NCBI GenBank assembly: GCA_947259645.1
Contig: CAMYND010000001.1
Span: 11,169 to 75,168, forward strand
Length of the DNA stretch: 64,000 bases
Source: Thermodesulfovibrionia bacterium
Lineage (GTDB): Bacteria; Nitrospirota; Thermodesulfovibrionia; UBA6902
Direction of reading: 5' to 3'
Shown: positions 1 to 64,000 of the stretch, piece by piece
Layout of the letters: every line of letters begins with the position of its first letter
How positions within the stretch are numbered: position 1 is the first letter of the stretch
Position numbers and translations under genes: made by a program
The notes under the pieces: generated by a model
Told to the model about the DNA's origin: nothing
The model's database searches: none
The model's input: the letters and a program-made list of their open reading frames with translations, nothing else

Positions 1-732
1 CACAATAATCAACGAAAAATAGTTCAGCTCTTCCTCTTTAATCTCCCTTATATCATGAATAATTTTTTCATCATCCATACCAGCCCTGGATATACAGACC
101 GCCCGCTCAACAAGACCCATTTCTGTGAGGAGGCGGACAATGTCATTAAGGACCTTGTTTACTTTCATTAATACAATCGTATCAAAGGTCTCCAGTGCTG
201 CTTTCAGGTTGCCCAGATAGTTAGCAGGCAAGACAGCTATTTTTTCATCGCCCAGAACAAGGGATATCCGGGCCCGGGAAGCAGATGCATTAATTGATGA
301 TACCCCCGGAATTATCTCGATATTCATGGCAGGCTGCTGTTTAAGGAGCTTCTCATACAAATAAAAAAATGTGCTGTATATCGTAGGATCACCGAGCGTC
401 AGAAAAGCTACATTCTGTCCCTCTTGTATCCTTTTTGTAATGCGTTCAGCTGTTTCGTTCCATTTTGCATCCAGCAGGGGCAAGGCATGCCTTGCCCCCA
501 CATCATTAGCTGATGACGCTCTCGTTTTCTTCATCGGAAAATGAGCTTCTATAATCTCTTTTCCCTTCAGGCTGACCGCCTTTTCAACGATTGAAAGGGC
601 AAGGCTCGTTCCCTCTTCCCGGCCCTTGGGAACACAGAGCACAGCTGACTCCTTTATCCGCTTCACAGCCTTCAGGGTCAACAGCTCCGGGTCACCCGGT
701 CCGATCCCGATCGCGTAGAGTGAACCTGACAT
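1..732 (-). CDS. cbiL: Precorrin-2/cobalt-factor-2 C20-methyltransferase (CbiL/CobI), C-terminal part runs off window start
   Basis: Minus-strand translation from ATG at 732: MSGSLYAIGIGPGDPELLTLKAVKRI..., FLTLGDPTIYSTF motif typical of CbiL/CobI SAM methyltransferases; contains in-frame palindrome at 477-498. Confidence 0.8.
   Translation of the reverse strand, partial: MSGSLYAIGIGPGDPELLTLKAVKRIKESAVLCVPKGREEGTSLALSIVEKAVSLKGKEIIEAHFPMKKTRASSANDVGARHALPLLDAKWNETAERITKRIQEGQNVAFLTLGDPTIYSTFFYLYEKLLKQQPAMNIEIIPGVSSINASASRARISLVLGDEKIAVLPANYLGNLKAALETFDTIVLMKVNKVLNDIVRLLTEMGLVERAVCISRAGMDDEKIIHDIREIKEEELNYFSLIIV
477..498. repeat. Palindromic element copy (GGGGCAAGGCATGCCTTGCCCC, 22-nt perfect palindrome) in-frame inside cbiL
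   Basis: Encodes extra GARHALP in the FPM...W loop of CbiL. Confidence 0.7.
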
Positions 733-2051
733 TAGTCTTTTCTCCCGGTCACAATAAATATCGGATTGAGTGCGCTCATATGCCTTTTAGTGCCAACAGT
801 CTTTGATCGCGACACTGAAATCTCGCTTATATCTACTGTACATCCAGCGGCTTCAATGCTCGCAACAGCTTCATTCAGGGTTTCAAGTGTCACCGCATTT
901 ATTACAATAATTCCAGAGGCCATGACCTTGACCGCCATCTTTACAATTCCGGTCATATTCCCGCCGCTACCTCCGATAAATACCCTGTCCGGTGCGGGCA
1001 GGTCTTTTAACACGCCAGGCGCTTCACCCTGTATGATTTCAATATTCATACTGCTATACCTGCTTTTATTCTCATGAATGTTTTTAACCTGTGACTCGTC
1101 TTTCTCTATTGCATAGACCTTCAGTTCCGGAGAAAGTCTGGAGGCCTCAAGCGATACAGAGCCGGATCCTGCGCCGATATCCCATAAAACCCCTTTGTTG
1201 AGGAGTCGGAGCTTGTGGAGCGCCACTGCCCTCACCTCATCTTTTGTAATGAGTCCCCGTGAATGTGCAATCTCCGCTTCTCTCAACCCAAAAAAAACGT
1301 CCGAAGAATACGAACCCGCACTCGAAGCTGAAGAGTCCTTTGCCTCTACATCGGTTCGTTTAATAATAACTACATTCGGATGCTGGAAGGTCATTGCTGA
1401 AATCTCTTCGGGCGTCCCCACAACAATTCTCTCATCTTCATACCCTATCTTTTCACATACAAATATTTGTATAGCTGACCGCTGAAAGCTGAAAGCTGAA
1501 GGCTCTATAATTGCCCCCGCAATTTTTTCAGGACTGTTTACCCTGTCGGTAAGGATGGCAATTTTATTATGCCTGCTGACAAGTCCCGGCAATTCAGAAA
1601 TATCATATTCCAGTTTTCGCCTCTTTGACAGATCAGGCCCGCCATGAAAGCTGATGAGTAAGGCATTATTTGAGGTCTCGCCCACCCGGGCAAAGGCCAC
1701 CTGAACACTCGATAGATCCGGAAAGACTTCAACCGAATCCCTGCCGAAACGTTCTACTGCCAACCGTCCTATGCCGAAAAACATCGGGTCCCCGGCAGCA
1801 ATAAGAGCTATCTTTCTCTTCTCATAATTGCCTGCGATATAGTCCATGGTCTCATAGACATTAGCATGAACAATAATTCTGTCTTTTACGCCTTCGTATT
1901 CAGAGTAACCTTTAAATACCTCCAGAAGGCGGCTGTTTACAAGGACATCATCAGACTGATTAACAGCATCTGAAGCCTTTTTTTCAAGGGGCTTAAAACC
2001 TATTCCGACCACGCTTATCTTATTCACTTCTTGATAACACCTTTCCCTCAT
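732..2051 (-). CDS. cbiET: Precorrin-6Y C5,15-methyltransferase (decarboxylating), fused CbiE+CbiT (CobL-like)
   Basis: 439 aa; N-terminal half tetrapyrrole methylase (IAAGDPMFFGIG), C-terminal half CbiT-like SAM MTase (VLWDIGAGSGSVSLEA); start may be slightly downstream of 2051 because of overlap with cbiD. Confidence 0.85.
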   Translation of the reverse strand: MRERCYQEVNKISVVGIGFKPLEKKASDAVNQSDDVLVNSRLLEVFKGYSEYEGVKDRIIVHANVYETMDYIAGNYEKRKIALIAAGDPMFFGIGRLAVERFGRDSVEVFPDLSSVQVAFARVGETSNNALLISFHGGPDLSKRRKLEYDISELPGLVSRHNKIAILTDRVNSPEKIAGAIIEPSAFSFQRSAIQIFVCEKIGYEDERIVVGTPEEISAMTFQHPNVVIIKRTDVEAKDSSASSAGSYSSDVFFGLREAEIAHSRGLITKDEVRAVALHKLRLLNKGVLWDIGAGSGSVSLEASRLSPELKVYAIEKDESQVKNIHENKSRYSSMNIEIIQGEAPGVLKDLPAPDRVFIGGSGGNMTGIVKMAVKVMASGIIVINAVTLETLNEAVASIEAAGCTVDISEISVSRSKTVGTKRHMSALNPIFIVTGRKD

Positions 2052-3204
2052 AGGATATGAGATACGTGATAACAGGCTGTCCCGCTGTTATCTCCTGGGC
2101 ATAGTTCTTCGCAGCCTTACATACTGCATGCAAGGCAGAAAGACTGTTCGCCCCTGTGTTGTCTTCTGCACAGATATAATCAAATATTTCCCGGGCAGTA
2201 TTGAAGCTCTGTTCCTGCGGCACCTTTAGGCCAAGAGAATTCAAAAATGCTACGGCTTTTTTCGTATCAAGGGCTCCGAACTTCACATGAGTCTGTGGTG
2301 TTGCCATCGCAATTTTTACCATCTTAGCCCACTGGGCAGCAAGGTGTATTTTTTCAAACCCCTTTTTCCTGGCTTCCCTGAGGGAGTACTCCAGGTGGTC
2401 GCCCATGAGCGTGTAAGACTCTTCAGGGAGCTGATATTCTTTCATATGGGACTTCTCAGATGCACGCCCGGCGCAGAGGACTACTTCCTTCCGTCCCATT
2501 GCCCGCGCAACGTCCATGGATGATGTTATTGTCATGGTCCATGCCTCTGTTGATATGGGCTTAACTATTCCGGTTGTTCCAAGGATCGATATGCCGCCGA
2601 CTATACCCAGCCGGTGGTTTAATGTCTTTTTTGCTAACTCCTCGCCCTTTGGTACAGATATAGTGATTTCCATTGCATGGGCACGGCACGCCATGCCCCT
2701 ACAGCTGTGTAATGCCTCTCTTACTGCTTCTTTGATCATCGTTCTTGGCACTGGGTTGATCGCGGGCTCACCCACAGGGACTGATAGTCCTGGTTTGGTA
2801 ACCTTGCCAACTCCTTTTCCGCCTTTAATCTGTAGGGGCACGGCATGCCGTGCCCCTACGCTGTCAGCGCTAATTGACCGGGCTTCCGCTACTATCTCCG
2901 CTCCATTTGTCACATCAGGGTCATCCCCGGCATCTTTAATTACCGAGGCCAGGGCTGATACTATCTGGCCTCTGGTTTCAATTTTCTGTTTCTGAATTTG
3001 AAACCTCACTCTGCTGCCATCAGGAAATGGTATTTCAACGTTATGCAGGGGCGAGCCACCGCTCGCCCTGACAGTGTTTCTTTTATTCATTGATAAGAGC
3101 AGAAGAACCGCTGCTTTCGCAGCAGCAGCAGCACAAGCCCCTGTCGTATACCCTGACCTGAGCTTCTTTTTCTTCATTTCATTGTGCCTTAGTGCCTCTG
3201 CCAC
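2020..3204 (-). CDS. cbiD: Cobalt-precorrin-5B C1-methyltransferase CbiD
   Basis: 394 aa, GYTTGACAAAAAKAA signature of CbiD; carries two in-frame palindrome insertions (2677-2702, 2832-2859). Confidence 0.85.
   Translation of the reverse strand: MAEALRHNEMKKKKLRSGYTTGACAAAAAKAAVLLLLSMNKRNTVRASGGSPLHNVEIPFPDGSRVRFQIQKQKIETRGQIVSALASVIKDAGDDPDVTNGAEIVAEARSISADSVGARHAVPLQIKGGKGVGKVTKPGLSVPVGEPAINPVPRTMIKEAVREALHSCRGMACRAHAMEITISVPKGEELAKKTLNHRLGIVGGISILGTTGIVKPISTEAWTMTITSSMDVARAMGRKEVVLCAGRASEKSHMKEYQLPEESYTLMGDHLEYSLREARKKGFEKIHLAAQWAKMVKIAMATPQTHVKFGALDTKKAVAFLNSLGLKVPQEQSFNTAREIFDYICAEDNTGANSLSALHAVCKAAKNYAQEITAGQPVITYLISYEGKVLSRSE
2677..2702. repeat. Palindromic element copy (degenerate: GGGCACGGCACGCCATGCCCCTAC) in-frame inside cbiD
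   Basis: Encodes RGMACRAHAM insertion. Confidence 0.6.
2832..2859. repeat. Palindromic element copy (GTAGGGGCACGGCATGCCGTGCCCCTAC, 28-nt perfect palindrome) in-frame inside cbiD
   Basis: Encodes VGARHAVPLQ insertion. Confidence 0.75.
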
Positions 3205-3216
3205 TTTGTGCCTTTC

Positions 3217-4575
3217 TTAATACTGATACTCATACTCCATCTGCTCAAGTGCATCATCACGGAGGAGGTATTTCAGATTGTCCTCTGCGATCATTTTGAA
3301 GGCATACTGGATGACTTCTTTGTAAAAGTCACAGAACACCGCTTTTTTATACATGTCCCCGCGGGCATGCATTTCAGCCGGGCATGGCGATCCGCATATA
3401 TGCCTGAAATCACAAATATCGCATTCATCAATTTTTTCTACAACACGAGACCTAATCTCTTTGAATGGTTTTGAATTCATTGCCTTCTCAATTGATGTCT
3501 TGAAGATATTACCTCCGGAGAATTCCTTGAATCCAATGAACTCGCCGCAGGGAACCATAGCTCCATCAGCTGTTACCGTAAGGAAGGTACGACCTCCTCC
3601 GCAGGGAGATATGTCGCACATCATTCTCCTTGCCGTCGGTGAAATGATCGCAAGCAACACATTGGCAAAGTTGCCGACAACGATCTGGCGGCCGGTCTTT
3701 TTTGTCAGGTCCATCGCGGTGTTCACCGCCTTTATCAGATGCTTGGCATACTCTGCATCATCCGCCTTTATCTTGTCAGCGCGTTTCTGCGTAAGACGCA
3801 CAGGATTCAGAAGTACCAGGGGCACCCCTTTTTTATGGAGAAATTTCACAAGCTGGGAAAGCTTCTCAACATTCAGCTTTGTGACCGTGCAGATAACATT
3901 CAGTCCCTCATATCCTTTAAACCAATCCAGGGCCTGTACGGCTTTTTTGTAGTTTCCGCCGCCATCTCTGGATACGCGGGAGCGGTTGTTGTCCGCGGCA
4001 GTAGCAGCGTCAAGGGAGATGCCTATTCCAACGCGGTACTTCTTGATAAATTCAACGTCCTCTTTTTCAAGAAGAAGAGAGTTGGTCTGGATTCCGAAGA
4101 GCATTTTCCTGTGATACTTTTTAATAGATTTAAAGAGTATGTCCTTTGCCAGGAGCGGCTCTGCGGCATGGTAGACAATAACAGGTTTTTTCTTCTTGCC
4201 CTTGAAATGCGCTGCGATTTTGCTGAGCGCCAGATCAAGCTGCTCCCATGTCATCTGGGTTCCCTGCGTCCTTATCTTTGAAGGAATATAGCAGTAGGGA
4301 CAGTTGGCATTGCATCTGTCAGTGGGGTCAATATAGACACAGTTCAACGGTTCATTGAATCTGAAGTTATGCATCTCTTTATCAAGATGTTTTATCTCCT
4401 TCTTATACAGCTCGATCATCTTCTGGGGAAGCATGAAATCACCGTTGTTCCTCGGCAGCGCGCTCCAGAATATATTTTCCGGATCAATGGCCAGCTTCCA
4501 GTTTTCATCGATGTTGGAAAAGGACAGTCCCCGTTCCTCTTTTACCGGCGTTGTGCAACTGTTCTTTTTGCTCAT
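3217..4575 (-). CDS. Radical SAM protein with C-terminal SPASM domain and ~85-aa N-terminal extension (RRE-like?)
   Basis: CNANCPYCY (CX3CX2C) motif, C-terminal Cys clusters (CGGGRTF...VPCGEF, CDICDFRHICGSPC) typical of SPASM; good RBS TAAGGAGA before ATG at 4575 (ORF extends to 4677 but internal Met with RBS preferred). Confidence 0.75.
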   Translation of the reverse strand: MSKKNSCTTPVKEERGLSFSNIDENWKLAIDPENIFWSALPRNNGDFMLPQKMIELYKKEIKHLDKEMHNFRFNEPLNCVYIDPTDRCNANCPYCYIPSKIRTQGTQMTWEQLDLALSKIAAHFKGKKKKPVIVYHAAEPLLAKDILFKSIKKYHRKMLFGIQTNSLLLEKEDVEFIKKYRVGIGISLDAATAADNNRSRVSRDGGGNYKKAVQALDWFKGYEGLNVICTVTKLNVEKLSQLVKFLHKKGVPLVLLNPVRLTQKRADKIKADDAEYAKHLIKAVNTAMDLTKKTGRQIVVGNFANVLLAIISPTARRMMCDISPCGGGRTFLTVTADGAMVPCGEFIGFKEFSGGNIFKTSIEKAMNSKPFKEIRSRVVEKIDECDICDFRHICGSPCPAEMHARGDMYKKAVFCDFYKEVIQYAFKMIAEDNLKYLLRDDALEQMEYEYQY

Positions 4576-4736
4576 GGTGCTTTTTCTCCTTATAGTTTTT
4601 TTTAATTCCTTTAATCCAGGCAGATTGTCATACCGAGCGGAGAGAGGAATCTTACGATTTCTCCCTTCAGTCGACATGACAGCTTTTCATGCTTATCATC
4701 CCGGGAAGAATAGACACGACAAATTAAAGAGTGGGC

Positions 4737-4767
4737 AGGCAGACCAGCCTTCAGCAGGCTGATCTGC
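4737..4767 (-). other. 12-bp stem/7-nt loop hairpin between small ORF and rSAM gene (possible attenuator/processing site)
   Basis: GGCAGAUCAGCC-ugcugaa-GGCUGGUCUGCC on the transcript strand, followed by a moderately U-rich stretch. Confidence 0.35.
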
Positions 4768-4786
4768 CAACCCGACACTTCATTGA

Positions 4787-4927
4787 TCAAAGAGGCATTT
4801 TCTTCTTCGGCACGTCACCATACATCACAAAATGAGTAAGGCCGTTAGCGGTCTTTGCACATTTCATGTGATAGGAAACAGCAGCCTTCGTGTTCGCCTT
4901 CTTCGGGGCTTTTCTTGTCTTTTTCAA
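4787..4927 (-). CDS. Possible 46-codon small basic ORF between cbiO and the rSAM gene (hypothetical; TTG start 4 nt after cbiO stop)
   Basis: TTG preceded by GGGAGGTGA (overlapping cbiO 3' end); encodes MKKTRKAPKKANTKAAVSYHMKCAKTANGLTHFVMYGDVPKKKMPL; not in ORF track because <60 aa; unverified. Confidence 0.2.
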   Translation of the reverse strand: MKKTRKAPKKANTKAAVSYHMKCAKTANGLTHFVMYGDVPKKKMPL

Positions 4928-4931
4928 GACG

Positions 4932-5786
4932 TCACCTCCCTTTCAATGAAGTTTCGAGAGATTTGAGAATCTCCCGTCTTGCCTCACCAATGGTGAGGGG
5001 AATGCGATCAAAGGATAATTTATCCTCATGTTTCAGCCGGTAAATAAGTTCCGCAATATGAGGGAGGCGCAGTTTAATATTCGCCATATCCTCCGGTGCG
5101 TTGAATACATCCTCCGGTGTCCCTCCCCTGCTGAAATGACCCTTGCTCAATATATACAAACGGTCAAGAAAGACCGGGACAAGGTCAACGCTGTGTGTGG
5201 CCATTATTACTGTAACGCCATTTTCCTTATTAAGCTTCTGCAACAGCTCCATCATCCTGTATTCACCCATAGGGTCGAGACCTGCTGTAGGCTCATCCAG
5301 AAGGAGCGTTTCATGGCCCATGGCGAGCAGGCCGGCGATACATGCGCGCTTCCGTTGACCGAAACTCAGGTTGTGAACGGACTTTTTCTCAAGGCCCTCC
5401 AGGTCAACCTGTTTCAGTGCATGTAAAACACGGCCTTCAACATCCTGAGCGCCAAGTCCCATATTTGTCGGGCCGAATGCCACATCTTCAAACAGCGTTG
5501 GCGCAAACAACTGGTCATCAGGATTTTGAAAAACAAGACCAACTTTTCTGTATATTTCCCTGGGAGAAAGTTTCGTTATATCAATGCCTGCTAAATATAT
5601 TTCACCCTCAATCCCTTTCAGCAGTTTGTCCATCGCCTTTAAGAGGGTTGTTTTGCCAGACCCATTTGCACCGAGCAGCCCAATAAACTCGCCCTTTCTG
5701 ACATCAAGACTTATGTCATGAAGTGCGCTGGTTCCGTCAGGGTACCTGTAGGACAGGTTTCTCACCGAATACATCAGATCATCCAT
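4932..5786 (-). CDS. cbiO: Cobalt ECF transporter ATP-binding protein CbiO
   Basis: Walker A GANGSGKTT, ABC signature LSFGQRKR, Walker B LLLDEPTAGLD; sits downstream of cbiMNQ. Confidence 0.8.
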   Translation of the reverse strand: MDDLMYSVRNLSYRYPDGTSALHDISLDVRKGEFIGLLGANGSGKTTLLKAMDKLLKGIEGEIYLAGIDITKLSPREIYRKVGLVFQNPDDQLFAPTLFEDVAFGPTNMGLGAQDVEGRVLHALKQVDLEGLEKKSVHNLSFGQRKRACIAGLLAMGHETLLLDEPTAGLDPMGEYRMMELLQKLNKENGVTVIMATHSVDLVPVFLDRLYILSKGHFSRGGTPEDVFNAPEDMANIKLRLPHIAELIYRLKHEDKLSFDRIPLTIGEARREILKSLETSLKGR

Positions 5787-6535
5787 GTAATCCCTCCGGC
5801 TATCATGATCAGCGCTGCGCCGGCAAGTTCAGCAGTCCTGAAGGGCTCGCCTTTAAGGATTGGCATGTCGCCTGTGTAACCCCGCTGCACCATGGCATCT
5901 GCTGTCTTCTGGCTCTGCTCAAACCCGCGGAGCACGAGCGATCCGGTGAGTACGCCGAAGGAATGAAGCCCTTTTCTCAACCCCACGTATCCCAGGCGAT
6001 TCTTCTGAGCATTATATATCGTGTGTGCGTCATCAAGAAACAGGAACAAATATCTGTAGGCAAACATCATTATTTCAATAAAAGCCTTCGGCACCTTCAG
6101 CCATGAGAGGGCAGCAACAAATTCTATAAAGGGCGTTGCAAAGCCCAGGGCAACAACGAGCGATACGCCGCCGATGATTCTGGATGTGATCTGGATTCCC
6201 TCCATAAAGCCATCAGCATGGGCGGAAAGACCGATGCCGAACAGGTTCAATGAAAAAAGTATTTCCTGACCGGAAAAAAATGTCTTTAACACCAGAATTA
6301 CAGCGGCAATAAATAAAGGCTGAGCAGCTCTGAGAGCCACAACTCTCACAGGCACCCTCATGGACAGGCAAAGGAGCAAAGAAAACGCAGCCACTGAGAG
6401 TGGAAACATTACCCCCTTATAACTGAGCACCATGATAATCAGCACAAGCACGACGACCAGCTTGATTCTGGCATCAATTGCTGAGAGAAAGGTCTCTTTG
6501 TTAAAATTATCTGAAAAACAGTTATACGCTGACAA
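5774..6535 (-). CDS. cbiQ: Cobalt ECF transporter T component CbiQ
   Basis: 253-aa multi-TM protein in cbiM-N-Q-O order. Confidence 0.75.
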   Translation of the reverse strand: MSAYNCFSDNFNKETFLSAIDARIKLVVVLVLIIMVLSYKGVMFPLSVAAFSLLLCLSMRVPVRVVALRAAQPLFIAAVILVLKTFFSGQEILFSLNLFGIGLSAHADGFMEGIQITSRIIGGVSLVVALGFATPFIEFVAALSWLKVPKAFIEIMMFAYRYLFLFLDDAHTIYNAQKNRLGYVGLRKGLHSFGVLTGSLVLRGFEQSQKTADAMVQRGYTGDMPILKGEPFRTAELAGAALIMIAGGITWMI

Positions 6536-6881
6536 TCTTTTTCTCCTGTTTTTTCCCTGATTTTTCTGCTCTCTGCTTTCTGTTCTGCGGGCTGTTCTCT
6601 GTCAACATTCTCCAGTAGTACCCCGCAGCAAATCCTCCAACCAGGCCGCCGATGAGAAACATAAACAACAGAAGGTCTCCCTGATCAGTATTAATGACAG
6701 GATCTTTGCCTGGCCTTCCATGCTCTTCAGCATACTTTTCAATAACTGTTTGATCGACTCCGGACCATTTAGCATCAGACACAGAGATGGTCACCAGGAT
6801 ACCTGAAAAAATAACCACTATCAGCATGAGAAGGCCTTTCAGGAGAATCTGATATCTGATATTTGATAGTTGATAGTTCAC
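6522..6881 (-). CDS. cbiN: Cobalt transport protein CbiN (with basic C-terminal extension)
   Basis: 119 aa, two TM segments, located between cbiM and cbiQ. Confidence 0.7.
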   Translation of the reverse strand: MNYQLSNIRYQILLKGLLMLIVVIFSGILVTISVSDAKWSGVDQTVIEKYAEEHGRPGKDPVINTDQGDLLLFMFLIGGLVGGFAAGYYWRMLTENSPQNRKQRAEKSGKKQEKKIVSV

Positions 6882-7621
6882 AGAGTGCCTCCTGCCTGTT
6901 CCTGTTTTATCACGCCGAGCTTCACCAGCAGGTCAGCTCTTCTCCGGTAAAGTAGTGTCACCATACCGGCGGTCATAGCGCCCTCAACAATCCCGAGGGG
7001 CAACTGAGTTGGTACAAATGCGATCACGATTTTGCCCAGGAGAGGCAAGAAGGGTTCTGAGCCCCGTATGCCTGAGGCAAGTTCAACAGACGTTGTGAGA
7101 TAAATCGCCCAGTCTGAGAGCAGTCCGGCACAGAAGGCCGACACTCCAAGGCCCGCGTTGCATCGCCTGAGAAATTTAAAAATACCATACCCGGTAAAGG
7201 CTCCCACAACCCCCATTGAGACAATATCCGCGCCCCATGTGCTCAGACCGCCATGGGCAAAAAAGAGCGCCTGGATAAGAAGCGCCACTGCTGTGATCAG
7301 GACGCTGATAAAAGGCCCGACCAGTATCGCCGGGATCGCCGTGCCTCCGGGGTGTGAGCAAGTACCGGCCGTTGGTACGGGAATGGGCATAAGGGAAATG
7401 ACAAAGACAACCGCTGCCATTAAGCCGATGAGCGGCTTGAATGAAAGGTCATTCTTTGAAAGATCTTTCATTCTCTTTATTCCGGCTGCAACAAAGGGGA
7501 GCGCCAGGACAAACCAGAGCACTGCCCAGTTCAGCGGCAGAATCCCTTCAGATATATGCATCGCGAAGACACTGCCGGGCAGGACCAGCAGAACTATAAA
7601 GACCAGCACAATACTATACAT
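6878..7621 (-). CDS. cbiM: Cobalt transport substrate-capture protein CbiM
   Basis: N-terminal MHISEGILP motif characteristic of CbiM/NikM, 247 aa polytopic. Confidence 0.85.
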   Translation of the reverse strand: MYSIVLVFIVLLVLPGSVFAMHISEGILPLNWAVLWFVLALPFVAAGIKRMKDLSKNDLSFKPLIGLMAAVVFVISLMPIPVPTAGTCSHPGGTAIPAILVGPFISVLITAVALLIQALFFAHGGLSTWGADIVSMGVVGAFTGYGIFKFLRRCNAGLGVSAFCAGLLSDWAIYLTTSVELASGIRGSEPFLPLLGKIVIAFVPTQLPLGIVEGAMTAGMVTLLYRRRADLLVKLGVIKQEQAGGTL

Positions 7622-7623
7622 TA

Positions 7624-8622
7624 CTATCCTCTTTCATCCGCCATTTTCAAGAGCGCGTTTACCATCGCGACTGCCACGGGGGTACCGCCCTTTCTGCTGA
7701 TATTCGTAATAAAGGGAAAGCGCTGCTCACTAAGAAGCACCTTTGACTCAAGGGCCTTTACAAACCCCACCGGAACCCCTATTACTACAGGAAACCCATC
7801 TGCACTGTAGCTGTCTGAGGTCAGGATTTCAATTGTCTTCAGAAGTGCTGTCGGCGCATTTCCTATCGCAATGATGCCGATATTATTTTTACTCTGCAGC
7901 GCCGCTTCTATTCCGATCTCCGACCGGGTTTTATTGCCCGGGTTCTCTGTTTTTTCTCCTGCAGCCTGAAGACTGCAGAGAACCTTCCCGCCCCATTTGC
8001 CGAGCAGCCTCTTGTTAATTCCGGTCCTGACCATCTCAACGTCTGTGAGAATGTCCTTGCCTGCCTTTATTGCGGCGATAGCAGCTTTCACAGCGTCAGG
8101 ATGAAAAGCGATGCTGTTTTTAAATTCAAAATCAGCTGTCGCGTGAATAACACGCTGGACAACAGGAAGCTTCTCATCTGAAATATTGCTGAGGTCGGTC
8201 TCATCAGATATGATCTCGAAACTCCGCGTTTCGATCTCCTCAGGCCTTAATCCCGAAGCTGCATGAATTCTTTCCAGTACAACCTGCGCCATTTTATCGT
8301 GAACACCGAGCGGCTCAGTATAGACAAATTCAACATCAGGATATTTTTTTTCTGCATCCTTAATAATCTCCGGGATATCTGATGAGACATGCATCCCGTT
8401 GCTTAAAAAGTACGGGTGGACAATTACCTTTTTGGCCCCCTTCTGAACACACTCGGCTATGCCCTGCAGAATGTCCGGCTGGGCAAACTGCAGATATGCT
8501 ACACTTACGCAGTTGTCATCGCACTCCGGATGAATCAGGTTGTGCAGCAGCCCGGCTACGTGTTGAATGTTGTTTGCTGTTTTTTTAGGACTCCCATGTC
8601 CTACAATCAGAATTTTTTCCAT
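7624..8622 (-). CDS. cbiX-cbiC: Fusion protein: small CbiX-type sirohydrochlorin cobaltochelatase (N-term) + cobalt-precorrin-8 methylmutase CbiC (C-term)
   Basis: N-term LIVGHGSP...VHPYFLSNGMHVSSDIP (CbiX-small fold); C-term IHATADFEF...IIAIGNAPTALL...GVPVGFV...RKGGTPVAVAMVNALL (CbiC/CobH motifs). Confidence 0.7.
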   Translation of the reverse strand: MEKILIVGHGSPKKTANNIQHVAGLLHNLIHPECDDNCVSVAYLQFAQPDILQGIAECVQKGAKKVIVHPYFLSNGMHVSSDIPEIIKDAEKKYPDVEFVYTEPLGVHDKMAQVVLERIHAASGLRPEEIETRSFEIISDETDLSNISDEKLPVVQRVIHATADFEFKNSIAFHPDAVKAAIAAIKAGKDILTDVEMVRTGINKRLLGKWGGKVLCSLQAAGEKTENPGNKTRSEIGIEAALQSKNNIGIIAIGNAPTALLKTIEILTSDSYSADGFPVVIGVPVGFVKALESKVLLSEQRFPFITNISRKGGTPVAVAMVNALLKMADERG

Positions 8623-8631
8623 AGTGCTCCC

Positions 8632-10065
8632 TTACCCCGCTACAGTATTTTTCCTTGCAGGGGTTATTTGATTAACAAAGCTCTGTGCAGCCCCTTCGTT
8701 ACTTCCAAAATGAAGATGAATATAGCTGCCAATCGTGTTCTTTACCTTGTATCCTTCATCATATAAGTAATTACCTGATCCATCATGTACAGTATAAATC
8801 AATTCAGCCGTTCCTCGTCCTCTCTGTTGCTGATCACTGACCCCTGACCCCTGACCGCTTCCGTTAATTTCCGAATAATGAAACTCATGGCCCCTCAGAA
8901 CAGTCCCCTTTTTCCCGAATAGAGAATCTGCCTGTAAGACTGTTTCCCGATAGCCCAGTCTCATTCTCTTTTTCATCATCCTTGTTTGAAAAGGAAATAC
9001 CCCGGCCATCGGATGAAATACCCCCTCAAAATCATATATGCCCTCAGTGAGGTACATGAACCCGCCGCACTCTCCATATACCGGCAATCCCCGGTCTGCG
9101 AACTCCCTGACCGATTCCATAAGGGACTTGTTGGCGGAAAGACCCGCGGCGTGAAGCTCAGGATATCCTCCTCCCAGGTAAATACCGTCAACACCTTCCG
9201 GAACTATTTTATCTGCAAGGGGGCTGAAAGGCACTATCTCTGCTCCCGCATCTCTTAACAGGTCCAGGTTGTCCTGATAGTAAAAACAGAACGCTTTGTC
9301 GTATGCAATTCCGATTTTTACCTTTCCCGGGTTAACGCGACTCTCCGGATTCATCTGTTTTACTTCAGGAATGTTCTCTCCCTGTTTTTTACCGGCTATG
9401 CGATCCAGATCTACATGCATCAATAGAGCCTCTGCCAGCATCTCTATGTCCTTTATGCTCATCGGTATCTCTTCAGCAACAACAAGTCCGAGATGTCTGT
9501 GGGGGATCTTGAATTCAAGGTCTCTCGGCAAATACCCCAGCACAGGGATATCCTGAATGCTCTCTTTTAATCTCTTATAATGTCTTTCCGATGCAACGCG
9601 GTTAAATATCACCCCGGCAAATGCAGGGGTAGGGTGCGCCCTGCCTTTACTGCCATTTTCTGTCTTGCTGAATTCACGGAATCCGTGTACAACAGCCCCC
9701 GCACTCTCTGCCATTCCATACGCGTCAACAACAAGGAGAACGGGAAGGCCCAGTTCTGCGGCAAGGTCAGCTGTGCTGATATTTCCATCATACATGCCCA
9801 TAACACCCTCTACTACAGCGATGTCAGCCGATGACGAATGCTTCTGAAAGCTGCGCCTTACATACTCTGTTCCGCACATCCAGAGATCAAGATTTCGCGA
9901 GGGTATTCCCGTTACCAGCCTGTGCAGTCCCGTATCGATAAAATCAGGCCCCGCCTTGAAGGGCTGCACACGATACCCTTTCTTTCTCAGTGCGGCAAGT
10001 ATGCCAAGGGTAATGGTCGTTTTTCCGCAGCCGCTGTGCGTTCCGGCGATAACTATGCCCTGCAT
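8632..10065 (-). CDS. cbiA: Cobyrinate a,c-diamide synthase CbiA
   Basis: MQGIVIAGTHSGCGKTTITLGILAAL P-loop N-term, C-terminal glutamine amidotransferase region; 477 aa. Confidence 0.85.
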   Translation of the reverse strand: MQGIVIAGTHSGCGKTTITLGILAALRKKGYRVQPFKAGPDFIDTGLHRLVTGIPSRNLDLWMCGTEYVRRSFQKHSSSADIAVVEGVMGMYDGNISTADLAAELGLPVLLVVDAYGMAESAGAVVHGFREFSKTENGSKGRAHPTPAFAGVIFNRVASERHYKRLKESIQDIPVLGYLPRDLEFKIPHRHLGLVVAEEIPMSIKDIEMLAEALLMHVDLDRIAGKKQGENIPEVKQMNPESRVNPGKVKIGIAYDKAFCFYYQDNLDLLRDAGAEIVPFSPLADKIVPEGVDGIYLGGGYPELHAAGLSANKSLMESVREFADRGLPVYGECGGFMYLTEGIYDFEGVFHPMAGVFPFQTRMMKKRMRLGYRETVLQADSLFGKKGTVLRGHEFHYSEINGSGQGSGVSDQQQRGRGTAELIYTVHDGSGNYLYDEGYKVKNTIGSYIHLHFGSNEGAAQSFVNQITPARKNTVAG

Positions 10066-11210
10066 ATGTCCTTCAGGTGTTTAATCAGCATTTTATTTTC
10101 CTTATGAGATTTAACCGCTATTCTCATATATGTTTCATCAAGTCCCTTAAAATTCGAACAGTCTCTCAAAAGGAGGCCTCTTTTTCTCAATGCCTCAACA
10201 TGCCCCCTTGCACCGTCCTTTCTTAACAGATAATAGTTGGCCGCAGACGGATAGTGCTGCAGTCCCAGCTCCCTGAAGCTTTTCTCCAGATAGGCTTTCT
10301 CTTTCACGATCACGTCCATGGTCCTCTTCATATAGTCCCTGTCCTCCAGGGCAGCTACGGCCGCCTTCTGCGCCAGGCTGTTAACTGTCCAGGGCTCTTT
10401 ATATTGCTTTAGTCTCGCCACAGTATCCCTATGGGCTACAGCATACCCGGCTCTCAACCCGGTAAGGGCGTAAAACTTTGTCATGGATCGCAATACTATC
10501 AGCCGGGGATAACTCTCCAGATCATGGATAACAGACTCCCGGGGATCAAAGTCAATAAACGCCTCATCTATAACGAGCATGCACTGTGCCTTTGCCGCTG
10601 CCTTTGCCAGTTCCAATATGTCATCCCTTTTCATAATATTCCCAGTCGGGTTGTTCGGGTTACAGAGAAAAGCCATGTCGCACCCCTGCAAATCACGTGA
10701 GAATTCATCGGTATTTACGTTATACCCGTTTTCCTCGGCAGTGAGATAGTGCTCCACCTTTGCACCTTTGACCATCATACATGCCCGCTCATACTCTGAA
10801 AATGTAGGGACTGGAATAATAACCGTCCGTGGCTTCAAGGCTCTGGGAAGAAGATATATCAGCTCTGTGCTGCCGTTGCCGCAGAGAATTGATTCAGGGT
10901 CTATTCCGTGATGTGCTGCCAGTTTTTCCCTTAATTTTTTTGTGTCAGAATCAGGATAGTGAACCAGGCTGTCAAGGCTCCCGGCAATTACATCCTTCAC
11001 TCTCTCTGAAATTCCAAGGGGATTAATGGAGGCGCTGAAATCTATGAGTTTGTCCTCTGAAATGCCAAGTTCTTCAGACATTTTATAAACATTACCGCCA
11101 TGCTCATGTTCAGCAGATAATTCTTTCGCTCCTGAGAAAAGATCATACCTTCCCGCAGGCAGGCTGTTTTCGCTGTGTTCATTTGTACCCTTTTTATCTG
11201 TCAGCTTCAT
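10053..11210 (-). CDS. cobD: Class I/II aminotransferase-fold enzyme, probable threonine-phosphate decarboxylase CobD
   Basis: 385 aa PLP-fold (NPNNPTG, SMTKFYALTGLRAGY with Lys), located between cbiA and cbiB as in cob operons. Confidence 0.6.
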   Translation of the reverse strand: MKLTDKKGTNEHSENSLPAGRYDLFSGAKELSAEHEHGGNVYKMSEELGISEDKLIDFSASINPLGISERVKDVIAGSLDSLVHYPDSDTKKLREKLAAHHGIDPESILCGNGSTELIYLLPRALKPRTVIIPVPTFSEYERACMMVKGAKVEHYLTAEENGYNVNTDEFSRDLQGCDMAFLCNPNNPTGNIMKRDDILELAKAAAKAQCMLVIDEAFIDFDPRESVIHDLESYPRLIVLRSMTKFYALTGLRAGYAVAHRDTVARLKQYKEPWTVNSLAQKAAVAALEDRDYMKRTMDVIVKEKAYLEKSFRELGLQHYPSAANYYLLRKDGARGHVEALRKRGLLLRDCSNFKGLDETYMRIAVKSHKENKMLIKHLKDICRA

Positions 11211-11224
11211 TATCCGGTACTCTC

Positions 11225-12463
11225 CTAAACAATCAGAACCGCTGCAATAAATCCAAGAAATGAGGTCACTTTTGTAACAGTCAGGGCGGAACGGGCCGCC
11301 TCGACGTACGTCTCATGTCTGCTCCTGGTTTTATCGGAATTCTGTATTGTGTCATCCCCGATATAGGGTTTGTTTATTACAGTGCCTTCATAGACTGACG
11401 GTCCCCCCAGCCTTACCCCCAGGGCGCCTGCCATAGCAGCCTCAGGAAAGCCGCTGTTCGGGCTCGCATGCCTCTTTCCGTCTCTGGTCATTATTGTAAA
11501 AGCGCTGCTTCCGTTTTCCAGCTGCAGCGCCTGAAGTTTCCTGTCACAGGGAGCCAGGATTTTCATCAAAAAACGCGCCAGCCTGCCTTCCTTGTCTTTG
11601 AATCGTAGCGACCCTTTTGCAACAATCTGCATTACAATGGTTATTACATATACAGCTGTGGCTATCAGCACCCCTGTTATCCGGGCAGGAATGTAATTGG
11701 CAATGTCATCAAGCTTTGCTGAGGCCCACCCTAAACTCCCGTATTTTTCATTTTTATATCCCACCATTGAATCAAGGGTGTTTATCGCCTTGTACGCCAT
11801 GGCGAGGGGCAAGCCACCGATGACAAAGTAAAAGAGCGGGGCAATGATCCCGTCAGAGGCATTTTCAGCAACTGTTTCAATCGCTGCCCGCAATACACCC
11901 TCTTCTTTCAGTGAATCCGTATCTCTTCCCACTATCATTGACAATGACTGCCTGCTCTGCTGGATGTCACCCTGTTTTAGCGCGTCAATGACTGCATGGG
12001 CTGAAAGGAGGAGATCGCGCGTCGCTATTGTCGTGGAGACAAGATAAACATATATGCCAAAGAGTACGTATGACACTACCGGCTGAACAGGGATGTTCAG
12101 GAGAAGATTGCTGAGAATAAAAAAGAGCAGATACGTTGCGCCCACAACAACAGCGGGCAGGATTACCCCGGCCCATTGTTCCAGGATTTTTAGCGTCGGT
12201 TCCTTCCCCTTTCGATGAAAGGGCGCAACCAGTTCAAAAATATTCATACCCTTCTCCGGGTCTTCATTCTCATCACCATTCCCCTGATTGTTCTTCGTGC
12301 TGTTTTTAACTGCATGGTCATAGTCCTCTGCCTCTTTTCTCAGATAATTCTCCAGCTTCTGTATTGCCCCTCCGATAAAAGAGACCGGGTGGGGCATCCA
12401 CCTGGGATCTCCGATTATGAGGTCCACCAGATATGCAAGTGTAAGGGCAAGGGTCTCGGTCAT
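11225..12463 (-). CDS. cbiB: Adenosylcobinamide-phosphate synthase CbiB (with two lineage-specific insertions)
   Basis: N-term LAYLVDLIIGDPRWMPHPVSFIG, core IVGRDT...AIETVAENASDGIIAPLFY...AMAYKAINTLDSMVGYK; 412 aa vs ~320 typical. Confidence 0.8.
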   Translation of the reverse strand: MTETLALTLAYLVDLIIGDPRWMPHPVSFIGGAIQKLENYLRKEAEDYDHAVKNSTKNNQGNGDENEDPEKGMNIFELVAPFHRKGKEPTLKILEQWAGVILPAVVVGATYLLFFILSNLLLNIPVQPVVSYVLFGIYVYLVSTTIATRDLLLSAHAVIDALKQGDIQQSRQSLSMIVGRDTDSLKEEGVLRAAIETVAENASDGIIAPLFYFVIGGLPLAMAYKAINTLDSMVGYKNEKYGSLGWASAKLDDIANYIPARITGVLIATAVYVITIVMQIVAKGSLRFKDKEGRLARFLMKILAPCDRKLQALQLENGSSAFTIMTRDGKRHASPNSGFPEAAMAGALGVRLGGPSVYEGTVINKPYIGDDTIQNSDKTRSRHETYVEAARSALTVTKVTSFLGFIAAVLIV

Positions 12464-14061
12464 GAGAGGCCCCCGGGCTGTTTATTCATGCAGTATTCCA
12501 TTCCCACCTGTCGTAAAATAAAACAGATATCTATGTTATTCCTCACCGTATCAGCCCAGCTGTTTATGGCATTCTCTTTTGCTGTCCTGTAACTGAAGGC
12601 GGTTTCCCGGGGCGAGAGTCCTTTTTTCATTCTTAATGCGTTGATTACCGCTGTGCGCAGGCCGTCGTTGTCAAAGATGCCGTGTATATATGTTCCCCAT
12701 ACATTTCCCTTTGTAGATCCGTCTGAAATGGTCTCGCGCGATAGGCCCCTGCGAATTTCAAAGAGCCCAACATCTCCGGTCGTAGAGCCCATATGTATTT
12801 CATAGCCCTTCAGGTTATTCCACCTGCAGCTTGTAGCGCTCTGAACAGCATCAAACCATTTCAGGCTTACCAGGTTCGCTGTTACCTGACAGGTCGTCTT
12901 TGTCCTGTCCATGGTCGTAACAGTATCAAGAAAACCCATGCCGTCAATTTCCTGCAGGTCGCTCTCAACATTGTCAGGGTCAAGCACTTTCTTCCCGATC
13001 ATCTGATAGCCGCCGCAGAGACCGATAAGAGGAGTTCCCTTTTTCACGGCAGCTTTCACGCACTCCTCTATTCCCCGCTCTCTCAGCAGGAGCAGATCAC
13101 TGACCGTGTTTTTCGATCCCGGAATGATGAGCAAATCCGCGGTACTGATATCTTCCTCCCATAAGGAGTATTTCAGCTCAACATCAGGTTCATTCAGAAA
13201 GGGGGCAAAGTCCGTAAAATTCGAGATGTATTTCAGCCGCAGCACCACAACCTTAAGCTCTTTATGGCCTGAATGATCAAATCGGGCGACATGTTCGATG
13301 GAAAGGCCGTCTTCCTCTTCAAGGCCAAGATTGCCCTGATGATAGAGGGTGCCGATCACGGGTCTGCCTGTTTTTTCCTCGATCATTCTCAGGCCGGGGC
13401 GCAGGATATTCATGTCTCCGCGGAATTTATTTACGATGAACGCCTTGATATAATCAGCGTCAGATAGTTCCTGCGTTCCTGTAAGGGCATGGCATGCCAT
13501 GCCCCTACAATCCTTTAATAGCTCAACGGTACCGTAAAACTGGGCAAACACACCGCCCCTGTCAATATCGCCGACAAGGATCACCGGGGCATCAGCATAG
13601 CGGGCGACGCGCATATTGACTACTTCTTCCTTGCTCAGGTTTATCTCTGCCGGGCTTCCCGCCCCCTCGATAATGATCAGATCATAGAGCTTCGAGAGCC
13701 TGTCATAGGCAGCGGTAATTTCTTCCCAGACCCTGTCCTTTATTTCATAGTATTCATGGGCCTTCATTGTCCCGTGGACTTTGCCATTTACAATAACCTG
13801 GCACCCGGCCTCGCCCGTTGCCTTCAGGAGCACCGGATTCATGTCATTGGAGGGTTCCAGCCCGGAAGCCTCAGCCTGAAAAGCCTGGGCACGGCCTATC
13901 TCTCCGCTTTCCCCTGTTATAAAAGAGTTCAGGGCCATGTTCTGCGACTTAAAAGGAGCAACCTTGATCCCCATGTCTTTGAATACCCTGCAGAGGCCCG
14001 CAACGATAGCGCTCTTTCCTGCTCCAGATCCGGTTCCCTGTATCATTATCGCTTTTGCCAT
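12460..14061 (-). CDS. cobQ: Cobyric acid synthase CobQ/CbiP
   Basis: MAKAIMIQGTGSGAGKS N-term, GATase-like C-term; carries in-frame palindrome (CRGMACHAL) at 13481-13508. Confidence 0.85.
   Translation of the reverse strand: MAKAIMIQGTGSGAGKSAIVAGLCRVFKDMGIKVAPFKSQNMALNSFITGESGEIGRAQAFQAEASGLEPSNDMNPVLLKATGEAGCQVIVNGKVHGTMKAHEYYEIKDRVWEEITAAYDRLSKLYDLIIIEGAGSPAEINLSKEEVVNMRVARYADAPVILVGDIDRGGVFAQFYGTVELLKDCRGMACHALTGTQELSDADYIKAFIVNKFRGDMNILRPGLRMIEEKTGRPVIGTLYHQGNLGLEEEDGLSIEHVARFDHSGHKELKVVVLRLKYISNFTDFAPFLNEPDVELKYSLWEEDISTADLLIIPGSKNTVSDLLLLRERGIEECVKAAVKKGTPLIGLCGGYQMIGKKVLDPDNVESDLQEIDGMGFLDTVTTMDRTKTTCQVTANLVSLKWFDAVQSATSCRWNNLKGYEIHMGSTTGDVGLFEIRRGLSRETISDGSTKGNVWGTYIHGIFDNDGLRTAVINALRMKKGLSPRETAFSYRTAKENAINSWADTVRNNIDICFILRQVGMEYCMNKQPGGLS
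13481..13508. repeat. Palindromic element copy (GTAAGGGCATGGCATGCCATGCCCCTAC) in-frame inside cobQ
   Basis: Encodes CRGMACHAL insertion. Confidence 0.75.
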
Positions 14062-14064
14062 AAC

Positions 14065-14712
14065 CTATGCCACAAAATTCATATGCCTGATTACGGGATA
14101 GTCCCACAGTTCAATCACATTTAATGCTGAAAAATCCTGTTCAATCCTGAATATATTTTCCAGGGGAATACCGAGAAGCTCACACAGGATCACCCTGTTT
14201 ATTCCGCCATGGGCAACGAGCGCTATCTGTTCACCATCATGCCTTGAAACTATTTCATGAAACGCCTTTATTGCGCGGTCTCTCACAGCCAGGGTGCTTT
14301 CACCTTCGAGAGGACTGTACTGCAGAGGATTTTCAGCCCAGGCCTTGAAGGCATCGGGCCACTTCTCTTTTATCTCGTCAAAACTCATCCCTTCCCAGAC
14401 ACCGAAATTACGCTCTTTCAATCCATCCGTAATCACCGGCTTGAGTCCAAAAGGGGCGGCAATGATCTCTGCACTTTTACGGGCACGGCTCAGGTCCGAA
14501 CAATAGACCGCTTGCAACTCCCCGCTGACCGGGCCAGAACCTGATTTGCGGCCCAGGTGGCGGGCAAGTCTCTTTACCTGCTCAATGCCATTTTCTGAAA
14601 GAGGAACATCAATGTGGCCCTTGTACCTGCGGGAATCAGCATCCTCTGTTTCGCCGTGTCGTATAAGATAAATTTTTGTCATCATCGTCTGCTCAACAAC
14701 ACTGCGCTTCAT
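14065..14712 (-). CDS. cobC: Alpha-ribazole phosphatase CobC (histidine phosphatase family)
   Basis: IYLIRHGET...RHG/His phosphatase motifs, operon context between cobS and cobQ. Confidence 0.7.
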   Translation of the reverse strand: MKRSVVEQTMMTKIYLIRHGETEDADSRRYKGHIDVPLSENGIEQVKRLARHLGRKSGSGPVSGELQAVYCSDLSRARKSAEIIAAPFGLKPVITDGLKERNFGVWEGMSFDEIKEKWPDAFKAWAENPLQYSPLEGESTLAVRDRAIKAFHEIVSRHDGEQIALVAHGGINRVILCELLGIPLENIFRIEQDFSALNVIELWDYPVIRHMNFVA

Positions 14713-14730
14713 CGCGCAGCTCCATACCGG

Positions 14731-15531
14731 TCAGTCCAGACTGACTTTATTGATTACCGCGATCAACAGAAATAGCAGTACCGCAATTTCGTTTACCGCC
14801 CCGAATGAATCACCTGTCATCCCGCCAAATTGTTTCTTGAAAAACCATACAGCCCCAAAACTGAAGCCAAAAAGAAGGGGCATCGCAAACATGAGGTAAA
14901 ACATGATAAGTGAAAACTGCCCCGTTGCTATGCAGAGCATGAGAACAAAGAGGACTGTTGCCGCAGTAGCTGTCAGGAGCTCCTTTTTCCCGGTCTGCTC
15001 ACTAAAGATTCTTCCCAGTCCATCCTGCCTCGCCGGCCTGCTGTAACAGGCTGCCGGGACCATTGCCCAGCGAGACAGCAGGGGAACGGTTATAAGGATC
15101 ACAAAGTAAACAGGTCCGTTTGAATGAAAGTAAAGAGCATTGAGCAGCACATATTTCAGCAGGAGCGTCATCACTATAGCGATAACTCCCATGGGGCCAA
15201 CTGTGCTGTCCTTCATGATCAAGAGCTTTTTTTCTACTCCACTCCGCGACGCAACTGCATCAATGGTGTCGGAGAGACCATCCAGATGCAGACCGCCGTT
15301 CATCACCGTAATGATAAGTACCAACAAGGCATTGGCAAGCTCTGACTGAAAAAGGCCCAGAAAGATCGTAGCTGAAAATGCAAGGAGAATACCCTCAGCA
15401 AGTCCCACCCAGGGGAAAACAGCTGTAGCCTTTCCCACTTCGCTGTCAGGCAGCTCTCCCAGGTCTTTCACCGGAATAATCGTTAAAAACTGAAATGCCA
15501 GAAAAATACGGTTCATAATCAAAACGTTCAA
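14731..15531 (-). CDS. cobS: Cobalamin synthase (adenosylcobinamide-GDP ribazoletransferase) CobS
   Basis: 266-aa polytopic membrane protein with LAFQFLTIIP N-terminus typical of CobS, operon context. Confidence 0.8.
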   Translation of the reverse strand: MNVLIMNRIFLAFQFLTIIPVKDLGELPDSEVGKATAVFPWVGLAEGILLAFSATIFLGLFQSELANALLVLIITVMNGGLHLDGLSDTIDAVASRSGVEKKLLIMKDSTVGPMGVIAIVMTLLLKYVLLNALYFHSNGPVYFVILITVPLLSRWAMVPAACYSRPARQDGLGRIFSEQTGKKELLTATAATVLFVLMLCIATGQFSLIMFYLMFAMPLLFGFSFGAVWFFKKQFGGMTGDSFGAVNEIAVLLFLLIAVINKVSLD

Positions 15532-15550
15532 CGCTTATGCCTGAAAATAC

Positions 15551-16621
15551 TCAGGCATTCTTTTCCGCGACCTCTGCTTCCGCAAATGTCGCCATCTCTT
15601 TATAAATCTTCAGACCACCCTCAATGATCATCATAGCCAGTGCAGCACCGGTTCCCTCACCGAGTCTCATATCAAGATCAAGAATCGGCCTGAGCCCTAT
15701 TTTTTCCAAAATAAACTTATGTCCAGCTTCCCGGGACATGTGAGCAGCAAACATGTAATCCTTTGTCTTCGGCTCTATCAGCCATGCCATCAATGCGCCT
15801 GCAGTCGATATGAAGCCGTCTATTACCACAGGTATTTTCTCCGCTGCTGCGCCCAAGACTAGCCCGGCTATGCCGGCAATCTCGGCACCGCCCACTTTGG
15901 AAAGAACATCAACAGGATCAGAAGGATCAGGGTTGTTGAGCGCTAACGCATCCTTAATTACCGTGACCTTGCTCGTCCAGACTTTATCATTGATTCCGGT
16001 GCCTCTGCCTGTAATATCCTCAACAGGCCTGCCTGTAATAACTGATGTAATCGCACTTGAGGGTGATGTGTTGGCAATTCCCATTTCACCTGTCCCGAAA
16101 ATCCGATATCCTTTCGCAGCATACTCATGTGCCAGATCAATACCAACCTGAATACACTGTTCGGTTTCTTCACGGGTCATGGCCGGGCCTTTCCGCATAT
16201 TCCTTGTGCCGGAAACTACTTTCTTTATGAGCAAGGGCACGCTGCTCCGGGCCGCTGCCTCGGTAAAATCATAATCAACACCGATGTCTACAACGACCAC
16301 GTCTGCACCCGCGTGCCGGGAGAGAACATTAATCCCTGCTCCGCCGTGAATAAAATTCAATACCATCTGGGAGGTCACCTCTTTTGGGAAAGCGGACACA
16401 CCCTCGTCTGCGACACCGTGGTCACCGGCAAAGGTGAAGACAACTTTTTTATCAAGGTCAGGCATGGTCTGTTCTGAAATAGCAACAAGCTGCTTTGCAA
16501 ACTCCTCAAGCCTTCCCAGGCTTCCCTGCGGCTTGGTGAGATTATCGAGGCGCTCCTGAGCCTGTCCGGCGAATGTTCCGTTCGTATTTGTTATGCGTGA
16601 ACACGTAGACTGTAATGACAT
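15551..16621 (-). CDS. cobT: Nicotinate-nucleotide--dimethylbenzimidazole phosphoribosyltransferase CobT
   Basis: 356 aa, [12 protein letters not shown] and GEMGIANTS motifs typical of CobT. Confidence 0.85.
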
Positions 16622-16651
16622 ATGTACCTCCGCGATTTCATTATTATATGG

Positions 16652-17194
16652 TTACCCTTTAATCTTCAGCGGTATGCCCGCCGTGACCAGGTATACTTCA
16701 TCAGACAGCTCTGCTATTTTTTGATTTAAGGCACCTGATAAATCCCTGAACGTTCTTGCCAGTTTATTTTCCGGCACAATGCCAGTACCAACTTCATTGG
16801 ACACCATAAAGAGATCAAAGTCATCTGCATGTTTCAACCCGCCCAGAAACGAAGTAAATTCGCTGATGCTGTCTTCAGGCAGCTCATTATCCGTGCCTGC
16901 TGCCTCAAACTTCAGCAATATATTGGAGAGCCAGATGGTCAGGCAGTCCAGAAGAACAACACGGTACCTGCCCTGCAGTGTATTGATAAGAGGAGAGAGC
17001 TTCAGAGGCTCTTCAAGGGTGTCCCATTCATCGCTTCTTTCCGCTTTATGCTTTCCAATCCGTTCCCTCATTTCATCATCAAGGGCTTCTGCTGTGGCGA
17101 TGTATGCCTTCTGCCCCTCAATTTCTGAGGCCCTGGTCAGGGCAAAAAGGCTCTTACCACTCCGTGCCCCGCCTATGATAAAAGTGATTTTCAA
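16652..17194 (-). CDS. cobU: Adenosylcobinamide kinase / adenosylcobinamide-phosphate guanylyltransferase CobU
   Basis: 180 aa, P-loop FIIGGARSGKS, first gene after riboswitch. Confidence 0.85.
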   Translation of the reverse strand: MKITFIIGGARSGKSLFALTRASEIEGQKAYIATAEALDDEMRERIGKHKAERSDEWDTLEEPLKLSPLINTLQGRYRVVLLDCLTIWLSNILLKFEAAGTDNELPEDSISEFTSFLGGLKHADDFDLFMVSNEVGTGIVPENKLARTFRDLSGALNQKIAELSDEVYLVTAGIPLKIKG

Positions 17195-17289
17195 ATTCTC
17201 GATCCGCAGATATTAAAGATTATTCAGATTATCTGATACCAAAATTAATACTTCTGAGTTATTCATTGATTCAACCACGTTAAAAAATA

Positions 17290-17335
17290 AAAACCCCCGG
17301 CCTTCAATTAAGAAAACCGGGGATAAAAGTATTAA
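17290..17335 (-). terminator. Intrinsic terminator (riboswitch expression platform) upstream of cobU
   Basis: Transcript-strand CCCCGG-N16-CCGGGGGUUUUUAUUUUUU hairpin plus U-tract ~95 nt before the cobU start. Confidence 0.6.
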
Positions 17336-17344
17336 CCTTTACCC

Positions 17345-17565
17345 TCACATCCTCTTCCCTCGAAGGTTTTGCGTGAGGTCACGTTCAGGCAGGTCTTCTG
17401 GCTTTCCCGATCTCTACCAGCCTTCCCTGTAACTTTACAAGTGGCTTCAGTGAGTAGAGACTATCAATTCCGAACAAGTGGAAATCGGGATTACAGCGGC
17501 GGGTCCGCTCCAGCATTTCACTGGATTCCCCTTTAAGCCCATAGAGGGCACCTGAACAGTTTATG
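17345..17565 (-). promoter_or_regulatory. Cobalamin (AdoCbl) riboswitch
   Basis: Transcript strand contains AAAGGGGAAUCCAGUGAAAUGCUGGAGCGGACCCGCCGCUGUAAUCCCG and B12 box GGGAAAGCCAGAAGACCUGCC (plus-strand 17388-17403), matching RF00174 consensus features. Confidence 0.8.
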
Positions 17566-17577
17566 TCTCAGTCTAGA

Positions 17578-17609
17578 ATTATACCTTAATGGGTGAATGA
17601 TTAGTCAAG
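17578..17609 (-). promoter_or_regulatory. Putative sigma70 promoter driving riboswitch/cob operon (-35 TTGACT, 19-nt spacer, -10 TATAAT)
   Basis: Minus-strand cTTGACTaatcattcacccattaaggTATAATtc immediately upstream of the riboswitch. Confidence 0.45.
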
Positions 17610-17620
17610 AAAAGGAGGAT

Positions 17621-18043
17621 TTATTGCGGGGGCTTTATGGCCTTTAAATAGTCAAAATAGTCATGGGCCGGGTTGATAAGTTCAACGCCGACTCCACCGT
17701 AATTTCCATTCATCTTTTTTAGCCGTTTTACTATTGCCAGTACCTTCAATGAATCACTCTCAATACAGATCATTGAGTCAGATGAGAAATACTGATTTGT
17801 TCCGATAAACATGCCTCGTTCAGACACATTCAGCACAGTTCCCTGGAAAATATCATTGTTATAGAATATCTTTACCCCGACACCGATGGAAATCCTGCTG
17901 TAGGCCCTTTTATCGTTTTTCGGTTCTTTCTGCAGCCCGAAATAGGCATTATACTCCTCTATATACGACTCAAGCTCAGATTCTGAGTTGATTCCCAGCT
18001 TTTTTAACCTGTCTAATATTTCCTGTCTTTTCAGAGCGACCAT
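17621..18043 (-). CDS. PilZ domain protein (putative c-di-GMP binding)
   Basis: KRAYSRISI (RxxxR-like) and NVSERGMFI (N/DxSxxG) motifs; 140 aa. Confidence 0.55.
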   Translation of the reverse strand: MVALKRQEILDRLKKLGINSESELESYIEEYNAYFGLQKEPKNDKRAYSRISIGVGVKIFYNNDIFQGTVLNVSERGMFIGTNQYFSSDSMICIESDSLKVLAIVKRLKKMNGNYGGVGVELINPAHDYFDYLKAIKPPQ

Positions 18044-18215
18044 AATCAGTTAATAAAGCAAATTATCTTCCACGCATAATTACTTGATTTATAAGTTTTT
18101 ATAATGATTAACACCATTTTAAACGTAATATTATATTACATATTGTTAAATTTAACGACAATTAACCTCTCGAAAATCTCCTGGCCAGTCTTTCTAACCT
18201 TATTACAGGTTTCAT

Positions 18216-18521
18216 TCATTTATTACAGGCCCTGTAGCATTTGGCTGATTTCAGGAGAACAAACTCTGTATCTTCCTCATTTTTAACCCTTTTGAAAACT
18301 TCACAGGCCATGCAGGATACCTGCTTCTGGGCGAAACTACCCTGAACTTTTCCTCCGCAGAATGTCCCGGCAACAGCCCAGCAGATACGCCCGCCATCCT
18401 TGCCGGAGTTTACTCCGTCGCTTGATTCATCTGTTGCCGCAGGGCATATACCGAACTCTTCAGTCTGTTCCCCGCCAGGCTCTCTTCCGCATTTTTTTAT
18501 TTCCCAGCAGTTTTTCTTCAT
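18216..18521 (-). CDS. Small Cys-rich protein (9 Cys/101 aa; CWEIKKCG and ICWAVAGTFCGG motifs), putative metal-binding
   Basis: ORF with Cys-rich content and paired CW motifs; no firm family assignment. Confidence 0.4.
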   Translation of the reverse strand: MKKNCWEIKKCGREPGGEQTEEFGICPAATDESSDGVNSGKDGGRICWAVAGTFCGGKVQGSFAQKQVSCMACEVFKRVKNEEDTEFVLLKSAKCYRACNK

Positions 18522-18741
18522 CTCTCAGACCTCCTTATGCAGATTAAATTGCAATAACAATGCCTGGCAGAACCAGCAATGTAAGTCCCTAAAAAAGCTC
18601 ACTATTTATTTGTTACGTTATTTTACTCAATTGAATGTGCGTGATTATACTCAGTGATAACAGAAACTGCGGATAATTAAGTGTACTCCTGATCACATAA
18701 AATTGACTGGTGCGATTGAGTGAGTCTGCCAGGAAATCATT

Positions 18742-19161
18742 TTACTCCCCGACAATCTTAACCAGCACTCTCTTTTTCCGTCTCCCGTCAAACTCCCCGT
18801 AAAATATCCGTTCCCATGTACCGAAGTCCAGCTGGCCATCCGTTATTGCTACGACCACTTCCCTGCCCATAACCTGCCGTTTCAGATGAGCATCTCCATT
18901 GTCTTCTCCTGTGCGGTTATGGTGATATTGGGAAACAGGCTCATGGGGCGCAAGTTTTTCCAGCCATGTTTCATAGTCATGATGGAGCCCGGACTCATTA
19001 TCATTGATAAATACCGAAGCTGTTATATGCATCGCGTTTACAAGAACCAGCCCTTCCCTGACCCCGCTTTCTTTCAGACAGTCTTCAACCTGTGGAGTAA
19101 TATTAATAAAGGCACGCCGCGTCGGCACGTTAAACCACAGCTCTTTTCTGTATGATTTCAT
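18742..19161 (-). CDS. yjbQ: YjbQ/UPF0047 family protein
   Basis: [26 protein letters not shown]...[17 protein letters not shown]...FYGEFDG typical of YjbQ; GGAGG RBS before ATG at 19161 (upstream Met at 19188 overlaps the inverted repeat). Confidence 0.7.
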
Positions 19162-19183
19162 AAAACCTCCAAATAATAAATTG

Positions 19184-19309
19184 ACCACGGAGGCACTGAG
19201 ACACAGAGGGAGGCAAAAGAAACGTTTTCTTTTTTTGAAGTCAAGATCAACAGCCTTCTTGCCTTAATATTTTTTTATTCTGTTCTCTGTGTCTCAGTGC
19301 CTCCGTGGT
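19184..19309. repeat. 126-bp element bounded by perfect 25-bp inverted repeats (ACCACGGAGGCACTGAGACACAGAG)
   Basis: Left arm 19184-19208 is the exact reverse complement of right arm 19285-19309; 76-nt A/T-rich interior; sits between stop of 19313-19834 gene and yjbQ RBS. Confidence 0.5.
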
Positions 19310-19312
19310 TTC

Positions 19313-19834
19313 CTATTTCTGTTTTTGAACCATCAAGATAATCTTCTCAACTGCCGCTTCAGGGGATTCCTGTTCACTGTCAATTATCAATTCAGGCGTT
19401 TCCGACACTTCATAGGGTACAGTGACTCCCGGCACCGGGCTTCCTTTTTTCCCTTTCTCATATATCTTCTCAGGCGCGTCATGTCTGAGAGTTCGCGTTT
19501 TTTCTCTCTCCATGCAGAGCTCCAGAGGACATTTAATGTATACCTCATAGAAGTGAGGGATGATCTTTCGCGCGAGATTTCTCCAGAATATCCTGTTCCC
19601 CGTTGCATCGATAACCACATTATGCCCGAGTTCGCAGACAGTCTTAGCGGTATAGACCAGGGCCTTGTACACATACTCTCTCTCCCTGCCCGAATAACTG
19701 GGGGTCGGGGTGACAATTTCCCTGAGTTTATCAACGCGAAGAATTACCGTGTCAGGCATTTTCTCCTTCAGATGAAGAGCAATTGTGCTTTTACCGCTCC
19801 CCGGCAGTCCTGTAATCCAGATGGCCCATGACAT
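19313..19834 (-). CDS. P-loop kinase, adenylylsulfate-kinase-like fold
   Basis: WITGLPGSGKSTIALHL Walker A resembling APS kinase/2-PGK-type kinases; 173 aa. Confidence 0.5.
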   Translation of the reverse strand: MSWAIWITGLPGSGKSTIALHLKEKMPDTVILRVDKLREIVTPTPSYSGREREYVYKALVYTAKTVCELGHNVVIDATGNRIFWRNLARKIIPHFYEVYIKCPLELCMEREKTRTLRHDAPEKIYEKGKKGSPVPGVTVPYEVSETPELIIDSEQESPEAAVEKIILMVQKQK

Positions 19835-19926
19835 TCTTCTATTATACCCGAGGGCATGGCAGCGGGCCAGAGAGGAAAAGGAGCATCAATTCTTTTCAAA
19901 ATTATTTTCTTTTGTTACAATGTGCT

Positions 19927-21249
19927 ATGCAAACAAATACCCTCAGTAAACGACTCCCGCTCATTCAGGAGGCCGACCTCGACGGCAAGGTTGTGCTTGT
20001 CCGTGTTGACCACAACGTTGTCAAGAAAGGCGCCATAAAAGACCCCTTCAGAATCGATAAAACCCTTGGGACCCTTTACAATATAGTGGATAAGGGCGGC
20101 CGCCCGATTCTCATGAGTCATGTCGGAAGGCCAAGGGACAAGACCACCGGCAAGATCACCTGCAGCCCTGATACTTCTGTTGAGCCGATCGTTGAGTATT
20201 TGAACCGTAAGCTGAATGTAGAGTTCCGCATACCTGAGTTTGAAATCGACCCTGACGCGGGGATAACCGCACTCGGAAAATCAGTCTACCGGGCGATTGG
20301 GGAACTGAAAGACAGGAAAATCGGCGGCATATATCTGCCCAACACCAGGTGGTTCCGGGGAGAAGAAGAAAAGCCGGGGTTTTTCAGAGACAACTTCGCT
20401 GTCATGTTGTCCGATCTGGCAGACGTATACGTGAATGATGCCTTTGGCTCATGGCAGCCTCATGTATCAACCTATGATATAACAAAAGTAATCCCGTCAT
20501 ATGCCGGCTTTCTCATGCAGCAGGAGATCATGAACCTGGGCGGCGTCGTTGATCCGGCGCGGCCGATTCTTGCGGTCATAGCAGGCTCCAAATACGATAC
20601 AAAGATCGGCCCTCTTTACGCGATATACGAAAAGACCGACCACCTTGTTCTTGGCGGTGTTTTATACAATGCCTACCTCTGCGCTAAATACGGCATATCA
20701 ATCAAAGGGATTGCGGAAGAAGATATTGCCGCTGCCAAAGATCTCGTTCAGCGGGACAAAGAACAGCAGAAGATACTTGAAATGCCCTATGTAGTTGAGT
20801 CGGACACCATGGAGGGGAAAATAGAAGGAAAGTTCAGGACCCGCTGCCTGAATGATTTCAGGGAAGGCGATGAGTACGGGTACATTCTCGACATAGACCC
20901 GAAGTCATTTGAAGATAACAAAGTTTTAAAAGTGATAGAGGAAGCTAAAACGATTTTTGTAAATGCCGTCATGGGATATACGCCCCATTTTTTCGAGGGC
21001 TCCAAGGCCCTTGATGAAACTTTGGATACGAATAAAAGCGCCTACAAGCTGTACGGAGGAGGAGACACACTCCAGGAATTTAAAAATCTCTGCCCCGGAC
21101 TCTACCTGTCAGTTCTCGATGATCCCAACTACTACTTTTTTACGGGAGGAGGTACGGTCCTTACCGCTATAGAACAGGGCAGCCCCTATGGGCTTAAATC
21201 AGTACAGGCCCTGATGGAAAACAAGGAACAACAGGGGAACAGGACATAG
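19927..21249 (+). CDS. pgk: Divergent phosphoglycerate kinase family protein (PGK-like, with insertions)
   Basis: DLDGKVVLVRVDHNV, ILMSHVGRP, NDAFGS, YGGGDT, FTGGGT motifs of PGK but ~440 aa and several diverged motifs; start chosen at Met 19927. Confidence 0.6.
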   Translation: MQTNTLSKRLPLIQEADLDGKVVLVRVDHNVVKKGAIKDPFRIDKTLGTLYNIVDKGGRPILMSHVGRPRDKTTGKITCSPDTSVEPIVEYLNRKLNVEFRIPEFEIDPDAGITALGKSVYRAIGELKDRKIGGIYLPNTRWFRGEEEKPGFFRDNFAVMLSDLADVYVNDAFGSWQPHVSTYDITKVIPSYAGFLMQQEIMNLGGVVDPARPILAVIAGSKYDTKIGPLYAIYEKTDHLVLGGVLYNAYLCAKYGISIKGIAEEDIAAAKDLVQRDKEQQKILEMPYVVESDTMEGKIEGKFRTRCLNDFREGDEYGYILDIDPKSFEDNKVLKVIEEAKTIFVNAVMGYTPHFFEGSKALDETLDTNKSAYKLYGGGDTLQEFKNLCPGLYLSVLDDPNYYFFTGGGTVLTAIEQGSPYGLKSVQALMENKEQQGNRT

Positions 21250-22217
21250 TGAAGACACCATGGAAACTCTCTCTGCTCACCATTTTCCTCCTTATATTCT
21301 CTGTTTCAGCTTCACCCGGATTTGACGGTCCACTTCAGGTAAAAAACCAGTACCCCATTTTTCTCCATGCTGACCAGCAGTACCTGGAGCGCGCTGAAAT
21401 GGAAAATTCGATGTCCTACAGCCTCTCTCATTCAAGCACATACACTGTTCAGGAATCAGGCCGCTGGACAATTAACCTTGACATGGAAATCACTGAATTA
21501 AATTTCCGGTACAGGAGAATTATCCGTGACACGGTGGAATTCAACCTTGACATACCGGTTCTGATCCCCGGCAGCGGCATTATGGACGGTTTTCTTGAAG
21601 ACTACCATGATTCCTTTGGTTTTCCGGATTACGGAAGGAGTGAACGGCCCCATGATGATTTCCTCTATGAGGTAAAGCAGGATGGCGCTACTGTCATCAA
21701 TGGAAAAAACAGTGTTCAGCTGGGGGACCTTCGCATTGCTTTAAAAAAACCGTTGATCACGACTGAGAGTTTACACCTGAGCATACGGGGTGATCTTGAG
21801 CTCCCGATGAGCAGTGCAAAAAAAGGGTACAGCAACGGCAATGTAGACGCAGGGGTAGCTCTGCTTCTTGACAAAGAAATTACCGAAAATATGATGGCGT
21901 ACCTGAATATCGGCGCTGTATTCCCGGGAGACGTCAGAGGTGAGCGCACATTGGATCTCGATAATTTCATGTACGGCGGTATTGCCATAGAGGCTCGTTT
22001 TTGGGAACGGTTCCGTGTCATTGTCCAGATACAGGGCCAGTCTTCCATATATCCTGAAACAGATCTCCTTGCTGTTGACCGGGAAGCCTGGCTTCTGGCA
22101 GTAGGCGGAAGATATAAACTAGACTCAGGGAGCCTTGAGATGTCCCTGACGGAAGATATAAATACATCAGGAGCTCCTGATTTTATCATGAATCTGACGT
22201 ATAAACATTATATTTAA
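21249..22217 (+). CDS. Secreted/outer-membrane hypothetical protein with signal peptide
   Basis: GTG start overlapping pgk stop; N-terminal LSLLTIFLLIFSVSA signal; no recognised motifs. Confidence 0.4.
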   Translation: MKTPWKLSLLTIFLLIFSVSASPGFDGPLQVKNQYPIFLHADQQYLERAEMENSMSYSLSHSSTYTVQESGRWTINLDMEITELNFRYRRIIRDTVEFNLDIPVLIPGSGIMDGFLEDYHDSFGFPDYGRSERPHDDFLYEVKQDGATVINGKNSVQLGDLRIALKKPLITTESLHLSIRGDLELPMSSAKKGYSNGNVDAGVALLLDKEITENMMAYLNIGAVFPGDVRGERTLDLDNFMYGGIAIEARFWERFRVIVQIQGQSSIYPETDLLAVDREAWLLAVGGRYKLDSGSLEMSLTEDINTSGAPDFIMNLTYKHYI

Positions 22218-22220
22218 GTT

Positions 22221-22583
22221 ATGAAAAACGAAAACCTTATTCATGAATGGATGATTTCCCACTTGCAGGAAAAGCTCTCCAGGTCCTATGACGATGTCAA
22301 GTCCAATCCCGCAGGCGACAAAAAAAACGAATACAAGGGAGCATACCCGGACCTTATTCTGAGTAATCACGGCCTGGTAATGGCACTCATGGAGGTCGAG
22401 ACTGCTGGAAGTATAACCCGCGAAAAAACTGAAGAGTGGAAATCCCTGTCACAACTCGGGGCAAAACTGATCCTTATGGTGCCAAAAAGTTCAAAGGCGA
22501 AAATCATTGACCTTCTCTGGAAAAGCGGTCTTGCTGACAAGGCAGCCATAGGGAGTTATGAAATCAGTGTAACCATGCCGTAA
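22221..22583 (+). CDS. Hypothetical protein
   Basis: 120-aa ORF directly downstream; no motifs recognised. Confidence 0.3.
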   Translation: MKNENLIHEWMISHLQEKLSRSYDDVKSNPAGDKKNEYKGAYPDLILSNHGLVMALMEVETAGSITREKTEEWKSLSQLGAKLILMVPKSSKAKIIDLLWKSGLADKAAIGSYEISVTMP

Positions 22584-22608
22584 CTTCTTTTATTAAGAGG
22601 TGCTGGAT

Positions 22609-22920
22609 TTATATAAAGAAGCTGCTCTTGTCCCAGGATGGATCAAGTATCTCAAGGCCGACCTGGCTGGTTAATTCATGGGAAGGTGTTTTTTTCGACC
22701 ATTTTACCCTGGCGCGGGAGGTAATTGTCTCTTCAGCAAAAAGGTGAAAGATTAATTCATACTCTTTCCCCTCCTCAAAGGCATCAGGGTCTGTCGGGAA
22801 AATGACTATACATGCCCCGTCCTCGGAGAGGTTGCTGATTTCACCGCAATAGGTACCATTTTCGGAAGTTAAATCAACTTTAAACCCGATTGAAATTCTC
22901 TTGGCCCGCCTTTTTTTCAT
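22609..22920 (-). CDS. PilZ domain protein
   Basis: RRAKRISIGFKV and ISNLSEDGACI (DxSxxG-like) motifs; 103 aa. Confidence 0.5.
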   Translation of the reverse strand: MKKRRAKRISIGFKVDLTSENGTYCGEISNLSEDGACIVIFPTDPDAFEEGKEYELIFHLFAEETITSRARVKWSKKTPSHELTSQVGLEILDPSWDKSSFFI

Positions 22921-22978
22921 GAAGCTACCTTTCCGCGTACGCTGCTGTGCTGTTTTCAGTATACCAGAAGACTATCTT

Positions 22979-23308
22979 TTACTCCTTCTCGAGTGCTTCG
23001 ACAGCGATCCCGCAGGAATCAAAATTATCAAGAAAAACAGGGTGAGGCTCGGTCGGGCAGAGAGCATAAAGCTTCTTCACAAAATCGAGCACATAGGTCG
23101 CACCGCGATGCTTCATATGGGCATCATTGTCCGCAAAAATAATAAAATGGACGAAGCTTAACGGGTCCTTCTTCAGCTGAAGCGATTTATAGAGCAGGGT
23201 TCCCGGCTCGTTTTCCTTTACGTTGGAAACCAGCTCTTTTATTGCTTTTTTTGCCTCATCAAGTTTGCCTTCTTCTACTTTAAAAGGAATGATTACATAC
23301 TCTTTCAT
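22979..23308 (-). CDS. ABM (antibiotic biosynthesis monooxygenase)-like / Dabb-fold small protein
   Basis: 109 aa, ferredoxin-like fold pattern; weak family call. Confidence 0.4.
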   Translation of the reverse strand: MKEYVIIPFKVEEGKLDEAKKAIKELVSNVKENEPGTLLYKSLQLKKDPLSFVHFIIFADNDAHMKHRGATYVLDFVKKLYALCPTEPHPVFLDNFDSCGIAVEALEKE

Positions 23309-23527
23309 CTGAAACCTCTCTTTATTTATTTATCACGCTTCATATTGTATCTATTCCGTTGAAAGATTGAAAGCACTGAAGAATGAGAGAAGTCAGCTGC
23401 AGTATCAGACAACAAAGGATGAAGAGGTCCTGAGGACCTTGCTGCCAGATCAGAAATTGAAGATTTTATTAAAAAATGGGTAGTTATTATAATAGAAGCC
23501 ATAATCCTGGTCCTCAGCTTTCTTTAA

Positions 23528-25843
23528 TTGATGGAGGGCCGCCTATTTTATATGAGGAGACACGATTCCAGAGCAATGGCACATAACAACCAAAGCAATT
23601 CTATCATGCCTGATCCGCTGTCGCAAAGGATAATGGCAGTTAGTCTGCTGATTATCCTGAACATGCTGCTCTGCTTATTCGTTGTTCCCGCGCTGCATGC
23701 AGAAACAGCAGTGAAAAAACGTATCCTCCTCGTCAATTCATACCACAGGGGTACCAGCTGGACAGACAGTGTTGTCAACGGGATCAATTCTGAACTGAGC
23801 GCGGGCGGCAAGGACATTGAATTATATTCAGAGTATATGGATACCAAGAGATACTTTGATGAAGAGTATTTCCAGAAACTCTTCGAAATTTACCAGTATA
23901 AGTTCAGTAAGATCCCCTTTGATGCCGTCATTGTCAGCGACAATAATGCCCTGGATTTTATGCGCCGTTACCATAGAAAGCTATTTCCGGATACCCCCCT
24001 TGTGTTCTGCGGAATAAATAATTTCAGCACCTCCATCCTGGAAGGACACCCGTTATTTACCGGTGTTGTTGAAGAGATCGATATCAGGAGCACTCTTGAG
24101 ATTGCCCTCAAACTGCACCCTGATGTCACCAGGATCATATCGATCAATGACACTACCACAACAGGCATTGCCGTAAAAAATGAGGTCCTCAAAATCGTGC
24201 CGCTCTTTGAAGGGCGGGTAGATTTTGAGTTTTTTGAAAATTTCGATATTGCGGAGCTGAAAGAAAAGGTATGGAAGCTGCCCCGGGACAGCATAATCCT
24301 CTTTTCAGGAGTAACGAGGGACAGGTCCGGTCAGTTTTTTGCCTATGAAGAGAGTATTGCTCATATCTACAGCGAATCCAGTGTCCCCATATACAGTTTT
24401 TGGGATACCTATCTCGGAAAGGGAATCGTCGGCGGAATGCTGACAAATGGATATGATCAGGGGAAGGCAGCCGCACAGATAGCAATCCGGATTCTTGAGG
24501 GAGAAGCGGTTCAGACAATTCCCGTTGTCAGGGACAGTCCAAACAGCTATATGTTTGACTATCAGCAGTTGAAGCTGTTCGGGGTGAGCCAGTCAGACCT
24601 TCCCGGGGGAAGCATAATAATAAACAAGCCTGATACACTCTATTCGCGCTACAAAACACTGGTACAGACAACCCTGTTTACCATTATCGCACTTATACTA
24701 ACCATCGTTGTCCTCCTCACACTTACGTCGTACCGGAAAAAAATGCTGCGCGTGCTTCGTGACTCTGAAGAGAGATACCGCGACTTATACGAGAACGCGC
24801 CGGACATGTACCATTCAGTCAATAAAGAGGGCATTATCACCGAATGCAATGAAACAGGAGCGCGGATGCTCGGATACCGCAAAGAGGAGATAATCGGGAG
24901 ACCGCTCTCAGATTTTCTCACTGAAGAGGCACGGAAGATTCATGAGAAAGAGTTTCCGCGTTTAAAAAATAAACGGGCCCATTTTGATCTGGAACGGGAA
25001 TTTATCAGAAAAGACAGATCAACCTTTACCGCGAGTTTAAACATAACAACTGAAGTTGATAATAAGGGCGACCTGCTGAAAACCAAAACTATCGCGCGGG
25101 ATTTAACAGAGCGGAGGCGGTTAGAAGAGCTTCAGCGATCCAGGGCCCAGCTGCAGAGCCTGTCAGCATATTTGGAATCTGCACGGGAAGAGGAAAAAAA
25201 GAGGATTGCCAGACAGATACATGATGAACTCGGTCATGCGCTCACAACATTGAGCCTCGATCTTTCATGGCTGAATAACCGCCTGTCAAGCGTGAGCAAT
25301 TCTCTTGATACGCATTCCCTCATGGAACGGACCCATGCCATGGCAGACCTCATTGATTCTACCGTACAGACGGTGCAGAGGATATCTTCAGAACTGATTC
25401 CCGGAGTGCTTGATCACCTCGGGCTCGCAGAGGCGATCAAATGGCAGATAGATAAATTCAGGGAGCGCACCGAGATCAGGTACGATATAATTATTCATGA
25501 TGAAAAAAGCAGGCTCGATCAGAGGAGTGCTATCGCGGTCTTCCGGATTTTTCAGGAAACCCTCACAAATATTATCCGCCATGCCGAAGCAACAGAGGTA
25601 AAGGTTATACTTAAGGAAGACAATGAATTTCTGACTCTTGAAATACAGGACAATGGAAAGGGAATCCCGGAAGACCAGATCTCAAGCCCTGAGTCTGTGG
25701 GACTTATCGGTATACGTGAGCGGGCGCGCATATTAGGTGGAAGCGCTGTTATATCTGGCTCTTCAGCAGAGGGAACCAGGGTAAAAGTCCATATTCCGGT
25801 GAAGACGTCGAGTGTGGATATTGTGCAGCCAAAAGGTAACTGA
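23528..25843 (+). CDS. Sensor histidine kinase: periplasmic solute-binding-like domain, TM, PAS, HisKA_3 (NarX/DegS-type), HATPase
   Basis: RQIHDELGHALTTL H-box (HisKA_3), C-terminal GIGIRERARILGG ATPase motifs, PAS region (YHSVNKEGIITECNETGARMLGY). Confidence 0.75.
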   Translation: MMEGRLFYMRRHDSRAMAHNNQSNSIMPDPLSQRIMAVSLLIILNMLLCLFVVPALHAETAVKKRILLVNSYHRGTSWTDSVVNGINSELSAGGKDIELYSEYMDTKRYFDEEYFQKLFEIYQYKFSKIPFDAVIVSDNNALDFMRRYHRKLFPDTPLVFCGINNFSTSILEGHPLFTGVVEEIDIRSTLEIALKLHPDVTRIISINDTTTTGIAVKNEVLKIVPLFEGRVDFEFFENFDIAELKEKVWKLPRDSIILFSGVTRDRSGQFFAYEESIAHIYSESSVPIYSFWDTYLGKGIVGGMLTNGYDQGKAAAQIAIRILEGEAVQTIPVVRDSPNSYMFDYQQLKLFGVSQSDLPGGSIIINKPDTLYSRYKTLVQTTLFTIIALILTIVVLLTLTSYRKKMLRVLRDSEERYRDLYENAPDMYHSVNKEGIITECNETGARMLGYRKEEIIGRPLSDFLTEEARKIHEKEFPRLKNKRAHFDLEREFIRKDRSTFTASLNITTEVDNKGDLLKTKTIARDLTERRRLEELQRSRAQLQSLSAYLESAREEEKKRIARQIHDELGHALTTLSLDLSWLNNRLSSVSNSLDTHSLMERTHAMADLIDSTVQTVQRISSELIPGVLDHLGLAEAIKWQIDKFRERTEIRYDIIIHDEKSRLDQRSAIAVFRIFQETLTNIIRHAEATEVKVILKEDNEFLTLEIQDNGKGIPEDQISSPESVGLIGIRERARILGGSAVISGSSAEGTRVKVHIPVKTSSVDIVQPKGN

Positions 25844-25893
25844 ATGAAATTTTATGAGATAATATTTATGGATAATTTGAAAGGACCGTTCTC

Positions 25894-26526
25894 ATGACAA
25901 GGATTCTCATAGCTGATGATCATGAAATGTTCCGGGAGGGCATAAAGCGAATATGTGACGATAACCCTGACATCATTGTGGCGGGTGAAGCAGGCAGCGG
26001 ATATGAAGTCCTGGATAAAGTTGAGAAAGACGACTATGATGTCCTGCTTCTCGATATCGCCATGCCCGGATTGAACGGCCTTGATACATTAAAGCAGCTC
26101 AAGAGCAGGAAACCCGGGCTCCGGGTCCTTGTATTAAGCATGTATCCTGAAGATGAGTATGCAGTACGGGCCATTAAGGCCGGTGCGGCCGGATATGTTA
26201 CAAAAGGCAGGGCATCCCGCGAATTGATTGAAGCAATACAGAAGGTGTCTTCAGGAGGCAATTATATTAACGCCTCAGTTGCGGAGAAACTGCTTTTTGA
26301 TACAACGCCTGATAGAACGAAACCCCGTCATGAGACCCTTTCAGACAGGGAATACCAGATATTCTCCCTCATAGTAAAAGGGGGGAAAGTCAGCGAGATC
26401 GCTGATGAACTCAGCCTCAGCGTTAAAACCGTCAGCACCTACAAAGTCCGTATTTTCGGCAAAATGGAAATGAAAAGCACTGCTGAACTGGTGAAGTATG
26501 CGGTGGAGAACGAGCTCGGGCTGTAA
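25894..26526 (+). CDS. LuxR/NarL/FixJ-family response regulator
   Basis: REC domain (ILIADDHEMF...LLLDIAMPG) + C-terminal LuxR HTH (LSDREYQIFSLIVKGGKVSEIADELSLSVKTVSTYK). Confidence 0.85.
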   Translation: MTRILIADDHEMFREGIKRICDDNPDIIVAGEAGSGYEVLDKVEKDDYDVLLLDIAMPGLNGLDTLKQLKSRKPGLRVLVLSMYPEDEYAVRAIKAGAAGYVTKGRASRELIEAIQKVSSGGNYINASVAEKLLFDTTPDRTKPRHETLSDREYQIFSLIVKGGKVSEIADELSLSVKTVSTYKVRIFGKMEMKSTAELVKYAVENELGL

Positions 26527-26546
26527 AACAGGTAAGGAGATTTATC

Positions 26547-26906
26547 GTGGACATCACTTCTGTACTGATCGTGGCAAGCGGCATTTTTGTGGGAATTTTT
26601 GCATCATTTACCGGACTGGGCGGGGGGCTCCTGATGGTTCCCATCCTCCTCTATCTGGGATTTACCGCGCAAAAAGCTGTGGGCACCTCTTTCCTGGGAA
26701 TCCTTGTCATAGCGGTCTCCGCTCTTATAGCGCACAATAAACTTGCCAACGTTGACTATAAATATGGTATCCTGCTGGGCCTCGGCGGAATCGTGGGCGC
26801 TCAGATCGGCGCACGGCTCCTCGAGCATGTATCAACCGACAATTATAAGAAAATTTTCGCCATGATTCTTTCAAGTTTCGCTGTCTATTTATTTTTTAAA
26901 AAATAA
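26547..26906 (+). CDS. TauE/SafE (DUF81)-family membrane protein, half-length
   Basis: GGGLLMVPILLYLGF...AVGTSF motifs of TSUP/TauE family; 119 aa; GTG start with AAGGAG RBS. Confidence 0.5.
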   Translation: MDITSVLIVASGIFVGIFASFTGLGGGLLMVPILLYLGFTAQKAVGTSFLGILVIAVSALIAHNKLANVDYKYGILLGLGGIVGAQIGARLLEHVSTDNYKKIFAMILSSFAVYLFFKK

Positions 26907-26946
26907 TATCTGTCCAAAAGATTAAGTGTTTGAAAATTAAACCTCA

Positions 26947-27633
26947 ATGACCACATATGCCCTTGAATCAACTGAAGTTTCAAAATCCTACAGAGCGGAT
27001 GAAAGACGCATTGTAGTCCTCGACAACATATCTCTTTCCCTCCCGGCAGGCGAGTTTCTCGTCATAGAAGGGACAAGTGGAAGCGGCAAATCTACCCTGT
27101 TGAGCCTGCTCTGCGGTCTGGACAAACCGGATTCCGGCCGTATCACCCTGGACAGCGTTGACATAACCGACCTGACGGAAGATGAACTTGCCCCTTTTCG
27201 CAACAGGACAACAGGCTTTGTCTTTCAGGCATTTCACCTGGTCCCGTCTCTTACTGCGCAGGAAAACGTGATGTTTCCGGCGGAATTAAATAACGACCCT
27301 GATGCTGCTGAGAAAGCAGAGGCCCTCCTTGCGCGGGTCAATCTGAAAGACCGAATGGACAACTTCCCCCACCAGTTATCAGGGGGAGAAATGCAGCGCG
27401 TCGCCCTCTGCCGCGCGATAATCAACAGCCCGAAAATACTCTTCGCTGATGAGCCAACAGGGAATCTTGATTCCGTAAACAGTGAAGCCATTCTCAACCT
27501 CTTGCAACAACTCCACAGGGAACAGGGATCTACCCTTGTGCTGGCAACACACAGCAGGGAAATCGCTCAGAGCGCTGACCGTGTGCTCATCCTGCGAGAT
27601 GGAAGAATCACCGATATCAATAAGAAAGGATAA
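26947..27633 (+). CDS. ABC transporter ATP-binding protein (YbbA/LolD/MacB-type)
   Basis: GTSGSGKSTLL Walker A, LSGGEMQRVALCRA signature, ILFADEPTGNLD Walker B. Confidence 0.85.
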   Translation: MTTYALESTEVSKSYRADERRIVVLDNISLSLPAGEFLVIEGTSGSGKSTLLSLLCGLDKPDSGRITLDSVDITDLTEDELAPFRNRTTGFVFQAFHLVPSLTAQENVMFPAELNNDPDAAEKAEALLARVNLKDRMDNFPHQLSGGEMQRVALCRAIINSPKILFADEPTGNLDSVNSEAILNLLQQLHREQGSTLVLATHSREIAQSADRVLILRDGRITDINKKG

Positions 27634-27639
27634 CTGCTG

Positions 27640-30153
27640 ATGATTCACTGGCGGTTTATATACAGGCAGATTATCAGCTCAAAGAAGCAGGCATCAGTTT
27701 TTATTCTCTGTGTTGCCCTCTCGCTTGTTACGCTCGTTTCCCTGGGGAGCTTCAGCCGCAGCGTGCGTGAGTCAGCGCTCCGGGATGCCCGGGAACTGCA
27801 TTCTGCTGATATCATTATTTCGTCCCATTACCCCTTCTCATCATCCCTTGAAGGCGCCATAAAAAAATACGCAGATGAAAACCTCGTAACACGCGTCCGC
27901 GTTCATGAGTTTTACAGCATGGCCCTTGATCCCGCAGGCGGAGCATCGCTCCTGACCAACCTTAAGGTGGTGGAAAAGGGATATCCCTTCTATGGGACTG
28001 TAGAACTTGCATCAGGACGGAAGTTCAGTGACGTGATGAAAAAGAGCCATGTAATCGTTGAGCAGGGGCTTCTCGACCGTCTTCAGCTCACCACAGGATC
28101 TGTAATAAACATCGGGAAGGGAACACTCACGATTGCTGATATTGTTATCAGGGAACCGGGCAGACCGGTATCATTCTTTTCACTTGGTCCGCGAGTTTTT
28201 GTTTCAGCACAAGACCTGCAATCACTTGAGCTGATTGGAAAGGGAAGTAGAATTCACTACAGGTATCTGCTCAAGCTCTCTGATCCTGAGGCTCTTGACA
28301 AAGTTGCTGCTCAGCTCGCATCCGCCGCTCTTGAAGGCCAGGAACATGTTGAAACCTTTCAGACAGCTCAGTCAGGGATAAAAAAGTTCTTTGAAAATTT
28401 CCTCTTCTTTTTAAACCTGATCGGGATTTTTACGCTTTTGCTGGCAGGCATCGGAATTCAAACCGCGTTGACAGCGCTCCTGAGGGACAGCGAAATTACT
28501 ATTGCTATCATGAAGACGCTGGGCGCTGTGAGCAGATTTATCACGACTCACTTTTTTATCATGGTCATGGTTCTCGGTACAGCAGGGACCGTGACAGGGC
28601 TCTGTATCAGTTTTATCATCCAGCTCCTGTTCCCTGCCCTCTTTTCAGGGATACTCCCGGCATATGTAACACTCAGCATATCATGGGCAACAGTTTTTGA
28701 AGGCCTTGTCCTCGGCACGGTTGTTGTTGCTCTCTTTACCTTCCTCCCATTATGGCGCATAAAAGAGGTGCCTCCTGCCTTCATATTCAGGAAAGAGCAA
28801 AATCCACCGCACAGGGGACGTTCTCAGTATCTGATTGTCCTGATCATGTTAACCTTTTTTTGTACCCTCGTCATATGGCAGCTTGAAGATGCGGCCACAG
28901 GACTGTACTTTGTCCTTGGCCTGACCGCATTGATCAGCATTACTACAGTCCTGTCGCGGCTGCTGCTGGGCAGGTTAAAAAAATACAGCCCCTCTTCTCT
29001 GGCACTGCGGCAGGCAGTCAAAGGACTGCACAGACCCAGGAATGCCACGATGCCTGTCATTGTTACGCTCACCGCATCTCTGGCCCTTCTATTTTCTGTC
29101 TACCTGATAGAACAGAACCTTGATGCAACGTATATAACATCATATCCCCCGGATGTGCCGAACGTATATTTTCTGGACATTCAGCAGGACCAGGAAGAGG
29201 GATTTACCGCATTAGCCGGTAAGGAAACGCACTACTATCCCATTATAAGGGCCCGAATAACCGCTGTAAACGGCAAACCCATTAAGCGCGCTGAAGAGCT
29301 CCGGAAAAAAAGAGATAACCTTGCCCGTGAATTCAACCTCACCTACCGGAATTCCCTCCTGGAAGATGAGCAGATCATGGATGGGAAAAGTCTCTTTGAG
29401 GATGGTAGTGAGGACCTCTCCAAAGGCACGGTAGTTCCAGTATCTGTTCTTGATACATTTGCCGAATTAGCTCATATAAAAAGAGGTGACACTATACTCT
29501 TCAAAGTGCAGGGGATACCTCTGATGGCACGCGTAATGAGTATCAGGACCAGAACAGCATCAAAGGCACGCCCATTTTTCTACTTTGTCTTTCCCGAGGA
29601 AGTTCTTGCTGATGCGCCGCAAACCATTTTTGCGGCAACGCGCCTCAACAGGACAGAGCTGGCGGAGATGCAGAGAAGAACGGTCACGCTCTTTCCCAAT
29701 ATAAGCATTATCGATGTGAGCCAATCCCTGGATGTGCTTGCCAGAATAATGCATAAATTATCAGCGGTGATTCAGTTTTTTACCTCCTTTTCAATGATCG
29801 CCGGGCTGCTGATCATTATCAGTTCCATGATTGCGACTCAATTTGCCAGGATCCGGGAGGCGGTGTATTATAAAGTCCTCGGTGCCAGGAGGTCCTTCAT
29901 TTTAAAAGTCTTTGCCTATGAAAACCTGATAACAGGATTTATCTGTGCCGTGCTTGCAGTCGCGATTTCACAGATCGGGAGCTGGGTTGTCTGTATCAGG
30001 ATTTTCGAAATACCCTATAACCCGTTCCCAATGGGTACAGCAATCATGATGGCATTGACTATTATTCTGATTATTTCTGCAGGCATGGTTTCGTCCCGGG
30101 CCATCTTACAGCAGAAGCCCGCTGTTTTCCTCCGTCAGCAGACAGGGGAATAA
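27640..30153 (+). CDS. ABC transporter permease with two FtsX domains (YbbP-like)
   Basis: 837 aa, two 4-TM FtsX-type modules separated by large extracytoplasmic regions. Confidence 0.8.
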   Translation: MIHWRFIYRQIISSKKQASVFILCVALSLVTLVSLGSFSRSVRESALRDARELHSADIIISSHYPFSSSLEGAIKKYADENLVTRVRVHEFYSMALDPAGGASLLTNLKVVEKGYPFYGTVELASGRKFSDVMKKSHVIVEQGLLDRLQLTTGSVINIGKGTLTIADIVIREPGRPVSFFSLGPRVFVSAQDLQSLELIGKGSRIHYRYLLKLSDPEALDKVAAQLASAALEGQEHVETFQTAQSGIKKFFENFLFFLNLIGIFTLLLAGIGIQTALTALLRDSEITIAIMKTLGAVSRFITTHFFIMVMVLGTAGTVTGLCISFIIQLLFPALFSGILPAYVTLSISWATVFEGLVLGTVVVALFTFLPLWRIKEVPPAFIFRKEQNPPHRGRSQYLIVLIMLTFFCTLVIWQLEDAATGLYFVLGLTALISITTVLSRLLLGRLKKYSPSSLALRQAVKGLHRPRNATMPVIVTLTASLALLFSVYLIEQNLDATYITSYPPDVPNVYFLDIQQDQEEGFTALAGKETHYYPIIRARITAVNGKPIKRAEELRKKRDNLAREFNLTYRNSLLEDEQIMDGKSLFEDGSEDLSKGTVVPVSVLDTFAELAHIKRGDTILFKVQGIPLMARVMSIRTRTASKARPFFYFVFPEEVLADAPQTIFAATRLNRTELAEMQRRTVTLFPNISIIDVSQSLDVLARIMHKLSAVIQFFTSFSMIAGLLIIISSMIATQFARIREAVYYKVLGARRSFILKVFAYENLITGFICAVLAVAISQIGSWVVCIRIFEIPYNPFPMGTAIMMALTIILIISAGMVSSRAILQQKPAVFLRQQTGE

Positions 30154-30156
30154 ACA

Positions 30157-30879
30157 GTGGGGAGGAGCGTTATGAATATAATATTATGCCGGAGAACAAC
30201 ATGGGAAGAAAGGGTGATCTGTTTATGCCTCACCATGCTTTTTTTCCTGGCGGGCTGTGAAAATAAGCGGGAACCCCTGCCCGAAACAACGCCTGAGCAG
30301 ATTGTGTTTCAGGGCACCATCATCGCCGTAGGGGACAGCCTCACAGCCGGTTACGGTCTTGCAGAAGACGAGGCATACCCCGCTCTTCTCGAAAATAGGC
30401 TTCGCAGTGATGGTTACAATTACAGGATTATCAATGCGGGAATCAGCGGCGAGACCAGCAGCGGCACATTTGCAAGGATGAAATGGATCCTGGCACAGAG
30501 GCCGGACATTGTGATTCTGGAAACAGGGGCCAATGACGGCATGCGCGGCATTCAAACAGATTTGATCAAAGAGAATATCTCCCGCTCTGTACAGATACTG
30601 AAAGAGCATAATGTCAGCGTCATACTGGCGGGCATGCGCATGTTGACGAATCTCGGACCTGGTTACCGCAGTGCTTTTGCAGAGATATACCCTGAAGTGG
30701 CACGGGAGCAGGATGTTCTGCTTATTCCCTTCTTTCTCGAGGGCGTAGCAGGTGTACCTTCACTCAACCTGGCAGACACTATTCATCCAACAGCCGAAGG
30801 ATACAAAATCATTACGGAGTCGATCTACCCCTCTGTGCTTCAGGTTATCGGAGAAATTGAAAATAATCGCACCAGGTAA
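30157..30879 (+). CDS. SGNH/GDSL hydrolase (TesA-like arylesterase/lysophospholipase)
   Basis: GDSLTAGYGL block I, GANDG block III, DTIHP (DxxH) block V; lipoprotein-like N-terminus. Confidence 0.75.
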   Translation: MGRSVMNIILCRRTTWEERVICLCLTMLFFLAGCENKREPLPETTPEQIVFQGTIIAVGDSLTAGYGLAEDEAYPALLENRLRSDGYNYRIINAGISGETSSGTFARMKWILAQRPDIVILETGANDGMRGIQTDLIKENISRSVQILKEHNVSVILAGMRMLTNLGPGYRSAFAEIYPEVAREQDVLLIPFFLEGVAGVPSLNLADTIHPTAEGYKIITESIYPSVLQVIGEIENNRTR

Positions 30880-30990
30880 CCGGTTGAATTTATTGCTTTA
30901 CCGCCACATACGCAATTTATGCCGGTCAATGAGAAAGCTTTATATCCCTCCCCTGTAGGAAAGAACCTACACAATAATTCTTACATCTGC

Positions 30991-30999
30991 TGATATAAT
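30991..30999 (+). promoter_or_regulatory. Extended -10 promoter element (TGATATAAT) upstream of 31114 gene
   Basis: TGnTATAAT match ~115 nt upstream of ATG. Confidence 0.35.
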
Positions 31000-31113
31000 T
31001 TTTCTCTTTCATTGCATACAATGGAAGCATCAAGAGATCCGTCAAGGAACGCAGGAACTGATCCAGGTATCAATATTTCCAGTCTGCTGGAGAAGCACTA
31101 ACCCGTAAGGAGC

Positions 31114-32412
31114 GTGCCCATGCTTAAGATCGTTTCACCTTATTTCTCATCCCTGATCAAAAAGTTCCGCCCTGTTGTTCAGATTCCAGCTTCGGGAAAG
31201 ATCATCAGATCCAAATCTCAATTTGCACGGGTCCTCATTTTCACCTTTCTCTTTGCCTTCACTCTATTAACACCGCAAATCAGCTCAGGAACTGAACCTG
31301 TTGTCATCGGTGTTATGCATTGGGAAAAATTCACCTATTCAGAGATGATGAGAAACTCACTGGAGATGGCCCTGGATGATATTAATAAAGAGGGAGGGAT
31401 TAAAGGTAGGCCTCTAAAGCTTGTCTATGCAGATGACGGGGGAAATCGGGAGTCAGGGGAAAAAGCAATAAAAGCATTGGCAAAGAATTCCGGCGCTGTG
31501 ATGCTTGTAGGAGGGTATGCCAGCAGCAACACGATATATACGGCAGGGACTGCAAATAGCCTGGATATCCCCTTTCTCATATCCACTGCAGCAGATGACA
31601 GGATTACACAGAGAGCGTGGAGGAACGTGTACAGATTGAATCCTCCTGCAAAGGAATACGCAAAGGGCGTGGAAGAGCTCCTGCTGAAAAAAATCAAACC
31701 AAAGACCCTCTCCATCGTGTACGAAAACAGTCCCTACGGAACAGGGGGAGCCTTACAGATGATGTGGTTTTCCCGGGAGCACGATATCGAGATTCGAAAG
31801 ATCATTCCCTACCACAAGGAAAGAACAGGGGTGAAATATTACCAAAAACTTCTGGCACCACTGAAAGAAGATCCTCCAGACGCTATTTATATGGTTTCTT
31901 ACCTGAAGGATGCTGTCTCTATAGTCAGAACATTGAAGGAATTGAACATTGCTTCAGTCCTTGTGGGCGGGGCAGGCGGCTTTACATCTCCCAAATTCAG
32001 AGAAATGGCTGGTGATGCCGCTGATACCCTTCTGACAGCAACGCTCTGGACACCTAATCTTCCCTACGCAGGAACGAAAGAATATTACGACAGATATCTC
32101 AAAAAGTTTGGTATTGAACCGGATTACCATGGAGCAGAAGCATACTCTGTACTTATTGTTGCTGCAGATGCCTTAAATCGGGCCACAACATTACGCCCTG
32201 AACATATTCGTGCCGCACTGGATAAGACTGACATAACAACGCCCTTCGGGCCTGTTCAATTCAGATCATATGGAAAATTCACACGCCAGAACAGCTTTCC
32301 CACGATGGTGCTCCAGATCATAAATAACAGATATGAGTCTGTATGGCCCGGGTCAGTAGCGACCGCACGGTTTATGCCGTCGTCAAAGGGGAAAATCAGC
32401 GAAAAAAAGTAA
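31114..32412 (+). CDS. Periplasmic solute-binding protein (type 1 PBP, LivK/branched-chain amino-acid-like)
   Basis: 432 aa, signal/TM then PBP1-type sequence; AAGGAG RBS. Confidence 0.65.
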   Translation: MPMLKIVSPYFSSLIKKFRPVVQIPASGKIIRSKSQFARVLIFTFLFAFTLLTPQISSGTEPVVIGVMHWEKFTYSEMMRNSLEMALDDINKEGGIKGRPLKLVYADDGGNRESGEKAIKALAKNSGAVMLVGGYASSNTIYTAGTANSLDIPFLISTAADDRITQRAWRNVYRLNPPAKEYAKGVEELLLKKIKPKTLSIVYENSPYGTGGALQMMWFSREHDIEIRKIIPYHKERTGVKYYQKLLAPLKEDPPDAIYMVSYLKDAVSIVRTLKELNIASVLVGGAGGFTSPKFREMAGDAADTLLTATLWTPNLPYAGTKEYYDRYLKKFGIEPDYHGAEAYSVLIVAADALNRATTLRPEHIRAALDKTDITTPFGPVQFRSYGKFTRQNSFPTMVLQIINNRYESVWPGSVATARFMPSSKGKISEKK

Positions 32413-32438
32413 CTGCCAGACAAACGGCGTTAAAAATG

Positions 32439-32460
32439 TGAAACATGCAGTTCTGTTTCA
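32439..32460. promoter_or_regulatory. Palindrome TGAAACA-N8-TGTTTCA (terminator-like hairpin or operator) between SBP gene and TAXI gene
   Basis: 7-bp perfect inverted repeat with 8-nt spacer 26 nt after stop of 31114-32412. Confidence 0.3.
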
Positions 32461-32591
32461 TACGTCAACTATAAAAAAAGAAAGGGGGGGTAAACGGTCA
32501 GATGAGCAGGAATGAATGGTTTATACGACAAGGGTTCCTGCACAACACGTATTGTTGAAAACACAATACTATTTAAAAAGGAGATGAAAAC

Positions 32592-33563
32592 ATGAAAAAC
32601 AAAGCATTTGCAGTAATTGCCGTATGCTGTGCCTTTCTCATGGTCGCGATTGCCTTTCCTGTTGACTCCCAGGCCAAACACAGGATCGTCTTTGGCGGCG
32701 GACCAGCAGGCGGGACATTCCAGGTAGTTGCAAACGCTGTACAGACCTATAAGCCGGTCAAAAATGTAGAAACATTCACCGTAAAGGCACAGTCATCTGC
32801 CGGATCTGTGGAAAACCTGAGAAAAGCAAACTCAGGCAAACACGATTTCTCCGTTGTCTATTCAGGACATGTATACCTGGGAAGAAACGGAATGATGAAA
32901 AATGATTCAAAGAAGTACGAAGATGTTATGGCAGTCGCTTACCTCTACGGAGCACCAGCGCAACTCGTCGTTAAAAAAGGATCAGGGATCAAGAGCGCCA
33001 AAGACCTTGTCGGCAAGAAAGTCGGCGTCGGCAATGCCGGTTCCGGTGCTTTTGCAAACTGTGAAATGTTCTTTACCCACCTCGGAGTCTGGGACAAAAT
33101 TGAAAGAAATGCCATGGGCTATAATGATGCGGCCCAGGCATTTGGGAACAACCAGCTGGACGCATTCTGGCTCTTCACGGCATTCCCGAGCGGTGCGGTC
33201 ATCATGGCGGCGCAGACCAATGACATTGCCCTTATCAACATCGGGAAAGATGCTGAAGAGAGCGGATATTTCAAGAAATATCCCTATTTCGGAAAACTCA
33301 CTGTTCCTGCCGGTACCTACAAAGGTGTTGACACTGATACGCCGTCATTCTTTGACTCCACTCTGTGGGTAGCGAATAAGAAAGTACCTGCTGATGTTGT
33401 GTACGAAATTCTATCGCTGATATACACCGATGAAGGTCTGGCTCACATGGTAAGCCAGAAAAAGACCTTTAAGGCAATGAGTGTCAAGGATGGCGTCAAA
33501 GGTATTGTCACCCCTCTTCATCCCGGCGCAATCAAGTTCTGGAAAGAAAAAGGAGTGATGTAA
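32592..33563 (+). CDS. TRAP transporter solute receptor, TAXI family
   Basis: 323 aa, signal peptide, GGGPAGGTFQVVANA...ENLRKANSGKHDF pattern typical of TAXI receptors. Confidence 0.7.
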   Translation: MKNKAFAVIAVCCAFLMVAIAFPVDSQAKHRIVFGGGPAGGTFQVVANAVQTYKPVKNVETFTVKAQSSAGSVENLRKANSGKHDFSVVYSGHVYLGRNGMMKNDSKKYEDVMAVAYLYGAPAQLVVKKGSGIKSAKDLVGKKVGVGNAGSGAFANCEMFFTHLGVWDKIERNAMGYNDAAQAFGNNQLDAFWLFTAFPSGAVIMAAQTNDIALINIGKDAEESGYFKKYPYFGKLTVPAGTYKGVDTDTPSFFDSTLWVANKKVPADVVYEILSLIYTDEGLAHMVSQKKTFKAMSVKDGVKGIVTPLHPGAIKFWKEKGVM

Positions 33564-33575
33564 CAATAACCGTAG

Positions 33576-33596
33576 GGGCGGGTTTCAAACCCGCCC
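33576..33596 (+). other. Intercistronic hairpin (GGGCGGG-uuucaaa-CCCGCCC) between TAXI receptor and permease genes
   Basis: 7-bp GC-rich stem 13 nt after stop of receptor gene; typical differential-expression attenuator position. Confidence 0.4.
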
Positions 33597-33616
33597 TTAT
33601 AGACTGAAGGGGAAAT

Positions 33617-35335
33617 ATGTACGATAAATTAAACAAAATCGAGAAATATATATTTGATGCCTGTTCCCTAATCCTTGTTCTTTTTTACTCCTATTCCGCT
33701 GTGCTGCAGCCGGCATCAACTCAGTATCACAGGGGAATCTATGTTGTCATAACCTATGTGCTTGTTTTTTTACTCTATCAATCAAAGTCCCGTATCATGA
33801 GGGCCGTAGACTATGTGCTGATGCTGCTTTCTATCGCGAGTATCGGATACTGGATATTAAATTTTGAAACTATAAACTATCGCACCGGTGCAGAAACACA
33901 GATTGACATGGCAATGGCCATGATCGGTGTCCTTATAGGCATTGAACTGGCCAGAAGAGTGGTTGGAACCGTTTTTGTAATAATGGGAACGGTGCTGCTG
34001 TTATATGGTGTCTATGGTGATTATATGCCTGAACTGATCTCTCATGCAGGTGACACATTCCCGGAATTATGCGTCAGCATATTCTATAAGAGCGACGGTA
34101 TATTCGGTATCATGGCCAATGTCCTGGCAACCTATGTGCTTCTTTTTGTTATATTCGGGGCTTTTCTTGAAAAGTGCGGCGCCGAGAAATTTTTCATCGA
34201 TTGGCCCCTGGCCGCAGTCGGTCATAAAACCGGAGGCCCGGGTAAGGTGGCCGTTATCGCAAGCGGCCTTTTCGGGTCCATATCAGGGAGCGCGATCGCA
34301 AACACAGTTTCCACTGGTGCCTTTACCATTCCAATGATGAAGAAGGCAGGTTTCAAACCACACGTAGCCGGAGCAATTGAACCGGCTGCGTCCATCGGCG
34401 GAATGTTTATGCCGCCGATTATGGGAGCCGGCGGATTTATCATGGCGGAACTGACGGGCTTACCTTATTCGAAAATAATGCTTGTTGCCATATTCCCCGC
34501 TATCATGTATTTCTACAGCGTCTACCTGATGGTTCATTTTTACGCTAAAAAGAATAATATTGTAGGTGAAAAATCAGAACACAGCGCCATGGAGATATTA
34601 AAAAAAGAATGGTTCTATGCACTGCCGCTTATTGTAATAACCATTTTTATGCTGACCGGATATTCTCCTGCTTATTCAGCAATTCTGGGCATTGTTGCCT
34701 GCCTGGTTATCAGCTGGTTCAGGAAAGAGACACGCATTGGTCCTAAAGAATTCCTGGAAGCGTCCAGGGCCGGCACAGAAAGCAGCCTCAAGATCGGAGC
34801 CGTAGTAGGGGTTATCGGCATTATCATTGGTGTGCTCACTTACAGCGGACTGATGCTTACTATTGCGGACATCATGATCGAGCTTGCAGCCGGGAGACTG
34901 TTCCTGACTATTATACTGATCGCTCTCGCTTCTCTCGTCCTCGGGATGGGGGTCCCTGTTACAGCCGCATACCTCATTACCGCTGTCGTCGCCGTACCGG
35001 CGCTAACCCATCTTGGCGTCAATGAAATTGCTGCTCACATGATCGTTTACTGGCTATCACAGGATTCTAATATTACCCCGCCTGTATGCATTGCTGCCTT
35101 TGCCGGCGCAACCATCGCAAAGGCCAATATGTGGAGGACCGCGTTCTCAGCCTTTAAATTTGCAAAATTCCTGTACCTGGGCGCGTTCCTGTTCGGATAT
35201 GTCCCGGGCTTTACTTTGAACGGCAGTACTTTGGACATTGTGAAGTCATTTATTCTCATCATAATCGGCACCTATGGCTACACCTGGCTTATGAGCGGCA
35301 TCTGGATGAAACACTTTAAAAAATCAGCAGCGTAA
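33617..35335 (+). CDS. TRAP transporter fused 4TM/12TM permease (TAXI-associated)
   Basis: 572-aa polytopic protein immediately downstream of TAXI receptor. Confidence 0.7.
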   Translation: MYDKLNKIEKYIFDACSLILVLFYSYSAVLQPASTQYHRGIYVVITYVLVFLLYQSKSRIMRAVDYVLMLLSIASIGYWILNFETINYRTGAETQIDMAMAMIGVLIGIELARRVVGTVFVIMGTVLLLYGVYGDYMPELISHAGDTFPELCVSIFYKSDGIFGIMANVLATYVLLFVIFGAFLEKCGAEKFFIDWPLAAVGHKTGGPGKVAVIASGLFGSISGSAIANTVSTGAFTIPMMKKAGFKPHVAGAIEPAASIGGMFMPPIMGAGGFIMAELTGLPYSKIMLVAIFPAIMYFYSVYLMVHFYAKKNNIVGEKSEHSAMEILKKEWFYALPLIVITIFMLTGYSPAYSAILGIVACLVISWFRKETRIGPKEFLEASRAGTESSLKIGAVVGVIGIIIGVLTYSGLMLTIADIMIELAAGRLFLTIILIALASLVLGMGVPVTAAYLITAVVAVPALTHLGVNEIAAHMIVYWLSQDSNITPPVCIAAFAGATIAKANMWRTAFSAFKFAKFLYLGAFLFGYVPGFTLNGSTLDIVKSFILIIIGTYGYTWLMSGIWMKHFKKSAA

Positions 35336-35342
35336 TAAATAC

Positions 35343-35370
35343 GTAAGGGCATGGCATGCCATGCCCCTAC
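35343..35370. repeat. Palindromic element copy (GTAAGGGCATGGCATGCCATGCCCCTAC), intergenic between TRAP permease and usp
   Basis: Identical to the cobQ copy. Confidence 0.75.
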
Positions 35371-35389
35371 ACGGATAAAGGACACTAAA

Positions 35390-35941
35390 ATGACAAAAAA
35401 AGTTTCTGAAACAGTACCAAAAATTGAATACAAAAAAATACTGTATACAACAGATCTTTCTGAAAGTGGAAGGCATGCCTTCCAACACGCGGCAAGTCTT
35501 ACCAACTGCTATGGAGCGGACCTGTCGGTTATCCATGTTGTTGAAGGCGGCCCTGAACTGGACAAACGTCTTTTCAGTTACGTGGATGAAAAGCTCTGGG
35601 AGGAGATTAAGACCCAAAATTTACAAGAAGCACGAGACGTCCTGGTCCGCCGTAGGAGAGACAATGCTGCCATCAAGGAGTGCATCGGCCAATTCTGCGA
35701 AGAGCTGCAGGGAAAAATGACAGATCAGCCTGATGTTTCCTATAGCATTGTGGTAAAGATGGGAGACCCGGTCAGTCTGATTATCGAAGAATCTGAGGCA
35801 GGCAACTATGACCTTATTGTCATGGGCTTCCACGGTCACGGTCCACTCATGGCAGCAATGATGGGAGACACCGTCCTCCGGGTTGTGAAGCGATCGAAGG
35901 TCCCTGTTCTGGTTGTCAGGGTCCCGGAGAGTGATCATTAA
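35390..35941 (+). CDS. Universal stress protein (UspA family)
   Basis: ILYTTDLSESGRHAFQHAASL...LIVMGFHGHG...VLRVVKRSKVPVLVV typical Usp motifs; start at Met 35390 after the intergenic palindrome. Confidence 0.75.
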   Translation: MTKKVSETVPKIEYKKILYTTDLSESGRHAFQHAASLTNCYGADLSVIHVVEGGPELDKRLFSYVDEKLWEEIKTQNLQEARDVLVRRRRDNAAIKECIGQFCEELQGKMTDQPDVSYSIVVKMGDPVSLIIEESEAGNYDLIVMGFHGHGPLMAAMMGDTVLRVVKRSKVPVLVVRVPESDH

Positions 35942-35949
35942 AATCAATG

Positions 35950-35977
35950 GTAGGGGCGCAGCATGCTACGCCCCTAC
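35950..35977. repeat. Palindromic element variant (GTAGGGGCGCAGCATGCTACGCCCCTAC), intergenic between usp and FAH gene
   Basis: Same GTAGGGG...CCCCTAC termini, different palindromic core (GCAGCATGCT). Confidence 0.6.
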
Positions 35978-36022
35978 TGGCCATTGCTCCACCATAACCG
36001 TTCATATAGAGATTCAGCCACT

Positions 36023-36913
36023 ATGAAACTCATCCGTTTTGGCGAACCCCATAAAGAAAAGCCGGGAATAATTATGGAAGACGGAAAGAAGTATGATGTT
36101 TCTTCTTTCGGTGAAGATTATGATGAAAGTTTTTTTGAGACAAATGGTTCTGAACGGCTCAAGACATGGGTGCAAAGGAATGCTCAAGCAGGGGCATGGC
36201 ATGCCATGCCCTTACTCCAGGAAGTGGATTCATTTCGATTAGGACCTCCGGTCTGTCGTCCAGGGAACATAGTATGTATCGGTTTTAACTATATGGACCA
36301 TGCCCGCGAAACAGGCAAACAAGTGCCTCAAGAACCGATTTTCTTCCTGAAATCAACTTCTGCATTTTCAGGGCCGAACGACAATGTGAGGATCCCGCGT
36401 TCAAGCGAAAAAACCGATTGGGAAGTTGAGCTGGCAGTCGTAATCAGTAAAAAAACTTCGTACATAGAGCAGGATAATGCCCTTGACCATATCGCCGGCT
36501 TTGTTTTGGCGAATGACTACTCTGAAAGAGAGTTCCAGTTTAACAGAGGCGGCCAGTGGGTAAAGGGAAAAAGCGCAGACACCTTTGCTCCTCTCGGGCC
36601 CTTTCTGGCAACTCCTGACGAAATCAGGGATTACCGGGACCTGAGAATGTGGCTGAAGGTAAACGGTGTTAAAAAACAGGAAAGTAATACAGCGAATATG
36701 CATCATGATATTCCGACCATTATTTCCAGTGTCAGCCAGTATATGACTCTCTTGCCCGGAGATGTTATCTGCACTGGCACGCCTGCAGGGGTCGGGCATG
36801 GCAGGACTCCACCTGAATACCTGAAGGAAGGAGATCGTATTGAGTACGGCATTGAGCTTCTTGGGGAGGCTGCTCAAAGAGTAGTCAGGTGGGATGAGGC
36901 CGTCAATGTTTAG
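36023..36913 (+). CDS. Fumarylacetoacetate hydrolase (FAH) family protein (hydratase/decarboxylase-like)
   Basis: MKLIRFGEP...GKIVCIGFNYMDHARE...EVELAVVI motifs of FAH family; contains in-frame palindrome insertion (QAGAWHAMPLL) at 36188-36215. Confidence 0.7.
   Translation: MKLIRFGEPHKEKPGIIMEDGKKYDVSSFGEDYDESFFETNGSERLKTWVQRNAQAGAWHAMPLLQEVDSFRLGPPVCRPGNIVCIGFNYMDHARETGKQVPQEPIFFLKSTSAFSGPNDNVRIPRSSEKTDWEVELAVVISKKTSYIEQDNALDHIAGFVLANDYSEREFQFNRGGQWVKGKSADTFAPLGPFLATPDEIRDYRDLRMWLKVNGVKKQESNTANMHHDIPTIISSVSQYMTLLPGDVICTGTPAGVGHGRTPPEYLKEGDRIEYGIELLGEAAQRVVRWDEAVNV
36188..36215. repeat. Palindromic element copy (GCAGGGGCATGGCATGCCATGCCCTTAC) in-frame inside FAH-family gene
   Basis: Encodes AGAWHAMPLL insertion. 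Confidence 0.7.
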
Positions 36914-36926
36914 GAGGATATAGCTC

Positions 36927-37730
36927 ATGCCGGACGCTCCTGTTGAATTCAAAGTCAGTCCTTTGCTTAAAACAAAATATCTGGGCAGGAAGTATGTGTA
37001 CCTGAAATCGGTTAATTCGACCAGCACATACCTTGCGGACATGGATCGTGAAAATGCGGTCCACGGTACAATAGTGGCAGCTGACCAGCAGACTGCCGGG
37101 CGGGGCCGAATGGATCGCACATGGCATTCACCGCCAGGAGAAAATCTCTACTTTTCTGTTCTTTTATTACCTGAGCTCATCCCTGCAAAAGCGCCCCAGT
37201 TGGCCCTTGTTACTGCGGCCGCATTGATCAGGGTCTTGAAAAAGAGGTTCCCTGGCCTGTATCCCGGCGTGAAGTGGCCGAATGACATTCTGGTACAGGG
37301 CAGAAAACTTGCAGGCATTCTCTGTGAAATGAAGACCGAAATGAATGATATACACCGGGTTATCATAGGCATAGGTATTAATGTAAACAGCACAATCGGG
37401 AGCTATCCGCAGGAGCTCCGGGAATCAGCGATTTCGCTGCTCGATGCAACAGGCAGCATATCTAATAGACAGGAGTTAATTGCAGATATAGCTGCTGAAC
37501 TGGAAAATATGTATGAGCAGTGGCTCAAAAAGGGGCTTGCTCCCCTTATCAGGCTTCTTGAAGAGAATTCAGCCATGAGAGACCAGGAAGTTATAGTTCT
37601 TCTGCAAAACAGGGAAATTCAGGGCACTGCCCGCGGATTATCCGATGAGGGTTACCTCATTCTGGAAACAGCCGACGGGATAGTTCAGCTCCCGGCTGGA
37701 GAGGTGCTTCTGACAAAGAGAACGATGTAA
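36927..37730 (+). CDS. birA: Biotin--[acetyl-CoA-carboxylase] ligase (group I, no HTH)
   Basis: [27 protein letters not shown] signature, KWPNDIL. Confidence 0.8.
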
Positions 37731-37738
37731 CTCAAAAA

Positions 37739-39373
37739 ATGGATGGAGAGTTCACTATGCCTGAATTTAAATACCAGGACCCGTTTCCACTTGGAAAAGA
37801 TGAGACGAGGTACCGTCTCGTGACTGCAGAATATGTAAGCGTTGCTGATTTTGAAGGCAGGAAAATCCTCATGATAGACCCGGAAGGACTCACAATCCTT
37901 ACCAATGAGGCTATGCGAGATGTATCTTTCCTGCTGCGTCCTTCCCACAATAAAATGGTCGCACAAATCCTGGACGACCCGGAGGCTTCTTCAAACGACC
38001 GGGGTGTAGCTATTGCCATGCTTCGCAATGCTGAAGTTGCTGCCCGATTTGAGCTTCCTCTCTGTCAGGACACAGGAACAGCAATAATCTTCGCTAAAAA
38101 AGGTCAGCAAGTCTGGACCGGCGTCAGGGACGAAGAATATCTTTCAAAGGGAATCTTCAAGACCTACACTGGAGAACACCTTCGTTACTCCCAGAATGTT
38201 CCGCTGACCATGTATGATGAAAAAAACACCGGGACAAACCTTCCCGCACAGATCGATATTTACGCGGTAGAAGGAGATGAATACAGGTTCCTCTTTCTCG
38301 CCAAGGGCGGTGGCAGCGCAAACAAGACAATCCTTTTCCAGGAGACAAAGGCCCTTCTCAGTCCCGGTGTCCTGGAAGAATATCTTATTAAAAAGATGAA
38401 AACTCTCGGCACCGCTGCCTGCCCTCCCTATCACCTTGCCTTTGTGATAGGCGGCACCAGCGCTGAATCCTGCCTGAAGACAGTAAAACTGGCCACCACC
38501 GGCTACCTCGACAGTCTTTCCTCAAGGGGAAATGAGGGCGGCCAGGCCTTCCGTGACCATGATCTGGAGGAGAGGCTGCTCTCTGCTGCCCGGGAAAGCG
38601 GCATCGGCGCACAGTTCGGGGGCAGATACTTTGTTCACGATATCCGGGTTATCCGTCTCCCCAGGCACGGCGCATCCTGCCCGATCGGCATGGGAGTCTC
38701 CTGCTCTGCAGACAGGAATATAAAAGCAAAAATAAACAAAGAGGGAATATGGCTCGAAGAGATGGACCGCAACCCCGGGAGACTGATTCCTGACAAATAC
38801 CGCGGGAAGCACGAGGAAGGGACCGTCAAAATAAATTTGAACAGGCCGATGAAGGACATCCTGGCTGAACTTACACGACATCCCGTCGCAACACGTCTTT
38901 CTCTCACAGGAACTATTATTGTCGGTCGTGACATTGCCCATGCACGATTCAGGGAACGCCTGGAAATGGGTGAGGGTATTCCTGATTATCTCAAAAAACA
39001 TCCGATCTACTACGCTGGTCCAGCCAAGACACCGCCCGGAAAACCATCGGGCTCTTTCGGCCCCACGACTGCGGGACGGATGGATTCATATGTTGACCTG
39101 TTTCAGTCTCATGGGGGTTCTCTGATAATGATCGCCAAAGGAAATCGATCAAAACAGGTAACCGAAGCGTGTAAAAAGCATGGCGGTTTCTACCTCGGCT
39201 CTATTGGCGGGCCTGCGGCGCTGCTGGCAGAAGAGAACATTAAGAATGTTGAATGCATTGACTTCCCGGAACTCGGGATGGAAGCGGTCTGGAAGATAGA
39301 GGTAGAGGACTTCCCTGCCTTTATTCTCGTAGATGATAAGGGAAATGATTTTTTTGCCCGGCTCGGGTGTTAG
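37739..39373 (+). CDS. fumA: Class I (Fe-S) fumarate hydratase
   Basis: 544 aa; N-term [12 protein letters not shown]...[10 protein letters not shown] and overall length match FumA/FumB; start may be Met 37757. Confidence 0.85.
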
Positions 39374-39387
39374 CGATAATTTGATAT

Positions 39388-40311
39388 ATGACCTTTGACA
39401 CTTCTATAATTGGCGCCCTTCTTCCGATTTTCCTGGTTATTCTCTCGGGGTATGCCTTCCGCAGGTTTCACTTCCCTGGTGACGAATTCTGGTCTTATGC
39501 TGAAAAGATCACCTATTTTGTGCTCTTCCCGTGCCTCCTTTTCCAGAAGACTGCAACTGCGCCGATTGAATCCCACCAGTTTATCCAGATGGCAGCTGCG
39601 CTGTCCATCAGCGTGCTCGTAATGACGGCCCTGCTCCTGCTTGTTCAGCCATGGTGGACTGCCGGAAAACCCTCTTTTACTTCCTTCTTTCAGGGGAGCA
39701 TCCGCTTCAATACCTATGTCGGTCTCGCTGCAGCCTTTGCCCTGTTTGGAAATGAGGGCCTTACCATATCCGCGCTCGCCCTGGCTGTTTTGATCCCCTT
39801 GCTCAATATTATCTGTGTCAGCGTGCTTGTCCTGTTTGGTGATTCAGGCAAACGCGGCTGGCGCACGGTTATTCTTCAAATTATCCAAAACCCCCTGGTA
39901 ATTGCCTGCTTAACAGGCACCATGCTGAACACAACCGGTGTTCCCCTGCATGGAGTTGTGAACGAAACACTGCTGATATTCGGCAGAGCAGCACTTCCGA
40001 TAGGCCTGCTCTGTGTCGGGGCAGGCCTCAATTTTACCGCTGCCCGCAAGTCCGGAATTATCGTTACTGCATCGTGCTTTCTGAAACTGTTTATCTTTCC
40101 GCTCTTAATGTGGAGCATATGTAACGCCCTCGGTCTTGACCTGACCGTAACATCGATCGCCGTGCTCTTTGCGGCCCTTCCGGGTTCACCAGCTGCATAT
40201 ATCCTTTCCAAGCAGCTTGGGGGCGACAGCCTTCTTATGGCGAGTATCATTACTGCGCAGACACCCCTGTCCATGGTGACGATGCCTGTTATTATGGCTC
40301 TGGTCAGATGA
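39388..40311 (+). CDS. AEC (auxin efflux carrier/malate permease-like) family transporter
   Basis: 307-aa 10-TM membrane protein with AEC-like N-terminal LPIFLVILSGY. Confidence 0.6.
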   Translation: MTFDTSIIGALLPIFLVILSGYAFRRFHFPGDEFWSYAEKITYFVLFPCLLFQKTATAPIESHQFIQMAAALSISVLVMTALLLLVQPWWTAGKPSFTSFFQGSIRFNTYVGLAAAFALFGNEGLTISALALAVLIPLLNIICVSVLVLFGDSGKRGWRTVILQIIQNPLVIACLTGTMLNTTGVPLHGVVNETLLIFGRAALPIGLLCVGAGLNFTAARKSGIIVTASCFLKLFIFPLLMWSICNALGLDLTVTSIAVLFAALPGSPAAYILSKQLGGDSLLMASIITAQTPLSMVTMPVIMALVR

Positions 40312-40462
40312 AGATTTTACCTGAGCGCTGATTTACACCCACTATAGAATCAAATTAACTGGGTGATGTTTAGATTACTAAAAAGTTTTAGAAGAATGAA
40401 CGAGGATATGATAAAATAGCCTGTAGTTAACCATTACACCCATCGTTCCTGGTAAGCGAATT

Positions 40463-41134
40463 ATGTTCAAGGAATTTAAAACCACTGTAGGAAAAAAACT
40501 TATCATGGCCCTCACAGGCCATCTGCTCATAATATTTGTTATAGCCCATGTAATAGGAAACTCTACGATTTATTTCGGAGGGCTCAATTCCTATGCACAG
40601 CATCTTCATGACCTTGCGCCTCTGGTCTGGACCTTCCGGTCTGTAATGCTCATAACGCTGCTGATTCATCTGCTATTGGGAATTCAACTGACACTGGAAA
40701 ACCGCGCGTCAAAACCTGACACCTATGCTGTCAAAAAGAGCCTCCGTGCAACAACGGCTTCCCGGAATATGATATGGACAGGAGCTCTTACAGGGGGGTT
40801 TCTCCTGTACCACCTGCTTCACTTCACGTTCCAGGTAACAAATCCCGATATTTCCGCCAGAGCGAACCTTGATTCCCTCGGAAGGCCTGATGTCATGGTC
40901 ATGGTAGTGTCAAGTTTTCAGAATATAATTATCTCTCTCGTTTATATTGTGTCAATGGCTGTAGTGGCCCTCCATCTTGTTCATGGTATACAGAGTTCTT
41001 TTCAGTCTCTTGGTTTGAACAATAATAAAACCCTGGGGATCATTCAAAAAGCAGGGTTAATCGTTTCGATTATTTTATTTGCGGGATACGCGCTGATTCC
41101 CTTATCAATACTCGTTGGCATGGTGAAAGGATAA
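40463..41134 (+). CDS. sdhC: Succinate dehydrogenase/fumarate reductase cytochrome b membrane subunit (type B)
   Basis: 223 aa, 5 TM with conserved His residues, immediately upstream of flavoprotein gene. Confidence 0.65.
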
Positions 41135-41141
41135 GACAGAT

Positions 41142-43055
41142 ATGATACTTGACGGTAAAAGTCCATCGGGTCCACTCTCTGAAAAATGGGACAAGAGGCG
41201 CCAGGAGATGAAACTCGTAAACCCTGCGAACAAGAGAAAATATAAGATTATTATTGTTGGAACCGGCCTTGCAGGCGCATCAGCCGCTGCAACCCTCGGG
41301 GAGCTGGGCTACAATGTGGAGGCCTTCTGTTATCAGGACAGTCCGCGTCGGGGACATAGCATCGCAGCCCAGGGAGGCATTAATGCGGCCAAGAATTACC
41401 CCAGTGACGGGGACAGTATCTTCCGCCTTTTCTACGACACGATCAAAGGAGGAGATTTCAGGGCGCGGGAGGCAAATGTCTACCGCCTTGCAACACTCAG
41501 CAATAACATTATTGATCAGGCAGTGGCTCAGGGCGTACCCTTTGCGCGGGACTACGCGGGGTATCTTGACAACCGATCCTTTGGTGGCGCGCAGGTATCA
41601 CGAACTTTTTTTGCCCGGGGACAGACAGGCCAGCAGCTGCTTCTCGGCGCCTATTCCGCCCTTTCACGACAGATAAAGGCGGGCACGGTCACGCTGCACT
41701 CCCGGACAGAGATGCTTGACCTCGTGGTAATTAATGGTGAAGCAAAGGGGATAACTGTGCGTGACATGGTAACCGGTGAAATTCGGTCTTATGCTGCTGA
41801 TTCGGTCTGCCTCTGCACAGGCGGCTATGCAAATGTCTTTTACCTCTCGACAAATGCGATGGGTTCAAATGTCACCGCTGCATACAGGGCATATAAAAAA
41901 GGTGCATTTTTCGCAAATCCCTGTTTCACCCAGATTCACCCGACCTGCATCCCTGTTTCAGGTGACCACCAGTCCAAGCTGACACTCATGTCTGAATCTC
42001 TCAGAAATGACGGCCGGTGCTGGGTTCCCAGGGAAAAGGGCGATCAACGCATCCCGGACGAGATCCCTGAAGAAGAGCGTGACTACTATCTCGAACGGAA
42101 ATATCCGAGCTTCGGTAATCTTGCCCCCCGTGATATAGCATCCCGTTCAGCAAAGGAAGTCTGTGATGAAGGACGGGGAATCGGGACGAGCGGTTACGGT
42201 GTGTATCTTGATTTTGCTGACGCTATCAATCGTCTGGGAGCAGGTGTTATAAAAGAACGATACGGAAACCTTTTTGAAATGTATGAGAAAATTACCGGTG
42301 AAAATGCCTACAAGCAGCCGATGCGCATATACCCGGCCCCTCATTACACCATGGGCGGGCTCTGGGTTGATTATAATCTGGAGAGTACAATTCCGGGGCT
42401 CTTTGTGCTTGGGGAAGCGAACTACTCTGACCATGGCGCCAACCGTCTCGGTGCAAGCGCGCTGATGCAGGGACTTGCTGACGGCTACTTTATCATCCCA
42501 GGCACCATTGCCCATTATCTTGCTCAAACAGGGCCGGGCAAGGCAGGTATCGACCACCCCGAGTTTCAAAAATCCCGGGAAGGTGCCCATGACCGAATGC
42601 ACCGGCTCCTGTCCATTAACGGCAAGAAAACTGTCAACGAGTTCCACCGGGAACTGGGAAGAATCATGTGGAACAAGGTAGGCATGGCCAGGACAGAAAA
42701 AAGTCTGAACAGCGCGTTACAGGAGATTCCCCGGCTCCGTGCCGAGTTCTGGGAAAATGTCACCGTACCCGGCAGCGGAGCAGCGTTGAACCAGGAACTG
42801 GAGAAAGCCGGCCGTGTTGCTGATTTCCTTGAGTTCGGAGAGCTTATGGCGCGGGATGCCCTGCTTCGTAATGAGTCCTGCGGCGGTCATTTCCGTGAGG
42901 AATATCAGATGCCTGACGGTGAGGCAAAGCGCGATGATGAACATTTTTCATATGTCGCCGCATGGGAGTTCACCGGAGAAGACAGCACACCTGAAATGCA
43001 CAAAGAACCGCTGACCTTCGAAAATGTAGAACTGGCGGTAAGGAGTTACAAATAA
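41142..43055 (+). CDS. sdhA: Succinate dehydrogenase/fumarate reductase flavoprotein subunit
   Basis: [17 protein letters not shown]-binding, SIAAQGG (covalent FAD His), [15 protein letters not shown]-terminal motif. Confidence 0.9.
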
Positions 43056-43795
43056 TGAACCTCACTTTGTTTGTCTGGAGACAGAAAGGCCCTGAAGACC
43101 CCGGCAGACTAAAGCAGCTGGAAGCCAGGGACATCAGCCCTGATATGTCCTTTCTTGAAATGCTCGATCTGGTGAATGAAGATTTAATCAAACAAGGGAG
43201 AGACCCGATAGTCTTTGACCATGACTGCCGTGAAGGCATCTGCGGTACCTGCTCTCAGGTCATAAACGGTGTGCCACATGGTCCGGAAGAACGGACTACC
43301 GTGTGCCAGCTCCATATGAGAAATTTCAAAGACGGAGACACTATTTACATTGAACCCTGGAAGGCAAAGGCATTCCCTGTAATTAAGGACCTCATCGTTG
43401 ACCGCAATGCATTTGAGCATATCATCCAGTCCGGGGGCTACATTTCTGCCCATACCGGCGGCGTTCCTGACGCCAATGCCATACTTATAGCAAAACATGA
43501 TGCAGATACCGCAATGGATGCTGCCGAGTGTATCGGCTGCGGTGCCTGTGTGGCAGCCTGTCCCAACGGCTCGGCAATGTTATTTGCCGCAGCAAAGGTC
43601 ACCCAGTTTGCCGTGCTTCCTCAGGGGGCAGTTGAAGCAAAAAAACGGGTGAATTCCATGATCAGCTCAATGAAGAAAGAGGGCTTTGGAAACTGTTCAA
43701 ACCATTACGAATGTCAGGCTGTCTGCCCCAAGGGGATCAAGGTCTCCTTTATCGCAAAGCTTAACAGGGAATTTATAGCAAGCTTGAAAACCTAG
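43055..43795 (+). CDS. sdhB: Succinate dehydrogenase/fumarate reductase iron-sulfur subunit
   Basis: [10 protein letters not shown] 2Fe-2S motif, [12 protein letters not shown] and CQAVCPKGI ferredoxin motifs. Confidence 0.85.
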
Positions 43796-43974
43796 TTGAG
43801 CAGAGGCCGCAAACATTCCTGATATTCCCGCTGTACCGCTGTCCTGCCCTACCTCACAGGTAAGACTTTGAGAACATAGATTATCCCCTGTTTTGGACAT
43901 AACAGCCTTGATTTGTATAGTCCCTAAAAAAAGATTTAACTTTTCCTGAAAGAGAGCCGATATAATACGTACCT

Positions 43975-45861
43975 ATGAATATAGAGGACAAAAGAAGCTT
44001 TAAGCGCTACAGAACCAGAACTGACTGCGAAATCATGGTGAACGGAGAGGCCATAGCAGGAAAGGTCTTCGACTACTCCGATGGCGCGGGTGTTGTTGTT
44101 GAAAATGTACCCCATTTCAGCCGCGGAACCAAAGCTGGCCTGACAATACCTTTTCTTGGGATGATCTTTACAGGCGAAGTAGCATGGTCACGGGAAAGCG
44201 GAAAATATATCAGGGTCGGATTTAAAAATGTTGGTAATTTTGCTGGAAATCTGAGCCATCACAAGTTGGCTGATATCCTCATAGGCATCCAGAGGAGCGG
44301 CTGCACCGGGGTCCTTGGCATTACAAACGGATCTGCGGTAAAGAAAGTGTTTATAAAGAACGGGGATATCGTATTTGCTACGTCTAACAGAAAAGATGAG
44401 CGCCTTGGGGAAATCCTCGTAAAGAAGGGGCGAATCACCCTCACAGAATACTATAACGCCTCCACATTAATGGTTAAGTCCGGGCAGAAGATGGGAAAGG
44501 TTCTTGTAGAGCTCAACCTGCTCAAACCCAAAGAACTCTTTCAGGCACTGAATGAACAGATAGAAGAAATAATCATGAGTCTTTTTGATATTAATGAGGG
44601 GACCTTTGAGTTCAAAGAGGAACAACTTGCGGCAGAGGAACTCGTAACCCTTAAAATCAGCACTGCTAACATTATTTACCAGGGAATGAAGAGGATTGAT
44701 AACTTTATTTATATCAAGGAGATGTGCCCGCCTGATAACGCTATGTTAGGGCTCTCCCAGAACCCGCTCAATATTTTTCAGTCTCTCAGTCTTTCTCCTG
44801 CTGACAAAGATATTCTCTATGCTGTAAGCAGAAAAGCCACGTTGAAAAAAATACTGTCAATTTCCTCCCTCAAAGACTTTGAAACACTGAAAACAGTCAG
44901 CGCACTGCTCAGTATCAGGTTTATTAACATACTGAGAGAAGAGGGTGATTCCCTGGAGCTTTCACTTGATGAGATCCTTGGTGAAATAAGTGAAAGCACT
45001 CCGCAGGAATTCCTGGATAAAACAGAACAGATGTTCGCCCGGTGCGAAACACTGGGACATCATGAGATTCTCGGAGTGGATAAGGGCGCGCCTCCTGACG
45101 CGATCAAAAGAGCCTACTTCAGGCTATCGAAAGAATACCATCCTGACAGACATTTTTCTTACCCGGAGTATGATCTGAAAGGAAAGTTAGTCAGAATCTT
45201 TTCTTATTTGACTGAGGCATATGAGATACTCACTGAGCCAGAGCAAAAGGAAGAGAGTAAAGTGGCTGTTACTGATTCAGGGACAGAGACTTACGGAGCA
45301 TCAGCAGAAAAGACTCCTGTCACATCCGAAACAGAGAATGCCTGGCAAAAGAAGCCTATTACGCACAACGACAATTTTGACAGTGCACCACCGGGTAAAA
45401 CAGGTATTCAGGTCAGCGGGAAAAATGAGCACACAGAGTCATATGCGGAAGGCCTTGGAATCTCGGGATACCATGACGCAGTGGCTACTGACCTTGCATC
45501 ACCAGTCCCGGAACCAATAACCGAAGAAACACAAGATAGCCCATCCGCTACTCACGATCAGTCTCAAACACCGTCTAATGACATAAAAACAAGTACAAAA
45601 GAAAAAGCAGTACTTGCATCGGCAGGAGAAACAGTATACATCGGGCCGAAAAAAACGAACAAAAAACTGATATCAGCTATCGCCCTGATTCTTATCAGTA
45701 TTATTTCATTGGTAACTTTTTTCCACAGTCAGTCCCGAAAGGATACTGATTTATACCCCGGGCCGATGACTGTTCATACCTCTTCTGTTGAGATGTCGGA
45801 GAAATCTGATAACGTGCCTCAGTTCCGCGATGATGCCTTTGATAAGATACTGAAACGGTAA
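43975..45861 (+). CDS. Multidomain protein: N-terminal PilZ-like, DUF4388-like, J-domain (DnaJ), C-terminal TM segment
   Basis: KRYRTRTD + DYSDGAG (PilZ-like); HEILGVDKGAPPDAIKRAYFRLSKEYHPDR J-domain with HPD; hydrophobic LISAIALILISIISLV near C-term. Confidence 0.55.
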   Translation: MNIEDKRSFKRYRTRTDCEIMVNGEAIAGKVFDYSDGAGVVVENVPHFSRGTKAGLTIPFLGMIFTGEVAWSRESGKYIRVGFKNVGNFAGNLSHHKLADILIGIQRSGCTGVLGITNGSAVKKVFIKNGDIVFATSNRKDERLGEILVKKGRITLTEYYNASTLMVKSGQKMGKVLVELNLLKPKELFQALNEQIEEIIMSLFDINEGTFEFKEEQLAAEELVTLKISTANIIYQGMKRIDNFIYIKEMCPPDNAMLGLSQNPLNIFQSLSLSPADKDILYAVSRKATLKKILSISSLKDFETLKTVSALLSIRFINILREEGDSLELSLDEILGEISESTPQEFLDKTEQMFARCETLGHHEILGVDKGAPPDAIKRAYFRLSKEYHPDRHFSYPEYDLKGKLVRIFSYLTEAYEILTEPEQKEESKVAVTDSGTETYGASAEKTPVTSETENAWQKKPITHNDNFDSAPPGKTGIQVSGKNEHTESYAEGLGISGYHDAVATDLASPVPEPITEETQDSPSATHDQSQTPSNDIKTSTKEKAVLASAGETVYIGPKKTNKKLISAIALILISIISLVTFFHSQSRKDTDLYPGPMTVHTSSVEMSEKSDNVPQFRDDAFDKILKR

Positions 45862-45874
45862 GGTTGGCTGTTTA

Positions 45875-46915
45875 TTATCCCTGAATAACCTGAAGAAGTT
45901 TTTCCGCAGAGTCCTGGTCAAGGCTTTTCAGCTTTTCGTAAATATCGAGAGCTTTTTCTTTTTCACCTTTGATTCCATAAATCATGCCGATTCCACTGAG
46001 CGCGTCAATATGTTCGGGATCATGTTTGATGGCCTCATGGAATGAACTTTCAGCTTCATCATGCTGATCCATAAAAAAGAAGCAGTAACCAAGGCTGCTG
46101 CGATAGTCCGGCTCTTCAGGTGAAAATCTCACGGCCTTCTTGAGGTATGGCAGAGCTTTGGAGGGTTGATCCATCTTTAATAAAATCATTCCCTTCCAGG
46201 CATTCAGTTCAGGGTTGAGAGGAGATTTTTTCAACTCCCCTTTAACGGTATTCAATGCTGTTTTATACTCTTTATTTTCAACAAGGGAAAATATATTTTG
46301 GAGAGTAGCCTCATCTGTTCTTCCCCCGGGAGGCAGCAGAGAGGGCTTTATTTCCTTATCAGCAGAATCTGGCATTGTCTTCAGCGCAGGCTTTTTCGGT
46401 TCAGGCGCCAGAGCTGGCATGATTGGTTCTTGCACCCGAGCGGTCTTTATTGGTTCGGGCACCGCATCAGGCTTTTTCAGTTCAGGAACCTTAGCAGACT
46501 CTATCGGTTCAGGTGCGGGGGCAGGCTTAAGCGCTGCGACACTCTCTGCCGTCTTTCCATATATTTTTACAATGCGCTTCTCAATAAAGCGTGTTTTCAC
46601 AATAATGAATGGCCAGACCCTGCTTTTGATCTGGGCTGACACTGCCTTGGCTTCCTCAATCAGATCAAACCTTCCAAGGCGGAGCGCATAATATTTACCC
46701 ACCTTTTCAATACGAAGAAGTTCAAGGTCCTCATCATGCAGCAGCTCAATGATTTTATTATACGATTTGTCCGCCTTTTGAAAATCAGGATAACTTCCAA
46801 ACTGCAATACATATAACTTCGGTCTATTGGCTGCTGAAGCAGTAAGAGTGGAGGCACCGATGGCAATACTGAGAGCTGCCAGCACCAGTAATATGATTTT
46901 TATTCTTCTTGTCAT
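45875..46915 (-). CDS. SPOR-domain/TPR-repeat protein with Pro-rich repeat linker
   Basis: N-term signal, SPOR-like LYVLQFGSYPDFQKADKSYNKI, PEPxxxP repeats, C-terminal TPR repeats. Confidence 0.5.
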   Translation of the reverse strand: MTRRIKIILLVLAALSIAIGASTLTASAANRPKLYVLQFGSYPDFQKADKSYNKIIELLHDEDLELLRIEKVGKYYALRLGRFDLIEEAKAVSAQIKSRVWPFIIVKTRFIEKRIVKIYGKTAESVAALKPAPAPEPIESAKVPELKKPDAVPEPIKTARVQEPIMPALAPEPKKPALKTMPDSADKEIKPSLLPPGGRTDEATLQNIFSLVENKEYKTALNTVKGELKKSPLNPELNAWKGMILLKMDQPSKALPYLKKAVRFSPEEPDYRSSLGYCFFFMDQHDEAESSFHEAIKHDPEHIDALSGIGMIYGIKGEKEKALDIYEKLKSLDQDSAEKLLQVIQG

Positions 46916-47098
46916 CTTATTCGCATTAAACGTTTATTTCTTTTCGGCTCATCTGCTCATTTTCTTTATTAATATTTATGATCTTGAGCTGAGAGCTTGT
47001 ATTGCTAAGATATAATAGTAATAAAAAGATTCTAAATCAATAGCGCAATAATAGTAACAAAATTTTGTATAGTAAATAATACATGATAGATAGGTACC

Positions 47099-47569
47099 AT
47101 GAAAGAACTGTATGAATATCAAAATGATTTTTTATTCTTTATTGTAAGACCTGCTCCAATGAGAGATGACGGGTCTTTGCTCTATTGCTCCGGGGTAGAC
47201 CTCTATCGCTTCCTCCCCATTACCAAAGGCCGGCACCGCCCCATGTCAAACCCCGCGATGAGAGGGCTTCAGCTTGTAAACCTGGGGGTCAGGGCTTTGG
47301 CGCTCTCAAGCGGGGCAACGCCAAAGTCACTATGGGACAATAAGTGCGCAGGTCTGGTGCCGGTGAGAGAGGGGCTGTATAAAGAACGGCTCCTCATAGA
47401 AAAGGCTCCCGAATCCTTCCCTGAAGAGCTGATCAAGTATTGTGTCATAAACATCATGAAAAAAATTTCCAATGCCAGCCTGCTTGGAGAGACTATGCCG
47501 GAAACAGTTCTTGAACCAGACAAACTCCAGGAATATATCGAGGAGCTTTGCCGCAAATATGAGTTGTAA
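47099..47569 (+). CDS. Hypothetical protein
   Basis: 156-aa ORF, no motifs recognised. Confidence 0.3.
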   Translation: MKELYEYQNDFLFFIVRPAPMRDDGSLLYCSGVDLYRFLPITKGRHRPMSNPAMRGLQLVNLGVRALALSSGATPKSLWDNKCAGLVPVREGLYKERLLIEKAPESFPEELIKYCVINIMKKISNASLLGETMPETVLEPDKLQEYIEELCRKYEL

Positions 47570-47704
47570 AGAGGCCCTGAGCAAAAGGGTTCAAGGGACC
47601 GGGGATCTGAGCAAATAAAGATCCTCTCCGTGCTCAACCTGAGGGCCTTTTCCCGGACTGTTTTTTTATTACACAAATTTGGTATTATACATGACCCGAA
47701 ATTC

Positions 47705-47780
47705 GGGCCGCTAGCTCAGTTGGTAGAGCAACGCCCTTTTAAGGCGTGGGTCGTTGGTTCGAATCCAACGCGGCTCACCA
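47705..47780 (+). tRNA. tRNA-Lys (anticodon UUU)
   Basis: GGGCCGCTAGCTCAGTTGGTAGAGC...CCTTTTAAGG anticodon loop...GGTTCGAATCC T-arm...CCA; cloverleaf folds. Confidence 0.9.
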
Positions 47781-47785
47781 TTGAT

Positions 47786-47863
47786 GTCCCCATCGTCTAG
47801 TCTGGCCTAGGACACCGGCCTTTCACGCCGATAACAGGGGTTCAAATCCCCTTGGGGACGCCA
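47786..47863 (+). tRNA. tRNA-Glu (anticodon UUC)
   Basis: GTCCCCATCGTCTAGTCTGG...CCTTTCACG anticodon loop...GGTTCAAATCCCC...GGGGACGCCA; acceptor stem complementary. Confidence 0.9.
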
Positions 47864-47875
47864 TGTAATTTTTAA

Positions 47876-47905
47876 GGGGTTACGCTCTGTAGCCCCTTTT
47901 CTTTT
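47876..47905 (+). terminator. Intrinsic terminator after tRNA pair
   Basis: GGGGUUAC-gcucu-GUAGCCCC stem followed by UUUUCUUUU. Confidence 0.7.
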
Positions 47906-48218
47906 CCTCCAAATTAGAGAAAACCTAACTGCATTCTTTCATTCTCCCCCCACAAGAACTGCATCAATGTCGCTATCTTTCAGTTTCCTGCATATCAGAG
48001 CAGCCGGACCTTTTAAAAATTGAAAGTATGCGTTCTGCCTTTCTTTTCGACAGCCCTGTAACTGCATGATAAATAATCATATTTCAAGGCTGAATGCGTC
48101 TTGAATCGTTTATGAAAGCGCAGTTTATTTACTAGGTTGGAGTTTTTTTTGCTCTTAAATTCATCTTTTTTTCTGGGTTTCGGTAAATATATCCGGGGAA
48201 AAAGCCGAAGAGATGAAA

Positions 48219-48850
48219 AATGTGGTACACATGGAATGTACATAATTTTATGAGTAAAAAGAGAGGGTAGCTCGATTGAATCAACTGATACGAACATCAA
48301 TCTCCATTATTATCTTACTATTTTTAACAATGCTCAATACCCATGCTCTGGACAACACAGGCAAAGATGACACGCTGCAGTATCTCATTTCCCTGCATGA
48401 AAAAAACCCTGAAGTCGTTGATTACATCATTCCGATAGCCAAACACTATAAAGAGATAGAGAAGTATGACAGAGCAACTGTGTGGTATATGAAGGCTGCA
48501 AAGATTCAGCCTGACAATACAGACATCCTCTTTAGTATCGGCCTTCTCCAGTCATGGACAGATCACTATTTAACGGCGATCGAATATTTTGACAAGATTC
48601 TCAGGATAGAGCCGAATCACGATGATGCAAAACTGGCCAAGGCCAGAGTGCTCAGCTGGCAGGACAAGCGAGCTGAAGCCTTATCGCTATGTGAAGAGGT
48701 CTTAAAGAATAATCCGGAGTATTTGGATGCCTATGAATTAAAGGCACGCATTCTTACGTGGGAAGAGAAATATGTTGAAGCCATTGATATCTACATAAAG
48801 ATGCTTCATATGAACACGAACAATAAAAAATGCCGGGAAGGGTAATGATA
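48219..48850 (+). pseudogene. Truncated, frameshifted tandem duplicate of the 5' end (with upstream region) of the downstream TPR/beta-barrel gene
   Basis: ~625-bp unit repeated in tandem (~85% identity to 48853-49478); ATG at 48249 gives MSKKRG-stop (1-nt loss in A-run), ORF resumes at TTG 48276 and terminates where copy 2 continues. Confidence 0.5.
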
Positions 48851-48885
48851 AAAAATGTGGTTCGCAAGAAAAGGGTAACGGTTTT

Positions 48886-51090
48886 ATGAGTAAAAAAGAG
48901 ATGATAATGAGACTTAAACAACTGGTGCGTAATTCAATCTACATTGCTGTTTTAGTCTTTCTGACAATGCTCAATACCCATGCTCAGGACAACACGGGCA
49001 AAGATGGCACTCTGCAGTATCTCATTTCCCTGCATGAAAAAAATCCTGCAGTTGTGGATTACATCATACCGGTAGCTAAGCATTATAAGAAAAGCGCGCG
49101 CTATGATAAAGCAGCTGCGTGGTTCATGAAAGCCGCAGATATTCAGCCTGACAATACAGACATACTTTTTGAAATAGGCATTCTGCTGTCATGGACAGAT
49201 AACTATCTGAGTGCAATAGAATATTTTGACAAAATTCTTACGATAGAGCCAAACCACGATGACGCAAAACTCGCCAAAGCCAGAGTTCTGAGCTGGCAGG
49301 ACAAACGCGCTGAAGCCTTGTCCTTAACTGAAGAGGTCATTGAACATAATCCCGGATATTTGGATGCATATGAACTGAAGGCCCGCATCCTTACGTGGGA
49401 AATGAATTATGATGAGGCCATTGAGATATATTCACAGATGCTCCAAATAAAACCGGACAGCAAAAATGCCCGCAAGGGGTTAGTAGATATTATTTCCTTT
49501 CAGGGTAACTATGGAGAGGCTGTCTCAAAGTATAGAAGCCTCCTCGCCCAGTACCCTGAAGACATTGACCTGATGAACACACTGGGAAAGGTTCTGCTCT
49601 GGCAGGGAGAATACGGAGAGGGCATCTCAATATTAGAGAAATCTTTCATATTAGATGAAAGACGAAAAGAGACCGTAGAACTGTTATCCCAGGGGTTTCT
49701 GTGGAGCAAAAGATTTTCGGAAGGTATTGAGTTTCAAAAAAGAATCATCGAAAAAAGCCAAGACGATTTTCAGGCCACCTATAATATCGCCGCTCTCTAT
49801 GAAGCTATGGGAAAATATGACCAGGCAATAGTCTGGTATGAAAAGGCCGCTGAATTAAAGAGAGATGACCCTCAGGTAAATGCGAAGCTGGGACTGCTCT
49901 ACAGCCGAACTAATAAAATTGATCAGGCGGTTACATCATTTCAGCGGTCTTTAAAAATCCGTGAAAATGATGTAGATAACCTGATAAACCTCGGGCGGGT
50001 CTACAGCTGGGAGAAAAGAATAAATGAATCAATAGGATTATACCAGAAGGCCCTTGTTCTTGACCCCCTCAACCAGGATGCACATATCGGTCTGGGCAGG
50101 ACCTATTATTATAATGGCCAATGGGACCTGGCAGAAGAACAGTTTCGTAAAGTACTGGAAATCAATCCGCTCAATAAGGAAGCATTTACAGAGATCGCGA
50201 GAATCAGATCTCTCATGAGGCCTTCACTCATTACCAGTTATCGATATTTCTCATTCCGGAATTATTCAAGCGATTCAGACGAATTAATAGGTAAATCATT
50301 TCGCCACGAAGTATTTGAGACCTTGAGTCATAATTTCTCTTCAGCATTATCAGGCGAGATTCAATACAGGCGTATACATGAAAAAAGCTATGAATCGGGA
50401 GAGAGGCTCTATTCGATGAAGGCCGATGAATATTCGGGATATTTAAGTGCCAGGCTCAATAAATATCTGCAGGTACGGGGCAAACTTATCGCGGGAACAT
50501 ATAAAGTCGAGAGTGATTTCTATACACTGAAAAACAGGGACTTGCTTTCAGGGTTTGTGATTCTCGATTACAGCAAGGACAAATGGGATATAAATGCCAA
50601 TTTTATAAGGGAACCGCTTTTTCCGGTCTACGAGGGTGATGAGTTATGGATTAAACATACAAACAGCTATGGGGGTTCTCTCCGGTATAATTACTCAGAG
50701 GACCTGAGTTTTTTCACTACCTTTAATTACAAAAAAGATTACGCCTCCTATAAGAGAAATGATTATTGGGCAGGCTTCGATTATGTCCTGCCAAGGTTTA
50801 AGAAACTCGAGTTTGAATATTTCTTCAGACATCTCACGAATCCACAGGACAACCTGCATTCAGCGAGTCTCATATATACGGATGCGTTCGAGAAGCTCAA
50901 TTACTTTTCCTCCTATAACCTTGAAAGCAGCTCCTTATTTAATGAAATTACGCAGACCATTAATTTATTTTTCTATTACGATTTAAAAGATAATATCAGT
51001 GCAAATGCAGGCCTGGCATATAGCCGAAACCTAAAATCAGACAAAGACGAAGCCCTTGAAATAAATGCGTATATATCATACAGATTTTAA
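48886..51090 (+). CDS. TPR-repeat protein with C-terminal outer-membrane beta-barrel (PgaA/BcsC/PrsT-like EPS export component)
   Basis: 734 aa; N-terminal TPR repeats; C-terminal ~300 aa with alternating aromatic pattern ending ...YISYRF (C-terminal Phe typical of OMP barrels). Confidence 0.6.
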   Translation: MSKKEMIMRLKQLVRNSIYIAVLVFLTMLNTHAQDNTGKDGTLQYLISLHEKNPAVVDYIIPVAKHYKKSARYDKAAAWFMKAADIQPDNTDILFEIGILLSWTDNYLSAIEYFDKILTIEPNHDDAKLAKARVLSWQDKRAEALSLTEEVIEHNPGYLDAYELKARILTWEMNYDEAIEIYSQMLQIKPDSKNARKGLVDIISFQGNYGEAVSKYRSLLAQYPEDIDLMNTLGKVLLWQGEYGEGISILEKSFILDERRKETVELLSQGFLWSKRFSEGIEFQKRIIEKSQDDFQATYNIAALYEAMGKYDQAIVWYEKAAELKRDDPQVNAKLGLLYSRTNKIDQAVTSFQRSLKIRENDVDNLINLGRVYSWEKRINESIGLYQKALVLDPLNQDAHIGLGRTYYYNGQWDLAEEQFRKVLEINPLNKEAFTEIARIRSLMRPSLITSYRYFSFRNYSSDSDELIGKSFRHEVFETLSHNFSSALSGEIQYRRIHEKSYESGERLYSMKADEYSGYLSARLNKYLQVRGKLIAGTYKVESDFYTLKNRDLLSGFVILDYSKDKWDINANFIREPLFPVYEGDELWIKHTNSYGGSLRYNYSEDLSFFTTFNYKKDYASYKRNDYWAGFDYVLPRFKKLEFEYFFRHLTNPQDNLHSASLIYTDAFEKLNYFSSYNLESSSLFNEITQTINLFFYYDLKDNISANAGLAYSRNLKSDKDEALEINAYISYRF

Positions 51091-51937
51091 ATTAGTCATT
51101 ACCATTCTTATCCTGTTATTTTTCTCACCATCTGATTATCTGTATGCGCAAAATACATTGTCCATGCAGCTTTATCATGAGGACACAGGAGGAGGGACTG
51201 ATATCTGGGCAGGAGGAGACAGTTTTATCCTTTCCAATGGAAGGCTGAAGAGTCAAAGCAGGATATTTCTGGAAGAATTTCCGAATACGCGAAAGGTAAT
51301 CCTGATCTGGTCTGGAGAGGTCAAAAATGATAACCCGCGTTTTCAGCAGATAGAGCTCATCCCTGCTCGTAAAAAAAATGTCTCAATAAAAGCGGATAGC
51401 TGTTACAGGGCTGATTCTACTGGTTTGCTCTACTCCTGTGTTGCTGATATTACTCCGCATTACAACGGGAAGGGAGACTACATTATACAAGGGCTTCAAA
51501 GTGACCACTTGACCAGGAATGATCAAAGCGATCCTTTTTCTGTAGCAGGATATGCCATATTGGTACTCTACGAAAACTCTGAGCAGGGGAATCGTACGGT
51601 TAGGGTCTATGCCGGATTAGATGTGCTCGGGCCCGGTGAAATGCATGATATTTCGATTCTGGATAACGGCTCAGATGCATCCCTGTCAAAGATGGTTCTT
51701 GTAGGCGGTCATGGCCGAAAGGGCAATGGAAGTGCAAATCTACTCAATGGAACAAGTATAAGTCAATCAGAAGACTGGAATGGATCTTCAGGGGATTACT
51801 GGGATGTGGATCTGTTTGAAAACATAGATGTTGACCGGAATAGAGCAGCAAAAAACGGTTTAATCCTTTCTATTGATACTGTCCTGCAATGGGTTTATCC
51901 AGTGGTTATTGCCGCTGTATTTGAGGAGAAAGACTAA
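51065..51937 (+). CDS. Secreted hypothetical protein
   Basis: Signal peptide (ITILILLFFSPSDYLYA), no known motif; EPS-locus context. Confidence 0.35.
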   Translation: MRIYHTDFKLVITILILLFFSPSDYLYAQNTLSMQLYHEDTGGGTDIWAGGDSFILSNGRLKSQSRIFLEEFPNTRKVILIWSGEVKNDNPRFQQIELIPARKKNVSIKADSCYRADSTGLLYSCVADITPHYNGKGDYIIQGLQSDHLTRNDQSDPFSVAGYAILVLYENSEQGNRTVRVYAGLDVLGPGEMHDISILDNGSDASLSKMVLVGGHGRKGNGSANLLNGTSISQSEDWNGSSGDYWDVDLFENIDVDRNRAAKNGLILSIDTVLQWVYPVVIAAVFEEKD

Positions 51938-51938
51938 G

Positions 51939-52298
51939 ATGAAAAAAATAATTTTCTGTACGTTCGTTAGTGGGTTGATAGTATTTGCAATAAATATTAG
52001 CGGATCTTTTTTGCTGAACTCGGAAAAAGACAGTTTCAACAGGACCAGCCTCTCTGATCAAATTGGCATCGTGTCTGTTCTTTCAGCAGGTACTGTATAC
52101 GCTGCAAGCGATAAATCCCAGGGTAAAGCATTGGGCCATTTAAAAGATAAAAACAAGAAGCCGAAAAAGCCAAAGAAACCAAAAAAAGATAAAGGCAAAG
52201 GCCCATCCCTGCCAGCCCTGCCAATGGTATCGTCTGTCATACTGGGACTCGGGGCAGTAGGTTGGGGCAGGTATTTTTTCAGAAAACAGAAGGAATAA
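51939..52298 (+). CDS. Small secreted protein with Lys/Pro-rich spacer and PEP-CTERM-like (variant LPALP-CTERM) sorting signal
   Basis: Signal peptide; KDKNKKPKKPKKPKKDKGKG; C-terminus PSLPALP-MVSSVILGLGAVGWG-RYFFRKQKE = motif + TM helix + basic cluster; directly upstream of exosortase. Confidence 0.5.
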   Translation: MKKIIFCTFVSGLIVFAINISGSFLLNSEKDSFNRTSLSDQIGIVSVLSAGTVYAASDKSQGKALGHLKDKNKKPKKPKKPKKDKGKGPSLPALPMVSSVILGLGAVGWGRYFFRKQKE

Positions 52299-52301
52299 GT
52301 A

Positions 52302-53150
52302 GTGAAGAGACAATACGCTATAGTTATGGGCATATATTGCCTTGTTTACTGGAGTATATTTCATAATACCCTCACCTGGATAGCGCATTCGTGGAGGCAC
52401 AACTCTTTTTATACCCATGGATTCATAATCTTCTTTCTCTGCCTTGGGCTGCTCCTGATAAACAGTGCGAAGCTGAAAACAACTAGTTTTCAGCCAGGCT
52501 CAGCACTGGTCCCTGGCATCGCATTTTTAATTATGGTCTCTTTCGGTGTACTGCTGCGTTTTCATTACTTAATCGGGCTTTCCTTTATCACTGGCGCAAT
52601 CAGTCTGAACAGACTGCTCGTGGCAGAGGAAAATAAGGAGTTTATGCAGCTTCCGTTCTGGTTGATGGTGATTGCCATCCCCCTGCCCTTCCTGAATGAG
52701 GTTGCGGGCTATATGAGTTATGCCGCTTCAAAGACCGTAGCTGTCATCATGGGGGCGCTATTTTCGTCAGTAGAAGTAGATGGGATATCACTGATTATCC
52801 CCGGTGGTGTTGCATTTGATATAGATACCAGTTGCAGCGGAGCTGGCTCAATCCTTGCTTTGATCACTATTGCCATATTGTGGCTTGCATCATTTAAGGA
52901 CAATCCGAAAATTACCTCTGTTTTAATCGTCCTTGCTTTGCCCGTTGGATTTTTCACAAATGTATTACGGATCGTTTTCGTATTTATGGTTGCCAATACA
53001 TGGGGAATGCAATATGCCATACAATTCTGGCATGACTTTGCGGGCTATATCTTCTACATTATTTCACTGGGAATTTTATTCATCAGCTGGATTGCCATAA
53101 AACGAATCAGCAAGGACAAAATCAGGTTGAGAAGGCTCATCATAGCATGA
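52302..53150 (+). CDS. Exosortase (Xrt family) transmembrane transpeptidase
   Basis: 282 aa, ~8 TM, conserved Cys in DIDTSCSGAGSI and Arg in FFTNVLRIVFVF; adjacent to CTERM-signal protein and EpsI-like gene. Confidence 0.6.
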   Translation: MKRQYAIVMGIYCLVYWSIFHNTLTWIAHSWRHNSFYTHGFIIFFLCLGLLLINSAKLKTTSFQPGSALVPGIAFLIMVSFGVLLRFHYLIGLSFITGAISLNRLLVAEENKEFMQLPFWLMVIAIPLPFLNEVAGYMSYAASKTVAVIMGALFSSVEVDGISLIIPGGVAFDIDTSCSGAGSILALITIAILWLASFKDNPKITSVLIVLALPVGFFTNVLRIVFVFMVANTWGMQYAIQFWHDFAGYIFYIISLGILFISWIAIKRISKDKIRLRRLIIA

Positions 53151-55087
53151 CAATCAAACAATACTCTTTATTAATTATAGTGATATTTATCGCCTGTACC
53201 GGTAATGCCCTTGCTTCCCGGATAAATACTTTTACGACAGATATCGCCTATTATTTTGCAACATCACATGAGGGCAAGATTAAGGCCTCCTCGGATTTTC
53301 TTGATAATGATCAGATCCTTCAAATCCCCTTTGAGCTTGGTAATTGGGACGGTTATGATCTGGAGCATGATGATGAGAATCTCTCTTTTTTCAGGGCCTA
53401 TGTTGATCAACGCGATGGAGCGAAGATATATTTCATTGCAGTACATGCGCTTACCGAGAGCAAGCTGCACACTCCTGAAGTCTGTTACCTCAACGATAAC
53501 TGGAAGATAAGCAAAAGAGGATATAATAAAATCGCATTAGCTGATAAGCATTTTGAAACACGTTATTTTATTGCCGAGAAAGATGAATGGAAACATTACC
53601 TGTCGTACTGGTTTATGTGGCGTGATTCACGGCGACTTATGAGTGACGGCGCTGTTATGTTTCGCATAGCGGTCAGTATGGACAACATCTCTGAAGAGAA
53701 AGCCAAAGCCAAGTTACGGGATTTCATAATAAACCTGAGCGGCTATTCCGCGGACCAGAAAAATACTCCGGGAAAGAAAACGATACAGGAGACGCCGTTA
53801 TCAGAGCCATTCATAAACAGGGACAGTGAATATTTTGATACACGGAAAGAGACATTACAGTGGCTCCAAAAACAGATTGTACCAAACGAGATCGTGAGAT
53901 CTCCGGCAAACGACAGAAGGAATCTTATCTTAAGTTATAAATTACCAAAAGATGCCGATGCCTATCGCTACATATTCAGCAAATCATCACTCTATGACAA
54001 TGCACTCGCTGTGATAGCATTTACTATTGAACATCAATTTGAAACCGCGAGTAAGATTATTGATGCTATAATGCGCATGGGCGGGGAAGATGGGGACCTC
54101 TTTTTTACATTCAACACTCATAATAGCTGGCCAAACAGTAAAGACCGCGAGGGCGCGATTATTAGGTCAGGAGCATCAGCCTGGGCAGGTTATTCGATCG
54201 TCTTCTATTTAAGAGCACTGCTGTTGAGTGATCCCGATGCTATTGAAAAGAGCTCTGAACTGCAGGGTTACCTCAAGTATGCTGAGTTGATAGCTGATAA
54301 TATGCTGCAGCGCAGTGTAAATGATACAAGAGACCCCAGATATGGGCTGATTACCGGTGGCAATGGATCTTATCGGCTCTTTTTAAATGACGAAGCAGAT
54401 GTAATTGAAGAGAGGTTTGTGCCGGGAGAGGTTCTCTGGACCAGCATGGAGCATAACATTGATATGTATTTCTACCTGAGAGATCTTGGAGATGTTTCCG
54501 GCAATCAGGATTATTCATTGGCTGCGGAGGCCATGGGGGAAAGTCTGCTTCAAAAAAGCTGGAACACGAGATTTGAGCAGTTTAACCGGGGACAGAGGCT
54601 GGATGGCCCTGATACTGTCAGGGCCCTGGATTGCGCCTCATGGGGGGTGTTTCTGCTTTTGGCAAGAGAAGAAGAAGAAAAAGCATATGCTGCATTATCA
54701 GCTGCAGAAAATTACAGAAGCATAACAGACAGGGGGTTCGGCTATAAACCCTATATTGATAAACCCATATATGAAAATCGCAAGATAAACACATTTTATT
54801 TTCCCTCTAATCCTCAAAAAAACTGGACTGATCTTGAGATGATGTGGACCGAAGGGGCCCTCGGGGTTTCTCTGGCCAATATGCGCTTCAGGAATAATAA
54901 AAGAGCGAAGGACATTATCAGGGAAGTCCTGAAATACCGTTCTAAAAAGGGAGGGATAGCTTATTCATCCATACCTATTGCTCATGAGTTTTCCACTGCT
55001 CCTTCAGTAGCGCCTGCAGCGTGGCTTATTATTAATTTGGGTGAATTAGAGCAGAATAAGATAGCACAGCTATTCTGGAATCAATAA
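53147..55087 (+). CDS. EpsI-like exosortase-associated domain (N-term ~210 aa) fused to large alpha/alpha-toroid-like (glycosidase-like?) domain
   Basis: N-term signal/TM, HTPEVCY motif resembling EpsI family; C-terminal 430 aa helical-repeat domain of unknown function. Confidence 0.45.
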   Translation: MTIKQYSLLIIVIFIACTGNALASRINTFTTDIAYYFATSHEGKIKASSDFLDNDQILQIPFELGNWDGYDLEHDDENLSFFRAYVDQRDGAKIYFIAVHALTESKLHTPEVCYLNDNWKISKRGYNKIALADKHFETRYFIAEKDEWKHYLSYWFMWRDSRRLMSDGAVMFRIAVSMDNISEEKAKAKLRDFIINLSGYSADQKNTPGKKTIQETPLSEPFINRDSEYFDTRKETLQWLQKQIVPNEIVRSPANDRRNLILSYKLPKDADAYRYIFSKSSLYDNALAVIAFTIEHQFETASKIIDAIMRMGGEDGDLFFTFNTHNSWPNSKDREGAIIRSGASAWAGYSIVFYLRALLLSDPDAIEKSSELQGYLKYAELIADNMLQRSVNDTRDPRYGLITGGNGSYRLFLNDEADVIEERFVPGEVLWTSMEHNIDMYFYLRDLGDVSGNQDYSLAAEAMGESLLQKSWNTRFEQFNRGQRLDGPDTVRALDCASWGVFLLLAREEEEKAYAALSAAENYRSITDRGFGYKPYIDKPIYENRKINTFYFPSNPQKNWTDLEMMWTEGALGVSLANMRFRNNKRAKDIIREVLKYRSKKGGIAYSSIPIAHEFSTAPSVAPAAWLIINLGELEQNKIAQLFWNQ

Positions 55088-55280
55088 TGGACGTAACAGT
55101 ACGTATAATTAGGGAGACAGGGAAGTAGAGAGAGTGCAGGTAAGCATTGCAGAAACCGGGGTTTTTTTGTTAAAATTTAAATAGGTATAACGAGCCCCGC
55201 AGCGTCATTTTCTGAGTTTTTCTGCTGTTGTTCTTACCAGGATATATGCCTATGAGACTAATCATGAAAAGGCAGGATAG

Positions 55281-57986
55281 ATGAACACGAAGAAAATATC
55301 GATCAGAAGGATGTTGACTTCACCGGTTATTTCTGTTCCCCCTAAGACCACTCTTACAAAAGCCATAGCCCTTATGGCAAAACATAAAATAAGCTGCCTC
55401 GTAGTTATTGACAAGGGAAAACCGGTTGGCATCCTGACTGAGCGGGACCTTGTTTTAGCATTAAACCAGCGGACCCCGCTTCATGGCCTGAAAACAGAGG
55501 ACCTGATGAGTCCCAAGGTCATTACAGCAAATATTAATATTGATATATTTGAGGCCCTGGATATTTTAGGGACAAACAACATCCGGCATCTTGTTATCAC
55601 TGATTCAAGGGGAACTCTCTCGGGAATTATCACACAATCAGATATCAGGAACAATCTCGGGTTCGAGTGCTTTGTCGAAATCAAGCAGATATCGAAGATA
55701 ATGACAAAAAACGTGGTGACTACAGAGCTCGGCACGTTCCTGCCTGATGTCATATCCAGGATGGCCGAATATGCGATCAGCTGCATTGTGGCAGTAAAGG
55801 ATGGGTATCCTGTCGGCATGTTCACTGAGAGGGACATTGTCAAACTTTTCAAGAGTGGTACAGACATTACTCCCTTAAAAATTGAAGATGTGATGAGCTC
55901 TCCCGTTGAAACAGTCCAACTCGACACGCCCGTACATGAAGCATCAAAGGTGATGAATCAAAAAAAGATCCGGAGAATGGTGGTCGTAGACAAGAATGGA
56001 AGGTCTGCGGGGCTGATAACGCAATCAGATATCATTAAGAGGTTTGAGCGACGATACATAGAAATTCTGAAAGATATTATACGGGAAAAGGAGGTGGCAT
56101 TACAGGAAACCAAGAAGCTGTTAAGTGATAAGATAGTTCTTGACAACATCATGCGCTCCTCCATGGATATAGCGATTGTAGCCTCAGACCTTGATTGCCG
56201 AATCATATATTTCAACCCCTTCGCAGAAAAAATATATGGGCTCAAGACTGAAAAAGCGATTGGCATGACAATCATGGACCTTCTCAGAAAAGAATCAGCC
56301 GGTCATACACAGCTGGAAGAAGCAATAGAGACGGTAAAGAACGGAAAAGATTTCAGATATCTGAGTAATCAGACAAAGAAAGGAAAGGTCCGTTTTATCG
56401 AGTCCGTTGTTTCAGGCATACGGAACCGCAATAGACAGCTGGCAGGATATGTATTAATGTCCCGGGACATTACCGCCCGGAAGCTTGCTGATGAGGCACT
56501 GCAGAACTCAGAGAAGAAATACCGGAACGTTGTTGATACTGCGCTTGCCGGAATTTTTCAGACCACTGTCAGCGACGATGTGCTCTTTGCAAATGATGCC
56601 CTCTTAAGAATACTTGAATTTGAGTCACTGGAGGAAGCTGTGACAAAAGGGATTATCAAGCGATTCAAAGAGCCTGAGAAGATATCATCATTAATCGAAA
56701 CGCTCTATGAAAAAGGAAAAGTTGACAATTTTGAGACTGAAATACTTACCAGGTCGCAGAAAACAATTAACCTGATCTTAAGTGCGACGCTTGAAGGCAA
56801 TGTCATATCAGGAGTAATTATTGATATCACGCGGATCAAGAACCTTGAAGAACAACTGCACCAGTCTCAAAAAATGGAAGCTCTTGGAACTCTTACCGGC
56901 GGTATTGCGCACGAATTTAATAATATATTAATGACCATATCCACGAGCGCCCAGTTATCTCAGAGGGAAATTGCTCTGGATCATCCCCTGAGAGACAACA
57001 TAGATATGATAGTGGACGCCACCTGGAAAGCCGCGCAGTTAACGCAGGGGCTGCTTTCTTACACCAGGATGCCGACCACCATGAAGGCCCCGACTGACGT
57101 AAATTCCCTTATAGAAACAATGGGAGGATACCTTGCTAACATAGTCAGAAAGAATGTGGATTTTACTGTTCTGACCTCCGGCAGACCTTTGGCAATACGT
57201 GCGGACAGGTCTCAGATCGAGCAGGTAATCATGAATTTGGCAACAAACGCGCTTGATGCCATGGAAAAAATGGGTGCCCTGATCATACAATCGGAGCATA
57301 AACAAATTGATAATAACAGCATGGCTCTTCAGGAGTCTCTTCCTGCCGGAGAATATGTCGTAATCTCGGTTACGGATACGGGAACAGGTATCAGCAGAAA
57401 AACGCAGGCGAGAATGTTCGAACCCTTTTTTACGACAAAAACCATCGGTAAGGGAACAGGACTTGGCCTGTCGATTGTATACGGCATTGTAAAAAAACAT
57501 GATGGCCACATATCTGTAGAGAGTGAACCGGGAAAGGGCACAACGTTTAAAATATACCTCCCTGCGATTCATTCTGAATGTGTGCAGGCATGTGCGCAGC
57601 TTCACTCCCTGCCAACGGTCGGCACAGGAACAGTGCTCTTCGCAGAGGATGATAAAACAGTCCTGAAAGTCACTGCACAGGTTCTTGAGAAAGCCGGATA
57701 CCAGGTCATTGCTGCTGTTGACGGTGAGGACGCGGTAAAAAAATATAAGCAATTTAAAGATGAAATAAATCTGCTCTTTTTTGATGTTGTGATGCCGAAG
57801 ATGAGCGGGATGGACGCCTATGATGAAATACGGAAGATAAACCCGGACGTCAAGATTTTATTCGTTACCGGTTACATAGCCGATGACAGCACAGAAAATA
57901 CAATTGTTGACGCAGGGCTTCCTATTATGACAAAACCGGTTTCTCCTGGCGACCTGGAAAAGAAAATAAGGGAAATCCTCTGTTGA
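55281..57986 (+). CDS. Hybrid sensor histidine kinase: 4x CBS, PAS, HisKA, HATPase, C-terminal receiver
   Basis: Repeated CBS-like blocks (ISCLVVIDKGKPVGILTERD etc.), GGIAHEFNNIL H-box, GTGLGLSIVYGIV G2 box, REC with DVVMPKMSG. Confidence 0.8.
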   Translation: MNTKKISIRRMLTSPVISVPPKTTLTKAIALMAKHKISCLVVIDKGKPVGILTERDLVLALNQRTPLHGLKTEDLMSPKVITANINIDIFEALDILGTNNIRHLVITDSRGTLSGIITQSDIRNNLGFECFVEIKQISKIMTKNVVTTELGTFLPDVISRMAEYAISCIVAVKDGYPVGMFTERDIVKLFKSGTDITPLKIEDVMSSPVETVQLDTPVHEASKVMNQKKIRRMVVVDKNGRSAGLITQSDIIKRFERRYIEILKDIIREKEVALQETKKLLSDKIVLDNIMRSSMDIAIVASDLDCRIIYFNPFAEKIYGLKTEKAIGMTIMDLLRKESAGHTQLEEAIETVKNGKDFRYLSNQTKKGKVRFIESVVSGIRNRNRQLAGYVLMSRDITARKLADEALQNSEKKYRNVVDTALAGIFQTTVSDDVLFANDALLRILEFESLEEAVTKGIIKRFKEPEKISSLIETLYEKGKVDNFETEILTRSQKTINLILSATLEGNVISGVIIDITRIKNLEEQLHQSQKMEALGTLTGGIAHEFNNILMTISTSAQLSQREIALDHPLRDNIDMIVDATWKAAQLTQGLLSYTRMPTTMKAPTDVNSLIETMGGYLANIVRKNVDFTVLTSGRPLAIRADRSQIEQVIMNLATNALDAMEKMGALIIQSEHKQIDNNSMALQESLPAGEYVVISVTDTGTGISRKTQARMFEPFFTTKTIGKGTGLGLSIVYGIVKKHDGHISVESEPGKGTTFKIYLPAIHSECVQACAQLHSLPTVGTGTVLFAEDDKTVLKVTAQVLEKAGYQVIAAVDGEDAVKKYKQFKDEINLLFFDVVMPKMSGMDAYDEIRKINPDVKILFVTGYIADDSTENTIVDAGLPIMTKPVSPGDLEKKIREILC

Positions 57987-58108
57987 CCATTAAAAGGCTG
58001 TTATAGACTGTCAGTTCCCCTCCGTATGATTTAAATCCTGGCGTACAAATCAGATAAAAACAGATAATTATTTTTAGTATATACTTTATAAAGAAATCAT
58101 AAAGGAGG

Positions 58109-58498
58109 TTGGAAATGCAAAAGGGAAGGATGATACGGCAGGGCATGTTATTCGTATTAAGCGTGGCACTACTTTTTTCCTGTACGGCCGGAAAGATGAG
58201 CGCTGAGGAAACGTCGAAAATACAGGGTGCCATGAAAGAATATGTGGATGCAAAACTTCTACAGGACGGCAATGTTTACAAGATAGAGGATATAAACGGG
58301 ACCTTTGATTATCTGCACGAGGGCGTGAAAAAAAGCGGGGATATGTATATTTCCTGCGCTGATGTAAAAGTAGGCACTACTGTGTATGATATCGACTATT
58401 ACGTTACAAAAGAGAAAGGCACCTATACCGTTACAAAAGAAGTATTGCACAAGATAAATAAGGAAAAAGTTGACCGTCCCCTCTGGGAGAAAAAATAA
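58109..58498 (+). CDS. Hypothetical lipoprotein
   Basis: Lipobox LLFSC after signal peptide; AAGGAGG RBS. Confidence 0.4.
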   Translation: MEMQKGRMIRQGMLFVLSVALLFSCTAGKMSAEETSKIQGAMKEYVDAKLLQDGNVYKIEDINGTFDYLHEGVKKSGDMYISCADVKVGTTVYDIDYYVTKEKGTYTVTKEVLHKINKEKVDRPLWEKK

Positions 58499-58534
58499 AA
58501 TCTGTCATCTGCATGACTGAAACTACACCTGAAA

Positions 58535-59410
58535 ATGAAAACTACCATTGTATGCGGTGTGCTCGGAGCTGGAAAAACTACATTTATCAGGAATATTCTG
58601 AAGCAGGGTGCTGAGAAAACCGTTGTCCTTGTGAATGATTTCGGCAGTGCAGGCATTGATGGAGAGATCCTCTCTGCGGGCGGGATCGAGACGATTGAAC
58701 TGCCCAGTGGATGTGTCTGCTGCTCCCTGCGTTTTGACCTTATCACTACAGTCCAGAAGATCGTTGATCAGCATAACCCGGAGCACCTCTATATCGAACC
58801 CAGCGGCGTGGCTTCTCCTTCGGGTGTTATCGACGCACTGGATTCATTGAAGATACAGCCTGTTACCGTGATCGGTATCGTCGATGCCACCGAGTTTATC
58901 GATATATACGAGACAGACATGTACGGATGGTTTTTTAAGAGCCAGGTGACCCGGTCGGATATTGTCCTGGTCAATAAAATCGATCTTGTAGACAAGGGAA
59001 AAAAAGAGAAGACCCTTGCCCTGATCGAAGGGTTAAATAAAAATGCGGTGATTGCTCCTACGGTAAATGCCGAGCTGGACAGGAGCCTGCTGTTTCATGA
59101 AACATCCGAACGGAAAATAGAGCCTGGCCATGATCACGCGCTTCAGCTTGAAAGCATTACCATACTGATCAAGAGGCCCGTTGCCCTGGAGCTTTTTATG
59201 ACGCTGCTGAAAAAACTGGCTGCTAATGAATACGGACAGGTGATACGAGCCAAGGCACTTGCCCAAACCGATCAGGGGCCCTACCGCTTCGACCTGGCTT
59301 CCAGGCAGGTAACATCTGAGCCATTTGATAAAGAAATCAAAAACAGCCGCCTTGTCGTTATCGGTAAAGATCTTAAGGAAGATGAAATAAAGGCGGCAGC
59401 TCTAAACTAA
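58535..59410 (+). CDS. CobW/COG0523-family G3E GTPase (putative metallochaperone)
   Basis: GVLGAGKTT P-loop, CVCCS metal-binding motif, overall 291 aa. Confidence 0.75.
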   Translation: MKTTIVCGVLGAGKTTFIRNILKQGAEKTVVLVNDFGSAGIDGEILSAGGIETIELPSGCVCCSLRFDLITTVQKIVDQHNPEHLYIEPSGVASPSGVIDALDSLKIQPVTVIGIVDATEFIDIYETDMYGWFFKSQVTRSDIVLVNKIDLVDKGKKEKTLALIEGLNKNAVIAPTVNAELDRSLLFHETSERKIEPGHDHALQLESITILIKRPVALELFMTLLKKLAANEYGQVIRAKALAQTDQGPYRFDLASRQVTSEPFDKEIKNSRLVVIGKDLKEDEIKAAALN

Positions 59411-59443
59411 CCCCCATATCGAGATTCAACCTCGATATGGGGG
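59411..59443. terminator. Bidirectional hairpin between convergent CobW-like and ferritin genes
   Basis: CCCCCATATCGAG-attcaac-CTCGATATGGGGG perfect 13-bp stem. Confidence 0.5.
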
Positions 59444-59453
59444 TGTACGTATC

Positions 59454-59969
59454 TTATACGGTAATATCTGCCGGGGGCACGAAGCTCCTGGCTCCAAGCT
59501 CTTTATCTATCATGAAGAGCCCACCAGGATTGTTCTCATTGAGTTTCAGGCTTTGCAGCACTTCGTCCGCGGACTCTTCCTCTTCGACCTGTTCGTCAAC
59601 GAACCACGTGAGAAAGCTGCTTGTTGCATGGTCTTTCAGCTTCAGCGAGAGGTCCATCAGGTCATTGATCCGCCCGGTTACTACCTGCTCATGTTCCAGT
59701 GTTTCTTCAAAGACAGCCAGCGCAGACTTCCATTCTGAAGGCGGGGCCTTGATCGCTGAAAGAATTACCCTGCCACCACGGGCAGTTACAAAATCATAAA
59801 ACCTCTTCACATGCGTCTGCTCCTCCATTGCCTGGATCCTCATCCAGCTGGAAAACCCCTTCAGGTTTACTGAATCAAAATACGATGCCATAGAAAAATA
59901 AAGATACGATGAGTATAACTCCCAGTTAATCTGCTCATTTATGGCCTTTTCCATCTTCTTCTCTAACAT
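59454..59969 (-). CDS. Ferritin-like protein (non-heme ferritin family)
   Basis: 171 aa, EQINWELYSSYLYFSMASYF...E..H ferroxidase-type residues. Confidence 0.7.
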   Translation of the reverse strand: MLEKKMEKAINEQINWELYSSYLYFSMASYFDSVNLKGFSSWMRIQAMEEQTHVKRFYDFVTARGGRVILSAIKAPPSEWKSALAVFEETLEHEQVVTGRINDLMDLSLKLKDHATSSFLTWFVDEQVEEEESADEVLQSLKLNENNPGGLFMIDKELGARSFVPPADITV

Positions 59970-60117
59970 GATGATCCTCCTTCAGTTTGTATGATGCCAA
60001 TTATTATACATTATCTCTTTCTGCCATGCAGTACAGCATATTCTGCCTGATTTAATTATCCCATTTTTCCCCTCTGTGTCAATTATTTTTATATCTTTAT
60101 TAAATATTTGGTAAAAA

Positions 60118-61368
60118 ATGCCGATACAAATAAGGGTAAGGGCTGTGTCTTCTGACAATGGGATCATATACGTGAAAAACATAAATAATAAGCATAACTC
60201 TGAGAACAGGGAAGCACCAAGGATCTGGATAATTTCCCAGGGGCAGACAATAAATATCGATCCGAGCAGCATATGCGAAGAACCTGTTTCCGGGCCGGTT
60301 ACAGAATACAGGATATCAGAACTTGGCCGCTACATGCTGGACCCGAACCCCATTACACTTGAAGAGAAGGTGATGGGATGCAAGGTCAAGTACCAGCGAA
60401 AGCCTTCCGGCAGGGTGGGAAATTTTCTGAAAAAACTTGTGTCCGGGAAGAACTCCTCTTCTGATGATGACGGGACAGAGGTTGAAGAAATTATTACAAT
60501 GTCTAAAACCGGTTACCCTGATTTTAACGATGAGGCCCTGAACGCTCATATGAAAAAAATCAATGCCATGCTGAGGCCCTATGATCCTGTAAAGAAACAG
60601 CTCATGGCCCTGGACAAGGAACAAATAGCGGACATCTCCGCCGTATGCGAAGAAGTAGGGGGGAGCCGTTACCCGCTGAACCTCCAGGGAAGCATAGATG
60701 ACAAGATCAGTTTTATATCCAACTCACTGTCCCAGAAAGCAAAGGTTGTTTTTAACAAGGCCTACCTGCTCAACGGCCTTTTTGAGCTGAGGGGCTTCAG
60801 GTTCGACCTCTTTAACTCAGATAACTATTACCGCCTTATTAAGGTCACCCAAAGAAACAAACCACGATACTATGTTGTAGACGCAAACTTTAATTTTAAA
60901 TTCTGGCTCGATGATAACTCACTTGTTCATTACATGCAGATCCTTGAGCAGACGATCGCGACAGACCCAAAGCTGAGAGAGGCGCTTCTTCTCTGCATAA
61001 AGAACAACGCAAAACCGTTGAAGCTTTTTTTCTCAAAAAAACTTGACCAGCAGTATTCAGGGCTCTACCTTCCCTTGACATACCGTGAAGTATTCGGTTC
61101 TCTCGATGTCACCGAGGATGAAAAGGAGACCGTAACAAAAGCATTGAATGACTTTCAGAACATCGTGTTCTTTAATTACATACCATGGGTTGACAGGGGA
61201 GAGCAAAAACTCTTTACGAATATTTCAGTGATGCATGATTTAAGGGCCCTTGAACCGATCAAATCTCAGCTTCCCCATGTCTATTCTGAGATTCACAAAA
61301 AAGTCGTGGAGTCAGATGCCGGGAGGCTGTACCTGCTGGACTCTATCAGGGAACACCAGAGTGTATAA
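60118..61368 (+). CDS. Hypothetical protein (416 aa), translationally coupled to downstream LonB-like protease
   Basis: No recognisable motifs; stop overlaps GTG start of next gene (GTGTATAA). Confidence 0.4.
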   Translation: MPIQIRVRAVSSDNGIIYVKNINNKHNSENREAPRIWIISQGQTINIDPSSICEEPVSGPVTEYRISELGRYMLDPNPITLEEKVMGCKVKYQRKPSGRVGNFLKKLVSGKNSSSDDDGTEVEEIITMSKTGYPDFNDEALNAHMKKINAMLRPYDPVKKQLMALDKEQIADISAVCEEVGGSRYPLNLQGSIDDKISFISNSLSQKAKVVFNKAYLLNGLFELRGFRFDLFNSDNYYRLIKVTQRNKPRYYVVDANFNFKFWLDDNSLVHYMQILEQTIATDPKLREALLLCIKNNAKPLKLFFSKKLDQQYSGLYLPLTYREVFGSLDVTEDEKETVTKALNDFQNIVFFNYIPWVDRGEQKLFTNISVMHDLRALEPIKSQLPHVYSEIHKKVVESDAGRLYLLDSIREHQSV

Positions 61369-63622
61369 CGATTACAATGAAAATGACTACAAATGGATTA
61401 AGGAGTTACTGCTCTATCCCATGTCGCTCGAGCGGCATTTAAATTACCTCAGGGACACCTCGCAGATAAGAACACCAGATGATCCGATCGAAAAGGTAAT
61501 ATTTCAGGATAATGCCAAAAAGGCGATTCGAAAGATTGCCCACAGCAGGGGGCATATGCTTATGGTGGGCAAACCAGGGACAGGAAAGTCTCTCCTTGCC
61601 ACTATGTTTAAGCATGTCATAGACAAGTCACTGGGAGACTATATCCGGCCTGACAAAGCCATCACTGCCTATCCCGGGAAAGACGACAATCATGTCCGCT
61701 TTGCCTATGCTGACCCGCGGAAGCTGGACAAATGGATCGCGAATATAAAACTTGAAATTGAAGCGGCGAAAAACAGCGTTGAAGAGTTTTCCCTGAATGA
61801 ACAGATTCAATCGATAAGCAAAGCCAAGAGGGGCCTGCTTTGGGCCACAGCACTGATTGTCCCGGCAGGATTCTTTATCCCGGCGGTCTTTGCCCTTGCC
61901 GGCCTTACAGCAATCGGTGCTGTCTTTATGTTCATCCAGGAAAATAACAACCGGGTCCAGGAAAAAATCCAGCGGGAGTCGCAGTCAAGCAAGACCGTAT
62001 CAGTAAAGCCGATTCTGGATCTGGTGCCGGAACTTCTCTATGACCCGAGGAAAGATAAGGATCTCATGTTAAATGTTTCTGATCCCAATTCCAAAAACAT
62101 GAAAGGGGGGTTCAGGCACGATCCCTACCAGTCCGGAAGCCTCCAGACGCCAATACATCAGAGAGCCTATCTCGGCGCCCATGCCAAGGCCCCGATAATA
62201 TACATTGATGAATTGAAAACACTCATGAAGACGAGGTACATGCCCAGCCTTCTTGAGATAATGCAAAACAAAAAGTACCTTCTGGAAGGCGGTAAAAATA
62301 CGGGTAGCGGTGCAGCCGACAGATCGGAAAACCATCTGAAGGCCGACAATATAATCATTGCCTGCTGCAACCATGACACCCTGATTCACCTGCAGGAAGA
62401 AGGAGAAGGCGCTTTTCTCAGCCGGATCGAGGACAAAGGAGAGATTATCCAGATGGAAGCAGCAGTACCGGAAACAGCTGACAATATAAGGCAGGTCGCC
62501 CAATATATTAAACAGGAAATCAATAACCTTGAAGAAGACTTCAGTAATTCCTGGGGCGAAGTCCTGAAAAAAGAGGGGCATGCCGGCGTCCGGAGACGGA
62601 GCGAACAGATATACGGCAAAAAACTGCCGCCTGACTACAAACTGACTGTGAGAGAATTTTCCCGGAGCGCTGTCGCTGAAATCATTAAAGAACTCCGCTG
62701 CCGAAGTTCTGACGGCAAACTGAGCTGCATGTTAAGGCCGATTAACGGCATTATTAAAACAGCGGAGCTGGAAGCAATTGTGGACAACTCCCACCTCGTT
62801 GAACCGCAGCACATACGAAAGGCACTGTGTGAGCACTTAAGCCTTGAGGGCGCAATATCCAAAGATATAATTGAACACAAGAAAGACCTGAAAAAATATA
62901 TAACCTCAATGACAGACTCGATCGGATATGTAGTAGGGCTTGCAGTAATAAGCTCCAGCGGAAGCGGTCGTATGTTCGGTCAGCCCCTGCCGATTCATTG
63001 CCAGATCAATACCGGGGGGTCAGACATCATTACCGCTCCGGGGAAAATCGGTGATATTGCCAAGGGTGCAGCACAAAACGTACGGGCCTCCATAAAAAGG
63101 CTTCTCCGAAAAATCGAGGCCCCCTACGTTGGATATGAAATGCATATCGAGTATGTTCAGGCCCACGGGGGAGTCGAAGGAGACAGCGCGTCCGTTGCCA
63201 TGGATGTTGGTCTAATATCAGACTTTATCCAGCAGCCCGTAGCCCAGAAATACGGCATAACCGGCTCTCTTACCGGTGATATTATTCTCGCTGTCGGGGG
63301 TGTTACAGAAAAAGTACGGTCAATAATGGACACGGACCTGACAATGGAAGGCGCCTGCATCCCCTGGCAGAACAAATATGATATAGAGCCGCTCCTGGTC
63401 AACATGGAGTTTGAGTACATTCAGAAAGACGAAGTCCCGGGTATCAGAATTTACCGTTCAGATGACCGGCAGGACCCCTTTGACATCTATTTCTGCAAGA
63501 CGAAATACAATGCCTACAAGATTCTTATGGGACTGAGCAAGAAGGCGATAGAGGGAAAAATGGCAGAGCGGAGCAGAAAAGACCTAAAGTTCATTAAACA
63601 TATAAAGGACAAATACAAGTAG
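61354..63622 (+). CDS. Membrane-anchored LonB-type ATP-dependent protease (AAA+ with TM insertion + Lon S16 protease domain)
   Basis: Walker A MLMVGKPGTGKSLL; TM hairpin LLWATALIVPAGFFIPAVFALAGLTAIGAVFMF between Walker A and Walker B (IIYIDELK); C-terminal GDSASVAMDV...GGVTEKVRS Ser-Lys dyad region. Confidence 0.65.
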
Positions 63623-63683
63623 CATGCCCCGGTCGTAAATGCGATAGTATCCAATAACAGCTGTACGTCACAACTCACTCCTT

Positions 63684-63890
63684 GAAATGACAAATATCAA
63701 AGTTTAAATGTCAAATGAATTTCAAACATCAAATTTCGAAACAGCAACTTTAACAGAGCAGGTAAACAAAATTTTTTTATAACAATACACAAAACACGAG
63801 TACTGGAATATCGTATTTATCATGTTTTGTTATTACGTCATTGGGGCTTGATTTGAAATTGAGGCTTTGATGTTTGTCATTCAGAAATCA
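63684..63890. repeat. ~200-bp AT-rich structured element with imperfect terminal inverted repeats (AATGACAAAtATCAAAG / rc AATGACAAAcATCAAAG) and nested ACAAAACA/TGTTTTGT pair
   Basis: 17-nt arms at 63686-63702 and 63865-63881 (16/17 match) plus flanking TCAAA/TTTGA iterations. Confidence 0.35.
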
Positions 63891-63921
63891 TTAGTTTGTT
63901 TAAAAAAGGTTATATTTTTTT

Positions 63922-64000
63922 CTCCAGCAGTGCAGCCATCCGTTCCAGGTGATTTTTCTCTTCTTCTGAGAGATGGGCAAATATTTTCTTTGACCTGCTG
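63922..64000 (-). CDS. 3' end of a minus-strand gene running off the window (…HLSEEEKNHLERMAALLEKKI*)
   Basis: Open frame on minus strand reaching window end with plausible C-terminus; identity unknown. Confidence 0.2.

Follow-up and report, generated by a model that had tools for sequence, protein, structure and literature searches.

The DNA analysed here (the window) is a 64,000-nucleotide stretch from a contig of a Thermodesulfovibrionia bacterium. It carries two overlapping genes, of which the second encodes a Lon-type protease (Lon) and the first a partner protein (ORF1):

60100..60128, + strand: TTAAAT-N14-GCCGATACA, promoter-like element upstream of the partner gene, with sigma-32-like -35/-10 geometry
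60172..61368, + strand: partner gene ORF1, ~398 aa, predicted soluble product of an orphan family (maximal ORF from ATG 60118, 416 aa)
61361..63622, + strand: lon gene, 753 aa, predicted LonB-type membrane-anchored AAA+ serine protease
61361..61368, + strand: stop/start junction GTGTATAA, an overlap that indicates translational coupling

The Lon frame opens with a GTG codon (61361-61363) that overlaps the TAA stop of ORF1 (61366-61368) by 8 nt within GTGTATAA, as the initial annotation had read it. This GTG is taken as the correct Lon start because the homologues are also 753 aa long and begin at the equivalent position. An SD-like AGGGA lies 5' of the junction, inside the C-terminal codons of ORF1. 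Of 128 loci compared, 82 have an 8-nt overlap at the junction, 35 an 11-nt and 4 a 4-nt overlap, so that 121 of the 128 junctions (~95%) show one of these three overlaps; ATGTNTAA occupies the junction position in most homologues. The proposed translational coupling of the two genes is supported.

The upstream protein had been given as 416 aa. An ORF of this length does exist, as the maximal frame from ATG 60118 to 61368, but translation of the partner probably begins at GTG 60172, which gives 398 aa, because the conserved promoter-like motif at 60100..60128 overlaps ATG 60118. ORF1 homologues are 385-399 aa long. The N-terminal 18-35 residues of the 416-aa ORF lack conservation, and the conserved part extends from near residue 36 through to the C-terminus.

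No recognisable domain had been seen in this protein, and none was found in Pfam searches with 35 ORF1 members and divergent members, or in NCBIfam, PADLOC-DB v2 (0 matches) or PHROGs. The 387 ORF1 homologues include none with a name and none with a Pfam domain, and an HMM search of 1.84 billion (1.84e9) protein cluster representatives returned 136 matches, all from the family itself and none a domain fusion. PDB sequence-profile searches with ORF1 gave only matches between its charged linker and designed helical repeats, a compositional similarity. An AF2 model of ORF1 (pLDDT 74.8, pTM 0.66) had no match below E=0.1 in Foldseek searches of PDB and BFVD, and no toxin, sigma or anti-sigma domain was detected in the partner. 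The protein is thus uncharacterised, as had been suspected, and belongs to no known family, housekeeping families included. Judged by its hydropathy (maximum 0.56, no transmembrane segment), the partner is a soluble protein, and it contains a disordered, low-complexity linker at ~96-135. Residues W37, S67, G87, D138, C293, P300, H373 and Y405 are kept in both clades of the family; few polar residues persist in the divergent clade of ~20% identity, and C293, H373, D138 and S67 belong to them.

The motifs quoted for Lon in the initial annotation are all present, and the following features were located in the protein:

61568..61591, + strand: Walker A GKPGTGKS, residues 70-77, invariant, archaeal LonB included
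61832..61942, + strand: hydrophobic hairpin, residues 158-194, predicted membrane anchor inside the AAA+ alpha/beta subdomain
62195..62212, + strand: Walker B IIYIDE, residues 279-284
62525..62650, + strand: family-specific insertion of ~40 residues (~389-430), after the AAA+ alpha/beta subdomain and before the LID
63179..63193, + strand: GDSAS, putative catalytic Ser609 preceded by Asp, a B-type active site
63296..63313, + strand: GGVTEK, putative catalytic Lys651

Published definitions of LonB describe an enzyme reduced to its ATPase and protease domains, lacking the extended N-terminal region of LonA, with a membrane-anchoring insertion of over 100 residues that carries a TM segment and lies in the AAA+ alpha/beta subdomain between the two Walker motifs, intact AAA+ motifs, and Asp rather than Pro before the catalytic Ser, with exactly 42 residues between Ser and Lys (PMC9569914); the active-site consensus is [E/D]GDSA[S/T] (PMC2605481). 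The protein from the window has no Pfam match to a LON N-domain, and its Walker A already lies at residue 70 of 753. K76 of Walker A and D283 of Walker B are 207 residues apart, and the segment between them includes residues 158-194, the sole stretch with a 19-residue Kyte-Doolittle mean above 1.6, which aligns to the hydrophobic segment of Natrinema LonB and is predicted to be transmembrane. Besides GKPGTGKS and IIYIDE, residues N337, R355 and R459 are invariant with archaeal LonB and would correspond by alignment position to sensor-1, the Arg finger and sensor-2. The pore-loop region is likewise conserved (GGFRHDPYQSG against GDVRHDPFQSG in archaeal LonB), and the active site reads EGDSAS around Ser609. 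The one departure is minor: 41 residues instead of 42 lie between Ser609 and Lys651, one having been lost in comparison with TonLonB and Natrinema LonB, and the divergent clade has the same spacing.

Profile comparisons place the protein in the same group. Pfam Lon_C and LonB_AAA-LID both match, and among PDB entries the protein matches Thermococcus onnurineus LonB best (3K1J, E=1.6e-55). TIGR00764, 'ATP-dependent protease LonB', matches with E=8.9e-74 and 249.2 bits; by this score, which lies below the curated cut-off of 516.6, Lon is a relative rather than an equivalog. Taken together, its motifs and profiles identify the downstream gene product as a true LonB-type Lon, here in a bacterium. 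The archaeal layout had been called unusual in bacteria, which agrees with a literature that treats LonB as essentially archaeal (PMC9569914, PMC3391209). The insertion at ~389-430 is a gap in the TonLonB and Natrinema LonB alignments and is absent from archaeal LonB, while W398, E405, G406, R411 and R413 within it are conserved in the family; it is a candidate partner-docking site. The AF2 model of Lon (pLDDT 46, pTM 0.30), built on a shallow alignment in which all members were at least 69% identical, was excluded from the fold search.

The initial annotation had proposed looking for the pair in other genomes, where its conservation proved strict. Gene order is kept in 47 of 47 ORF1-seeded genome loci, in 80 of 80 Lon-seeded metagenome loci and in all three loci of a deeply divergent clade, whose ORF1 and Lon are only 19-21% and 47-49% identical, respectively (a homology search seeded with this clade returned two proteins). 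Pairing is therefore obligate, in that the partner gene accompanies this Lon clade in every testable locus. Partner and Lon identities correlate (r=0.88), with the partner diverging twice as fast, and Lon is 60-85% identical across phyla. The carriers, all of them uncultured MAGs, are patchily distributed across Nitrospirota, Desulfobacterota, Myxococcota and one Gammaproteobacteria MAG; CP070632, CP070644 and CP070788 are complete genomes with the pair.

Beyond the pair itself, no wider conserved neighbourhood was found across genomes, and the neighbours vary. In four annotated contexts and the window they are housekeeping or metabolic genes, for example those for IleRS, LspA, TsaD, PGI, Rho, PolA, the TCA cycle and transporters, and no defence genes, BREX included, adjoin the pair. 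Ferritin and rubrerythrin genes flank it in the window and in the closest relative. One locus of the divergent clade adjoins a HepT/MNT toxin-antitoxin pair.

The pair had also been viewed as an inserted module, possibly a defence cassette comparable to BrxL, flanked by a terminator hairpin and an AT-rich inverted-repeat element. Two structures are relevant here:

59410-59443: perfect 14-bp hairpin, between a CobW-like gene and the ferritin gene, away from the cassette
63686-63719 / 63848-63881: AT-rich inverted repeat downstream of the pair, arms of 34 nt, 82% complementary

The hairpin does not flank the pair, and no other terminator-like site was found to do so. The inverted repeat is real, but its predicted folding is no more stable than that of shuffled controls (z=-0.48), and it is single-copy within the window and matched no Rfam family. 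Comparison of composition, also proposed in the initial annotation, placed the GC, GC3 and codon usage of the pair within ~1.2 sd of the other window genes. A tblastn search with ORF1 against 72,556 plasmids and 50,697 phages gave no match. In PADLOC-DB v2, Lon had only P-loop-level matches (IetA, E=0.002), and the match to BrxL (E=0.016, 11.5 bits) was not significant. Neither the insertion nor the defence view is supported by these results; the pair is chromosomal and looks like neither a mobile nor a phage-defence cassette. Recent insertion was rejected on the native composition and on the single-copy, not unusually stable repeat with no Rfam match.

A new finding here is a conserved, strand-specific promoter-like motif upstream of ORF1, TTnAAn-N14-(A/G)CCGATAT, with A/T as the following base in the family consensus, which is conserved across phyla. 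Exact CCGATAT occurs in 29 of 85 independent ORF1 upstream regions on the + strand as against 1 on the - strand, with a mean of 1.3 and a maximum of 4 in shuffle controls for these regions. In 1.4 Mb of loci, 39 of the 152 RCCGATATW sites lie no more than 300 nt upstream of an ORF1 homologue. The full pattern, which was partly derived from these very sites, has two matches in the window against 0.01 expected, and a gene for a DnaJ-domain protein, also in the window, is preceded by the same architecture. CIRCE and sigma-54 motifs were considered upstream of ORF1 and rejected as absent or inconsistent.

The sigma-32 consensus is CTTGAAA-N11/16-CCCCAT, and delta-proteobacterial candidates of the form 'CTTGAAA-[N14]-aCCgAT' have been tabulated (Table 9), with 'aCCgAT' and 'CCCgAT' variants listed for clpX and clpP-clpX-lon in Desulfovibrio (PMC545781). 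The motif upstream of ORF1 resembles these published candidates for clpX and clpP-clpX-lon; its match to the consensus is partial (~4/6-7 in the -35 element, 5/7 in the -10 element), and the loci surveyed contain no canonical chaperone gene. Some Desulfobacterota carry an internal copy, GTTGAAT-N14-AACCGATATT, ~220 nt upstream of lon, and these copies fit the consensus much better than does TTAAAT-N14-GCCGATACA of the window. The operon is probably under an alternative-sigma, RpoH/sigma-32-like promoter, which would imply heat-shock regulation.

As a whole, the operon looks like stress-regulated protein-quality-control machinery. We propose that it is a vertically inherited operon of the heat-shock type that encodes a two-component ATP-dependent protease bound to the membrane, a proposal to which we give an even chance of being correct. 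The downstream gene would provide a LonB-type enzyme, in which an intact AAA+ ATPase with a TM hairpin is combined with an S16 Ser-Lys protease domain, both on the cytoplasmic side. The upstream gene would provide the soluble ~398-aa orphan protein, co-produced with the protease through translational coupling. This partner may be a dedicated accessory subunit (adaptor, gate or regulator) in physical complex with the protease, and may supply the substrate selection that LonA takes from its N-terminal domain and LonB lacks, while the RpoH/sigma-32-like promoter would bring the operon into the stress and protein-quality-control response. A more specific form of the proposal, in which the ~390-aa orphan is an obligate, novel-fold LonB subunit that senses stress and gates or targets the protease, possibly via its Cys and His residues, and the pair is the first two-component Lon, is put forward tentatively, as a possibility rather than an expectation. 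Against a subunit stand the lack of an adaptor fold or any known fold in the partner (Foldseek, PDB and BFVD), the conserved C293 and H373, which would fit an enzyme or a metal/redox site just as well, and archaeal LonB, which works without such a partner.

Alternatively, the partner might be a dedicated substrate or pro-protein of the protease, which would process it or hold its level down, forming a proteolytic switch in the style of a toxin/antitoxin or anti-sigma system that is released under stress. The strict pairing and the twofold faster evolution of the partner are compatible with this, the disordered linker at ~96-135 could be a degradation initiation site, and the internal promoter of some lineages would raise Lon independently of the partner. 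However, searches of the partner for toxin, sigma or anti-sigma domains found none, both genes occur once, among housekeeping genes and on neither plasmids nor phages, and a stoichiometrically coupled pair in which the partner gene comes first is rather the pattern of subunits of a complex; we consider a substrate role unlikely. Similarly improbable is an enzyme or redox/metal sensor that acts through Cys293/His373 (with or without Asp138) and is co-expressed with LonB, for example in membrane or oxidative-stress repair in anaerobes, where it may switch the protease on under stress. The retention of C293, H373, D138 and S67 even at 20% identity and the flanking ferritin and rubrerythrin genes in the window and its closest relative point in this direction, but that neighbourhood is not conserved in other genomes and the searches tied the partner to no enzyme family or fold. 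An anti-phage defence or other conflict cassette, with a BrxL-like Lon and a sensor or effector, is very improbable: the self-contained two-gene module with variable surroundings, its patchy distribution across phyla and the HepT/MNT pair beside one divergent-clade locus would fit, but PADLOC gave no real match and PHROGs none, plasmids and phages carry no ORF1 copies, the neighbours are housekeeping or metabolic, the composition is native, the upstream motif resembles the heat-shock type, and defence is disfavoured because the very high conservation of Lon (60-85% across phyla) is unlike that of fast-evolving defence genes. The gene pair is no evidence for a new defence system.

To our knowledge, Lon proteases have been described as single-chain machines. 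True LonB, which carries its TM hairpin within an active AAA+ module, is regarded as a feature of archaea, in which it takes the functional place of FtsH. The locus described here adds a tightly conserved bacterial LonB clade that always occurs with a translationally coupled partner of no recognised fold and seems to be under the control of a promoter of the heat-shock type. Should the partner prove to be a subunit, it would reveal how substrate selectivity can arise in a Lon that has no N domain, and would be a new player in the membrane protein quality control of uncultured, environmentally important sulfate-reducing lineages. Were it an obligate one, the pair would define a new Lon subfamily confined to Nitrospirota, Desulfobacterota and related lineages that are anaerobic. 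The two-gene system is clean and suited to heterologous expression.

Several known systems invite comparison. FtsH-HflKC, ClpXP-SspB, ClpAP-ClpS and the N-terminal domain of LonA offer a functional analogy only, in substrate selection or gating, and the partner resembles none of them in sequence or fold. LonA obtains its substrate selection from the N-terminal domain, which is absent in LonB, and clpS-clpA likewise form an operon. Like the window Lon, BrxL of BREX combines a Lon-type protease domain with a P-loop ATPase, but the PADLOC match to it is not significant and no BREX genes are nearby.

Among bacterial proteins, LonBA of Firmicutes (Bacillus subtilis 'LonB') is a presumably membrane-bound short Lon (PMC9569914). 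It has an N-terminal anchor, no inserted MA domain and an A-type (Pro-Ser) site, whereas the window Lon is predicted to have an internal anchor and carries GDS; TIGR02902 gives it 39 bits against a cut-off of 723, which places it outside LonBA. LonC (MtaLonC of Meiothermus taiwanensis; Thermus TTC1975) comprises bacterial 'LonB-like' proteases with no TM region, degenerate Walker/sensor motifs and no ATPase activity (PMC3391209). LonC and the window Lon are both bacterial, with B-type residues around the catalytic Ser and no LonA N domain, but the predicted TM hairpin and intact Walker A/B of the latter set it apart from LonC, and no LonC structure was among its PDB sequence matches at E<=1e-3.

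The closest comparison is with archaeal LonB (MEROPS S16.005; TonLonB, 3K1J; Haloferax and Natrinema LonB). With these enzymes the window Lon shares the absence of a LonA-type N domain, intact Walker A/B with a hydrophobic hairpin between them, the pore-loop segment, a LonB-type LID, the Ser-Lys dyad and Asp before the catalytic Ser. It differs in its bacterial host, in an identity of only ~26-29%, in the ~40-residue insertion before the LID and in additional segments, both around the hairpin and in the C-terminal portion. The archaeal lonB examined (Natrinema) has no partner gene upstream, whereas the bacterial lon described here has an obligate one.

The two genes near the 3' end of the window, encoding a protein here called the partner and a 753-aa LonB-type protease (Lon), belong to a bacterial LonB clade whose orphan partner is obligate. 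In maximal form, their open reading frames are as follows.

60118-61368, plus strand: partner ORF, 416 aa from the first ATG
61250-63622, plus strand: lon ORF

A GTG at 61361 in the lon frame overlaps the partner stop codon (TAA, 61366-61368) within the string GTGTATAA. Homologues of the lon product are nearly all 753-763 aa long and share the N-terminus M-x-x-x-Y-N-E-N-D-Y at the position of this GTG. Therefore, the GTG start overlapping the upstream stop, proposed in the initial annotation, is correct, and the overlap measures 8 nt. Overlaps of 4, 8 or 11 nt occur at 121 of 128 junctions, and the codons for the conserved partner C-terminus, R-G/E-x-Q-N-V, contain both an SD-like sequence and the lon ATG. 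The partner had been annotated as a 416-aa protein. This ORF exists, but a copy of a promoter-like motif overlaps ATG 60118 and partner homologues begin approximately 18-25 codons further on. Thus, the partner likely starts at GTG 60172, which would give 398 aa, the length of its closest homologues.

Co-conservation of the pair was sampled in three independent ways. In partner-seeded loci from one-genome-per-species contigs, a LonB-type gene lies immediately 3' in 47/47 testable cases, a 48th locus that ends at a contig edge being left out. Protease-seeded loci from metagenome contigs carry the partner immediately 5' in 80/80 cases, and all three loci of a divergent clade (L134 16-3467, L135 951-4351 and L136 5286-8710) have the same arrangement. 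The co-conservation check suggested initially was thus passed decisively. The divergent clade is rare and GC-rich, with only a handful of members in databases; its genes overlap by 1-4 nt at another type of junction, where the partner has a different C-terminal tail without R-G/E-x-Q-N-V. Identity to the window copies is 19-21% for its partner and 47-49% for its Lon. Identities of partner and Lon to the window copies are correlated (r=0.88), with the partner diverging about two times faster.

The carriers, all MAGs, belong to Nitrospirota/Thermodesulfovibrionia and Desulfobacterota, together with one Myxococcota and one Gammaproteobacteria MAG. The Thermodesulfovibrionia MAG CAMYNN01 has a partner gene on two contigs, 78 and 80 (L008 and L030), which points to two copies, to strain heterogeneity or to a binning artefact. 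A discordant locus in a Desulfobulbaceae MAG (L031) encodes a Lon 78% identical to that of the window, no more distant than the Nitrospirota copies are, and a partner only 44% identical; recombination, transfer of lon alone or mis-binning are possible explanations.

A new feature of the partner gene is a promoter-like motif found 5' of it across phyla, consisting of TTnAAn, 14 nt and (A/G)CCGATAT(A/T), with TTAAT in Nitrospirota and TTCAAG in Desulfobacterota as variants on the -35 side. Of 85 independent upstream regions, 29 have an exact CCGATAT on the coding strand; on the opposite strand it occurs once, and shuffles give 1.3 (maximum 4). Within 1.4 Mb of fetched loci, 39 of the 152 RCCGATATW sites are located no more than 300 nt upstream of a partner gene. 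All but one of the 24 full-motif matches are at partner genes, the 24th being in the window itself.

60100-60128: TTAAAT-N14-GCCGATACA, the copy at the partner gene
43936-43964, plus strand: TTAACT-N14-GCCGATATA, 10 nt 5' of a gene encoding DUF4388 and DnaJ domains (43975-45861)

The common motif suggests a small shared regulon, perhaps of heat-shock type, and the short leader of the gene at 43975 implies a near-leaderless mRNA or a start further downstream. In several Desulfobacterota loci, the motif recurs within the 3' portion of the partner gene, about 220 nt before the lon start and with a near-canonical -35 (GTTGAAT-N14-AACCGATATT; L075 ~3753-3788; L086 ~2222-2257; L088; L112; L130). This putative internal promoter, sigma-32-like, could raise Lon independently of the partner. 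For Desulfovibrio, candidate sigma-32 promoters of clpX and clpP-clpX-lon have been published (PMC545781, Table 9). The motif agrees with these candidates in geometry and in the 'aCCgAT' -10, with a partial consensus match, and from this likeness we infer RpoH-type stress regulation of the pair.

The upstream ORF was originally described as having no recognisable domain, and this holds. Searches of Pfam, NCBIfam, PADLOC and PHROGs with the partner gave no match, and profile searches of PDB sequences gave no meaningful one; scanning 35 family members and the most divergent members singly gave no domain match either. Among 1.84 billion cluster representatives, a profile search retrieved only 136 proteins; each is a member of this ~390-aa family, whole or as a fragment, and none is fused to another domain. 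The partner is soluble by sequence. A large alpha/beta body is predicted, joined by a disordered linker of low complexity (about 96-135) to a small N-terminal part rich in beta structure.

The best-supported overall picture, held with moderate confidence, is that of a stress-regulated, two-component, membrane-anchored ATP-dependent protease. In this proposal, the bacterial LonB-type protease would be made at a fixed ratio with a dedicated partner in the cytoplasm, which may serve as an adaptor, gate or regulator in place of the missing N domain. That the partner is instead a dedicated substrate or pro-protein of Lon appears improbable. Few polar residues are kept across both partner clades (S67, D138, C293, H373 and Y405, plus W37), and a Cys/His functional site is possible; a Cys/His enzyme or sensor is an equally improbable reading of the protein. 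The two-gene system proposed here, LonB and partner, is cleanly testable.

A defence cassette, as first suggested, is highly unlikely, given that PADLOC found no real match on the pair and that no copy of the partner occurs in 72,556 plasmids or 50,697 phage genomes. The context also speaks against it: on two complete MAG chromosomes, a long metagenome contig and a 20-kb contig of the closest relative, the annotated neighbours serve housekeeping or metabolism (IleRS, LspA, TsaD, PGI, Rho, PolA, TCA-cycle enzymes, transporters and two-component systems). No conserved neighbourhood beyond the pair was found across the compared loci. Window genes include those for PGK, a TRAP transporter, an exosortase/TPR cluster, a CBS-PAS hybrid kinase, a CobW GTPase and ferritin. 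The notion of an inserted module is likewise not supported, as both genes deviate by no more than about 1.2 sd from the other 40 window genes in GC, GC3 and codon usage. The flanks are as follows.

59410-59443: perfect 14-bp GC-rich hairpin, ACCCCCATATCGAG...CTCGATATGGGGGT, between convergent CobW-like GTPase and ferritin genes
60055-60082, minus strand: strong sigma-70-like promoter, TTGACA-16-TG-GATAAT (11/12), in the 148-nt divergent intergenic region
63686-63719 / 63848-63881: AT-rich inverted repeat with 34-nt arms, 82% complementary, 3' of lon
63779-63833: inner repeats nested in the inverted repeat

The hairpin reported beside the cassette is real but lies one gene away, and it probably acts as a bidirectional terminator that lacks a T-run; the pair itself has no terminator-like site on either flank. 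The minus-strand promoter presumably drives the ferritin gene (59454-59969). The AT-rich element is also present, in a 34% GC region interrupted by the window end, but its stability does not exceed that of shuffled sequence (z=-0.48), and it has no second copy in the window and no Rfam match. Thus, the original observation stands largely confirmed, with the partner start codon and the flanks corrected.

Some other neighbouring genes were observed. In three of the four annotated contexts, a small PilZ-domain gene occurs no more than a few kb from the pair (L049 13909-14205, L050 18217-18537, L052 6139-6456), which may be coincidence in PilZ-rich genomes. A TRAP-transporter set (Peripla_BP_6, NMT1_3, DctM) lies ~25 kb 5' of the pair in the window (31114-35335) and directly adjoins its upstream side in L051 (4361-8602); this loose long-range synteny among Nitrospirota is consistent with vertical inheritance. 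A PEP-CTERM/exosortase-type cluster at 48886-55087, made up of an exosortase (EpsH) gene together with genes for large TPR proteins and a DUF3485 protein, precedes the CBS-PAS hybrid histidine kinase in the window.

All motifs quoted in the initial annotation were found in the 753-aa Lon.

Residues 70-77: Walker A, GKPGTGKS
Residues 158-194: single hydrophobic stretch between Walker A and B
Residues 279-284: Walker B, IIYIDE
Ser609: in GDSAS
Lys651: in GGVTEK

By published subfamily criteria (PMC9569914; PMC3391209), its sequence places Lon as LonB-type. Family models, the nearest solved structure, the hairpin and the GDS/K site bear out the LonB layout described earlier. Lon matches Lon_C of Pfam (E=2e-12) and the NCBIfam archaeal LonB model TIGR00764 (E=8.9e-74; 249 bits, short of the equivalog cut-off of 516.6), while the Pfam archaeal LonB LID scores 21.4 bits, slightly below its cut-off of 22.4. 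Among solved structures, Thermococcus onnurineus LonB (TonLonB, 3K1J; E=1.6e-55) is the nearest in sequence, and the best full-length annotated matches among plasmids are haloarchaeal lonB genes, ~27% identical. An AF2 model was left out, with a pLDDT of 46 because of the shallow alignment. LonA is ruled out by the lack of an N domain and of Pro-Ser, LonC by the presence of the TM and ATPase motifs that LonC lacks, and LonBA because that type has an N-terminal anchor and an A-type site.

LonB is described as predominantly archaeal, and bacterial 'LonB-like' proteins as LonC or LonBA, in the literature (including PMC9569914 and PMC3391209). No description of this LonB clade or its partner was found in the searchable literature; database names for the proteins are 'Lon-like ATP-dependent protease', 'ATP-binding protein' and 'hypothetical protein'. 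Alignment to Natrinema LonB and HMMER alignment to TonLonB revealed that Lon shares with archaeal LonB the Walker A/B motifs, pore-loop segment, LID and GDS/K active site, N337, R355 and R459 at the sensor-1, Arg finger and sensor-2 positions, and a hydrophobic hairpin in the equivalent place. However, identity is only 26-29%, and the Ser-Lys spacing is one residue less than the 'exactly 42' rule of LonB. Lon also departs from archaeal LonB by a conserved insertion of ~40 residues ahead of the LID (about 389-430), and it is longer on either side of the hairpin and in its C-terminal region.
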